NCBI RefSeq assembly: GCF_032062105.1
Contig: NW_026930899.1
Span: forward strand, 1 to 64,000
Length of the DNA stretch: 64,000 bases
Direction of reading: 5' to 3'
From: Saccostrea cucullata
Taxonomy: Eukaryota
Part shown: piece after piece, positions 1 to 64,000 of the stretch
How positions within the stretch are numbered: position 1 is the stretch's first letter
Layout: every line of letters begins with the position of its first letter
Notes under the pieces: generated by a model
Told to the model about the DNA's origin: nothing
What the model saw: only the letters and a program-made list of their open reading frames with translations
The model's database searches: none
Position numbers and translations under genes: made by a program

Positions 1-259
1 TTATATATAACTATGTTTAGGCATGTCACGTCGGACAAGAATTCCAACTGCATGGGTCTCCTGATCCCAAAGAGAACGTCCTACCATAAGAGCTTTCTCT
101 GACCAGTATTAAAGAGTTGGAAAACTTTCTCTCATCTTTAATTAATACGTTTCAATTGAATTCTTTTTGTGTATTGGTAATTTACTATTACCCTTTATAA
201 TAAACCTCTAATATCACAGACTTCTGTACGTAAAATATATTTTCTTATCATCATCAACC

Positions 260-500
260 GGTCACGGTAGCCTAGTGGTAGAGCGTTCGCTTCGTGATCG
301 GGAGGCCCGGGTTCGATTCTCCTTCGCGGCGCCGCGTCATACCTAAGACGTTAACAAAGGTAGTGACTGTTCCTTCGCCAAGCGCTCGGCACTAGAGGTG
401 AAAGTCACGGGTCTTTAGGATATGACCTTAAAAACGTAGGTCTCGTGTCACGATAGGCGCTGGCACGATAAAGAACCCTCACTGCTCAACGGCCCTGAGA
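260..500 (+). mobile_element. tRNA-derived SINE (3'-truncated)
   Basis: Pol III A box TAGCCTAGTGG (268-278) and B box GGTTCGATTC (310-319). The body (...GTGTCACGATAGGCGCTGGCACGATAAAGAACCCTCACTGCTCAACGGCC) matches the reverse-strand copy at 4381-4650. Confidence 0.85.
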
Positions 501-807
501 TGCATTTACCATATATTCAAATATGCTTAATAGACAATCATACTAGGATTCACTTTATTCAAAGTTTAGATAGATAAGAAAGTCTGATTTAAAATTGTAT
601 TATATTATTTCCACGTATGCAATATTGTTAAAAGAGTTTTAGAAAAGCGGAAACGCCAAGTTTCAAATTCAGCAGAACTGTACTCTATCGGATACACATT
701 TAATAACGCATAAAAACCACTTAATTAATCTGCCGCGTTAAAAATAAACACAGAATTTCTTTTTCACACCAAAAAAGTGTATACGTTTTTTAATTGATAT
801 AAACTAT

Positions 808-2493
808 ATGTCGTCTGGAAATAATGAACCCTGCAGATTGCGGTAGGTATGTTTCATCTAGTATTTCAGCATAAATGTCCATTGCAAAGTTGAGGCTTAC
901 TGTTGATGTTTGTATCTTATTTTATCACTAATTTTTAGTTTAGATGAGAAAGAATGTTGTGCTAATTATTATTGGAGCGACAAGGAGAACGATTGTTTGC
1001 GTAAGTTTAATCATTTGTTTATAACCTTATTGTATGTAATATGATTCTTAAATGTAAGAGGGTAAAGGAGAGGATAACGAATAGAGATCGATCTAAAAGT
1101 TGTCTTTTAAACAATACCATTGTAAATAAGACTTTAAATATAGATCAAAAGAAATGTCAGACGTGGGGTCAGGTGCCTAAGAGGAGTAAGCAATCCCTTT
1201 TGACCGGTAACACCTGTCGTGCGCCATATAAATTGATCAGAGAGATGAATTATTCCTTAGTAAAACTTAATAGAGGAACATGACCTTCATTGACATAAAA
1301 CTTGTCAGTCAAAATGCGTCGCATTCATCAAGATGTATTTCCAACAAACGTCAATTACAGTTCATAGAATTTTTATTTTTAAAATGCTGATTAAGAAGAG
1401 AATAACATTTTTCAGCATGTGAACTTGGATTCTTTGGTGTCAACTGCGATCAACCTTGTCCTTACGGCCAATATGGAAAACTATGTGGGAAACCGTGTAA
1501 ATGTGCAACTGACGAATACTGTGATAGAGTATCGGGATGTGTAACTAATGGTATAACAAATTTTATTTAAATTATCTGTAATAGTAATCACAGAATTTCT
1601 TTAGCAATCTGCTTTCTAAAATAATTAAGAGTATGATAAGATATGATTTTTTATATAAAAAAAGAAAGAACTGTTTGACAAAACTAATTTGAATCATCTA
1701 TGTTTTTTTCCCTTCACACCCAGGAACAACAGTACAAACCTCAACGTACATATTTCATTCTACATCTGTTCCTTCATCAAAACTAGAGAGTACAACTTCA
1801 ACAACGGGATGGACAAAAACGGAATCAACTATAGAGATAGCTGTTAGAGAGTCTACCCTAATACCGACTGGACCAATAAAGGAAGAGATAAATAACAATA
1901 TCGTAGTAATATTAATGGGTGCAGTAATAGCTTTTCTTTTTCTTATAATACTTTTGGCAATTGTTAAGAAATTATGTTCCGCACGTTCAAAGAAAAAATA
2001 TATAAAAAAGGAAAATATATTAGAATTAAATAAGGAAGGTAATGAAATAGAAGTATATCATGAAATAAACATGGATGAAATGTTGGCTAATCAGATAGAA
2101 TTGCCAGATAATCGTTACAACAGAATAATGGACGATGTAGTGCGACCCAAATATTTGCAAATAGGATCCAAAATAGAAAAGGAAACAAAACAAACATATA
2201 ATGAAATTGACAAGGAAAATTCAACTTCAACCGGAAATAATGGAGATTATTTAGAACCGGAGTCAAGTGGGCGAGTGAATGCATATATAGAAGTTATAGA
2301 ACCTTTGATACATAACTCTAACTCTTTAAATAGTGATCAAGATGGTGGAAGCTCCTCAAACAAGTCTGACCGGTCTTATCAGGATACAGGGACTCTAGCA
2401 CAGGGTGACATGTCATGTCCCAACGAAATCAATGATCCAAAATCTCACGAATCGAAGAATAATGAATATCTAGATGTTGTTAATGAGTTATAG
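808..2493 (+). CDS. G1: EGF-like (MEGF10/CED-1/Nimrod-like) single-pass receptor, long ITAM-bearing tail
   Basis: Exons 808-842 (MSSGNNEPCRL), 939-1000 (ECCANYY..DC), 1416-1550 (CELGFFGVNCDQPCPYGQYGKLCGKPCKCATDEYCDRVSGC), 1724-2493 (S/T stalk, TM IVVILMGAVIAFLFLIILLAIV, tail ending EYLDVVNEL). All introns are GT-AG with compatible phases 2,1,1. The first exon is the least certain. Confidence 0.85.
1140..1370 (-). mobile_element. Penelope-like element 3' end fragment (G1 intron)
   Basis: GGGGTCAGGTGCCTAAGAGGAGTAAGCAATCCC...GACCGGTAACACC is a diverged match to the 3' region of the copy at 24553-25268. Confidence 0.6.
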
Positions 2494-4302
2494 TTAAACA
2501 GAAATGAAAATAAATTCATATAAAACTCCATATTTTATGTAGTTATTTTTTCTAGATTTTTATTTAATGCTTATTGCTCATTGAATACGGAAGTAGTTTT
2601 AAGTTTTTCCGACATTTCGATTTTCAAGTATGTTGTAACCTTGTGTAATATGCCTGATCTATGCAATCAGGAGAAAGTGCATCGATATAAATTAATCGTT
2701 TTAAAGTGCAGAAAAACCTACAGAAAAACTTTTTATTTATTATCCTCCCGGACTTCTTGCGATTGTACGCATGTTTTTGTTCTCCGGGCTGTTTCTCGGA
2801 TATGGCTGGGAAAATCTTTCTGAAACTTTCCTCAAAGGACAGTCACTGGTTGTAGTTTTGTTGTTTGGTCATTTAGTTTCAAAATGCTACCGTTGCCTTG
2901 AAAACCTGCAAAAAGCGACGAATTTTGTCCAAGAATGTTCTCACTGGTCCCCTGAACATATTCGTCATGAAACTTTATTGATTTAATGAGTTGTAATTGT
3001 GCAATTTGCATTTAAAAATTGCAAATTGTCAATAGTTGCCATGGAAACAGGGGAAAAGTGAAAATAATTCTTATCTTTGATTTTTAAATCAAAGTACAGA
3101 AAGGACCGATACGTGTTGATGGTTGTCCAAGCTTATTTAATGGGTATTGTTTTAGTGTTGAAAAAATGCAAGTCTTGTCCAGTACGGGGCGACATACGCT
3201 ACTGTTTGCAATAGCAGACTTTCTAGTTTTTCATTACATTTACCTATTTATTTATTACAGTACCTATAGGTAAAAAAAATCTCTTTTAGATTTAAAGAAC
3301 AATAAATTAAGACTATGTATTTAATTTTTAAATTTATATACAAGCATGACCGTGTATTATACATCAATTTTTCTTTAGACGTGAGCTGAGGCCACTGAAG
3401 AGTCTAACGATAAGAAACTTCATAAGAATCCTTACAACCATAGACACATTGCGGGTTACAGTAAATGTTCAAACAAGCCTCTTTCTTTACGCCTCACTAA
3501 GCTATCAATAGTAGTGAAGGAGAAACGTCAAGGGTACTGTGCAACAATATATTCAAGAAGATGATGTGAATCAGCAGATGTAGATTCTAAATAATTCCAA
3601 AGAACTTTTGGACAATCTTAAATCACAATATTTTACCAAAATCAACAATTCCTCACGATAAATTAAAGTCCAGCAGGCATGTTTACGAAACTTTCCTAAG
3701 ATTGTTCATAAGAAATTTTCTAAGATGTATCTTAAGAAAATCTTAGGATCATCGTAAGATTATCTTAAGGTGTTTTTCAAAGCAATCTTATGACTATCCT
3801 AAGCTAAGACGTCTTAAATCATTTTGACATTGAAATACTCCAAGCTTTTAACCATTGTCAGGGATCAGAGAGTTGTTATGTTTTGCTATATGTAATGCTA
3901 CACGTTATGTCATCATAATGAAAATATCTAAAGAGTGAAAATAAAAAAAGAAGAATTTGAGGGGGGGGGGTATTTTTAAATTTATAGATATAAATTGTAT
4001 ATTTTTAATTATTAATCATCTAAAATCAAAGATATATTGTAATATTGGTTACATCTAAAATCAAATAGAGTGCTATTGATCATTCAAAATTCTTGAACGA
4101 TGAAAAGTGCGCCAATTTTCATAAGTGAAACGGGATGCAGGGGAAAATCGGAAGGAAGTAGGCAAAACTGGAGGAGCCCCCTCCCTCAAAGACTACATCA
4201 TTCGCAAGAAAAATTGTGAGAATAATTGGTTATACTCCAATCTCTGCCATAGAGGGCAGTACATGTATCGACATCTGTGAGGTCACCTGGAAAAACCCAT
4301 TT

Positions 4303-4306
<4 letters not shown>

Positions 4307-4370
<64 letters not shown>
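4307..4370. repeat. (TC)n microsatellite
   Basis: Direct inspection; it explains the SLSLSL ORF. Confidence 0.95.
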
Positions 4371-4374
<4 letters not shown>

Positions 4375-4380
4375 GTTAGT

Positions 4381-4650
4381 ATTGATTGATTGTATATTAT
4401 TTAACGTCCCTCTCGAGAATCTTGAAATCATTCATATGGAGACGCCACCACTTGCCGATGGAGAGCTACATATTTTGTCCTATTCTTCACACTTAGGGCC
4501 ATTGAGCAGTGAGGGATCTTTTAAGTGTCACCATCAACTGCGACACGGGCATTGGTTCATACGGTCTCATCCGAAGGACCGGTCTCCACGTCCCATAGTG
4601 GGATTCGAACACGACTGAGACTGATCAACTCCTTACTCCGCGACTCTCTC
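4381..4650 (-). mobile_element. tRNA-derived SINE
   Basis: Reverse-strand B box (GGGATTCGAAC near 4600-4610), body matching 440-500, and an ATCAATCAAT tail at the 4381 end. Confidence 0.8.
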
Positions 4651-4988
4651 AGGTGAGATTAAATTTTATTCTGTTAACAGGTTACATATTCTTACTATGT
4701 ATGTTGGCATCTGCATGAGGCACTGAATGTCATAAGAATTCTAACCCATGAGTATTCTTGGAAAGTAGATGCATAAAGACACGTAATTCAACATGGGGGA
4801 AGGGAGGTCCAAATACTATTTACACTGTACCATTGAAAACGTTCAATGAAAGATCGCCCCTTGCACCCTTTTTGTGTTGTATAGTAAAATAAGGGTTATG
4901 GAATAGTGTATGAGTAAATTTGGCACTTAAAGTTGGAACCGAGCCCCCCCCCTCCTCCCCAGCACGAAAGCACGAAATAAGATTTTCG

Positions 4989-5118
4989 CACAGACACCTG
5001 ACATTACTAATTTTTCTTTTAATAAAAAATATACCCCTACCTAAAAATAAATTCTAATTAGGTAGGGGTCATATTTTTTTTATTTAAAGAAAAATAAAGT
5101 AACGCCAGGTCCCTGTGG
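4989..5118. mobile_element. Small hairpin MITE
   Basis: Imperfect inverted arms CACAGACACCTGACATTAC..ACCCCTACCTAA / TTAGGTAGGGGT..GTAACGCCAGGTCCCTGTG. Confidence 0.6.
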
Positions 5119-6797
5119 ATTTTCGAGCTACAAAATTTTCAGGGTTCTTTTTCGCTTGTCAATTTTTTTTTAAAATGTACGTTATCTAGATTCTTTTTCT
5201 ATGTAGTTGAATTCTTTTTCTACCCCCCCCCCCTTCAAACTCGATGCTACGTCCGTGTCATGTGTAAATATAACTTACATTTATAACTGTGTATTAATTC
5301 AACATATGTAGAAACCATCTGATATATACACAATACAAAAAAATCCATGATTTTTTTAGATAGCGTTGAGGCTTCAAGAAGGGGGGGGGGGCTTACAAAA
5401 TAAATACATGTACCTCTTTTAAATGAAATAGTGCGAATATAATTAATTAGTCAAACTGTATTACATTTGTTTCGATCAACACATCAACAAAAATTAATAG
5501 TCATATCAAACATTTTATTTAACGAAATATATATATTACAGTGGTATATAATTTTTCCAGCTGTCGTTAACGGTCCTGACATACTAGTAATCAGTCTTTC
5601 GAATTCTTCCTACATCTTTAAATACTCATTCAGGTCTGATACGCCGATTTCGTCGAGCCAGCATCAACATGGACGCAGCTATTTCTACTTAAGATAGACT
5701 AAAGATATGTCCAAAGCTGTCGTAACTTTATGATAAATCTTAGGAACTTTCTTAAGTTACGATACTTTCGAAAACCCCACTTAGTCTTAAGAATTGTCGT
5801 AAGTATATCTTAAGACATTTCTTAGTCATAAGATAGCTTCGTAAACATGCCTGCAGGCTTTTTGATATCATTGACAGCTGTTTTTTCAATAAAGATAGAA
5901 CGAACTCGTAAATTTACTTAGCTTTTCATTGGTCATTTGCAAAATTTTGTTATAACACATTCTGATTGCACATACAAGTACTCTGAAGTCGGCATCAATA
6001 AGGTGCTGATTGACAATATCTATGTGGTTTTTGGAGAACAAGTCTTCCAACAATCTACTGGAATCCTCATGGGTACTCATTGCGCTCTGTTATTAGCAGA
6101 CCTATTTTTGTATTTATATGAAGCAGAATTTGTGCAAAATCTTATGATGAAGAAGAAAACACTTGCTGAGATCTTCAACTCGACATTTATATATATCGAT
6201 AACGTACTGTCAATTAACAATGGTAATTTTTATTCTTGTGTCGATACAATATATCCTGGTGAGCTTGAAATAAAAGATACAACAAAGTCTGACACATATG
6301 TTTCATATTTGGATATTTTACTTGAAAAAAGACGATAACGGTATAATATTTAAAAAAATATTGAAATATATTAAAGGATTGCAAGACTCCCATTTGTCCC
6401 TGGCGATTTTTTAAGTGGAAAAGGAGTATAATTATAAGAGTTGGTCACTCTGTATAATGAATTAACTTATTTTTATTTATATACAATTGTGACCGTTTAA
6501 TTATATATAATTTTTATTTCGCGTACCCAATTGTATGAAAGTGACTCGTATGTGAGGAGACAGGAAAATATCTCTACAATGATATGTCCTTAAAGCAACT
6601 TTTCACTAATAGATATTTTCCCTATTTTTAACAAAAAAAAACTGTTTTTGAACTTACAAATTAAAAAAAACGAATCAATTTTGCCGTATACGTAATCAAA
6701 TTTAAAAAATAGTTGGAATTTCTTATCATGACATGTTTACATAAATTTATGTTGCATACATATGTAGAGTTTTCGTCTTCATTTTCTTCAATTTGTC

Positions 6798-7606
6798 ATG
6801 AGCTTTAGCGATTCCAAATGGATTTATTTCTTAGCGATTCTCGGGTTTTGCAAGTTAGAGACTGAAGAAATGTTATCAAAAACGTACCCACAAAAGAGGT
6901 GTGTTGCCAATTACTTTTTGGACTTTGACAATATCTGTAAAGGTTAGTAAAAATTTAATTGAAAAATATTTAATTTACATCCTTACATTAATTTATGTAA
7001 AACATCTGACACGGCAGACCCATGCTAGCAGTTAAGTTTCTAAATGGAAAAGTATCTTAACATTTTCTAATGCATTTTAGCTGCAAGACAGATCGATAGC
7101 TTTAATCAAGATCACACAACATGTCTCAAATAAGTTATTAAATTCAATGATATGCTAAGGGTAATGTATTACAATTGACTGAAATTTGGAATTGCAATAG
7201 TTACATTTCCATTACACCAGTTTACATTTTACTGAATAAGAAAAACAGTTTTATTGTTTATCACACAGAGAAGAATCTAAATTAATTAGATATGGATGAA
7301 ACATATGGAAATAACGAACAGTTTTCAAGATCAAAAGTCCATAAAAGAATACAAAATAGGAACAGAGCAAACACGGACCTCCAAAACATCAGAGGTGGGA
7401 TCAGGTGCCATGGAGGAGTGAGCATATCCTGCCAGTGGCTGATAGGAACTGGTGTACCAAGAAATTGAGCATACTTTGCCGCCGATCGGTAACACTCGCC
7501 GTATGTTCCTTGTCATGATCGGGAAATAACGGAAAAATTCGTTTTCAATTCAGTGTATAAATAATGGACTAAGAATTAATATGAAAAACGTCGGTCAGCA
7601 TTTGAC

Positions 7607-7648
<42 letters not shown>

Positions 7649-10600
7649 TATTTATAGAAGGTAACCCGATTGGTGCAAGCACTAGTCTTCCTCTGGGCCC
7701 TCTTTATAACACATATACAATGTATATACACAATAAATACAAATCACAATAAGGAGACAATAAAAAAATGGACAGTACATGCATGTTACCAAATAAATAA
7801 ATAAAAAAAATAAAACATAAACATTTCAGCATAGAGAGAGAGAGAGAAAAAAAAAAGAAAAATCACGTAGAACTATTGCGTTTCACAAGCAAAAAATTTT
7901 CAACACTTTTTTGTAAATATTGTAAGGGATTGGGAATTCCTGATTCTTATTGGTAGCTCATTCCAGATATTAACTCTTGGATATGGTAAAGAATTTTTAA
8001 ATAAGTTAGTTTTATATTTTGGTAATCGCAGTTCGGAGTTTGTTTCTGAGCGTAACGTGTATGATCCAGAGCTTTGAAATTCAAAAAGATTATGCATATA
8101 ATCCGGAGACATACCATTAAATATTTTGAACATTAGAATGCTTTTCTGTAAATATAAAAGTTCATAAACCGTTAACCAGCCTAAAGTGTTAAATAAAGGC
8201 ATGGAAGGTGTATCATATTTTTCATTTAAAATAATCCTAGCCGCTCGTTTTTGTAATCTGTAGACTATCCATGTGCGTTTGAGGACAGTTGCCCCAAATG
8301 GACAGACAATATAAAATTGATGGTAGAATAAAAGCATTATAAAATAGTTTTCTAGTGTGCACTGGAAGAAACTTTTTAATTTTTCGTAAAGTGAATATTT
8401 TATATGTAAGAGTTTTGCAAAGTGCATCTACATGACAAGTATATTGTAGATTATGATCAATGTGAATGCCTAATAATTTGTGCATTTCTACATTTTCAAG
8501 AGTATGTCCGGAAAGTTGTAAATGAAAATTAACATTTTCTAATTTAGATTTCTTTTGTTGTGTTCCCATTAACATACACTTTGTTTTATCAGTATTTATA
8601 ATCATCTGATTTTGTTGGCACCATTTTTGTAGTTGATTGAGTTCATGATTTAGAGTTGTTTCAATATGTGAAATATTATTACCATGAAAATGCATTGTAG
8701 TGTCATCAGCAAACATATCAATATTACAATGTTCAACAGACAATGGTAAATCATTAATATACAATAGAAACAACAAAGGACCTAAAATAGAGCCCTGTGG
8801 CACACCTGCTGTGACTGGCACTGATTCAGATGTATACGCACCAATTTTAACACTTTGCGTTCGATCATATAAGTATGATTGAAACCATTTAATTGATATT
8901 GGATCGAAATGATAGCATTTAAGTTTTCTAATTAGTATATCGTGATTAACAAGATCAAATGCTTTGCTAAAATCTAAATAAGTAATGCCAACAAAATTTC
9001 CTTGATCTATTGCATGCAACCAATTATCGGTTAGTTTTGTGAGAGCTGTCTGGCATGAGTGAAATTCTCTAAATCCAGATTGTGCTTTCATTAGTAAATC
9101 AAAGTGAGAAGTAAAAATACGTATATTTTCTGCTACATGCTTCTCTAAAATTTTCGACATAGTTGGTAAAATTGAGATTGGGCGATAGTTTCCTGGGTCT
9201 GATTTATTGCCCTTTTTGAACAGGGGAGTTACTTTTGCGACTTTTAACTGTGAAGGAAAAGATCCTTTGATTATGCTAGAATTTATTAGGTGTGTTAGTG
9301 GTTTGGATATTACACTGGCTGAAAGTTTAAGCAATCTAGGTCCAAGAAAGTCTATGCCAGCAGATTTGTTTACATCTAGTCTTTTTAACATTTCAGATAC
9401 TTTTTCTTCATTAATCAAGGGAATTTTAAAAAAGTCTTGATCTCCGAGTTTCGTCTCCGTGTATCTTTTCAATTTGTCTGACTCAAATGTAGTAGACGAA
9501 AGATTATTCAACAATTTTTTCGGAATTTGGGCAAAATGTTCATTAAAGGCATTTGCAATATCCTGTAAATTATCAAGATCTAAGCCGTTATATATTATAT
9601 TGGAAGGAGACAAGTTTTTGTCTGATTTTGAGGCCAGCTGATTTAAGTGACCCCACATTTCCTTTGAAGTAGAACTATTTTCAATTACTTCCTTATAATA
9701 TGTAGATTTTGCATTATTTATTAAAGATGTCACTTTGTTCCTCCAAAATCTAAAATTATCCATGTCTCCCTGTTTATGATATTGATCTCGTAAATTCCTA
9801 GCATTATTTATTTCTGGAGTTAACCATTTAGTGCGGAATTCAGATTTCACACGCTTAGTTTTTACTTTTGCATGCTTATTGATTACAGCATTGAAAATAT
9901 CATAAAAACAGTTTAAAATGTCATTAGGGTCATGCAGTAGAATTAATTCATCAAAATTTGCATTGTTTAAATCAAGCAAAAAATCTGTTTCATTAAAATT
10001 TTTGAAGTCACGATATTGTATTTCAGTATGTTTGCCTTTGCGTTGCATGCTGTTAGATCTTCGTGTGGCACATATAGGATAATGATCAGACATCGCTACA
10101 GGGGGTACTGCTATTTCACATATGTTAGCAGGGTGCGTAGTGTAGAAATGGTCAATAAGAGTTTTAGAGCTATTAGTAATTCTTGTTGGGGTGTTAATTA
10201 ATTGTGTTAGTCCAAAATCTACAATTGCAGAAGACCAACTCCGCGGGGGTTCTTTGAGCATATCAATATTGAGATCACCTGCAATAATGAGAAATTGTAT
10301 TTACTGACATGGTCATTTTATTGACCATAGAACTTACATATACGAAAAATGACTTTAAACGAGACTGCTGATACTCTTGATTCGTCAACTTTTTTTGTAG
10401 GTAATTTACCTTGTTGGATTTGCAGACAAGGGTAAATTCAATGATATTCATTTTAAGGTTATTTTTTTCTGAAACCCCTCTTTCAATTTTTGTAAACAAC
10501 ATTTCGAAGTTTTATAGTTATGTAATGCAACAGCAAGCACAAGTTGTAGGAAAGGGAATGTTTTACAAGGAGAAAGTAATGTGAATATATGCAATTGCAT

Positions 10601-12302
10601 ATATACTTCATATTTCCTAATAGAGTGCCCTCCGGGAATATTTGGAATGAATTGCAGCCAGAAATGTCCAAGTAGCACGTATGGGCAATTTTGTGCAAAA
10701 TTGTGTCAATGCCCCCCTGACCGATGCGACAAAAGACACGGTTGTGAAGGTACTCACATTTACACTTTTAACAATTTTTTTATATGTGCTCTTAGTGGGA
10801 CCTTATGATAAGATATCGTAAAAAGAATAAAAAATAGCTCATAAAGATATTATCTTATGTTTTATTTATAAGCAAATACAAATAGAACTACATTTGTACT
10901 CAGAAAATAATCATATTGGAATATTTTGCAGACATAGTTCTGGAGAAGGAAGAAAACTCAGGGCTGTGTGTTTCGTATGTATTGACTTAGATGTTCAATT
11001 GTTTTTAAATTGAAACTGTTGTTTTAACTAAAACAATGAACAAAGTGTGACAAAACACTTATACAAAAATGGCATACAAATAAGATTTGGTTAATAAAAA
11101 TACTGCTTAAAATTCAACATGATAAACATTTCCATTGAAGTTTGTGTCCGTGTTGTTATACCACCAAATTGCTTTGAAAAAAACACTGCAATAAATATTA
11201 TTCATAATAAAAAAGAGGAAATAAATTACATGTTTTAATTATATATTAATAATGAAATAGTAATATAAAGTGTATTATAGAAATATGTAGAAATAATTGG
11301 GTTTACTTAGAATTTATCCCACATCTTAAAACAAACCTTTACTTATATAGTCGAATATTAATTTTCTCTTGTAGGAAAGATGGTGAGCTTGAGTGCTGCT
11401 TGAGCTTTTACAAGACAAATAACACATGCGCAGGTAGTTGTCAATAAAATCCAAGTATAAATAATTTAAATTTTATCTATTTGTTATGATTGCATTGAAA
11501 AAGTGTTCTTAGAAATTCCTCCCTGTTTTGCAACCAAAACATTCTGTATTTTATTTTCTTTAGCCTGTCCAGCTGGGACGTATAACAATAACTGCTCCGA
11601 TCCGTGTCCGCCCGGATACTATGGTGAATTATGTTCTAAAGTATGTGACTGTTCAGAGGCTTCATGTGATAAAGTACATGGGTGTTCTCAAAAAGGTACA
11701 AATAGTTTTCGCTTTAGAATAATTTACAAATACAAAATGTAGGAAAATAAATATATTTTGTTTTCTAAAGTCTGCCCAGCTGGGACGTATAACAATAACT
11801 GCTCTGATCCGTGTCCGCCTGGATACTATGGAGAATTATGTTCTAAAGTATGTGACTGTCCAGAAGATTCGTGTGATAAAGTACATGGGTGCTCACAACA
11901 AGGTACAAGTAGTTTTCACTTGCGATTAATTTACAAATACAATATTTAGAAAAAAACCCAAGCAGATACAATGTTGATATGAGCATTTGATTTACTGCAT
12001 TAATATTTGTGAAACTCCTATTTTTATAGAAATAATTAAATCAGTTACAGATAAATTAATATATCGAAACGTCATGTTTATAAAAAGATATGAAGTGAAA
12101 TTATATTTCTTTGATTGTTTTAGTCTCCGGGACAGAGGTTCCGTTGAATATGATCATCTTTGCTGGAAGTATCACCCTTGTGTTCCTCTTAATAATGACA
12201 ATACTTTTCATAAAGTTTGCTAAACTTCAACGTCTCAGAAGACACGCACCTCTTTCCAACGATTTGACAGATGTGGCAGTTTATTCAGAAGTGAAGGGTT
12301 AG
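6798..12302 (+). CDS. G2: multi-EGF single-pass receptor with signal peptide and short single-tyrosine tail
   Basis: Exons 6798-6942 (MSFSDSKWIYFLAILGFCKL...RCVANYFLDFDNICK), 10624-10749 (EGF), 10932-10974 (..NSGLCV), 11375-11433 (ELECCLSFY..TCA), 11564-11695 and 11771-11902 (duplicated EGF), 12124-12302 (TM, tail ..DVAVYSEVKG*). Phases 1,1,2,1,1,1 are all compatible. Confidence 0.8.
7290..10390 (-). mobile_element. Penelope-like 3' fragment interrupted by a LINE
   Basis: 7290-7607 and 10285-10390 are contiguous in the uninterrupted copy (CAGCATTTGAC.CAAT|GATAAATTGTATTTGCTGAC near 24795-24830). Confidence 0.8.
7608..10285 (-). mobile_element. CR1/L2-group LINE, 5'-truncated in the APE endonuclease
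   Basis: ORF 8237-10261 has APE motifs (AGDLN just upstream, TLIDH, SDHYPI) and RT motifs (YRPISILP, QSGFR, LDFSKAFD, GVPQGSILGPLLF, FADD). One frameshift near 8265 leads into ORF 7900-8427 (RLQKRAARII..WNELP). An (ATT)n tail lies at 7608-7644. Confidence 0.95.
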
Positions 12303-14465
12303 ATCTGAGGTGTGAACAGACAAAAACAATTTATTGTAATCATTTTCTGAATAATTCTGTGATATAGTGTAACAAGTAGTTTGATTATGTTTTATACAGA
12401 TGTACATATATGTCACCATTGAACAAAGAGAAATCAAAAGTGAAATAAAACAAAATGCGAGGAGACGTTTTAAACTAAAAAAGCTAAACACTTTTTTCAT
12501 GTTCCTGCATGTTGCACCCTCAAGATGAAGCTCTGTTTATCAAACACGTTAAAGACCTTACGTGCATCTACAACTTTCTATCGATTCTTAGGGAAAAAAG
12601 TAAAACTGCTGTGCATGAGAAACGTCAGACGTGTATACATGTATTGTGTGATAGCATCTTCAAGACGTGTTGAGATTTAAATATGGATTCTAAAAGACTC
12701 CAAAACACTTCTTAAAATGATATACATGTATATAAAAAATATTTTCCAACATTAGTAACATCAAAACATATTTTTTATACAACCATTTCTCACTATCCAT
12801 GGCATTATCAATTAAGATGCAGACTCTTTGATATTTTAAACAATTGCCTTCCAATACAATAAGAACTCTTTTTTATGAAATAACAAAAAAAAAAAGCAAA
12901 AATGCAAGACACATTTTTACGTACTATGTTTTATATCAACCGTGATGCTTTTGTTGACATATTAATCATATATATATAGTATATAAGATTTGACAGGGGA
13001 GTGTTCCGTCTACTTGTTAATACACGTGACTCACGGCAATCAACAGGGGATGCTAACTTCTGATTGGCTCCTGATACAGCCTCTGGCATTTCATGAGGTC
13101 CCTGTTTATGCCCTGTTTACAGTTTTGTATTATTGATTTCTTAAATCGATCAATAATCGCAAAAATCGATATCTTCACCCTTTTCATTTTTTCTTCTTAT
13201 TTCCCAATGTTTGTTTAGCAGATAAATTAAATGCACGCTTATCATGAGCATATTTGCTCTTGCTCTTACAAAGCTGCAAATGTGCTTCGGGTTCTTATGA
13301 ACTGAATTGTTCATCGGTTTCAATATATAAGAGAACATAATGCAAAAATAATGCAAAAAGTAAAAGTTTTCAATCGTCAGATTGTCGTGTTAATGATTTT
13401 TGAATTTATAAGAGAGAAAAAAACCTTGTCTTTGTATATTAATTGTTCTTTAAAGACCAAGAGAGACCTTCCTGAAAGGGAATGTGAATTGTTTTCTGTA
13501 TGAAGTCAGGTGGTATTGTTTCATACAATCTACTTACTTTTAAGTGACAAATGGGAGTGGGAGTGACAAATTGGAGTGTCTTCTAATGAGTACTTGACTA
13601 ACTGTACTCACCTTTATTTTGCTTTGATCAACAAGTCTTCATCTCGCAGTTTATATTTCAAAACAATAGAAATAAAAAAAAACAATAGGGATAAGAGAAA
13701 AGTCCCTGATAATCATGCAGAATTTCCGTTCTTCTGTCATTGGAAATGCTATATGACGGTATAATCGATATCCGACTTTTGACGAAGAGGGAAATCATAT
13801 TGAACATCATGCCACAGAACTAAATTTATTACCAGACATTGCACAGGCAGTTTTTGAACAAATACTGATAGATAAAATATGACTATAACAAACAACACTT
13901 AAACTCAAAAGTCCATTGAAGTCATACACACAGGGAGCAAAGCTAACAACAAAGGTGCCAAACAAGGGTAAATTACCCATTTCAACCGCTTAAACCTACC
14001 GTGTTCTTCTTGACCTGCAAAGGAAAACGGAGAAATATTAACTGATATGAAAAAAGCAATACATTTTTTTCGGATTTAAGAAATCAAAACTATGATTATG
14101 TCCTTTTTTTAATTTAAAGAAGGGCCAAAGGGTTAATTGCCTATGTCACCTTGACTTTAATTTTTTCAGAGTTATGCATAATTATGTATTTTTAATTGTC
14201 TTCAAAAGGTTCAAATATTGAAAGGTAGCTTAAAAATCATTTTAAAAAGTTAAATCTTTTCGAAATTGTAGGAAAAAAATTCAGTCATTAAATACATTTT
14301 TATCAATATAACATTCATGCTATAATGTTTTTATGCCAGTCTGTATTAGATTTCATATAACTTTCCTGTATTTTTTAATGTATTCCTGAATGTTTACATC
14401 CGTCTCCAAAAAGAGTTTTTTTAAATGATAGTGAGAAGTTTCCTGCTTATTTCTATGTATGAAAA

Positions 14466-16933
14466 ATGAAAAATATCATAAAATGGGTTTACTGTTTTCT
14501 GTTGAACGATAAATACTTGACCTTAAGTACGAATGAAAGCAGTGGAACAACAAGCTGTCCTGTAAATTACTTTTTGGGCGTTCACAAAAATTGCACTGGT
14601 AAGATTTATGTAGTCTATTCTGTTTTCTTTCTTTTAGCCACATTTTAATTAATCATCTTTTTCGAAGAAAAAAGTAAAAAAAAAAATCTTTTAATGTTTA
14701 TTTGCAAGAAAAGTACGTCTTTTCTAAATAAATGAAGAATATTTTGAATAGAGATGAAATAAAATATTTGTACTTAGAGTGTCCTGCAGGGAGCTTTGGC
14801 CACAATTGTAGCGCCCCATGTCCACCTGAATCGTATGGTCGACTGTGTGCAGAGGATTGTAGTGAATGTCCCGCAGATGAGTGCGATAAGGTCACAGGAT
14901 GTCAAGGTATACGATACGTTATATTGAGAGAGAGAGAGAGAGAGAGAGTGTTTGTTTCAAAATTATATATCTGAATATTATAAAGGAATGGTTTACTATC
15001 AATATTTATATATAAATTGCTTAAATACTTTACAGTACATTATGTAATGAAGGATATGAGTCCATAAAACAATACAAAATAGGAGCAGAGCAAACACGGA
15101 CCTTCAAAACATCAGAGATGGGATCATTGCCATGGAGGAATGAGCATTTTACTCGCAATCATTCCTTTATGACCGTAATAGAAAATTAATAAAGAATTAC
15201 CAAAACTTCTGAACAACTTTTACTAAGGCTTTTAATATTTTACATGTTTCCCCCAGAAATCATTTTTCTAATCTTTTGACCCAGACCGTGGAGTTTAACC
15301 CACATTTAAATATTTTAACTTAGGCATAGTTTGTCATAGGTTAGTGTTTGGACTTTAATATTTCACAGGTAGAAGTTTTGTGACAAGTCTTTTCTTTGGG
15401 TAAAACGTTTTCATTCTTGTTCTTCAAGTTTGAATTGGATTTGAGAAAATTATATATTTGTTAAAAGCTGCCATACGGGGACTTCAGTTTTCACAGAGCT
15501 AGAGAATACATTTTTTAAACAGAAGACAATTATTGCTTTCCATATATATTAAAAATGTAACAGAGGATATCCTTTTAAAACAGAAGGAAATTATTTCTGC
15601 TATTTAAAGACTAAACAAAATATACTAGTTACTTTTTAATAAATTTATATAAAAACAATATTGATTAAAGGTAGATAAGGAAATAAATAAAATTATAAAA
15701 AGTACAAGAAAAGTATCTCTAGGATATTTGACACTCAAGTTAAAACAAAGCAGGTTAAAATTGAGAGGTAGTGAAATCGAGAAAAGAAAAAGGAAAACAT
15801 TAAATGTAAAAGATACTAGCCAGTATAATACCTAGCATTCATAATCATTTTATTTATTGATGATAAGTTGCTTACAATTACGGTAAAAATAAATTGTCAT
15901 TCAATGTCTCAGAGGGACTGTTACACATGGAAAGTAAATATCATTAAAGATATACTTTATATAGAATATGTTCTTAAAGAGGCAAGCTATTGGAAAACAA
16001 ATTGATGAAAAAAGGATATCAACTGCCTTGATTGAAGTCATCATCCCTAAGGCTCTATGGTAAATACAATGATCTGGCCGGCAAAGTAAAATATGCCATA
16101 ATTTGTAATGTCACCTAAACTTTTTTAAGAAGAATTAAAAAAAAATAATTAAGCGGTTTGACCTCTTTTAGAGACAAGTCCAGCCCATTGCAATTATTTA
16201 CGTAAACTTGAATCTCTACTACCTCTTGATATTTACATTTTATTTTTACTAATTATAGAATTTTTTGTTCTTGTGGGGAGAATTTCTTCCTTTGTTAAAA
16301 AACTCATAGCTTGACCCGAGCTACAAATGTATATATCCACTCGATATAATTTAAATTATTTTGAATACATTCACATAGAATTAAAAACTCTTTTAAACAA
16401 CTTTGTCTTTTGTGGCTAAGTGGTTCTTTAAAGATCCCAGATGTAAAAATTACTGACTTTATCAGGTATATCATGATAGAATAAAATATAAACGAATGTG
16501 TGATATTTTGGTACATCGTGAGGCATTAAAGTATTACACATTAACTTAAAATTAAATTTTGTCTATATTGATAAATTACATTTTAGTCACAAGTACAGTC
16601 ATTGATGGACAACATGCAACTACTGCCTCTATTCAAACTGAAACAAATGGGACAAATGATTTAATAGAATCAACCTCAGATCGAGCCCCCGTTTCGGATT
16701 CTTCAGGAAGCTCCGATAAAGGAACGGTTTCCGAGTTAATCATTATCAATGGTAGTGTCATCATTTTCTTCCTCGTGATACTCATTATTGTCATGTCTGT
16801 CAGAAAGATCTTTGAGTTCAGGTACTGGAAGAGATGTGTCGCAGCGAGGAACACTCAAACTGCCATAGATGAAACAGTATATGCGGAAGTTTATGAATTG
16901 ACTGAAATAAAAAATGGAGGAATCAAAAAATGA
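14466..16933 (+). CDS. G3: single-EGF receptor, short tail with ITSM-like TVYAEV
   Basis: Exons 14466-14598 (MKNIIKWVYCFLL..SCPVNYFLGVHKNCT), 14778-14906 (CPAGSFGHNC..DKVTGCQ), 16587-16933 (stalk, TM LIIINGSVIIFFLVILIIVMSV, tail ..DETVYAEVYEL..). Phases 1,1. Confidence 0.85.
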
Positions 16934-17699
16934 CATGAGAAAAGACATACACGGAGAAAGTATTATTTACCGGGAAAAAAAGCATATAATATTATTTATG
17001 GCAAAAGATAAAATATAAAAGGAAAATACAATATTGAACACCAACACCATTGTCTTATCACGTTGTCATAAATAAACTTTTTATGTTTCGAAAATAATTT
17101 TATTATGTTTTATTTGAATTTTGAAATGTGATTTCCATTATTTAAGGATATGCGTAATAATTCGAAGTTTAGGTGAAATAGTGTACCGTTGAATCTACCT
17201 TAATAAGTTCTATCACTTTGCTTGTTGATGTTGCACTTGGAAAAAGGCGTACTGGCAAATTATCTAAACGTACAGTTGATGAATAATGGTTACAAAACAG
17301 AAGAGGAGCGAGACTTTTTGAGTTTTAATGACAATGTGTGCATACTAGTATTTCTGATAATCACTACTGGTTGAAATCAATAGAATAACACAAACATCCC
17401 AAACTACACCTAATATCTGAATTGTTATCATTGTCACAAGGTTAAAAAAATTCATATCATTAATCTCTCTTGAAATAACTGCTTTCTTTACATTTTGTGG
17501 AAATTCTATATCAATTTTAATTTAAGAGTTGAAAAGTGGGATTTGTATCTCTCTGTAACATCCCTTCCTGGTACAACAAAAAAAAAACACACATAAAAAA
17601 CCATTAATCAAGAATTCACAAATCTTTTTTCCCCAATTATTTTCCAAGACTTATATATATGTATAGATAAATATGTAATCAGTTTTGGTGAGTGTGTGA

Positions 17700-18790
17700 C
17701 AATATCTCTACATATTTAACTGTGAGAAGATTATTGTATTTTTATTTAAAGCTCTAGTGAGGAAAACAAGAAACATTTAATTGGAGTCAGTAAGAATATC
17801 TAATGTTAATTTTAAATTTCTGTTGAAGTTGCTCTTATCATTTCTTAAGAGTTGAAGGATTAATTTCATTTCTTTCTTGAATTCATTCAAGAATATTGAA
17901 GTAGTAATAATTTTATTTTCATACTTGATGCTGTTTCTTGTTTTCCGTATTGACCACTTGTAAATATAAATCTAGGTGTTAATACAGATTGGAACATTTT
18001 TGGGTTCTCCAGCGAATCCCAATAAAACAAAACATGCATACATCAACTTTGATTGGATTCACAACAGGGATTTTTAATATTATATTTTGCACCACTTCTA
18101 AAAGTGGTTTGACATGTTTTCATCATAAAAAAGATGTTTCTGACTCTCAATATTTGATTTACAGAAAAAGAATTTACCATTTGATAAACCCATTTTACTT
18201 AATTTTTCTTCAGTGTATAAGATATTTTGCCAACATTTCTATTGAAATTCTGGAATCTTTTGTTTTAACCTTACTTCATAAATTGAGCCCCAAATTCTTT
18301 TCCATGTGCTTTCAATTTGCATCAATTTCTCCCATTTTGCTTGAGATTTTGGAGTTTTTTTTTTTGTTTGATACTTTTTGTATATCTTTGAATTTTATAT
18401 CTTCAAAATTTATGAGCTTGTTTGTTTTTCTTACAAATAAAATATTATCATACAGTGCATAATAATTATGTATTTCATTATCTTTTATTTTAACAGTATT
18501 TACTCCCTTCAAGAATGTCAAGATATGATTTAGGTATAGCGGCTTTTATTTTACTGTATTCAAAAATCCAACTCCTTTTATCAAGAAGTTTTGAAAATAT
18601 GTAAGCATTAGTCTTAAAAGTCTTAGTATCTATATCCCAAATATCTCCAATTGTTTTTAAACCACATTTAATAAAAGACATTTTATATAGGCTTTTACCA
18701 CGAAATTGTATAAATTTATTCCAAAAAATCTGACATTTCAAAATGTCATCTTTGCTTTTTGGTTGAAAGTGTGATCTAAATTCTGGCTAA
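17700..18790 (-). mobile_element. Degenerate Tx1/L1-clade LINE ORF2 C-terminal fragment
   Basis: ORF 18490-18741 (IFWNKFIQFRGKSLY..GLKTIGDIWD..KAAIPK) resembles the post-RT region of Tx1/L1 elements. Many stops and frameshifts downstream. Confidence 0.6.
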
Positions 18791-18874
18791 GCCAGAATTC
18801 GCAAATCTAATAGCATTAGTCTTGCTCTTTTTTCAACCTAGATACCCAGGGGCCAAATGGGAGATTTTGAAAGA

Positions 18875-19290
18875 CATGTTGCTTTTTGGTTTTCACTTTC
18901 ACATTGGTCATTTGCCAACATTATTTAAAATTTAGTTAAAAATCATTCTAATACACAGAAGTATTCAGAATCGATATCAAAAAGATGTTTGTGTTTCTTA
19001 TTGACAATACTTATGTGGTTTTTTGAGATCACGTCTTCCAACAATCTATTGGAATTCTCATGGGTACCAATTGCAAGACCTAGATGTGTCAGACTCTGTG
19101 GTATCTTTTATCTCAAGCTTTCCAGGATTTATCGCATCAACGTAGGAATGGTAATTACCAATATTAATTGACAATACGTCGTCGATATATCTTAATCTCG
19201 AGTTGAAGGCCACATCAACTGTTTTTTTTTACTTTTTGCGCATTAGATTTTGCACAATTTCTGCTTCATATGAATACAAAAATAAAAAGG
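18875..19290. mobile_element. Penelope-like RT fragment with internal inversion
   Basis: Plus strand up to QQSIGILMGTNC (~19075), then the adjoining RT segment (LYSYEAE..RYIDDVLSIN..EIKDTTESDTS) on the minus strand. Confidence 0.75.
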
Positions 19291-20314
19291 CTTGGTTTAA
19301 CATTTACTTGAACCTTGCTATATGTTTTATGTTTATAGAGAGTTTTATGAAGTTTCTGAATCAATTAAAGATATGATTACAATATATATTTCGATTGTTT
19401 GGACTATAAGATTTAAAACTGACATATGATGTTGAAGAATACCTGCCTTAAAAAGAGAACTGTGAGTATAAGTTTGATTATTACTTGTAGAATCAAATCC
19501 AGGTTCTTCTACACTACAATTTATATTATGATCCTTACAAATGAAGACAATTAAAGGTTTTTTTTTATCCTCCTAGAACTTAATTTCAAATAATCAAATT
19601 ATTTTATTACTATTATTTTTTAAAGTAAATTAATAATTGATAATATGACTCTATGACTCTATTAAATATGCATAAACAGTTTAATCACATTAATTCAATA
19701 CTATAGTACGTTCTAAAATATTTTCTGTGTAACTTTTACTTTTCTTTAAAGAAAATAGCTTTCTTCTTTTGAAAGAATTAAAAGTAGAATGATTTAAAAA
19801 TTATCAATGTTCATGTATAAATAAAACGTTTTTATTTCAATAAGTCATACCATAAAGAATACGTATGCTTCGTGACAATACACGAAGAAATACATTCTAA
19901 GAGGAATGGCCGAAGTTATTATACTTTTGACAACAAAGAATACGTGTAACTTGTAGCCTTATTCCTATTATTTTTAGTAAAACAATTTAGGGCTAGAATT
20001 GTATTTAAATGAAACTGTAGCCATGCGGTGAGTATTTGACTTAATTTTTTTGCATTATAAACCAAGGTAAAGGAAAAAAAAACCCACCTTTTTTAAAATT
20101 CTCTTCTGGATTGTAATACGGAATTTTATTTAAGAAATGTATGTCTTTCAAACATCATGACATAAACACAACAATTTTATTCAGTTGTGCTAACATATAT
20201 GCATATATATATATTTGTATTTCTGAATATATTCATAAAATCTACATCCGCCTTTATGGAGAGTTATGTCAAACAAAAAAAAAGATGTTTCCTGTTGGAT
20301 TCTATGTAGGAAAA

Positions 20315-20735
20315 ATGAAAACACATATCATAAAATGGATTTGTTGTTTTCTGTTAAACGATAAATATTTGACGTTAACAGACACAGTCAATGAGGCAAA
20401 GGGTTGTCCTGTAAATTACTTTTTCGACGTGGACAAGAAAAATTGTACAGGTAATAATTATTACATCTCGTGGTTTGTTTAATCTTTGACGAAAACAGTA
20501 AGAAAACATTTGATTTTTTCTTCTCATTTTTTGCAAAGAAAGGTCATCTTTCAAAGTAACTGTAGAATATCGCATAATGATTTTATAAAGAATGTTTCTA
20601 CCTAGAGTGTCCTCCAGGGAGCTTTGGCCAAAATTGTAGCGCCCCGTGTCCACCTAAATCGTATGGTCGACTGTGTGCAGAGGATTGTAGTGAATGCCCC
20701 CAAGATGAGTGCGATAAGGTCACAGGATGTCAAGG

Positions 20736-20800
<65 letters not shown>

Positions 20801-22664
20801 TAAGTTGCTTTTATTTTGAAATACAGACTTTGCTGTATGTAACAAGCAATCATTGACTGATGGGTTTTATTCAATTTTCTTTCGGCAATATTTTTCCATT
20901 TCTCCAAATAGGATGTTTACTTTTCATGAATTGTACAGACATACTTCATATATTATTTTTAGTTGAATATTATACAACATATATCCGACAGTTTTTGTTT
21001 AAAATGTCAATTGAATAAGAGGGTGTCAAAATAAAAGGGTCAAAACATATTGACTAGACGGGTTTCACACTCGAAATAAAAGGAAGTATGAACACACTTT
21101 TAATAATATTATTAAATAATGGAAACATTCCCTTCAAAGAAATACAAAAAGGAAGATATCCAATAGTTTTGACAATGTTAAACAATATTTAATTCATAAA
21201 ATTTGATATAACTTACAAATTGTAATTATTTTTTTAAAGAAAATGCTTTCAATGAATCAGGGAAATCGAATGCACTTTAGGAATTTGAAAATTCTAAAGA
21301 AAATATGAATTTATTCGTCCTGAGATAATATCACCTTAAATATCCTTTTAAAAGTAACGCTACATAAATAATAACAAACATATACGTTATAAAATGATGT
21401 AAAGATGCTGGGAAATCAAAAAAAAGTAAAGATAAAGGATGGGTCCATGACTTTATACTTTTGACAGGAAATATATTTCCAGTAGAAAGTTTTTACACTT
21501 GGATACTCAGGCATCATAATATACCCAAAATAATTTTGAGCTGTTCTAAAAATAGAAGCAAACAGATAATAGATTTTCATCAAAACCCCATCCCCAGGAA
21601 AACAAATATACAAAACAAAAAAGACAAGCAAAAGAAAAAATAACAAATTAACCACAAAAACAGATGTGGGAATCAAATTAACCATTTCTAACTGCTAATC
21701 AACATGCTTAAACAATGGTGTGTGAATTCAAAATTTCGAAATCAAAAAAAAAAATATCCCGAAACCCATCACCTTTGATTGGAGAATAGTTGTCTACGTT
21801 TATATCGATTTTGCTATATTGTATTTTGGTCTGTTTTTGGTGTATGTATATATTTATTTTTCAGGGACATCTACAAAACCTGAATTTTACCGATCGTCTA
21901 CAACAATATCATCAGCAGTAACATCAGTGTTTGAGATATCATCATCAATACTACCAACATCCTTGTCGACAGACAGATTAACCACAATTTTAAAGAGTAA
22001 ACCATCACAACCATCAACTGTAGAAACAAAGGACGAGCCTAGCATTTTAACTATAATTCTGATAGTGGTGGGTTTTGCTGCTCTTATCATAATAATATTG
22101 ATTGCTATTCTTTTTATTGTTGTGAGACGACTATGGGTTCTACATACCAAAAGAACATATCATAGAACCGAAAATGAATCAAAACACTTAAAGGAAGGAA
22201 ACGAATCGGGGGAATATCAGGAAATTGAAATAGATAGAAATCTGGTTATCCAAAGCGAAGTATCAGGACACCGCTATAACACAATAATGCAGGAAATGGA
22301 TCAACCTATTGGTACCAAGTATGAAGAGCCTCGATCCAAAATAAATCAGGAAATGAAAACACTGTATTCTCATTACAGGGAAATAGACGAAGAAAACTCT
22401 TCCTCGACAGGGAATAATGGTGGATATATAGAGCCAGAATCAAGTGGGCAAATACATGCCTATCTTGAAGTTATAGAACCTATAGTACATAGTTCTGATT
22501 CAGCTTATAGCTACAATGATGGCGTTAGCTTAAAATGTCATAGGTCCGACCAAAATTCTGATCATATCGAAGAAAACGATGATAACTATTTGAGTGCATC
22601 CAATGCTATTGAAATACATGAAGCAAAAGACAATGATTATTTAGACGTTGTCCACAATAAGTGA
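20315..22664 (+). CDS. G4: single-EGF receptor, G3-like ectodomain plus G1-like long tail
   Basis: Exons 20315-20450 (MKTHIIKWICCFLL..GCPVNYFFDVDKKNCT; alternative ATG at 20285), 20606-20734 (EGF), 21865-22664 (S/T stalk, TM ILTIILIVVGFAALIIIILIAILFIVV, tail ending DYLDVVHNK). Confidence 0.87.
20739..20798. repeat. (GA)n microsatellite just after the G4 EGF exon; counterpart at ~14926-14948 after the G3 EGF exon
   Basis: Direct inspection. Confidence 0.95.
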
Positions 22665-23100
22665 CTAGTAGTAATACGAATATGCTATATAACAAGCAAA
22701 AATGCATATTGTTAAAAGTTTTTTCTCTCTACTAGAAGTAATGATAGTATAGCCCTCAGGGCTTAACGGCTTTCTGCGATGGATGAAACGGCTTATTTCC
22801 ATATACATTAAAAGATTATGTAATAGGTATCTCTCGATATCCTCATATAAATTAAAAGCATATATAATATGGGTATCTCTCGATATCCTCATATAACTAT
22901 TTTTTAAAGTTTTCAAATATCACATAATACAAATAGTAATAATATTCTTTTTATTTATTCTGGGCATTATTTTTCTCAAATAAATATTTCAGCACCATAT
23001 CCATTTTAACTTTTTTTGTTTAAATGTATATAAAACATTTTTAATAAAGATTATATTATCAAAAAACTTGATCCGAAGGTTTGTATCAAGTTGTATTAAA

Positions 23101-23340
23101 TTGACAGGCGCGGATTATAAGATCAAACGAGACGCAAAACGTCGAGTTTGATCTGATGATCTGCACCCGTCAACGATATGTGATGTGACTCTTCGAATCA
23201 ACACACTGTAATAATGATTCATTTATTATAGCAGTAACTTGAACTGAAGAGCCGTATCACGTCTTGTTGACAGGCGCATATCACCAGATCAAACTCGACG
23301 CTTTGCGTCTCCTTTGATCTGATGATCCGCGCCTGTCAAC
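23101..23340. repeat. Pair of mutually inverted ~75-bp hairpins
   Basis: TTGACAGGCGCGG..GACGCAAAACGTC..GTCAAC (23101-23174) and GTTGACAGGCGC..GACGCTTTGCGTC..GCGCCTGTCAAC (23266-23340). Confidence 0.8.
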
Positions 23341-23419
23341 TCGACGTGATATAACCATTCGAATCAAGTTAATGTTATAGCAAAATATAGTAAACAAAAA
23401 CTGGAGAGTTCAATTTCAT

Positions 23420-23980
23420 TCTTATGTCGAAACGATATATCCCGGTGAGTTTGAGATAACCACAGAGCCTGATAAATTTGTTTAATATTTGGATATTTTA
23501 CTTGAAAAAGACGTTAATGGTCACTGCATGGTAATCTAACAACCAAGTTCTAATATGTATTTCAATTAATGTAATACACAAAATCATGCTGTACGTATGA
23601 ACAATCTCTGAAACGAGGTAAATTATTGAAGCTGATGAAAAAAGAATTCCAGCAGTCTCGTTTAAAGTCATAATTTCGTAAGCACTGTGTAACATTAACA
23701 GCAAAGACAATTTTTCAGAGTCAAATGCTGACTGACGTTTTTCATACTAATTGTTAGTCCATTATTTATGCACTGAATTGACAACGGATTCTTTCCGTTA
23801 TTTCCCAATCATGACAGGGAGCATACGGCGGGTGTGACAGGTTGGCAGGGGATGCTCATTCCGCTATGGCATCTGATCCCATCTCTGATGTTTTGGAGGT
23901 CCGTGTTTGCTCTGCTCCTATTTTGTCTTGTTTTATGGACTTTTGATCTTCAATACTCTTCGTTATCTCCATATGTTTCA
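23420..23980 (+). mobile_element. Penelope-like RT 3' fragment and 3' UTR
   Basis: IYPGEFE..YLDILLEKD.., SRLKS..RK, QMLTDVFHTNC, then the conserved GGCGGGTGTGAC..GGGATGCTC..CTGATCCC..GGAGGTCCGTGTTTGCTC segment. Confidence 0.8.
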
Positions 23981-24356
23981 TATATCATCTCGTCACTTTA
24001 CATAATACTCTGATATTATATCAAAGCATTTATAGTGGAAAAGGATTGCCCGCGAGAAAGTTTTAAAAAGTTCATTAATTAAGCAGTAGGCAATTAACAA
24101 AGATTGCATTGAAGTCTATGGGAAAAGGCGTTTTTTTTTTCTCAAAATAAAAATTTTAATAATTTGAATATCAATAAATCCTGCGGTGGAAAGATGCATT
24201 GAACATTAAAAATAGAATGACAATTAAAAACAGTTTTTTACCGACTATTTTTTTTTAAAATTGATTTTTTTATTAATTAAAAAGGGGAGATAACTCTAAC
24301 TAAAATTCAAGGTCATAAATTAGGACACATCCCACTATACATACTAGTAATAAATG

Positions 24357-24527
24357 GGAATCATGTCTAAATAAACCGAGTATTCAGTGCCTTCTGTTAT
24401 GTTATGTATTCAATTTTATTGAATTTGTTCCTATTAGGGATGGAATCATGTCTAAATAAACCGAGTATTCAGTGCCTTCTGTTATGTTATGTATTCAATT
24501 TCATTGAATTTGTTCCTATTAGGGATT
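24357..24527. repeat. 85-bp tandem duplication
   Basis: GGAATCATGTCTAAATAAACCGAG...CCTATTAGGGAT occurs twice with an 85-bp period. Confidence 0.9.
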
Positions 24528-24552
24528 GAATACCTTAAGGCTAGGAGGAAGG

Positions 24553-25268
24553 ATATGGAGATAACGAACAGTTCAATCGCAAAGTCCATTAAACAATATA
24601 CAAAACAATAGCAGAGCAAACACGGACCTCCGAAACATCAGAGGTGGGATCAGGTGCCATGGAGGAGTTAGCATCCCCTGCCGACCGGTCACACCCGCCG
24701 TGTGCTCCTTGTCATGATCAGGAAATAACGGAAAAATCCGTCGTCAATTCAGTGTATAAATAATGGACTAACAATTGGTATGAAAAACGTCAGTCAGCAT
24801 TTGACGCAATGATAAATTGTATTTGCTGACAAGGCCATTGTATCGACCATAAAACTTACGAAATGATGACTTTACACGTGTCTGTTGATATTCTTGTTTC
24901 ATCAACTTGCTTGTCAATAATTTACCTCGTTTAAGAAATTGTTCATACGTAGAGCATGCTCTTGCGCATCGAATCAACTGAGATATATACACTCCGTATG
25001 AAGGTGATGAAGGTATATTGCTGCATGAGTAAGGGAAGTTGACGATATAAAAGTTAAAGTCATCACGTTTATCATATACCTTGGTTGTTAGATTACCATT
25101 AGTGTCTTTTTCAAGTAAAATATCCAAGTATGAAGCAGAAGTGTCGGACTCTGTGGTATCTTTTATCTCAAGCTCACCGGAATATATAGTATTGACGTAG
25201 GAATGCAAATTATCAGTATTAACTGACAATACGTCGTCGATATATCTAAATGTCGAGTTGAAGGCCAA
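24553..25268 (-). mobile_element. Penelope-like element 3' part (RT C-terminus, no C-terminal GIY-YIG; Naiad-like)
   Basis: ORF 24768-25268: FRYIDDVLS..SASYLDILL..TTKVYDKRDDFNF.IVNFP..SNIPSSPSYGVYISQLIR..RKFYGRY..TDVFHTNC*, followed by a conserved 3' UTR. The Naiad assignment is inferred from the ORF ending after the RT thumb. Confidence 0.85.
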
Positions 25269-25671
25269 TAAGAATTACTTGAATACCTTGATTTATTGAT
25301 TTTATTTCTGTATTTTAATATATGAGAAATTATTAATTTAAAGAAAAGCTAAAATGTAATTTACATGTACACGATGAAAACTTATTGGCTATATTATTGC
25401 GAGATTCTCGTTTTTTTTTGTTTTTTTTTTTGAATTTGGGAATTTTTCCAGCCTTATAGATTGTACGATAAGACACAGAACTATTCATCATTATCATCAT
25501 TTAAAATGTTCAAATGACTAAACACATATTATAAATAATATAAAACATCATTTTCATATCCGGCTTCCCATCCAAAAGCTTACTTAAAATGCATTTTCCG
25601 GATTAAGGATATTTTTATTTCAGATATTTGCATATACATGCTTTATTCCTTCCTTAAATCTAGATACAAGT

Positions 25672-27189
25672 ATGCAACCGGCAGCAGGGGTCTGTGTAAA
25701 GTAAGACTTTTTTCCTTTATACCAAAACACCGTTTTTTTTTCAAATAGTTTGATGCCTAATTAATCATATTTTTTCTCCATAATTATAATTAAAATTAAT
25801 TTCAGACCTGGTGGTGTATCCGAATGTTGTTTAGGTTTTCATTTAGTTAACGGTAGTTGCCAGAGTAAGTATCAAGAACTTAGATAGACAAAAGCAAAGT
25901 GGATCAAGTTATTTTTTCTTCAAATAATCACATTTAACAGTTTTTGATCTTGAATTAAGAAGCAAGTTAATGTTCTTCCATAAGTAATTAGCCTTTGTTT
26001 CTTAATTGATAAAGTTCAGATTCTTTTTAAATAATCTCTATTAATGAAACTTTATTTTCCCCATATCTAACAGAGTGTCCAGACGGTACATTTGGTGCCG
26101 AATGTAAGGAATCATGCCCAGAGGGGCGGTTTGGAGCACAGTGTGCAGAGGAATGCACTTGTCCACCAGATGTATGTAAGAAGCACAATGGCTGTCCCAA
26201 AACTGGTAATTAAATCGTTAAGATAATATAAATTCTTTATAGATTTTTGTTTAATTTAGCAATGCTAGTTAATTAACAATGATTATCAAATATTTATATA
26301 CATGAATATCGTTATTGTAGAACTTGTGGTTTCTGAAGTAGTCACTACAGAAGCACCTAATACATCTTTATCGCCCTCTTACTTTACGTCCTCGACACAA
26401 GCATATTCCGCTTCACAGTCCTCAATTTCCACATCAATAGATGTATCAACAGTACCTAGTAGTACTTTGATTGCAAGAAGTACCAACAACTTATCTGTAC
26501 AATCATCTTTACCCCAGCTCATAACTCCTACTCAAGGAATTGCTTATAGCAGCGACGTAAAGTTAGTGATAGGAATGGGAGCGGGAATGGGGCTGCTTCT
26601 GGTTGTTATCCTTGTGTTGGTGGCACAAAGATGTCTGAGTAAGAAAATGAAGCAATACGACTCAACTAAGCACGTCAAATACAAACCATCTGAGGAAAGA
26701 AGTTTATCTGTAGTATATCAAGAAATTAATTACGATTTGATGGAAGAGACAGCAATTGTGAGAAAATCAAGCAAAGAATACAAACAATATCAAGTGATTG
26801 AGAAAGAAAGCACCACAGGTTCCAAATATGAAGGAATTCAACCATGTGGGTTACATGCTAAAGTCAACTCGTCAACATACCTCGACGTTGAGCCACCTGA
26901 TATCCAATCACCCATTGAAGCTCAAAGAGAACCCTTATCTACAGAAAAGAAATATTCCTATGTAGAAGTAGTCGAACCATTAGTCCATAGTGACATCATA
27001 TCCTCTGCTACAGAATACAAGAATGAAACCCCCGCATTGTATGATGAGCCTGATTTAACTGAGTGTGGTAGTACCACGGCCCTATGTCTTTACAGCGATA
27101 CTGGAAATGTTGAAATTGCAATTAAGACATGCACAGAAAAATCTGAAGACAGGATAGACCCTGCTTATCTTGATGTAATCAACATTTAA
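25672..27189 (+). CDS. G5: single-EGF receptor, long S/T stalk, long multi-tyrosine tail
   Basis: Exons 25672-25700 (MQPAAGVCV), 25806-25864 (SECCLGFHLVNGSCQ), 26074-26205 (EGF), 26321-27189 (TM LVIGMGAGMGLLLVVILVLVA, tail ending AYLDVINI). An additional upstream exon cannot be excluded. Confidence 0.85.
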
Positions 27190-28038
27190 AAATGTCACAT
27201 TTTCTTTTTTCACTGAGTTTTACTTCTTAGTTGGTTTGCAATACGTCTAAAGCAATTTGGAAATTTAGAAGTGTGTGCAAAAAACTAGCTTCAGTGAACT
27301 TGTAAAATTAGTTAAATTACACTGGAGAACATAAATTTGGTTAAGGTAAAAGATATAACACGATTATAAAACAATTTTAAGACAACTATCGTTCTTATTC
27401 AAATTCTTTGCACTTTTCTCGCCCTCCATTCAAAATTATATTGTCACTTGGTTTACCATATCGAAAAAAGTATATATTTAAATCATTCATTCATATGTTT
27501 TGATCTTCTTGCATGCATACACTTGACTTTTGTTAAAAGAGGATCTCTTTTCCGTAGTGCAAGTTTGAAGGTCATTTATCTCTATGCTACAGTAGAAAAT
27601 AAGAAAAAATAACTATTAGCTTTTTGATTTCATTAAATAAGATAAACTGTAAAGTTTAGAAACCCCTTAGCACCAACTGTTTAAATGTTTTACGATTGTT
27701 TTTAAACAAAACAGGGTCAACCCCCAAGCTGAAGTTCAAAAGGACAAATATCACGGTACCCAAAGAAAAATATCGTCACAAGAAATACACATGCAAAAAA
27801 TTTAAAAAAAAATTATACTATGTCTTCAATTAATCTAAGTTTTTTGCAGCCAATTATAGACAGAGAGACAAATAGCTAGAAAGACCCATGGACAGGCCAA
27901 ATCTCTAATTACGGGGACATAAGAAATACAACATATATAGAATATCCGTATTTTTTAAATATCAAAAATCAAATTATCTAATAGATTGACTTTTGAAATA
28001 GTTTCTTATGCAGAGTAGAAGAAAGCACTGCTATTACT

Positions 28039-29042
28039 TAAGGAATCACTGTCTAGTTTTGAGGGTATGCCAGGGCATCAACAATAGTGGGAAACATGGG
28101 ATAATTTGCATAACGGGCGAAGCCCGTTATGCTAAAATTATCCCATGTTTCCCACTATTGTTGATGTCCCTGGCATACCCTCAAAACTAGACAGTGATTC
28201 CTTATATTTCCATTTTTACTTGAAATAACCATCTTAAAATAAATCGAAATACCGTCTAATTGAGTAGATTTGAAATGCACAAGGCCCCATGACGTCAAAT
28301 TTTACTATAAAAAATAGTCCCAAAAACACGAAACAAATTTATTGACTATTTATATTTACCGTAGTCAAATATCAACATTTATAAAATAAACAATAAAAGA
28401 ATTTTAAATGATGATCAAAGTAATCTTGTTGACTTTAATTATATATGTGACCTAGATTTAGGTTGTCGGAAGCACGAACATATATAGGCACTATGTCACT
28501 TCTCCGCTGCCATATTGAATGCAATGTTGCAGTTGATGAAACGGGAGCTGGTCAGCATGGTCAGGAAACCGATTTGTATGGATGTTATAATAACAGAAGA
28601 AGTTGAGTTGCTTAAGAAGTCGGATGGTAATGACTAAGGGACGATGTCTGTATCAGATGATGGAGTACGTGCAGATCCATGTGGCAATGTCAATTTCTCC
28701 ACGTGGCTGTTTACCCTGTTTTACGGAAGTGGAGTTCTCGGTCTCGCAAGGCCTCGTTGATAGTGGACAGCTTTGCGCTAGTGACTTGCTTTCGAGCCGA
28801 AGATAATTCATTATTTATTTTGTTTGTTAAAAAGATATATCAATCAAATTACTTAGTAAACAATTAAACAAAACATCTATTTTTTCTTGAGTATATTTAT
28901 ACGCCAGTGATATACATGCAGGTTGACACCTGACCTTTCAGTAATAGAGAAATATACATACCACAGGGTATTATCATGAAATTAACAAGATACACTTTTG
29001 TAGTGTTTATCATAGAGAAAACAATTGGAAATGGAAATATAA
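28039..29042. mobile_element. Non-autonomous element with a 166-bp terminal hairpin and asymmetric inverted repeats
   Basis: Near-perfect palindrome 28039-28204 with a GCGAAGC tip (28117-28123). TTATATTTCCATTT (28202-28215) is inverted at 29029-29042. Confidence 0.6.
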
Positions 29043-31216
29043 TTTAATAAATGTATTTATATGAACTGGTACCATATCAAATTAACCTACAGCCTTTTTT
29101 GCAAGGACAAACATGGTCTTTTTGAGGCTTGCTGTACATATTCAGTCATTAGGTTCAGACAAATGTTCGTTGTCAACATTAACTATTCATTGTAGATGGT
29201 AAACTGCACGTACATTAGCGGAGAATGCTTAATGATTCGTTAGCTAGTCTGTAAGCTACGAAAATTTCTCTCAAATTATTCATTGAAACACTGATTTGTA
29301 AATTTTGGGCATAATAGAGAAGTATATTGTTAGTTTGTTAGTTAAAATACCCCTTCTTGGAATCTTATAGATAATGATATACACTCTAATTGTGCAGCTT
29401 AATTGAAGAGTATATGAGTATGATGTGTATGGACTTTGTAGTTTCACGGCATTAAACATTTGTAATGTTCAAATCCGTAACCATTTAAATTTGCTCTGCT
29501 CCTATTTTTGTATTGCTAATGGACTTCTGATCTTGAATACTCTTTATTATCTCCATATGTTTCATAAACTTTATTTTAAAAAATATTAACCTGGAGAAGA
29601 CACTTTATATTCCCAGAATATGATAATCTAGTACGTGTATATATGAAAAGAGATCGAGGTAAATTTACATAAAAGACATATGTCTACGAAATAAAAAAAA
29701 AAACTTCCTATTTCCTAAAAAAGAGACATTTTTTGTGTTTTGCAATGATACACAAACTTGAAGGGGTTCAGAAATGATTTTGCATCCGCATTTTTTTTTT
29801 TTACTTTAATGTCTCAAATGAAATATTGCAACGAGAATCTATTATTAATGAACAGTCGCCAAACTAAATGTGCAATTAATTTGCGGGGGTTGTATACCTG
29901 GTAATTAATTATTAGTTGTTTGGAAATTATTGAGACATTTGTATATTCCTTTTTCAAATGAACGTCTTTCGGTGAAAATTTGCATATTCATTTGACAGAC
30001 ATCAGAATTAATAAGAACAACAAATAATTTACAAATATTCAATTTATTCTTCTCTATGGTATTTAAATGATTCATGATCAATGATGGAGATACCCGACGC
30101 AGTCACAAAATTAAATTCTAAAAATGTGTAACATCAACCTTAAAACTACCGGTGGATACAAACCAGAATCAAAAACACTTTAATTCAGGAATTTTTTTTT
30201 TCAATTTGATTTTGACTTCATTTGGTGATAGTTTGTTAGAGTTTGTTAGAAATACGGAGATCATACATACAATTAAGCGCGGTATGAAAACTTGTGAGCG
30301 ACGACAAAACTTGTGTTAACTTCAAGGCTGCGCAGCGAACCTCCAGAAGTGTATAAATTGTTTACAGCTATGGTTTATTTTTTTCCTCTTGTGTACTTTA
30401 TGGAGTAAAGTAAATTTTTCAATTATTTCTGAACACTCTTTGTATAGTGATTATAGCAGAAGCATAACTCATTTTCCTTTTCTCCTATTAAGTATTCTCT
30501 CATCGTCTTAATTCATCTTATCATATATATTTTTCAAACTGACTTGATCTTAACGATGAAGACTGATAGCTAGTACATGTATTTTAATTGTAAATGGTAC
30601 CAGTTTAACTGTACATTCATCCCTAAGCAGACTTACAATCCCAATTCAAGATATTCTTACAGTAGTGAGAGTACGGACTGGGTCTAATTCTGTATTATTT
30701 CCTTGTGTAAATGAAAAAAAAAGATTTCCGAGAAAGAGGAAATATATGGTCTAAAAGGGAAAATTAAAGCAATTTGGGGCAGGAGTTTATTTGAAGTATC
30801 TGTATGAAAATAAAAACTGAAATTTATAGAGTAATCGAGCTCATGTCTACATAATTATTTTGCATCTTGCATCTACGATGTCAGATCCCAGCGTTAGTAG
30901 ATAGATTTACCCATATTAAAATTATATTTTCTTACAAGATTCGTAACTTTCATGTCAACATAATTTACTTGCATGTTGACATAAATATGTGGCATGTTTA
31001 TATAATCATGTTGCATGCTAACATAACTTATCTTCCATGTAGGGAACAGAAATATGACACCAAACAAAACTAATTGCATAAATGCTCCAATAGTCATTAT
31101 ACAACACGGAAACATATCTTATTCGATGGAATAATCAAGGCATACTTTATTTATAGATCACCGCCATTTTGATTTTTAATCGCACAGAATATAATTTCTT
31201 TTAGCTTTTAACTTGA

Positions 31217-32764
31217 ATGGATAAAACCGGAATTTGTAAGGAGTAAGTCTATTCAAAAGAGCATGCTTGCATATTTTTAGCGAATATTATGTTGTAACAA
31301 TATTATTTTTCTTGATCTAGATCAAAAGATGGTATTGAATGCTGCGTGAATCATTATCTTAAAGGAAACTCTTGTGAAGGTGAGTTTAAAAATACAAAAA
31401 ATTACAGTTTTTTCATTCTTTCATCATCATTAAAGTCATTATTTAAACTATTATAATTATCCTTTATCCTTTTCCACAGAATGTTCAGTCGGTTGGTTTG
31501 GCTGGAATTGTGTGAATTCTTGCCCTTCAGGAAGTTATGGTTGGCTGTGCTCAAATCGCTGTGAATGTCCGGATCAGCTTTGCAATTTTGTCTCGGGTTG
31601 TCCAACCGATAACAAGGTCACTCTGACGTTAGATTCAAACTCCTCGACATCTACAAGTGCAAGGAATAACACTAAAGATGTCTTAGAGACGTCTAGCAAA
31701 GGCTCTTCTGGTGAATTTAAATTTACCCTTTTTCAGTACAAAAATCCAAATTATTTGATCTGGAGTTTATAATATTTTTCTTGATATTCATTTTTTCTAA
31801 ATAAAAGGATATTGCATGAATATCCTCATCTCTTTTACAAATTTCAGTCATTATTATTTTCTGTTAAAATATCTTAAGCTTTAAAATGCAAGAATGTGAC
31901 CCCAATATTTTTATTATGATTCGTAAACGCTATTTATAATTTTTATGTTCAGATTGGTGATTTATATGTTTTAAAAATCAAAGTGGTGCATGCATATCGT
32001 TAAAGGTACTTCTTAAACGATTTTATTTAGATCCAGCAGTATTTCGATCGTCTAAGTCACCAGACTTGTCATCGTTATCCTCATCATTTTCATCATTATT
32101 ACCAACATCATCGTCCACATTGCAGTTAACCTCTACAACTTCCACCGTCTTAAAATCAACTGTGACAATGAGAAAGATATCTAACTCTGAAAATGGGACT
32201 ACAGATATCGCCGTAATACTTGTACCCATCGGAATCGCTATTGTATTCCTACTTATCACCATTATACTTATGATCGCTTGGAAACTAAATCTTGTACAAC
32301 GTCACAATCAGGTTTTGACGTCAGAAGTGATAACGTTGAAGAATGTAACTCAGTCAAGCGAGGAAACTGCAGACTATCAAGAAATTAACCTTGGACCGAG
32401 ACCAGAAAGATCATCTGAACAATTCAAAGTGAAAGGGGATCAGCAACATTATCATACAATTTTAGAGCAACATCTTTCTCAGTCATCTCCCTCTAAATAT
32501 CAAGAAATTAATAGAATTGAAGAGGAAAAAATATCAGAACATTTTTCAACAGAAAATGAGCAAAATTCTTCTTCGGCGTATCTTATATCTACATCTACAA
32601 AACCTGCGCATGCGTATATTGATGTTATAGAAACCTCACAGGAGGATATTGAGGCGAAGTCCAAAGCGTCTTTACTCACAGAGGAATATGATGACACTCT
32701 GTGCCATACCGACAACGAATTCAAATCGGCTGAAAATATGTATCTTGATGCCATATACATATAA
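31217..32764 (+). CDS. G6: single-EGF receptor, no signal peptide, long tail
   Basis: Exons 31217-31242 (MDKTGICK), 31321-31379 (IECCVNHYLKGNSCE), 31480-31710 (EGF plus stalk), 32031-32764 (TM IAVILVPIGIAIVFLLITIILMIAW, tail ending MYLDAIYI). Confidence 0.87.
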
Positions 32765-33599
32765 GCTGCCATGAATTTATAAAATGCAAATAAATTTTTT
32801 AAAAAGTTTTGTTGTACGTTATTGTTGGGATAGTTAAGTATTAATTTCATATGATGCATGGAACCTTCCTAGCTTTAAAGTTCCTGGCCTCAAGCCCACA
32901 GACTGAGAGCAGACAATTCAAAGTTTTGTTTAAGAATAACTTGAGATCTATTCTATACACTTAGGTGCATAAAAATCGCACGATTTTAAAATAAACAAAT
33001 CTAAACACGTATTGACAGTTTTTCAACATTATCAAAATTATTTGTAAAGCTTAAAAGATTTAAAATTTTGCCTGAAGTGTTTTTCTCGATCAATTGTTTT
33101 AGAATATGTACTCAGTATAGCCAGCATTTGAAGAATCAATTTCAAGTGGACACTCAGGTTTAAGTTAGACATTTTAAGATATATAGATAGTCATCATCTT
33201 TTATCAATAATTATTGAAAAAAGAGTTTTAAATATATACTTGTTGTTATCAAGCATATTATCTGTTGTGGATGCAATAATTTTGCAATACTTTTACCTCA
33301 CTTTTAGAAAACTTTCAAAATTTAAGCACATTCAAATAGTTTTTCCGGCTCAAAGAAATAATACTTTCCTAAACAATTTTATTTTTGCAGCTTTCTGAAA
33401 ATGGTTTAAAAAACAATGCACTGCATAAATCTCAAATTTAATTATTAATGCTTTTCAACTTAATTACAGTGTTACTAATAAGGCATTTCCTGTCAAAATC
33501 AAGAATTTTTAAAACTATATGTAATTTTTTTGTTTGTTGAACAAAAGTTTCATAGTTAGAATTATATGCATGTAATTTGTTTATTGTTTGAAACCTTCA

Positions 33600-35979
33600 A
33601 TGGAGACTGGAAGATGTAACAGGTACATGTACATGTTCATTCTTTTTATAGTTATGAGAAGTAAAAATAATTGTAACAGTGTTTCAGTTGACAGTAATTA
33701 AAGGAATGCTCTAAAGCACAATGATTTAATGGTAAACAACAATAATAGTATAAACTTTTTATGTTTTATTATTTAAAAAAATCGTCTGAACAATTATAGA
33801 ATTAGAGATAATATAGGAATAGAAATTTTGGGGGTATCTCTATTTTTCATTTTTGGTAATATTATTCTTAAAGTTAAGATTAGATGTGTTATAACAACAT
33901 TGTGAAAATAAGAAGTGTTAAAGCAAATATTAAAAAAATACTTCTTTATTTATTATTATGATGCCGTAGTCGATGTTTTTACTCCAGAAAACCAAAAATA
34001 AGTATGAGATTAAAAAAAAAATAACATAAGAGGTTCACAATAAGCATTATGTAATAAGGAATTCGTGAAAGTATCATCAACAATAATTCTTTGATATAGG
34101 TGAAGTTGCATATAAAAGAGGGTACCCATCAATATCATATAAAGAATTACAGCATCCATGTTTGCTACGGGAAACCAAAAATATGTGTCGGATCAAAGAG
34201 TCAAATATGTGGTCACAATAGCACTATGTAACGAAGATTTCGTGAAACATTCTTTAAATTTTATTCACTGGTATAAGAAAAGTTGCCCATAAAAAATGGG
34301 TACCCCAAACAGATGGACGCACATGTATGTACACTTAGACAGACAGATGGACGGACATCCCAATCACTGTATACCCTCCCAATTTTCAAGAGGGAATATG
34401 AAAATAATTGAGATATGGCAAACAGTTATCAATCTTAGGAAACATATGTGCAGGGAACAGGGTCCATGCAGGAGTAAGCATCCACTACCGACGGTTACAC
34501 CCTATGTATGCCCCTAATCATGATCAGAAAAACGGAAAAATACGTAGGCATTTCAAAATGTAAACTAGAGATACTGTGAGCACTGAGATTAATAAAAGAT
34601 ACCCCAACCCTTATATTTTTACAATGGCAAAGACCATGTTTTTTTTATCTGGGAAACCAAAATATGTTTCAGATGGAAAATGAAATAGGAATAATACAGT
34701 GACATTATGTAAACTTTGCTCATTTAAATGCTATAAAATATTTTTTATTAAAGCCCTCAAGACATCATTGTTGTATGCTGCACAAACTTTTACCAGACGA
34801 ACAATGCTTGTAGACGTAAGTAATCTAAGGAATAAGAGTCTATTGCTCGAAATACATTTGAAGAGGTTTATAAGAGATACACGTATTACGAGCTCATGGC
34901 AATAATCATTTTCATATGCACAAAAATGTACGCGTTATCTAAAAAAATTGAAACATTAAGTAGAATGATCTCTTTCAAATCGATTTATAAAAATGTCGTT
35001 CTTTAATCCTACTAAGTCTGCATTTGAATATACGTGTGTAATATCTTTTGATTTGAAAAAAAATATTTCTGAATATGGATATCGTAAGGATTTTGATACT
35101 GTCATGCTTTGACCTACCAATCTTGACGCAGACAACAAGCAGTTTATCCTTAAGCTAAGTGTACCTTCTATTTCCTTATTCTTTTATAGCTTGTCCTCCG
35201 GGTTCATATGGAAGAAACTGTTCGCTCACGTGTCCACCAGGCTGGTTTGGGAGTGAATGTAAATACTCGTGTGATTGCCAGCTTTCTGATTGTTACCCAA
35301 CATATGGTTGTGTGACGACAACTACCTCTAAAGCATCATCATTTCCGTCAACATTTAATTTAAGAGATGCATCTCAAGGTGGGGATATAGAAATGAAGAA
35401 TAAAAGTAGTTTTAAGTATCTAAATCAAATTATTTCATTTATATTACAATAATGAGATTGATTTCAGATAAAACGACGGTTTCTTTCCTAGAAGTCAGTG
35501 GTTCATCTTATCTAAGAAGTGTAACAACATCAATTCTTTATAAAAATCCAGGTCTCAGGGTATCTCAGCCGAATTACTCTGCTGTTATTGTCACCGTGTC
35601 TGTTGTGGTTGTATTACTTATAACAATTGTGTTTGCCATTCTTTTTCGGAAAATCATCATGCTACAAAACAGAAATAACATGATATCGCAAGAGGTTGTT
35701 GCATTAAAAATGACATCAGTAAATGATAACAATGTGTACGATCAGTTTAGGGAAGATATATCAGCATCAAATGTCTACAATGTAATTGACGAAAATAAAA
35801 CTTCGCAAAACAATATTGACAATTATTTGGAACTTAAAAGACACTCAGGGACCAATTGTCATCGCTCTATGCAGGTTTCACCTCCAGAAATACAATCTGC
35901 GATAGACGATGAATCAGAATACTTGGATCCAGTTTCAGATGCTGGAGTAAGCAATGCATATATTGACGTTATTGCTTAG
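33600..35979 (+). CDS. G7: single-EGF receptor, no signal peptide, medium tail
   Basis: Exons 33600-33622 (METGRCN), 34754-34815 (VVCCTNFYQTNNACR), 35190-35378 (EGF plus stalk), 35468-35979 (TM AVIVTVSVVVVLLITIVFAILF, tail ending EYLDP..NAYIDVIA). Confidence 0.83.
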
Positions 35980-36594
35980 GTTGTCTGTTCAGCAATATAA
36001 TAGGTATAGCTTGGTTGTTTTATACCGGACATCTATGTCGTGGAGTGATCAATTTCGGTCAATGACAATTTTATGACTTTACTGAATAAATAACATTTTA
36101 ACAAGATTACATAAATATGTCTTTTATTATATCTTTATTTTTGTCTCGCTGCTATGGAGATAATTCATTGCACAACTTTCAATAATTTGCAAAGAAGCCT
36201 GAGTTTAATTTCACTATTTTGAAATGTGTTTCTTTACCTCGGAGATTACCATTTAATGTGTTTCGCAGAAAACGTTTAAATTTTTTCTCTATTTTTGTCT
36301 TTTAGAACCTTTATATTTATTGCTAAGCCATGAATACAATTTTCAAAAGGCCCTTGATTTTGGTTCTAAATGAAAAAGTTATTTTCTTTTATGCGATAAA
36401 CATAAAACAACTATATAATTCTGGCTTCTGCTTCTTATTTGGCCTTGAAAACTGCAAAAATCATAAAAATGCTGAATCACCAAAAAGTGCATAAAAACAA
36501 CAAAAACACAAGATGTGTTTGCTTTTTTGTGAAGCACTATGCGCCCGGCGGCAACAAAATTCGAAAAGGCTATTTTTAGCATAGAGGTAACAGG

Positions 36595-36910
36595 ATGATA
36601 TGGTGATAACGAACAGTATTCAATATCAAAGTCCATAAAACAATACAAAATTATTATTAATAGGAGCAGAGCAAACGCGGATCTCCGAAACATCAGAGTT
36701 GGAATCAGGTGCCATGGAGGCGTGAGCTCCTTGTCATGAACAGGAAATAATGGAAAAATCCGTCGTCAATTCATTGTATAAAGAATGGACTTACAATTAG
36801 TATGAAAAGCGTCAGTCAGCGGTTGAGTCCATAATAAATTGTATTTGCTGACAAGGTCATTTTATCGACCATAGAACTTACGAAATGATGACTTTAAAAC
36901 GAAACTGCTG
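36595..36910 (-). mobile_element. Penelope-like 3' end fragment
   Basis: High similarity to 24553-24880. Confidence 0.8.
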
Positions 36911-36919
36911 ATATAATAA

Positions 36920-37400
36920 AGTTTACGGGGTCATTGACCTTTGTGTCATTTGAAAGAACATAATAAGTAAAGTACATGTATGCATACAAAATTCACTCTC
37001 TTTTACTATCTCTTATGATTCAAAAGTTATGGCGAAATTTCAAAAAGGCTATTTTTTATAAATATGTTTCATTCAAGGTCACAAGGTAACCGGTATTTAA
37101 AGGTGTATGCATACCAAGTAGGAAGTCTCTATCTCCTATGGTTCAAAAGTTATGACAAATGTCCGAAAAAGACTTTTTTAGCATATAGGTCACAGTCAAT
37201 GTCAAACGGTCATTGACATTCTGTCATTGGAAAGAACATAATTAGTGAAGTATGCATACCAAACATGAAGTCTCTATCTCTTAAGGTTCAAAACGAAGTT
37301 ATGACGAAGGTTAAAGTTGACAAGAAACCGACAGACAAACAGATAGACAGACAGGACAAAAAGAATATACGTCCATCTATCGACCTGGGTGCACAAAAAT
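36920..37400 (+). mobile_element. Helentron-associated (HINE-like) element with tandem core repeats
   Basis: Repeated GGTCATTGAC..TATGCATACCAA..GAAGTCTCTATCTC..GGTTCAAAAGTTATG units, then a GACA microsatellite and a short terminal hairpin. Similar architecture at ~27700-27925, 34030-34400 and 62465-62730. Confidence 0.6.
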
Positions 37401-39464
37401 GTAAAGCATATTTATTCTAAAACGTCTAATACAAATCGACTTTTGATCTTAATTCGATATTTTTTGCATTATTTCTTCAAATTCTTTCTTATATCGGTAA
37501 TGAGAATATTCATTTTTGTATTTAAATCTTAAAGATAAGAAAAATTTTCACCATCAAAATGACTGGTTGATGAGGAAAATTCTTCTCAAGAATTACCATA
37601 ATCCAAACATTTTTCATTTTTCAGACATTGTTAATTGTGCAAGAGAAATCTTTTAGTGGACATAAAATCAAATACCTCAGACAACAACCATGGATGAAAC
37701 TTTGTCTGATGTTTAAATGGACTGTCATGATTGCAAAAATAAAAAAAGTATACAGTTAATCTGAAAAATGTACATATTTGTTCTAGAAATAACCATGTGA
37801 ATATTACGATTTCTGTTTCCTTCATGTCCCTTTAATCCTTTGGTGTTTTTATGTAATTGTACGGACTTGCACAGACTGGTCTTACTTTATTAAAATTACA
37901 TCATAATTTGAATTAAAGGAAATGTACAATTCAATAATAATTATAAGATCAAACATTCATCAATTTTGTACCAGACAAAACATATATCACGTGCTTACAT
38001 ATTATTAAACGCACACTACATTTTAAAATTAAGTTAAGTGATCAAATTGGAATTTAGAAATAAGCATTGCGATCACTGATATATACTGTATGACCTTTTA
38101 GCTCGTGTTGATGTCACTGAGTTGAATTTTTTAACATTCTTTTCGTTTTACTGGTTTTTCGATTAATTTTAGAAAAGAGATATATATATTCTTTTAAATG
38201 AGCAAAGAATTACCTATATGTATAAAGCATTAAATTACCGATATCCATCAAAATTACGAATATTGTTGCAAAATAATATTAAATGAAGCGAACATCACTA
38301 CGTCTATTAACCTTTTTTGCAGCATTAGTCATTCATAACGTTAGTGTCATTGAATATGAATCTTTTTCTGAACGACACTTTTATTATTTAAAACTAGGCA
38401 TATTAGTCAATTTTCGTAATCTCTTTTCTTAACTATCATTACCTTAGAATTCTATTTATCAAGTAATTTTGCTTAAAAAGACAGAAATGCTTTGATTAAA
38501 AATTAAAAGACCCCCCTTTTTTACTTTCTTTATTAGAAGCCCTATTGGTGTGAACATTTAACTCAAGAAATAGATTTAGATGGGATACTAAGTAATTGAG
38601 TAGGGTAAAGGAGTGGGTGTTGCAACAACTATTGAAAAAAACAGCTGTAGAATTAGTTATTTCCATGGTGGTTAAAAGTGCATTTCAAAACAATGCATAA
38701 GTTGTAACCACTATTGAAATAATGTTCACTACTGACATAACTATTTTAATAAAGGTTTTGAATTTATTTTAAAACCTAAACCAGGTTGCAACCAATTTTA
38801 AAATATAACCACTATTGAAATAAAAATTTCAATAGAGATTTAAATGAAAATTTCAATAGGGATTGAAATGAAAATTTCAATAGTAATGAAGAAATGGGTA
38901 AATGCAGAAGACAAGCCTTTCTAAGAACTTTTATAATGAGTCGTGGATGATATAGGGCCCTAAGAGTTCCCGAGTCTAGGACTTCATTTTTATAAGAGAC
39001 ATTTTATATTTTATTTTAAAGATGAACTTTTTATAAGTAAAAAGAAATCTTGAGTCAAACACACACATGACTGGTAATCACACGTCATAAAGAGCCTAAA
39101 CAAAAATTATTATGCTCACAATTATATATTTACAAATCATATTTTTCTCCGCCTACTTAAACTTCCTTTATAATTAAATTTAATTGCGCTTTCTACAGTA
39201 CTACAAATAAAATACCATTTTTTTTTTCTGAAAATGAGATGTACAGATGTCAGCAAAAGGTCATCTGGAGTTTAAAAGATCTTATTTATATTAGACGACA
39301 TTATTTAAACCGATTAAAATTATCTAGTGATTAGATTGAATTTATGAGTAGATTTTCCTGAACGGATACTGAGAAATAATCAAATGAAAAAAGTAATATT
39401 TATCATTACAACCCACTAGTTTACAAATTGTTAAAAGTCGTTATTCGTCATACAAGAGACAGTA

Positions 39465-40865
39465 ATGGACCAAGGAAGATGCATCAGGTATGAAAAAACA
39501 AGAACTTATTTCTAAAAACACCCCTTTTCCTTTTAATGATATTTAAAAATCATTGTTTTAAGAAGTAACCTAAAGGAATTATTAAACACTTTTAATTTTG
39601 CTATTCATTGCAGTTCCTCAAACGGCGAGTTCGAATGTTGCTCTAATTTCTATCTGGATTCAGACATTTGTAAACGTACGTATCATTTTATATCTTTTTA
39701 TCAAATAAATTACAAGTTTTTATCTTCTATATATTATGTTTCTTGTATCTTAAATTTCATTTCTAAGTGAAAATATAAAAACTTAAGATAAACATACACT
39801 AGGGAGCTGTGTGTATTTTAGCTTGTCCCCCTGGTACCTATGGCGTTAACTGCTCCTTCAGCTGTCCCCGTCTGATGTATGGCGATGGCTGTGGATACAT
39901 ATGTAACTGTTCTCCAGATCGATGTGATGCTGTCTATGGCTGTGGTATGACGACAACATCAACAGACTCATACAAACCAACATCAACTGGTATAACCATA
40001 GGTATAGCCTTTTTATCCCAATAAATATAATGGATTGATTTTTTTTGGGGGGGGGGTTAAACTGTAGATCTTTTTTTCTAACTTTAACTTTTTGCTGAAA
40101 TTTTTAGAAAGACCGGTGACAGTTTCTACTCAATCATTTCTCACACAACGTGTTGAGATAACCGAATCACCCTCCTCGACAATCTCCACCCTAAGGGACA
40201 CCGCTGTCAATATCAGAGATGAGACTGAGCCGTTCCCGTACAGGGCAATCATCATAGGAATGGGTGTCGTGCTATCTTTCTTTTTGGTATTTACATTCAT
40301 ACAACTATGTTCTAAAATGCGGTCAAAGCGAAAGAGAATCAAATCGTCTGAAGAAAGCGGAATCTACCACGAAATTCCTGCAGCAGATGAGAGAGTACCA
40401 CAGGAAATTACCGAACATTACAACCAAGTAACTGAACAAGGAAATATCAGCTCCATTAAAAAACAAGAAAATATGACAATACAAAAGACGCCAAACAGCG
40501 TCGGACCATATAGACCACCCCTCTATGATGATATTAAGCAAGAAGAGTTTAACCCATCAATGTATGAAAAATATTTGCATGATATGTATTTAACAGTTGA
40601 AGAAGCAAAGAAAGACGAAACAGATTTAAGTTCCGATTCAGAAATCAGAGAATCATACCTAGAGCCGATATCAAAACAAGAAACGCACTTTTATACACAT
40701 GTGATGGGGATTTCAAATGATACAACATCTAGTGCAAATACAGAACGGGACAAGGATACTTCAATGCATTCAGATTGTGAAGATAATGATGCATCGGTCA
40801 AAAATGCAAGTCCAAAGGATAATTTGGAACAACAGGAACTTTACTTACAAGTTATTCAAATATGA
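39465..40865 (+). CDS. G8: single-EGF receptor, long multi-tyrosine tail
   Basis: Exons 39465-39487 (MDQGRCI), 39614-39675 (FECCSNFYLDSDICK), 39822-39989 (EGF), 40108-40865 (TM AIIIGMGVVLSFFLVFTFI, tail ending LYLQVIQI). Confidence 0.87.
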
Positions 40866-42638
40866 CTCTCTACCTTTTTGTTTGCTTTTATATGATTTTC
40901 ATCATACAAATCAAATTTCCTTCAATTGATTGTACATATATCATTATATTAACATCAAATGCTTCCGACATGTTACGCTTGTAACACGACTTAGAAAACT
41001 ATATATAAATGTGATGCAATCACTTCAAATAGTAGAATTATAATGAACTTCTTCCATGTAAATAAGAATTAAAATTACCAATTTTATTTTTTGGTTCTTA
41101 CAACATTCATTTCCTTCTGTTAATGAATTGTCTGTTACTGTTTTAAATACCTCGCTGACTGTTCATAAAAACAAAAATATATTTATATTATTCATAAATC
41201 AGAATGAGATTACATAATTGCATGTTTAGGTCAAATTCGAAGATGGTTTTAGATATACTTTATTTCCTCTGTGATTATCCCAGAAACCCTTAAAATACAA
41301 AAATCATCTTCAACATTTACTATAATTAGACAGCACACTTTGTAGGAGAGGAAGTGGACAACATCAATAGGAAAGGCCTCTAGAAAACAAGCATTTTATT
41401 ATCAAAACAAGAGAATGCTCTATTATAATCAAAATAGACAACACATATTGCATGTTTCCGCCACTTTCGTAGACAACGGAAGTGTTGATATAGGTTGAAT
41501 AATGAGAATTGCTTACAAAAAACATACCGGTATTTTGGCACAAAATTCTGACTCAAAGCCTGGCTTTAATAGCTTTTCTGAAAAGTTTGTCATTCTCAAA
41601 TTTTCCGTTGATTCAAATATGTGGAGTGGACATAAACAAACTATATTACTTCAATATCAACGTAATTTAAGACTTTGTATTGCATGGATAAGAGAATGTT
41701 TCAAATAATCACTAAGGAACCTTGAGATGAAAGATACGATACTAATTTAGGAGATCAAAAAACTTCTTAAAGACAACTTTGAAGACTTTTTTTTCTATTG
41801 TGAACATTCCTTCCTTACATACTTATACCATAAGCATCTACAGATAGATTTAATATCTTTCATTTGATTTAATAGAACATTAAAAATTACGAACAATTAC
41901 AATTTCTAAGATAAAACAAGCATTCTGTAAATTCTTTAGTTGACAAATTAATACAATAAAATACACAGAAGACTTAATTATAGATTTATTTGCTAACAAG
42001 ATTATTGTATCGACCTTAAAACTTGCGAAATAATGACTTTAAACAAGACTGCTGATATTTTTTGTTTATTCAATTATGTCAATAACTTAACCGTATTGGA
42101 CATTGTCCCTAGGTAGAACATACTCTTGCATATAGAATCAACTGAGAGAGATAAACCCCGAAAGAAGATGATATGGGTATATTGCTAAATGCATAATAAA
42201 AGTTGATGATTGAAAAGTTTAAGTTATCATAAATTATGCTTTGTTGTTAGGTTACCATTAACATTTATATAATTGAGCCGAATCTTCATTAATATTTTTA
42301 TCAATACAAAGTGTAACTCTGCTATTTCACACTGAATTCTCTTCATGACAAGCACCGCATGGTGGAAGTGACCCATCATAGAAGAATGCTTACTTCTACG
42401 TGACAACTCGTCCCAAGACCATAGACTGAGAACAAATCCAAGTCAGAATTTCAAATAAATATAACTTTTGATATAATTTTGATAATGAAAAAAAATTTCA
42501 TCACTTGTTAAAATTACATTATTTCACAAACTGCAAAATTTTAAAGACCTTATATTAAATAAAATGCGAGATATTCAAAATCAATTTTTTTTACTTAAAT
42601 CTGTTCTCGGTTTATTGTCTTGATGCCTGATCTCACCT

Positions 42639-42771
42639 CTGGCCTGGGGCCATAAAACTTAGACGAGCTCACTTTTGATCTCAGTCTCACTTTTTCCAAA
42701 GGAATACATAGTGGAAAACTGAGACTGAGATCAAAAGTGGGCTCGTCTAAGTTTTATGGTCCCCAGGCCAG
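42639..42771. mobile_element. Hairpin MITE inserted in a Penelope-like 3' UTR
   Basis: CTGGCCTGGGGCCATAAAACTTAGACGAGC.. / ..GCTCGTCTAAGTTTTATGGTCCCCAGGCCAG. The flanks rejoin as CTGATCTCACCTCTGATGTTT..GAGGT. Confidence 0.8.
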
Positions 42772-42929
42772 ATGTTTAAGAGGTTCCTCTTTGTCCTGCT
42801 CCATATCTGTATAATTTGAATTAAGTTTTAAGCTTACTTGCTGTTCATTATTTATATATTTCATGAATAAAATAAAACCTATATGTAGCACTGTAGAAAT
42901 TTCATGTATTGTATTATTCTAATAATAGA

Positions 42930-42990
42930 GCCGCCAAAATATAGCTGAAATATTGCCGACTAGGCGTAAAACAGCAAAAATCAATCAATA
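42930..42990 (+). mobile_element. SINE 3' tail fragment
   Basis: GCTGAAATATTGCCGACTAGGCGTAAAACAGCAAAAATCAATCAAT, with the same tail type as the 4381 SINE. Confidence 0.55.
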
Positions 42991-45507
42991 TAATAATAGA
43001 TCGTAGTACGGAATTAAATTACGTTATGAGCGACTAAAAGAAGGAAATTTTCAAAACAAGTGCATTTTGTTATAGGTTTTATCATTAATTTCCTTGACTT
43101 TCCTCAAACTGGTTGGTAAGAAAATTGAACTCTGTATAAACAATCGTGCAATATTAAGCCTATACCTCTAACGATTCTTTTAGTATGCTCAGCTTTAGTT
43201 TTCTTTCTCTGTCGCTCAGAGGAGGAACTAGCGTCATCAGTATAATACAGTATTTCTGTTTATCAGGGTGGAGATTCTTTTGTGTAAGTTTGAATACTGG
43301 GTTAAACATCAGCACCAAAAGTTTTAACCAACAGCAGTTAATGCAACGAAAGGTTGATTTCAATTCGTAAGTAGTAACAATTGGGTACCTAAAATATATT
43401 GTCTCACTTCAACTTTTTTTTTAAATAAAAAAATAATATTCAAATTGATACACGGCACGGAAAATTAAATGGTTGTCTTCACATTATGATCTGGCGGCTC
43501 CAAATCATTTTTGGCTTCCGCGAGAATTATATTATTAAACTTTACCAAAAGGTTACCCCAACTCGCTTCAAATTTTTAAAAATTATTTTGAATGTGCACT
43601 GCTTGTGCTCAAACTAAATTTATTCTTTTTTTTTTCCATTCTCTTCGCTTTTAAAAAAGGTTTGGGAAAGGTACAAGTAACACTACTTTCGGTCCTAAAC
43701 TTTTCATTTTAAATATTTTATCAATTTTAACTATACACCCCCCCCCGTGGGAGGATATATAGTAATCGTGGTGTCGTCTGTCCGTCTGTTACGCTTTGAG
43801 GTACCAATCTCTTATCTACAACTAATATCACACCACTGAATGAAATTTGATGAGACTTTCACAAAATCTTTTTTGCATATTGCCATTGTGTCCTCCTATT
43901 TTAACTTTTGGGTTTTCCATAGAAAAACATTAACACAGCCATTATATTCATATGGGAGCCGCGGGGGGGGGGGGGGGGGGGGGGGGCTAAATGCATATGA
44001 TAATATACTTTAGTAAAGAAATACCGTTTTCAAATTGCCAGTTACAAAGTTGAAAACAGCAAATGATGATAAATGAAAAGCGTTGAAGACAACAAACTGT
44101 GATCGATCTTATAAAAACACAAACCATATAAACAAGGTATGAACGCAGACTAATAAAAAAATTCTAAAACGGGGTCAGGTACCTAAGAGAAGTAAACACC
44201 CTTTCTTGCCCGTCATTGTCGAAACATTCCGTAGTCAAACTTAGTACAAAAGCAAACACCTTTCAGTTGGGAAGAAATAATTGAGTCAAATTCGATCCAG
44301 TGATAGGTTATTTCTGCTAATGAGGTCATCATGACGACCATAGAACTTATTAAAGCTGACTTTAAACGAGGTTGATGAACCCCTGCATCATCAACCGATG
44401 TGTAAGTAACCTGCTTCGGCTTAAAATTTATACTTTAAATTTATCAATTTAAAGTTTATACTTATAAATTAAAAATTTACACTTAATTTGTATAAATTTA
44501 TAAAGTATAATATGTTAAATCAAAAATTGTTCTAAATGGATAAAATGACCCAAGTACATGTATTAACTCAATATCAATTTAAAAATTTAATATTTTATTA
44601 TAAGAAGAAAATAAACAGGAACAAAAATCAATCTATGCTTATGCAGGGGAAATTAGGAATATTTTTTTTATTTTCCATTTTTGTCAAAATTTACTATTTC
44701 TTGCCATATTAATTACATATAAAGGTTCCTTGTATTTTTAAGCATCATTTTGCAAATATTATATGTGTTAAAGGTAATAAATTATTTCAAATACATGTAA
44801 TTGAATGTTATGAAATAAAGAAATTTAAAAAAATTGAACAAAAACCATTCCAGACAACATAATTATCTAAATAATTTGACCATTGACCCTATATAATATT
44901 AATGCCATGAGAAATAAGGCAACAAAAGTAACCCGAGGTTATAAATATTTTAAAGTTTTTATCATTCAGATTTTTTAAATATTCGATTAAAAATGGGGAA
45001 AAAATATTAATATGACAGAAGAAATTCGGACTGTAATAATTATTAAGTTTATGACCCAAACTCTGATTGTTATTTTATATGAAGCAACGCTGTTCCGTTG
45101 CTATGATATTTTATTATTGAAAGAGTTGTGTTGCTTGTAATATTTTGTGAGTAAAGAAAAAAAAAGGTCATAGTGTGAAAATTTGAGGTATTTTCCGAGA
45201 AAAACTCAGGGGCCACTAGCATGAAAAGTAGGTCATTGACCTAGTTATTTGAAATAAAAATTTAACACAAGAATCATAGATGTGCAATGTGCAATAGGTG
45301 GTTTTTCGTTCTTATCAGTGGAATTTTTAGTCATCTGAGTCAAGGTTTACCTTAAATACCGGTAGTCAATAAGATAGACATAAACACCATATGGCAATGA
45401 TCATACTATAAAAATAAGGAAAATGGGCGATTGAAAAGCTGTTGGACTTTTATTTTCTAAAAATAATTATAAGCATTAATCAATAAAAAGTCGTATATCA
45501 GAATGTA

Positions 45508-47138
45508 CACTGTAAAAATTGTGTTTAGGATTTAAACACTTCCATGACGTGTTTAGATCTAAACATGTATAGAAATATGTTTAACAACTAAACACTTATG
45601 TCTAAACATGTTTTATATCTAAACGTGTTTAGAAATTAAACACCTTCTGCTGTAAAATGCAGAGTTATCTTCCCGGAAATGACACAAATACTCGTATATT
45701 TGAACGTTAATTTGAGCGGCCATCGAAACAAAGTGAATCACAAAAGGCTTATAAGGGACGTATCAAGGAGAGATACTGACAACCCAACGGATAACCATGA
45801 AGAATTATTGAAAATCATTTGAAAGGCATCTTTTTACTGCAATATATTAAAGGTATGTTTTCTTTTTATTAAAATTTGCATTATTAAACCACGATGAGCA
45901 ATGTAAACAGTGCCTTTGAGGTCGTTTATAGACTTGTACATGTTGTAGGAGAGGAGGTTATTTTGAATATCATTAAACATAACTATTTTAATTTAAGTAT
46001 AGTTCCAATGCAACTTGAAAAATTGATGTTATCTTCAATGGGCAGCATACGGCATTTTTCCTTAAATCTGACTTTCTTTCCTACAGGTTATGTGAGTAGT
46101 CCGGATTGAACTCAAAGCATGGATGTATCAAAGTACCTGTATCTGTGCATGGCGTCATCTTCAAGTGCAAATTGTGGTTCCATGATCAACACTAAGAAAC
46201 GTATGAAGTATATTGGGTTACCCTGTAGATAATTCAACAATGTTCGGTGGATTTGAATATATGTACCTAAAATTATCATTTTGCGATTATCCTTGTGCAT
46301 TTGAAATGGATTTATTTACTTTTCGGCAGTTTAATACTGATGGGATATTATATCATGTGGTGCTATGTAGTGCTTTAGGACTGGTGATAGTTAATCAAGT
46401 TTGACATTTTGATGACTGACATATGGAACACTCTGCAACCGATTGAAACTGTAATTAATCATATGTAAAATATTATATTAACTAAATATTTTATAATTTT
46501 AATTGATATATCTTCAACAATGCATTATTAAAAAGATTAAAGGAAGTTTTGATATAAAATTGCTAGCTTCTTTTATTTTTGTTGCTCATCCCTGCGTTAT
46601 GAATATAATTTATGTCATGCTGATTGAACTTACAGAAATCAAAATATTAAATTTGTGTAAAAAGAACATCAACAATTGTAAGGTATCTACATATCTAAAC
46701 AATCAGAGGCCTTATGATAAATAATTTAAATATTTTGAAAATTTTGACAATATTATGTGTATTAAGTTATACATATGCTCTTTGTGCCAAAATTTACAAG
46801 TGTTTATAGTCTTTCTGCAGTTACACTTGTTTTAATATGTTATATCTAGATATGTTTAATTTCTAAGCACATAATTAAGAAATGTGTTTAAAATTCAAAC
46901 ACTTTTCTAAACACTTTTTTGTCACCTTCTTTTTTATATGTTTAATTCCTAAACATGTAAAATTTCTAAACATGTATGAGAAAGTGTTTAGAATCTAAAC
47001 ACATATGTTCTTCTATTCTAAACGCTTTCTCAAACGTGTTTAGAAACTAAATATGTTTAGGAATTAAACATATAAAAAAGAAGGTGACAAAAAAGTGTTT
47101 AGAAAAGTGTTTGAATTCTAAACACATTTCTTACAGTG
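45508..47138. mobile_element. Non-autonomous CACTA/EnSpm-like TIR element
   Basis: Termini CACTGTAA..GTGTTTAG / CTAAACAC..TTACAGTG flanked by TA on both sides, with dense subterminal TCTAAACAC/GTGTTTAGA repeats in both orientations. Confidence 0.75.
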
Positions 47139-47965
47139 TACAGTAGAGTTGAAGACCAAAACATTTTTCTTTTCTTCTCACGGTGTTGTTTTTCAAACGC
47201 GAAAGACAAAATACCCTTTGCTATGGATAATAAAGGTATTTTGAGTTTGATTTTTTTCATTCCATTTGCAGGCAATGCTCTCGTGAAGTGTGGTTTATAC
47301 AGAGTAATCACCTCAAATAATTATTCTACATTGGGTATATTAATAAGTCAAAAGAAGTAAAATTTAAGTTTATCCTTTCTTTCAAAATGAACCAACATTC
47401 TAGTTTCTGTACAGTTTACTAGTGAACAGAGAGTTATGATAAGGTGTAATAGTGCAGTGATATACATGTAGTAGTCATTCTAAATTTTCCTCATCTTCAA
47501 ACAGGTAATTAAATTCGTCAAACTTATGAGATGTACTTTTTTTGTAGTTCACAAGAAAAACACTTTCAAAATTAATAATTATACGTTCATGCAAGTTAAT
47601 TTGAGTAATATTTTAAAACTACGATCAACGTATTTTTTATTTTCCTTCTATTAAAATTTGATAAATCAAATATTCATTGATCAATATTAGTGTATTGAAC
47701 AGTGAATTATAAGCAGGGAGTTACATTTTACGGTTAAAATAAAATAGTTTTTGATAAATGTTAACATATAATAGTATATTATTTGATCAAAGTAAAACCT
47801 GTCTCAAAATAAATATATTTTGTTCGTTTACAGACCTAATGTCTTACTTGAATGGAGTATAAATATTAACACTTTGATAAATGAATGTTTGTAGAAAATA
47901 ATTAATTTTGATTTTTTAATTATAGTATATGAAATCCAGTTGACACGATGTTGAAGGGAAATTAG

Positions 47966-48603
47966 AAAATATGCTAAATCAGACCAGTGAAACAGAAGTC
48001 TTTCTTTGGCATAATACAACATATTCAGTGGGGGACACAACGGAAAATCTCCAGAATTTAACCTCCACGAGTTTGGACAGCGACGTGATATTAAAATGTG
48101 ACAACTTACGAGCTGCTGTCTACATACTGAGTGCTGTTTTATTTTGCCTTCTGTTAACAGTAATGATTTTCTTCTACAAATCAATTAAAAGAAATATCAA
48201 ATCATACTCCTTTGATCGAAATTCTATTGATTCCATTCAAGGGAAAATACAAAAGAGAAAGTATGCTCCAAAAGAAAATGTGTCTATCAACAGAAAAAAA
48301 CATTTTGGAAGAGTTGTCCTTCCTGTTTCCACTCATATACAAATGGTTGAACATGTAGTTCCTAACTTTACAGAAGGTTCCAATAGAAACATCAGACCAA
48401 GGAACAGCAAAGAAACGCATCTGTATATGGACGTTCTGCCTGATACTCAGAGTACTTTTGATGAGATCAAGTATTCTGTCTGTTTAAATGAGGATGAAAA
48501 TTATGAGAAAGGACTTACCGATTCGGAATATTACAATGTGTCTGATGTCGGTGAAAGGAATACGAAAGTACAATCCGTGATATATCTTAATGAAAATGGA
48601 TAG
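47966..48603 (+). CDS. G9: orphan stalk/TM/tyrosine-tail exon (partial gene or pseudogene)
   Basis: ORF 47971-48603 has a TM (AAVYILSAVLFCLLLTVMIFFY) and a tail with HLYMDV, SEYYNV and VIYLNE. There is an in-frame TGA at 47941 and only a weak acceptor at 47965. No intact EGF exon was found between G8 and here. Confidence 0.55.
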
Positions 48604-48944
48604 TAAAGAATGATTCCCCCGGGGAAACCTTTTGATTCGAATGGCTAAGTTATTATTAAAAATAAAAGAATTATTTACATGTAACGTAAATATGAATGGA
48701 AGTTTTAATCCTTACGTATATTAAATTTCATCTAGTTTTTATATCCAGAAAACCCAACAACTATGCAAATTTGATCAGCTGGGAAATGTCCAAATTTTTA
48801 AACGTGTTCCTTAGCTTTCGTCCAGAAAACATTATAAATCAGGAGTATTTCTTTGCAGATAGAGGAGAAGGGATAAAAACTAATAAAATGCTTACATAGC
48901 GTCAAATGCATAGAGGTTTATTCAGTTTGAAAATTTTGTGTTTG

Positions 48945-49700
48945 TATTTGCTGACAATGTCATTGTTTCGACCATAAAACTTACGAAATGATGACTTTAA
49001 ACGAGACTCTTACTATTCTTGTTTCATCAACTAGCCTGTTTGTCAATAATTTACCTCGTTCTAGAAATTGTTCATACATAGAGCATGGTCTTGCATATCG
49101 AAACAACTGAGATATATAAACTCCGTATGCAGGTAATGAAGGTATATTGCTGCATAAGTAAGGAAAATTGACGATAGAAAAGTTTAAGTCATCACGTTTA
49201 TCATAGATCTTGGTTGTTATTTTACAATAAGCGTCTTTCACAAGTAAAAAATCTAAATATAAAACAGATGTGCCAGCTTTGTGTACCCTTTATCTCAAAC
49301 TCACCAGGATATATCGTATCGAAATAGGAATGGAAATTGCCATAATGATTGTTATTGTCAATACCTCATCAATATATCTAATTGTCAAGTTGAAGGTCAC
49401 CACAAGTGTTTTCTTCTTTTCACGCAGAAGATCTTGCACAAACTCTTCTTCATATGACTACAAAAATAGGTCTACTAATAACGGAGCGCAATCGCTACCC
49501 ATGGGAATTCCAAAAGATTGTTGGCCCTGTTCAACGTAGATATTGTCAATCAGAAACACAAGCATTTTTTGATGTCAACTTTAGAGCACTTGTGTGTACA
49601 ATCAGCATGAATTTTACCTAAATGATTTTGCAAATGATGAATGACAAAGTAAGTTAATTTACGAGTTCCATTTTTATTGATAAAGCAGCTGTCAATGGTC
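48945..49700 (-). mobile_element. Degenerate Penelope-like RT fragment
   Basis: ORF 48981-49241 (TTKIYDKRDDLNFSIVNFPYLCSNIP..AYGVYISQLFRYAR) with a GIPMG motif near 49495-49510. Confidence 0.85.
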
Positions 49701-50075
49701 TCTTTTATTATGAAAAATGTTTTAACTGAACTGAAAAATTTCCTGAAGCGTTTAAAATTTGTACTTTTGAATGAAAATTTATAAAGAAAATGCAGCATTT
49801 TGGAAACATCTCGGATTAAAAACCTTCAAACAAGCACCGATTTATTAATAAAAATGTCTACTACGGGGTACCTTGAACGTGTTTGCTAGGAACTGCAAAT
49901 CTGCTAGAATTTTTCTAGTATAATATAGTACATGTAAAATATTTACTTAAAACGGAAGAACATCTTTATTTTAATAAATTATCGTCTTTTCGGGAAGTTT
50001 CCTTTAATTTCCCATTTTTCAGATTAAATTTCATATGAATTTACTTTAATTTTAAATATAAGAATATAGGTGGAT

Positions 50076-50508
50076 ATGGATTACACTGTGATTAAACTGT
50101 TTGCTCTCTGGATGAGCATTTATACACAAGTAAGAGTATATTGTGATAACACTCATCCTGACGAACATGGAGAGTAAGTAGAAGTTTGCTTTTCAAATGT
50201 TTATAATGATTTGAAGTGTATCATTGACTTGGATAGATGTGTTTATCGTATTTATTTATTACGATTAAAACTATATATATTCTTTTCTCAGGTTTAACTG
50301 CTGTTTGCACTTCTTTTTATATGATGGAGAATGTTGAGGTACGTAATAGGAATAGCATGTAGTATAAGGACTTAAAATATCAAGTCGTCATTTTGTTTGA
50401 AATATTGTTATATAAAGCCTTTTTTCAGAGTGTCCGTTCGGTTTTTTTTTCGGACAAAATTGTGCTCTTCGGTGTTACCATCCTTACTATGGTCGACTAT
50501 GTCACTCT
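50076..50508 (+). pseudogene. G10: pseudogenised duplicate of G11
   Basis: Exons 50076-50173 (signal peptide), 50292-50338 (NCCLHFFLYDGEC*, TGA at 50335 where G11 has CGA), 50429-50508 (EGF truncated at a MITE). Exon 1 and 2 sizes (98 and 47 nt) are identical to G11. Confidence 0.85.
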
Positions 50509-50750
50509 CTTGAGTATTCATGCGTCATTTTAAAATTTGTTTTAGTGGCAATTTTTAGTTGGATATGGAGTTGATACTTTATATGGACGATTTGTATAAA
50601 TAAAGGGCACTGATATATGAATAGATCAAATAGCAACAGCAAGATCTTCATGATTAAAAAGAGACTGTTACTGTAATGTGTTAGCAACCTTTTGTTGAAG
50701 CAACCATAGAATCGTTGTCGGTACATCCCATGACGTCATGAATACTCAAG
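50509..50750. mobile_element. MITE truncating the G10 EGF exon
   Basis: TIRs CTTGAGTATTCATG(A)CGTCA / TGACGTCATGAATACTCAAG. Confidence 0.75.
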
Positions 50751-50787
50751 TAATATTTTCTTTGAATATAAAATAAAAATATCTATA

Positions 50788-51835
50788 AACAAGACATGTT
50801 TGTAAAACACTTATGCCCCCTCCCCCCAAAATTGGAATTTTTCTAAGTCCAAAAGGGCATAACTTTGTCAAAATGGCGCGATGATACCCCAAACAGAACT
50901 TGACCTAGATATTCATCTGATCAATCTTTATACTAAATTTCATTTCAGTATGTGCAACCTTTGCAAATAAAATGAACGGAAATTGCACATAATTGGAATT
51001 TTTATAAGTCCAAGGGACATATCTCTAAGAAAAATGGCGCCATCATACCCAAAACAGACTTTGACCTAGATATTATTCTGATATATCTGTATACCAGATT
51101 TAATTTCAATATGTGCAACGGTTATAAAGAAAATGAACGGAAGCTAAGTGGACCGACAGACCGACAGACATACCTACCGACAGACTAACCGATAGACAGC
51201 AGCAAAGCAATAATTATGTCCTCCGTTCTTCGAATGGTGTGTTCCCGTTTTGCACACATTTGTAATTAGGTATAGAACAATAGGTGTGAAGTGTGTTTTG
51301 ATAGCAATTATAGTCTGATTTCTGGTTTGGATTTACCTGGATTTACCTGTGAATACCTGTTTTAGCTTAATGTATTCTTAAGAGGTTTAATACAATTTTA
51401 TAAGCATTTTATTAAAATTCTTTATATATTTATGGGAAAATATTTGATTTTATTGAATAAATTATTATTTGATTCATATTATTTATTATTAAGTCCAATT
51501 TCTTAAAAAAAAAGAATATGTACTTTTCAATCTTGATATAATTCTAAATGAATTAAAGATATTAACATATAATAAAGAAAATAATGAATAAAAATTAATT
51601 TGAAAAGATGTTATGATAAGATCATCAGATAAATACATTAACTTTGTATTTATTCTCTTCTTTTTTTCACTATAAGTTCATCTTTCACATACTTACTAAG
51701 CTAAGTATAGTATAGACTATAGCAATTAAGCAATCATCTCACCTGGTCAAATTCCCACTTTTCACACATTTTTTAATTACCTGTAATTAAATGTGTGCAA
51801 AAGGGGAACAAACCCTTCGAATGGGGGCATAATAA
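50788..51835 (+). mobile_element. HINE/Helentron-like element split by a TIR element
   Basis: AAACAAGACATGTTTG start, two ~170-bp core repeats, a GACAGACC microsatellite, and a terminal hairpin completed by GGGGGCATAAT after the insertion. Confidence 0.65.
51236..51814. mobile_element. Non-autonomous TIR element with 8-bp TSD (Merlin- or Mutator-like termini)
   Basis: TIRs GGTGTGTTCCCGTTTTGCACACATTT / AAATGTGTGCAAAAGGGGAACAAACC, with an exact TSD CTTCGAAT at 51228-51235 and 51815-51822. Confidence 0.85.

Positions 51836-64000: not shown

What the first reader, a model, noticed from the sequence alone, without database searches (positions are those of the whole stretch)
14466..22664. G3/G4 are a receptor pair: near-identical EGF exon, very different tails, and a gene-conversion signature
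Seen: the 129-nt EGF exons (14778-14906 vs 20606-20734) differ at only 7 positions by my count (2 synonymous; amino-acid changes A/P, H/Q, E/K, A/Q). Exon 1 and intron 1 of the same genes are visibly much more diverged, with many synonymous changes and indels. Homology stops at a (GA)n tract just after the exon in both genes. G3 has a ~40-aa tail with TVYAEV; G4 has a ~175-aa multi-tyrosine tail. Established: vertebrate paired receptors such as Siglec-5/14 and Siglec-11/16 keep ligand-binding exons homogenised by gene conversion. Inference: the same ligand gives different signalling output, maintained by exon-restricted conversion.
Basis: partly seen in the sequence, partly recalled or inferred. 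Interest (0 to 1): 0.87.

Follow-up and report, generated by a model that had tools for sequence, protein, structure and literature searches.

The report
Oyster same-head, two-tail receptor pair
Two neighbouring rock-oyster receptor genes share an almost identical outer EGF-like exon but end in a short or a long tyrosine tail; a related oyster joins one head to the same two tail types by alternative last exons and by a fresh duplication, so this looks like a reshuffled paired-receptor system whose ligand and signalling are untested.

Summary
In detail: the 129-nt EGF exons of G3 and G4 (Saccostrea cucullata) differ at 7 sites (2 synonymous; A/P, H/Q, E/K, A/Q). Synonymous divergence is 0.07, against 0.43 in exon 1 (Fisher p=0.009). 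The identity step falls at the splice acceptor. Thirteen family pairs with equally diverged introns give 0.16-0.29, so against that baseline the signal is only moderate (p about 0.06). One recent non-allelic exchange is likely (~0.7); ongoing 'maintenance' and 'same ligand' are not shown, and post-exchange pN/pS is 0.7. New here: both tails are ancient exon classes (short S, long L). In Ostrea edulis the matching cluster has head-L-S units, which RefSeq annotates with two alternative last exons. It also has an independent head-S/head-L gene pair made by one out-of-register tandem duplication, with no conversion needed. So G3/G4 are one product of a head/tail-shuffling array of SCARF1/MEGF-like mini-receptors. 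Polarity is unclear: G4 has lost the ITAM-like pair seen in other L tails, and G3's ITSM is not kept in O. edulis. The scan noted another paired-type locus in this genome (s1-700980, not checked here).

The parts
14366..14465 (+). G3 upstream/5' UTR stretch homologous to G4 20215-20314 (71% identity); 5' limit of detectable G3/G4 homology
   Evidence: local score 74 vs shuffles 18.7; not significant further upstream
14466..14598 (+). G3 exon 1: weak signal-peptide-like start plus the first two cysteines of the module
   Evidence: RefSeq P0003; second contig C20947 carries it
14599..14777 (+). G3 intron 1 (phase 1), 73% to G4 intron 1 in aligned columns
14778..14906 (+). G3 EGF-like exon (8 Cys, SCARF1/Tie2/MEGF-type repeat), 122/129 identical to G4
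   Evidence: spliced-looking contig ends at 14906
14926..14948 (+). (GA)n tract 19 nt after the G3 EGF exon
16587..16933 (+). G3 last exon, short-tail class S: Ser/Thr stalk, uncharged TM, 43-aa tail with TVYAEV; groups with the O. edulis S exons
   Evidence: S tree 100/99
20315..20450 (+). G4 exon 1
   Evidence: RefSeq P0001; contig 20335-20448 in run X2
20451..20605 (+). G4 intron 1
20606..20734 (+). G4 EGF-like exon
20739..20798 (+). (GA)n tract 4 nt after the G4 EGF exon
21865..22664 (+). G4 last exon, long-tail class L: Ser/Thr stalk, uncharged TM, 179-aa tail with 12 Tyr (6 YxxPhi, one ITIM-consensus, ITAM-like pair degenerate)
1723..2493 (+). G1 last exon: the other L-class tail in the window (44% aa to G4, pS 0.70), keeps an ITAM-like pair
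12125..12302 (+). G2 last exon: distant S-like short tail (AVYSEV)

Best explanation
G3 and G4 are two of about 11 tandem mini-receptors (cysteine-rich SCARF1/MEGF-like head, mucin-like stalk, one TM, tyrosine tail) in S. cucullata. All junctions are phase 1 and stalk+TM+tail sit in one last exon, so heads and tails are exchangeable modules. Two tail classes, short S and long L, predate the Saccostrea/Ostrea split (shown). An old duplication of one head (exon 1 pS 0.43) gave S and L a head each. It started from a head-L-S unit or from an out-of-register [S-head] duplication; O. edulis shows both arrangements, but the route in Saccostrea is inferred. Later, one non-allelic exchange (gene conversion, or an equivalent double unequal crossover) copied the EGF exon between the two genes. 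It was bounded by the diverged intron 1 on the left and the end of homology at the GA tracts on the right (inferred, ~0.7). Most likely function (inferred): cell-surface recognition receptors with overlapping but not identical ligand range. G3 has a single SH2-docking ITSM-like site (SHP-2-type phosphatase, dampening). G4 has a multi-site Src-kinase/SH2 scaffold. This resembles the way Draper-II and Draper-I isoforms work.
For: Synonymous contrast, Fisher p=0.009. Change-point at the acceptor. G3/G4 have the lowest pS (0.07) of 14 pairs with upstream-intron identity <=0.75, others 0.16-0.29. Control pairs show EGF pS mostly not below exon-1 or tail pS. O. edulis cluster order is headA-L-S x3, headB-S, headB-L, and elsewhere headA-L-S, headB-L. 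RefSeq lists 337-aa (L) and 222/207-aa (S) products from one start, and each headA-unit L exon has AATAAA about 20 nt after its stop. An exact head-to-tail duplication 48648-63191 to 63193-73990 made B-S/B-L. Module-wise mosaic pS in both species. Both genes are intact, with exon-limited contigs in two runs.
Against: Only 28 synonymous sites; against the family baseline (about 6 expected) the deficit has p of about 0.06 (my Poisson arithmetic), and the pair was chosen after the fact. No orthologue of the G3/G4 head was found outside this genome, and the EGF tree does not tie G3/G4 to O. edulis head A. No remnant L or S exon lies between or after G3/G4. The ITSM hydrophobic residue is Ala in O. 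edulis S tails and G4 lacks a canonical ITAM. No ligand or signalling data.
Confidence: 0.6

Rival explanations
1. One reading: a true paired receptor whose ligand-binding exon is kept the same by repeated, selected exon-restricted conversion, so one ligand gives opposite outputs.
For: Tract coincides with the exon; different tails; same-head S/L pairing recurs in O. edulis; in DNA run X1 depth piles on the G4 head and is low on the G3 EGF bin, a weak hint only since the tool says depth is no copy number.
Against: Only one event visible. pN/pS in the exon is 0.73 with a charge reversal. A contig from another sample differs at 7/118 in the G3 EGF exon versus 5/531 in neighbouring exons, p=0.002, and young O. 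edulis EGF copies carry 4-8 replacement against 0-1 silent changes: heads diversify rather than stay locked. Exon 1, part of the same cysteine module, is not homogenised.
Confidence: 0.22
2. No exchange: an ordinary old head duplication; the low synonymous count in one short exon is sampling noise or local constraint.
For: 2 versus about 6 expected from family controls is marginal; pS scatters between exons in both directions in control pairs, e.g. G2 vs its C3168 copy 0.04 in exon 1 and 0.25 in the EGF exon; post hoc choice among about 11 genes.
Against: Exon 1 of the same pair has pS 0.43-0.53; no control pair with similar flanks goes below 0.16; no general synonymous constraint on these exons.
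Confidence: 0.15
3. Assembly or polishing artefact: reads of one exon were merged into both loci.
For: No record spans both genes; the assembly is fragmented with haplotigs.
Against: A collapse would give identity, not 7 differences; the shared tract is only about 135 nt between unique flanks; a second contig (97.5% over 8.7 kb) has G3-type letters at both diagnostic sites it reaches; both RefSeq models are intact.
Confidence: 0.03

Closest known systems
Vertebrate paired receptors Siglec-11/16 and Siglec-5/14
   Same: Adjacent genes, near-identical ligand-side sequence, different signalling ends; a microsatellite marks one boundary of the similar region in SIGLEC11/16 (PMC5701461).
   Different: There the converted region is about 2 kb with upstream DNA, introns and several exons, recurs in every primate tested, and ligand binding was measured. 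Here it is one 129-nt exon, one event, no ligand data. Unrelated fold; no charged TM residue for an adaptor (activating Siglecs use DAP12, own knowledge).
Drosophila Draper-I / Draper-II (CED-1/MEGF10 family)
   Same: MEGF-type EGF ectodomain with alternative cytoplasmic ends, ITAM versus ITIM recruiting Corkscrew (PMC4503800); closest analogue of the O. edulis head-L/head-S isoforms.
   Different: Draper has many EGF repeats and an NPxY motif in one gene; these are one-module mini-receptors in a large array, no NPxY in any tail scanned, and in Saccostrea the two tails sit in separate genes.
Botryllus fester co-receptors (FcoR)
   Same: Invertebrate clustered receptors with tyrosine motifs; some loci swap ITIM and hemITAM by alternative splicing (PMC12065747).
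   Different: Ig-type two-chain receptors with a known allorecognition role; gene conversion is not mentioned in that review.
SCARF1 / PEAR1 / MEGF10-like EGF repeats (bivalve expansions)
   Same: Family profile matches Tie2 EGF repeats (E 6e-10) and SCARF1 (E 1e-8); best fold hit SCARF1, not significant; oyster 'MEGF10-like' transcripts respond to Perkinsus infection (PMC9892467).
   Different: A single 10-Cys module instead of a long array; G3/G4 exons hit no Pfam family on their own.

Membership tests
Paired immune receptors (Siglec-11/16 type) | Linked genes with highly similar ectodomain and different intracellular ends | tested here: met
   5.8 kb apart; EGF exon 90% aa; tails non-alignable. 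Exon 1 is only 64% and the stalks differ.
Paired immune receptors (Siglec-11/16 type) | Homogenisation by gene conversion, recurrent across lineages | tested here: inconclusive
   One recent exchange likely; no orthologues to test recurrence.
Paired immune receptors (Siglec-11/16 type) | One inhibitory (ITIM/ITSM) and one activating (ITAM or charged TM plus adaptor) member | tested here: inconclusive
   G3 has an ITSM-consensus site; G4 has no canonical ITAM, one ITIM-consensus site and no charged TM residue.
Paired immune receptors (Siglec-11/16 type) | Shared ligand | not testable with these tools
   No ligand known; 4 replacements in the shared exon.
Paired immune receptors (Siglec-11/16 type) | Co-expression in the same cells | not testable with these tools
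   Exon-limited contigs of both genes occur in runs X2 and X3; run kind and tissue are not on record.
CED-1/MEGF10/Draper/SCARF1 engulfment receptors | SCARF1/MEGF-type EGF repeats | tested here: met
   Profile hits SCARF1 and Tie2; AlphaFold2 model pLDDT 88.7, top Foldseek hit SCARF1 at E 0.37.
CED-1/MEGF10/Draper/SCARF1 engulfment receptors | Long multi-EGF ectodomain and, for CED-1/Draper, an NPxY motif | tested here: not met
   One module; no NPxY. Works like them at most; not a member proper.

The most novel reading that the evidence does not exclude
Oysters keep a modular paired-receptor system: the same EGF head is wired to two ancient tail exons, by alternative last exons in Ostrea and by separate genes in Saccostrea, and once the isoforms are split into genes, exon-restricted conversion replaces splicing as the way to keep both tails on one ligand.
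Probability: 0.25. Interest if true: 0.78.

Novelty: new variant of a known kind. Interest (0 to 1): 0.5.

Why it matters
How activating/inhibitory receptor pairs first arise is usually inferred from old vertebrate pairs. This oyster cluster holds several stages side by side: one head with two alternative last exons, a fresh duplication with a readable junction that makes a same-head pair, and an older pair with a likely exon exchange. That makes the origin and upkeep of paired receptors testable in a mollusc. If no shared ligand or opposite signalling is found, it is ordinary birth-and-death shuffling in a very large bivalve gene family.

Tried and rejected
Orthologues of the G3/G4 head in other species: none from two word-index searches, one full HMMER scan or the metagenome scan. 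A third copy in the own genome to polarise the exchange: only a haplotig. Distant paralogues side with G4 at 3-5 of 7 sites and with G3 at 1-2, too far to give a direction. G4 as a recent chimera from G1: not supported, since G1/G4 tail pS is 0.70, as far as to Ostrea, and the L tree does not join them. G2's short tail as the duplication partner of G3's: rejected, G3 groups with Ostrea S exons. Remnant L or S exons near G3/G4: none. Reads: the letters of the relative's EGF exon were not shown and no joints between exons were listed, so cross-species clustering and splicing could not be read. Pfam and single-sequence PDB searches were blank. Paper searches found no description of this oyster arrangement; the library is incomplete.

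Full report
Observation. The window (no N; Saccostrea cucullata by the RefSeq names of its own proteins) holds about 11 tandem small EGF-type membrane-protein genes; the exon type gave 150 scored matches genome-wide, a lower bound. G3 is 14466-14598 / 14778-14906 / 16587-16933 (202 aa) and G4 is 20315-20450 / 20606-20734 / 21865-22664 (354 aa); both equal the RefSeq proteins. The EGF exons differ at 7 of 129 sites, 2 silent, with A/P, H/Q, E/K and A/Q. Homology runs from about 100 nt upstream of the ATG to 4 nt into intron 2. G4's GA tract starts there; G3's starts 15 nt later. Intron 2 and the last exons do not align.

Is the exon younger than its neighbours? Synonymous differences are 2/28.5 in the EGF exon and 8/18.6 in the unambiguous part of exon 1 (Fisher p=0.009), while replacement rates are alike (0.05, 0.07). 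Against intron 1 p=0.028, and the best change-point lies at the acceptor, 14775. In control paralogue pairs from this genome the first G2-type and G1-type EGF exons have pS 0.24-0.28, no lower than exon 1 or tail, so the exon type is not synonymously constrained. Calibrating on flanks, 13 other pairs with upstream-intron identity of 0.75 or less have pS 0.16-0.29 (median 0.22); G3/G4 at 0.07 is the lowest. That baseline predicts about 6 changes, and 2 or fewer has a Poisson chance of about 0.06 (my arithmetic). It also shows that introns here diverge faster than exon pS, so the intron contrast is weak evidence. With the post hoc choice of pair, I put a recent non-allelic exchange at about 0.7. 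Conversion and a double unequal crossover give the same product and cannot be told apart here. An exon-sized tract needs no special mechanism, since exchange tends to stop where homology breaks (established knowledge).

Assembly. A second contig, 97.5% identical over 8.7 kb, carries the G3 head and G3-type letters at the two diagnostic sites it reaches, though it ends inside the exon. A collapse would not leave 7 differences. No record spans both genes, so long reads remain the formal test.

Where the pair comes from. The G4 tail led to the matching cluster of Ostrea edulis. Stitched, it reads headA-L-S three times, then headB-S, headB-L; a second stretch reads S, headA-L-S, headB-L. L is the G4/G1-type last exon and S the G3-type (S tree 100/99), so both classes predate the genus split. 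In two headA units RefSeq lists two products from one start, 337 aa ending in L and 222 or 207 aa ending in S. The lengths match head plus S, no head exon was found between L and S, and each headA-unit L stop is followed by AATAAA within about 20 nt. This is one head with two alternative last exons, on annotation that I could not check against reads. The headB-S / headB-L pair has the same layout as G3/G4 and arose by one head-to-tail duplication of a segment holding the S exon and head B: 48648-63191 repeats at 63193-73990 at mostly 89-96% identity, with a clean junction 208 nt into intron 2, while the second stretch keeps the unduplicated order. So a same-head, two-tail pair arises here without conversion. 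pS is mosaic by module in both species, and contig C3168 shows a further re-joining of a G2-type head to G1-type DNA. The route to G3/G4 itself is inferred: no tail remnants survive. The G3/G4 EGF exon shares cysteine spacing with head A, but the tree does not resolve the link, and their exon 1 looks more like that of G2.

Same ligand? Not shown. The cysteine module spans exon 1 and the EGF exon (10 Cys; confident model, pLDDT 88.7; profile hits to SCARF1 and Tie2), and only the EGF exon is shared. After the exchange pN/pS is 0.73, with a charge reversal. Young Ostrea EGF copies carry 4-8 replacement and 0-1 silent changes. A contig from another sample differs from G3's EGF exon at 7/118 but from neighbouring exons at 5/531 (p=0.002); its letters were not shown, so it may be a divergent allele or a mosaic. 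These heads look fast-changing, as recognition domains do.

Different output? G3's 43-aa tail has one ITSM-consensus site. The tyrosine is kept in all S tails, but the +3 residue is Ala in Ostrea. G4's 179-aa tail has 12 Tyr and 6 YxxPhi, one of ITIM consensus. The ITAM-like pair present in G1 and the Ostrea L tails has lost its second half in G4. Neither TM is charged. Different SH2 docking is likely; which member activates is open. The signal peptide is weak by hydropathy and was not tested with a predictor.

Comparison. It works like Siglec-11/16-type pairs (PMC5701461) and, more closely, like Draper-I/II (PMC4503800) and Botryllus FcoR splice switches (PMC12065747). Membership of the paired-receptor class is met for layout only; recurrence of conversion and polarity are inconclusive, and ligand and co-expression untestable. 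It is not a CED-1/Draper member proper (one module, no NPxY). I found no paper on this oyster arrangement, in an incomplete library.

Handling notes. My spliced models were joined only inside scripts for checking and were not sent to any search; window searches went exon by exon by reference. Whole proteins were used only as stored database entries by id (P0001-P0003 and later hits). 

Verdict. Observation confirmed; interpretation partly supported. A real, modular same-head/two-tail system with a probable single exon exchange; interest 0.5.

Noticed in passing
L046/L044/L045/L042/L043/L004 (O. edulis OX387705.1, about 102.36-102.52 Mb): Repeated head-L-S units annotated with alternative last exons, and a young out-of-register duplication that created a headB-S / headB-L gene pair.
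   Followed up: yes
L040:5360-6630 (G000 contig C3168): A G2-type short-tail exon is cut just after its TM (stop follows) and joined to G1 intron DNA, a G1-type EGF exon and an L tail: a possible tail-less form plus a long-tail form behind one G2-type head.
   Followed up: partly
window 14789-14906, run X3: A spliced-looking contig differs at 7/118 in the G3 EGF exon against about 1% in neighbouring exons: possible allelic hypervariability or mosaic allele.
   Followed up: partly
L043 about 10866-11700: About a dozen tandem 56-62 nt partial copies of the head-A small cysteine exon precede the intact exon in O. edulis.
   Followed up: no
window 11547-11954: G2 has a tandemly duplicated EGF exon with flanks (88.6%); its C3168 paralogues have a single copy.
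   Followed up: partly
window 8237-10261 (-): A 674-aa reverse-transcriptase-like ORF of a non-LTR element lies inside a G2 intron and is shared with haplotig C20947.
   Followed up: no
window 20800-20805: A consensus donor GTAAGT sits right after G4's GA tract; its use would add 65 nt and shift the frame.
   Followed up: no
window 14000-14800 vs L039: The haplotig differs at 19 of 500 sites just upstream of G3 but has no substitution over exon 1's 3' part and intron 1; about 1-2% elsewhere.
   Followed up: no

Follow-up and report, generated by a model that had tools for sequence, protein, structure and literature searches.

A young head on an old tail: conflicting head and tail histories suggest exon exchange among predicted EGF-like receptor genes of an oyster

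In a tandem gene cluster of the oyster Saccostrea cucullata, the gene that we call G4 joins a head resembling that of its neighbour G3 to a tail resembling that of G1, which raises the question of how the two parts came together and which of them is the younger. The window, by which we mean the whole stretch of DNA analysed, is the first 64 kb of contig C13036 and holds about eleven paralogues or fragments, all on the + strand. The usual gene plan is a small N module followed by an 8-Cys EGF-like exon and one terminal exon. The N module consists either of a GxC exon plus a CC exon or of a lone exon whose single Cys stands at the CC position, and the terminal exon encodes a Ser/Thr stalk, a membrane segment and a tail. 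In G1 to G8 the EGF exon is flanked on both sides by phase-1 introns, so that any head would be in frame with any tail, and the EGF-like Cys pattern is invariant across 11 proteins. RefSeq lists G4 as LOC134230465 (Saccostrea cucullata, 354 residues) and names G3 "scavenger receptor class F member 1-like" (202 residues); the exons of the RefSeq models P0001, P0003 and P0014 agree with those read here. A second haplotype, contig C20947, matches positions 6022-14804 at 97.5%. The features of G4 and of the three genes compared with it are as follows.

20195..20800 (edges approximate), + strand: G4 copy of the head block, with 5' flank, exon 1, intron 1, exon 2 and GA tract
20315..20450, + strand: G4 exon 1, with a weak signal-peptide-like start, the single-Cys N module and a phase-1 donor
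20606..20734, + strand: G4 exon 2, 8-Cys EGF-like with C-x2-C spacing; likely conversion tract
20739..20798, + strand: (GA)n tract behind the G4 EGF donor, at the 3' end of the block shared with G3
21865..22664, + strand: G4 terminal exon, with Ser/Thr stalk, one transmembrane segment and a long Tyr-rich tail of the G1/G4 type
22374..22496, + strand: conserved 41-residue tail core of G4 (G1 counterpart 2197-2319)
808..2493, + strand: G1, exons 808-842, 939-1000 (CC), 1416-1550 (EGF, C-x-C-x5-C) and 1724-2493 (long tail); RefSeq P0014
6798..12302, + strand: G2, single-Cys exon 6798-6942, EGF 10624-10749, GxC 10932-10974, CC 11375-11433
6798..12302, + strand: G2 (continued), EGF 11564-11695 and 11771-11902, short-tail exon 12124-12302
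14345..14950 (edges approximate), + strand: G3 head block, exon 1 14466-14598, EGF exon 14778-14906, GA tract 14926-14947
16587..16933, + strand: G3 terminal exon, with stalk, transmembrane segment and short tail of the G2/G3 type; an O. edulis counterpart exists

G2, whose splicing was read from exon phases, carries the single-Cys module and then a full module of GxC, CC and two EGF exons directly before its short tail. These last two EGF exons (11547-11954) are 88.6% alike over 201 bases, flanks included, and are a recent tandem duplicate; the G2-like copies on contig C3168 have one full EGF exon in their place. On the minus strand of the first intron of G2 (7600-10290) lies an element with a reverse-transcriptase/endonuclease-like reading, identified by eye, which is present in C20947 and absent from the matching place of C3168. 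Further downstream, positions 47944-48603 hold a terminal-exon-like frame with a membrane segment and a Tyr-rich tail, upstream of which a pattern search found no head exons, and G10 and G11 form a duplicated pair (49892-50520 and 52483-56536). In G10 the CC motif is immediately followed by a stop and the EGF exon is broken; the first exon of G11 is clearly of the signal type.

Evidence from sequencing runs came from 5 of 24 listed public runs. Contigs of runs X1 and X3, from two studies, skip G4 intron 1 (155 bases, GT..AG ends), one X3 contig runs through exons 1, 2 and 3, and the junction of exons 2 and 3 is also present in an X1 contig. The library type of X1 is not on record and X3 as RNA is a guess, the evidence being the clean splice itself; exon pieces in the contigs are mostly 90-99% like the window. 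The DNA run X2 covers 29 of the 30 bins across 20250-21990. Since the spliced contigs join the G4 head to the G4 tail, the combination is no assembly artefact and G4 is a real gene. The G3 EGF exon is likewise joined to the G3 tail in run X19, which is on record as RNA. Two other contigs were observed. One, from X3, combines a G4-like tail, at about 90% identity, with a head that shows a three-base gap. The other, of 636 bases and from X1, has a G3/G4-like EGF exon matching 20606-20730 and 14778-14907 with 11-15 differences and both flanks unmatched; this single contig is possibly a further head-tail combination in that animal.

The N module of G4 has two Cys only. The protein contains a single hydrophobic run, with a predicted helix from residue 149 (pLDDT 88-95 over 151-180), and G4 is thus predicted to have a single transmembrane helix, as a type I membrane receptor does. 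As to a cleaved signal peptide, crude hydropathy gives a best 10-residue mean of 2.4 in G4, 2.0 in G3, 3.2 in G11 and -0.5 in the G1 model. The mean pLDDT of the G4 fold model is 51, with 63-84 in the ectodomain, and a fold search with it gave no match at E 0.001; the tail is predicted to be disordered (pLDDT <50 from residue 195).

The head of G4 is closest to that of G3, and the next best EGF reaches at most 63% (29 matches). A block of about 600 bp is common to the two genes, from about 120 bases before the start codon to the GA tract (BLAST core in G4 20216-20775, at 73%), with DNA identity of 70% in the 5' flank, 79% in exon 1, 66% in intron 1 and 94.6% in the EGF exon (122/129 bases). 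Amino-acid identity is 83% over the head, 90% in the EGF and 76% in exon 1. On its 3' side the block stops at the GA tract, which follows closely on the EGF donor and lies within the phase-1 intron that separates the EGF exon from the terminal exon. The 64 kb contain three GA/TC tract sites, and two of them coincide with this edge of the block in G3 and in G4. We detected no DNA similarity between G3 and G4 in the rest of intron 2 (z -0.3) or in the terminal exons (z 0.3). The original prediction had assigned to G4 the single-Cys head type of G2 and G3. This is borne out for G3, but G2 has both head types, with its CC module next to the tail.

One further reading is that G3 and G4 are a whole-gene duplicate with fast-diverging tails, or that the assembly joined the G3 head to another tail. 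Near-identical EGF exons could confuse an assembler and the allelic contig C20947 ends inside the G3 EGF exon, but the G4 exons are joined in the spliced X1 and X3 contigs and the X2 DNA spans the region; as for a whole-gene duplicate, the terminal exons have no DNA similarity although intron 1 keeps its 66%, and the G3 tail has its own Ostrea counterpart. This reading is largely refuted and we regard it as very improbable.

Within the block, G3 and G4 differ at 7/129 bases of the EGF exon compared with 27/130 of exon 1 (Fisher p 0.0003; one post-hoc comparison), and at 2/28 compared with 11/24 synonymous sites (p 0.003). The dS values are 0.07 for the EGF exon and 0.70 for exon 1, next to about 1.7 for the G1/G4 tail. 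The EGF exon thus looks like a gene-conversion tract, a short region far more alike than its flanks, and was likely homogenised again by gene conversion at a later time, although strong constraint on this exon could mimic part of the signal. In run contigs, a G4-type EGF differs from G4 at 1/110, and a G3-type EGF from G3 at 4/88 and from G4 at 8/84; EGFs in the public runs still sort by gene, so the last homogenisation would predate the split from those animals.

The original prediction had also aligned the tails of G4 and G1 without gaps, with many synonymous changes and a shared N(D/E)YLDVV end, and the coordinates of the G4 terminal exon and the peptides proved right. In the gap-free 41-residue core, 29/41 residues and 91/123 bases are identical, 12 of the 29 identical residues are encoded by different codons, and the tails end in NNEYLDVV in G1 and DNDYLDVV in G4. 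The terminal-exon DNA of the pair has a local score of 206 against 33.6 in 60 shuffles (z 38.8), and G1 is the closest tail to G4 in the window (about 43-44% amino acid, other window matches 28-32%). An O. edulis tail (P0002) is, however, 45% like G1 and 49% like G4, compared with 44% between G1 and G4, and synonymous sites are saturated between the tails of G1 and G4 (pS 0.68-0.70). They therefore appear to be old paralogues, as far apart as each is from the Ostrea tails, which argues that the head is the young piece. We rejected a recent transfer of the G1 tail to G4, given the saturated synonymous sites and the intron end (52%) and 3' flank (44%), both at noise. Heads and tails had been predicted to reassort in the phase-1 intron before the terminal exon; the 3' block edge does lie there, but a recent recombination of the G1 tail onto G4 does not fit these values.

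Purifying selection on the tail, a further part of the prediction, is supported. The G1/G4 dN/dS of 0.26 (CI 0-0.43) is unreliable because of the synonymous saturation, and closer pairs were used for this reason: tail pN/pS is 0.22 (CI 0.11-0.41) for G1 and its C3168 copy and 0.40 (CI 0.25-0.68) for G6 and its C4971 copy, and the intervals for the stalk, the EGF and the short tail include 1 in the closer pairs. The uncorrected value for G4 and G1, at saturation, is 0.48. These ratios indicate purifying selection on the long cytoplasmic tails, the evidence for G4's own branch being the saturated G1 pair. In the long tails, tyrosines in acidic surroundings recur in a fixed order, eight or nine of them conserved, as would suit phosphotyrosine docking; the G3 tail has only the first tyrosine motif and one more tyrosine behind it.

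Head and tail phylogenies are incongruent by AU tests, as had been predicted. The head protein tree (20 rows, 60 columns) places G3 with G4 at 96/94 (starred) and G1 with O. edulis LOC125680946 at 92/87; the head data reject a long-tail group without G3 (p-AU 0.012) and do not reject one with G3 (0.264). The tail protein tree, built on the membrane segment and first tyrosine motif (21 rows, 68 columns), unites G2, its C3168 copy, G3 and the Ostrea G3-like tail at 99/93 (starred), so that the predicted short G2/G3 tail type stands as one group, also in DNA (96/96, starred). The tail protein test of G3+G4 is borderline (p-AU 0.052), the G1/G4/Ostrea tail group has support of only 63/78, and the full-tail tree leaves the long-tail lineages G1, G4 and Ostrea unordered. 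In codon alignments of S. cucullata sequences only (tails 11 rows, EGF exons 14, exon-1 modules 12), tail DNA rejects G3+G4 (p-AU 0.0097) and EGF DNA rejects G1+G4 (p-AU 0.036). Exon-1 DNA does not reject G1+G4 (p-AU 0.22), and it groups the exon-1 modules of G2, G3 and G4 at 85/95. Each module offers just 40-68 columns, the tail trees bring long branches together, and EGF-only trees resolve little (1/19 branches starred). Rows were omitted for G9 (no head or first motif found), G10 (damaged), P0008, P0010, P0012 and P0013 (no head), isoforms, the second EGF of P0006, and loci L035-L044 except the C15468 gene.

Which gene received the foreign part? The best explanation, and in our view a just about probable one, is that G4 arose when an old G1-like gene had its own head overwritten by a copy of the G3 head. 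Mispairing or partial duplication in the tandem array would have effected the copying, and the EGF exon would then have been homogenised once more by gene conversion. The outcome would be two receptors with a similar outer module, one with a long multi-tyrosine tail (G4) and one with a short tail (G3). Consistent with G4 as the recipient, the single-Cys first exon and the short tail are both common to G2 and G3, and G4 lacks the short tail; the G4 EGF scores 138-154 against the three EGFs of G2 and at most 126 against the Ostrea long-tail genes; and CC heads occur in G1 and in 3 of the 4 Ostrea genes of the same tail type. Against it, the head data reject neither a grouping of G3/G4 with the first G2 module (p-AU 0.297) nor one with three Ostrea genes (0.256), and these same three Ostrea genes pair the G3/G4 EGF spacing with a G1/G4-type tail. 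In addition, O. edulis LOC125680946 has a single-Cys module, and its juxtamembrane tail is G4-like (29/59 compared with 17/58 for G1).

The last two of these points would suit the opposite direction, in which G4 is an intact old gene with single-Cys module, C-x2-C EGF and long tail, and G3 is the chimera, the head of G4 having been copied before a G2-type short-tail exon. We consider this possible but less likely. The Ostrea genes in question (O. edulis LOC130046444, LOC130046383 and LOC125680950) combine the C-x2-C EGF with the long tail, this spacing is missing in the three EGFs of G2, LOC125680946 carries its single-Cys module on a long tail, a CC module directly precedes the short tail of G2, and G1 adjoins G2/G3/G4, weakly (49/67), in the exon-1 DNA tree. 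However, the C-x2-C spacing is not diagnostic, since it also occurs in a subfamily with another tail (7/10 loci), and the single-Cys state is a poor lineage marker, since it recurs in LOC125680946 and in 2/10 further loci; we discarded both as lineage markers. Moreover, LOC125680946, whose model may lack its 5' end, has G1 as best match in both head modules and groups with it at 92/87, and the G4 EGF resembles the EGFs of G2 at least as much as those of the Ostrea trio.

It is also conceivable, though decidedly unlikely, that one ancestral head served both a long and a short terminal exon and that, after tandem duplication, each copy lost one tail with no recombinant being formed. Isoforms of O. 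edulis LOC130046444 (P0005, P0016) with a C-x2-C EGF do carry, behind a G4-type tail, a membrane segment and tail of the G3 type, but these may be a read-through model. Besides G3, no separate G3-tail protein of 111-354 residues was found (1/25 candidates), and leftovers of this kind do exist, as the decayed long tail on C3168 shows. On the other hand, G3 intron 2 holds no long-tail remnant and no short tail lies behind G4 (z <=2.6 in 6 comparisons), nor is there a tblastn tail match at E 0.05, though heads still align in the intron. Six spacer regions searched for residual tails or heads gave only four weak EGF matches (E 0.01-0.05), which we judged to be chance.

From the ages of the parts we infer three layers: the long tails split early, close to the time when Ostrea and Saccostrea diverged, the 600-bp head was copied later, and the EGF exon was homogenised recently.

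Signs of shuffling are seen elsewhere in the family as well. On contig C3168 (G000:C3168:1726-6819, L008), a G2-like copy has a stop in its membrane exon and continues into a G1-like intron, EGF exon and intact long tail. The G2/G1-like junction has a few shared bases and the G1-like EGF has lost one Cys; skipping of the membrane exon would give an in-frame product with G2 head and G1 tail. Compared with G2, the first exon of this copy is allele-like (pS 0.04) and its EGF is not (pS 0.26), so that it looks mosaic twice. Between two G2-like copies of the same contig (G000:C3168:8230-8868) lies a decayed G1-type terminal exon with stops and frameshifts. In O. edulis, the tails of P0002 and P0017 are identical at 47/48 positions of the core and at 26/59 of the membrane-proximal part, which likely reflects a second conversion, at the opposite end to that of G3/G4. 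Loci L035-L042 (contigs C12866, C6835, C8408, C12098 and C15468) form a multi-copy subfamily with a C-x2-C EGF and a long tail of its own, two copies of which have lost the second Cys of the CC motif. The S. echinata RefSeq model P0006 contains two complete head-membrane-tail units in one 738-residue chain, and is probably two neighbouring genes joined in one model.

Searches beyond the cluster point to an unnamed family. The best three ESM Atlas matches are Mollusca "hypothetical protein" clusters (score 0.94-0.95, 74-132 members); these are the real family of G4 and carry no attached function or Pfam family. Relatives among length-limited candidates numbered 2/712 for the G4 tail, 2/2 for the head and 1/25 for the G3 tail, and a profile search returned 12 proteins, 4 of them strong; the candidate and profile searches found no S. 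echinata or Magallana orthologue of G3 or G4. Pfam gave nothing over cut-off for any family in 6 proteins, and titles and abstract starts, in a literature without most subscription journals, named neither this cluster nor paired receptors of oysters.

By sequence, G3 and G4 are best described as members of a tandem family of miniature SCARF/MEGF10-like predicted receptors, shaped by ordinary shuffling and conversion. They resemble SCARF1, MEGF10, CED-1 and Draper in having one membrane segment, a tyrosine-bearing tail and, apparently, an 8-Cys EGF-like module. The RefSeq name of G3 points to SCARF1, and Atlas matches at 0.81-0.85, leads only, are MEGF10/Draper clusters. The family profile matches an EGF-domain chain (E 2e-8) and Tie2 (0.002), with no Pfam EGF match. 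Unlike those receptors, which have many EGF repeats, G1, G3 and G4 have one EGF-like exon and G2 three, and the oyster genes have a tiny N module. An N-terminal EMI domain and an NPxY tail motif are traits of the MEGF10/CED-1/Draper family; Pfam finds no EMI domain in 6/6 proteins, and none of the 12 tyrosines of the G4 tail stands in NPxY.

Paired receptors typically oppose an inhibitory ITIM tail to an ITAM or a charged membrane residue. G4 has several Y-x-x-I/V motifs and no clean ITIM or ITAM; G3 has one T-x-Y-x-x-V, missing in its Ostrea counterpart, and a mid-membrane region without a charged residue. Run X3 holds pieces of both terminal exons, at the level of the whole run and not of the cell. 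As in paired receptors, G3 and G4 would present near-identical outer domains on tails unrelated in DNA. The closest functional analogue would be Siglec-11/16 of primates, two distinct genes in which gene conversion maintains the likeness of the ligand-facing outer exons, and for which opposite signalling, a shared ligand and co-expression have been shown (PMC5701461). Those are Ig-type vertebrate lectins; the fold of G3 and G4 would be EGF-like, and their likeness to that pair is one of sequence pattern. The closest molluscan description is that of the Biomphalaria LG5R cluster: the paper reports scavenger-class-F-like single-pass membrane genes with many fragments and copy differences, MEGF10/SREC-like and Tie2-type EGF signatures, a link to parasite resistance, and authors who invoke unequal crossover and gene conversion (PMC13712769). 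The oyster profile likewise matches Tie2 EGF stretches, but the cytosolic parts of LG5R are mostly small in that account (PMC13712769).

Tandem receptor families are well known to exchange exons and to undergo conversion, and the recognition receptors of invertebrates are held to diversify in tandem clusters through gene conversion and unequal crossover (PMC13712769, section 32). Copying of the front of one of the two neighbours onto the other is likely, and would be an instance of this known route to new combinations in receptor clusters. Altogether, our data point to a real head-tail conflict and a constrained tail, with the head as the young part, and the cluster is a compact case that can be dated, with the edge of the block mapped and the ages falling into three layers. 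As a practical warning, RefSeq names and whole-protein trees mislead for these genes. A bolder view, which we think unlikely, is that G3 and G4 form an oyster paired-receptor system in which conversion keeps one EGF recognition module alike on a long multi-tyrosine and a short tail, the whole phase-1-bounded family being a set of combinable heads and tails through which recognition is rewired to signalling, much as in the Siglec-11/16 pair of primates. If G3 and G4 bind the same ligand but signal differently, they would make a testable paired-receptor system in a bivalve; otherwise, the cluster would reflect routine turnover in a large unnamed mollusc family.

Follow-up and report, generated by a model that had tools for sequence, protein, structure and literature searches.

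How a receptor whose first exon encodes no signal peptide is brought into the membrane is the question raised by the DNA analysed here, a window of 64,000 nucleotides from Saccostrea cucullata in which short single-pass receptor genes of the MEGF10/SCARF-like kind are arrayed in tandem. Five of these genes, G1 and G5 to G8, belong to the family as intact copies, expressed or annotated in RefSeq, with an exon 1 that lacks a signal peptide. The charges flanking the TM, the disordered stalks and a paired loss of two cysteines in signal-less members point to N-out receptors with tyrosine-motif tails, and judged by these sequence features the five proteins probably enter the membrane N-out, as type III proteins, by means of their one TM helix. 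We consider evenly balanced the wider proposal of an oyster-wide, ancient branch of EGF immune receptors that passed, in one or several events, from type I biogenesis to type III through a trimmed exon 1 or an alternative first exon, and whose disulfide ectodomains of 120-170 residues are translocated without the signal peptide that sister paralogues keep.

Five first exons without a signal peptide

The start codons lie at 808 (G1), 25672 (G5), 31217 (G6), 33600 (G7) and 39465 (G8), all on the + strand, with the first cysteine (Cys1) at residue 9, 8, 7, 6 and 6, respectively; the sequence thus confirms the first-pass annotation, which had placed an ATG 5-8 codons ahead of Cys1 in each gene. 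RefSeq models of G1, G6, G8 and of the copy of G7 begin at these methionines. The same annotation had pointed to an in-frame TGA (31214-31216) abutting the ATG of G6 and to an in-frame TAA (33573-33575) 8 codons from the ATG of G7 with no AG between, and had concluded that no upstream coding exon can be spliced in frame in either gene. All of this holds in two genomic copies, as the second, on contig C4971, retains both stops without a splice acceptor, together with the TAA of G8. Base errors behind the upstream stops, which had been named as a possible refutation, were also considered, and the identical stops of the C4971 copy rule out an error that erased a signal peptide. Another in-frame stop, the TAG at 31202, is read differently in runs X2 and X12. 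The genomic exclusion of an upstream exon is limited to G6 and G7 because the leaders of the other three genes contain AGs between the nearest in-frame stop and the ATG (two in G1, four each in G5 and G8).

The spliced models of the five genes have open frames and GT-AG boundaries at 15/15 introns, in phases 2/1/1. Exon 1 of G1 (808-842) is that of RefSeq LOC134230486 isoform X1; isoforms X2 and X3 use an ATG at 824 in a different frame, X2 with a donor at 847. Coding exon 1 of G5 (25672-25700) is followed by exons 2-4 at 25806-25864, 26074-26205 and 26321-27189, with RNA supporting both downstream joints. In G6 (LOC134230487), coding exon 1 runs from the Met to Cys1 and a phase-2 donor (31217-31242), exon 2 in the spliced model is the CC exon (31321-31379), exon 3 holds the Tie2/SCARF-like EGF unit and the start of a Ser/Thr stalk (31480-31710), and exon 4 carries the stalk, the TM (32213-32275) and the Tyr-motif tail (32031-32764). 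A contig, apparently of RNA, terminates exactly at the donor of G7 exon 1 (33600-33622); the CC exon of its spliced model (34754-34815) is followed by the EGF exon (35190-35378, donor at 35379) and by an exon 4 (35468-35979) with stalk, TM (35584-35646) and a tail bearing an ITAM-like pair. G8 (LOC134230467) consists of exon 1 (39465-39487) and exons at 39614-39675, 39822 to about 40001 and 40108-40865, with the TM at 40248-40310, and four residues that close exon 3 in our model are missing from its RefSeq protein. An in-frame upstream ORF of 11 codons at 39384-39419 is either a uORF or a possible signal-peptide relic.

RNA covers the G6 leader 5' of its nearest acceptor. Raw-read depth is low over G5-G7 (about 0-4 per strand) and reaches 7-20 per strand over G8 exon 4 in two raw RNA runs. 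None of the RNA joints listed from alignments over 22700-41300, in which repeats predominate, is an exon 1-2 joint of G6-G8.

Signal peptides were scored by hydropathy and gene structure. A scan for signal-type exons, which recovered those of G2, 47.2 kb and 52662 and missed the one at 50076, found none before G5, G6 and G7, none in the 935 bases covered between the contig start and G1 (which itself lies 807 bases from that start), and one weak candidate upstream of G8 that lies within a repeat. The leader of G5 is hydrophobic and open for 28 codons, with acceptors; 20% of randomly drawn open stretches of 28 codons reach a similar score. In G7, a brief IIVV segment precedes the CC pair (8-residue hydropathy 2.84), inside the Cys domain.

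Signal-bearing relatives and family assignment

The homologous phase-2 exon encodes a signal peptide in 46/77 ab initio family models, with 19-53 aa from Met to Cys. Within the window, signal-type first exons are found in G2 (6798), in a gene at 47.2 kb, at 50076 and at 52662, in agreement with the clear signal peptides earlier ascribed to G2, G10 and G11, labels that we matched to loci by our own mapping of that numbering. The weak signal peptides ascribed to G3 and G4 are equivocal: their best 8-residue hydropathies are 1.55 and 2.06, and the median of signal-bearing exons is 3.29. Only 7/42 signal-bearing first exons contain an internal Met at most 9 residues from Cys1. For signal-bearing genes, RefSeq may include short isoforms that are signal-less (P0045 versus P0066). 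In the own-genome locus closest to Logan protein P0035, a signal-type exon adjoins the CC exon, and C8047 has two candidate first exons. A broken family copy, with a TGA within its CC exon at 50275-50340, lies nearby.

Hundreds of relatives of these genes exist, and most of those sampled carry a signal peptide. A tail-profile search of a 50% library gave 45 matches, 15 of them with an intact Cys-rich N-terminus; 12 of these 15 are signal-less (four being window genes or their copies), two are ambiguous, and the remaining one belongs to a signal-bearing gene as its short isoform. When the ectodomain was used in word-indexed protein searches, only self matches were returned.

Profile comparisons match the EGF unit to Tie2 (E 3e-4) and SCARF1 (E 1.3e-3), which are also the top Foldseek rows, both weak (E >0.04). 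PF23301 was found in 4/25 members (best E 0.006), Pfam gave nothing above cut-off on four full proteins, and relatives are labelled MEGF10, as are Atlas clusters at 0.90. The family pattern of an exon 1 ending at Cys1 (phase 2), a CC exon (phase 1), an EGF exon and a single TM is present in the five genes, and the signal peptide in exon 1 that belongs to the family definition in PMC13712769 is absent from them; we therefore regard them as a variant derived from the short MEGF10/SCARF-like family. They have no long EGF-repeat array, and a search of 25 members returned no EMI match with E of 0.05 or below, although a remnant of that domain, of insufficient length to score, may persist as the C...CC module. 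A TNF receptor fold appeared only as a weak Foldseek row (HVEM, E 1.1), and the VIA fold search matched the TM helix alone.

Orthologues and trees

Saccostrea and Ostrea diverged tens of millions of years ago. Start methionines are shared across species: the orthologue of G6 in Ostrea edulis, LOC125680951 (support 100/100), starts MDNSGIC from the same Met, and the orthologues of G5, S. echinata LOC133173879 and O. edulis LOC125680949 (support 100/99), share the Met of G5, the latter in its isoforms X2/X3; its isoform X1 has a longer, mildly hydrophobic N-terminus. This sharing across species argues that the signal-less start is due neither to base error nor to recent decay. Between G6 and its O. 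edulis counterpart, identity is 66% for the Cys domain, 79% for the region around the TM and 23% for the stalk, and the full Cys set is retained in the other genus. A term search of PMC9679249 and PMC9679248 gave no date for the Saccostrea-Ostrea split.

The first-pass annotation had spoken of a subfamily lacking signal peptides. The absence itself is borne out by RefSeq, by the second genomic copy and by the orthologues, whereas descent as a single clade is a possible origin that the ectodomain-only tree does not reject (p-AU 0.756); that tree (77 rows, 59 columns) is poorly resolved, with 5 changes versus 5.9 in shuffles. A 23-row tree has only a midpoint root, which cannot order gains and losses, and places G8 on a long branch.

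Predicted topology

The N-terminal part of the five proteins measures 130-166 aa, so that the lower figure given earlier for the ectodomain, about 130, stands and the upper, about 190, does not. It is followed by a single long hydrophobic TM, and the basic residues earlier noted after the TM are present, with a net charge of +2 to +7 after and -2 to 0 before it (for G7, the C4971 copy was scored); the C-terminal flank of the TM is positively charged in 23/23 proteins scored (+2 to +8). All 12 cysteines of the Cys domain fall in one 70-residue unit, which is among the parts best conserved across genera. Cys1 is lost in 4/24 full-length rows, possibly just two independent events, and with it, in all four, the second cysteine of the CC pair, which is kept in 20/20 rows with Cys1. 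Three of the four are signal-less proteins, suggesting that the disulfide still forms. An AlphaFold2 model has a pLDDT of about 90 at residues 11-70 and below 50 at 73-160. Each of six tails counted carries 3-7 YxxI/L/V motifs, four of them (G1, G5, G6 and G7) with ITAM-like pairs, and none has an NPxY (0/6); an automatic TM-tail finder recovered 22/77 models, several of them false.

With this in mind, one may propose that SRP would recognise the TM at residue 131-167, and that the N-terminal part, unfolded in the cytosol, would be threaded behind the anchor into the ER lumen through Sec61 or with the assistance of the EMC. Cytosolic folding would be precluded because the 70-residue domain needs six disulfides and the stalk is disordered; the disulfides would form once in the lumen. 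Once at the cell surface, the protein may engage a ligand outside the cell and pass a signal on by way of YxxI/V and ITAM-like motifs phosphorylated by kinases; immune recognition is the most plausible role. According to PMC2139883 and PMC6269167, a long hydrophobic TM followed by positive charge favours the N-out orientation, and an unfolded N-domain permits it. The EMC typically serves N-out anchors and handles domains under about 50 aa (PMC13220792 and its preprint). An N-domain of 130-166 aa set against that limit, and the depletion of N-glycosylation sequons in the Cys domain of the window group, count against an N-out arrangement.

Alternative explanations

The start may be real but the insertion N-in or mixed, or the protein intracellular, with a cytosolic Cys-rich domain that binds metal or stays unfolded, or with an ectodomain of little matter as in LAT/PAG-like adaptors. 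The length of the N-terminal part is great for an N-out signal anchor (PMC13220792), a sizeable N-domain disfavours N-out in the model proteins of PMC2139883, and sequons occur in 4/9 window-group proteins versus 42/46 signal-bearing models. We nonetheless regard such an arrangement as unlikely: the distribution of charge around the TM speaks for C-in in each of the 23 proteins, the conserved tyrosine motifs would end up outside, and the Cys domain, so well conserved across genera, retains 12/12 cysteines or loses them pairwise.

It is also improbable that a signal peptide has been missed and that the main product is type I, whether by an upstream exon spliced into the leader (G1, G5, G8) or onto the CC exon, by a non-AUG start or by an alternative first exon. 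The AGs in the three leaders, the hydrophobic G5 leader, the signal-like uORF at 39384, the closeness of G1 to the contig start, the two candidate first exons at C8047 and the isoform pair P0045/P0066 all speak for it. However, a route via exon 1 is impossible in G6 and G7, the G6 leader RNA extends 5' of the nearest acceptor, the annotations of three species use the same start Met, signal-bearing first exons rarely offer an internal Met near Cys1, and the upstream scan of G5, G6 and G7 met no signal-type exon, though it overlooked that at 50076. Least probable, and very much so, is decay, in which duplicates shed the signal peptide and ceased to yield a functional receptor. Broken copies nearby, the sparse reads over G5-G7 and the possible relic ORF of G8 would fit decay, but frames are open, splice sites are intact, orthologues in another genus share the start and the full Cys set, and G8 exon 4 is covered by RNA. 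We therefore favour type III insertion of genuine signal-less receptors.

Comparison with known receptors

LAT and PAG are signal-less single-pass adaptors with many cytoplasmic Tyr motifs and almost no ectodomain, whereas in the oyster proteins a mucin-like stalk still carries a conserved disulfide domain. The N-out topology, described in the first-pass annotation as unusual for EGF-repeat receptors with ectodomains of about 130-190 aa, appears less so in view of Table S1 of PMC13220792, which lists TACI (TNFRSF13B, 164 aa), BCMA (TNFRSF17, 50 aa) and the EGF-domain protein pro-neuregulin-1 (NRG1, 239 aa) as N-out without a signal peptide. These have disulfide-rich ectodomains, and the aspect shared with the oyster genes is topological, on the oyster side as predicted here; in the searches made here no sequence or fold match between the oyster proteins and TNF receptors reached significance, and the oyster genes, unlike TACI, BCMA and NRG1, belong among hundreds of mostly signal-bearing relatives. 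A snail family (PMC13712769) resembles them in its clustered single-pass genes and Tie2/SCARF-type EGF unit, and the oyster five share exon phases with signal-bearing members of their own genome. Yet the snail proteins have a signal peptide by definition and mostly small tails, in contrast to the long, Tyr-rich tails of the oyster five, and signal-less genes were treated there as possible annotation fragments. CED-1/Draper/MEGF10 (PMC8092387) likewise combine an EGF-like ectodomain, a single TM and YxxL/ITAM-type tyrosines, but have an EMI domain, many EGF repeats and a signal peptide where the oyster five have the one Cys unit, and cytoplasmic NPxY is a feature of theirs.

N-out topology itself is known; a switch from type I to type III within one large receptor family looks new. 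No report of signal-less oyster EGF receptors appeared among the papers listed by our searches of the openly accessible literature. The long N-out cases known so far are isolated genes, TACI and NRG1 for example, and signal anchors that pull N-domains of more than 100 residues across the ER are poorly covered by current models, which tie N-out anchors to the EMC and short domains. Sister genes with a signal peptide, such as LOC134278684 X1, and without one share domain, stalk, TM and tail, so that exchange of one exon of 25-35 bases would test the translocation rule directly. If the switch is true, it would provide a natural paired series for what enables long N-out domains to cross the ER membrane, and may serve to regulate delivery to the surface. 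Filters that require a signal peptide would discard real receptors. Members of the family turn up repeatedly in work on disease: in C. virginica, MEGF10-labelled transcripts differ between Perkinsus-tolerant and sensitive families (PMC9892467), and a cluster is located in a snail resistance region.

Signal-less first exons

The window, at the start of contig C13036, holds a plus-strand array of small four-exon genes. Exon 1 ends after the first cysteine (Cys1) in phase 2 and is followed by an exon with a cysteine pair (the CC exon), an EGF-like exon and a last exon for stalk, transmembrane helix (TM) and tail. RefSeq contains Saccostrea cucullata proteins identical to the window gene models. 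The first-pass annotation had proposed that five of these genes (G1, G5, G6, G7 and G8) start at an ATG a few codons before Cys1 and encode signal-less, N-out (type III) receptors, with in-frame stops upstream in G6 and G7. The five ATGs, their distances to Cys1 and both stops are as claimed when read from the window sequence; the observation of signal-less starts is confirmed, and the reading of these genes as signal-less, putatively N-out receptors is supported. Base errors as the source of the upstream stops are contradicted by a second genomic copy on C4971 (88-96% DNA identity; a haplotype or recent duplicate), which retains the stops of G6, G7 and G8. Upstream of the ATG, the nearest in-frame stop is 20 codons away in G1, 28 in G5 and 10 in G8, and AGs occur in each interval, so that sequence alone closes only G6 and G7. 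A scan for Met-started hydrophobic exons with a donor gave none upstream of G1 (935 bases available), G5, G6 and G7, and a single weak candidate upstream of G8 (37086, in a repeat-rich stretch); in other parts of the window it picked up three signal exons but not a fourth.

Several leaders have features of their own. Upstream of G8 (39384-39464), an in-frame uORF with a basic hydrophobic start begins 27 codons before the ATG and contains two interrupting stops, both also in the C4971 copy; its 33 codons to Cys1 match the median of signal-bearing exons, and it may be the relic of a signal peptide or have a regulatory function. The G5 leader (25585-25671) is open, in-frame and hydrophobic over 28 codons; it contains acceptors and, at 25589, an ATG in another frame. 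A similar hydropathy score occurs in 20% of random open stretches of equal length. G1 exon 1 (808-847) ends in a tandem pair of donors with a four-base spacing; its three RefSeq isoforms, in two reading frames of that exon, are all signal-less. In G3 and G4, the first and CC exons are merged, with loss of Cys1 and its partner (14466-14600 and 20317-20450). Since G4 groups with the signal-less G1, the weak signal peptide noted for it earlier may derive from former intron that is now translated.

The signal-bearing norm of the family

A degenerate exon 3 pattern gave 463 matches genome-wide (1.17 Gb) and none for the reversed control, indicating a very large family. We sampled 80 stretches around places among the first 100 matches listed, with six others and the window. 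Among 77 distinct ab initio models, 46 have a signal-type first exon; the others comprise 23 unresolved models, six rows for the window signal-less genes or their copies, one further signal-less candidate, located on C228, and G2, for which a separate scan identified the signal exon. Signal-bearing exons place 19-53 residues (median 30) between Met and Cys1. The micro-exon of the signal-less genes is therefore the homologous first exon minus its signal part. The C228 candidate is an unlinked family gene (L010, ~17-17.6 kb) with the signal-less first exon MERSGECG; outside the window, its tail scores best against the profile of window tails (20.8 bits). In a family gene at L094 (C8047, ~605-608 kb), a signal-bearing first exon adjoins the CC exon and a signal-less look-alike lies 2.5 kb upstream, possibly as alternative first exons for type I and type III forms.

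Conservation across oysters

Six TM-plus-tail segments from the window were combined into a profile, which matched 45 of the 1.84 billion proteins searched. By inspection these are 15 with an intact Cys-rich N-terminus, three partial, 20 last-exon ORFs and seven unrelated. Twelve of the 15 are signal-less, two ambiguous, and the last represents a signal-bearing gene through its short isoform. Cluster look-ups for 30 matches supplied names and additional members. The partner of G6 (MDKTGIC) is LOC125680951 of O. edulis (MDNSGIC). Those of G5 (MQPAAGVC) are LOC133173879 of S. echinata (MQSAEGIC) and LOC125680949 X2/X3 of O. edulis (MQPGVC). The signal-less O. edulis LOC125680946, LOC125680950 and LOC130046383 group with G1 and G4. 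A second group is annotated with a Met-Cys start in S. cucullata, S. echinata, Magallana and Ostrea and includes a C. virginica member annotated as signal-less; because most of its S. cucullata leaders contain AGs, this start is taken from annotation only. A signal peptide is retained in LOC134278684 X1 of S. cucullata and LOC130051842 X1 of O. edulis, two relatives whose tails are of the same type. The trees are compatible with one loss of the signal peptide or several. Between G6 (31217-32764) and its C4971 copy (L002), the Cys domain is 100% identical against 83-84% for stalk and tail, which may reflect conversion or selection on the ectodomain.

RNA evidence

Four of 24 runs were compared with the window, X1 and X2 being presumed RNA. 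Both downstream exon joints of G5 are present. An X2 contig covers G6 exon 3, with 21 differences in 230 bases, and 216 further bases; the number of differences points to a divergent allele or relative. Further differences at 31183, 31184 and 31202, present at equal contig depth in X2 and also among the reads of X12, place RNA over the G6 leader upstream of its nearest acceptor, and the X2 contig appears to extend to at least 31126. An X1 (Logan) contig (32428-33622) extends without splicing from G6 exon 4 and stops precisely at the donor of G7 exon 1 (33622); it may represent read-through, overlapping UTRs, or pre-mRNA or DNA. No exon 1-2 joint occurs among the RNA rows listed for the four runs, which makes this evidence partial.

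Protein anatomy and topology

Structure prediction gives a confident Cys-rich unit (residues 1-70), then a stalk of low confidence, and a helix from 165 to 209. The unit resembles EGF repeats of Tie2 and SCARF1 in profile and fold searches. All four full-length rows lacking Cys1 also lack the second CC cysteine, and we infer a disulfide between the two. By eye, the C-x3-Y-aromatic-x5/7-C-x2-C spacing of the G1, G4 and G8 CC exons is similar to that of the cysteine-rich domain in TACI/BCMA; in the fold search, no match to a TNF receptor was significant. Stalks of the five signal-less genes are 37-45% Ser/Thr. Tails carry 3-7 YxxI/L/V motifs, with ITAM-like pairs in four of six and NPxY in none of the six. 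The signal-less genes do not qualify for the CED-1/MEGF10 group; their best placement is within the molluscan short MEGF10/SCARF-like family, as a variant that lacks the signal peptide, a variant for which we found no description in the literature searched.

The signal-less proteins combine the lack of a signal peptide with one TM, starting at residues 131-167, and a charge bias, positive residues following the TM. According to PMC2139883 and PMC6269167, N-out insertion is favoured where a long hydrophobic anchor precedes positive charges, and it requires an unfolded N-terminal domain. In the proposed mechanism, the Cys-rich domain, which depends on disulfides and sits on a disordered stalk, would stay unfolded in the cytosol, be threaded after TM recognition and then be oxidised in the lumen. 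Type III topology is common in humans, with 304 of 2,248 single-pass proteins in the preprint of PMC13220792 (section 6), and Table S1 of PMC13220792 includes long disulfide-rich N-out domains such as those of TACI (164 aa) and NRG1 (239 aa). Against the proposed reading stand sequon depletion in the window group, the length of the domain compared with the EMC's usual range, and examples of database entries with a signal-less N-terminus whose gene has a signal exon as well. CED-1/Draper/MEGF10 (PMC8092387), together with mollusc disease studies (PMC13712769, PMC9892467), suggest that the receptors may signal through phosphorylated Tyr motifs and may have an immune role.

Other features of the array

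A G1-like copy with exons 3-4, and no CC exon found upstream, sits directly behind a G2-like gene on C3168 (L003, 5460-6630). In the gene that begins at 50076, the CC exon contains a TGA (50275-50340), and an open, similar copy of exons 1-2 lies downstream (52662-52934). G2 has two near-identical EGF exons in tandem (11566-11892), with one each in the C3168 copies, and its first intron holds, on the minus strand (8240-10300), a 687-codon ORF that by eye is LINE reverse transcriptase-like.
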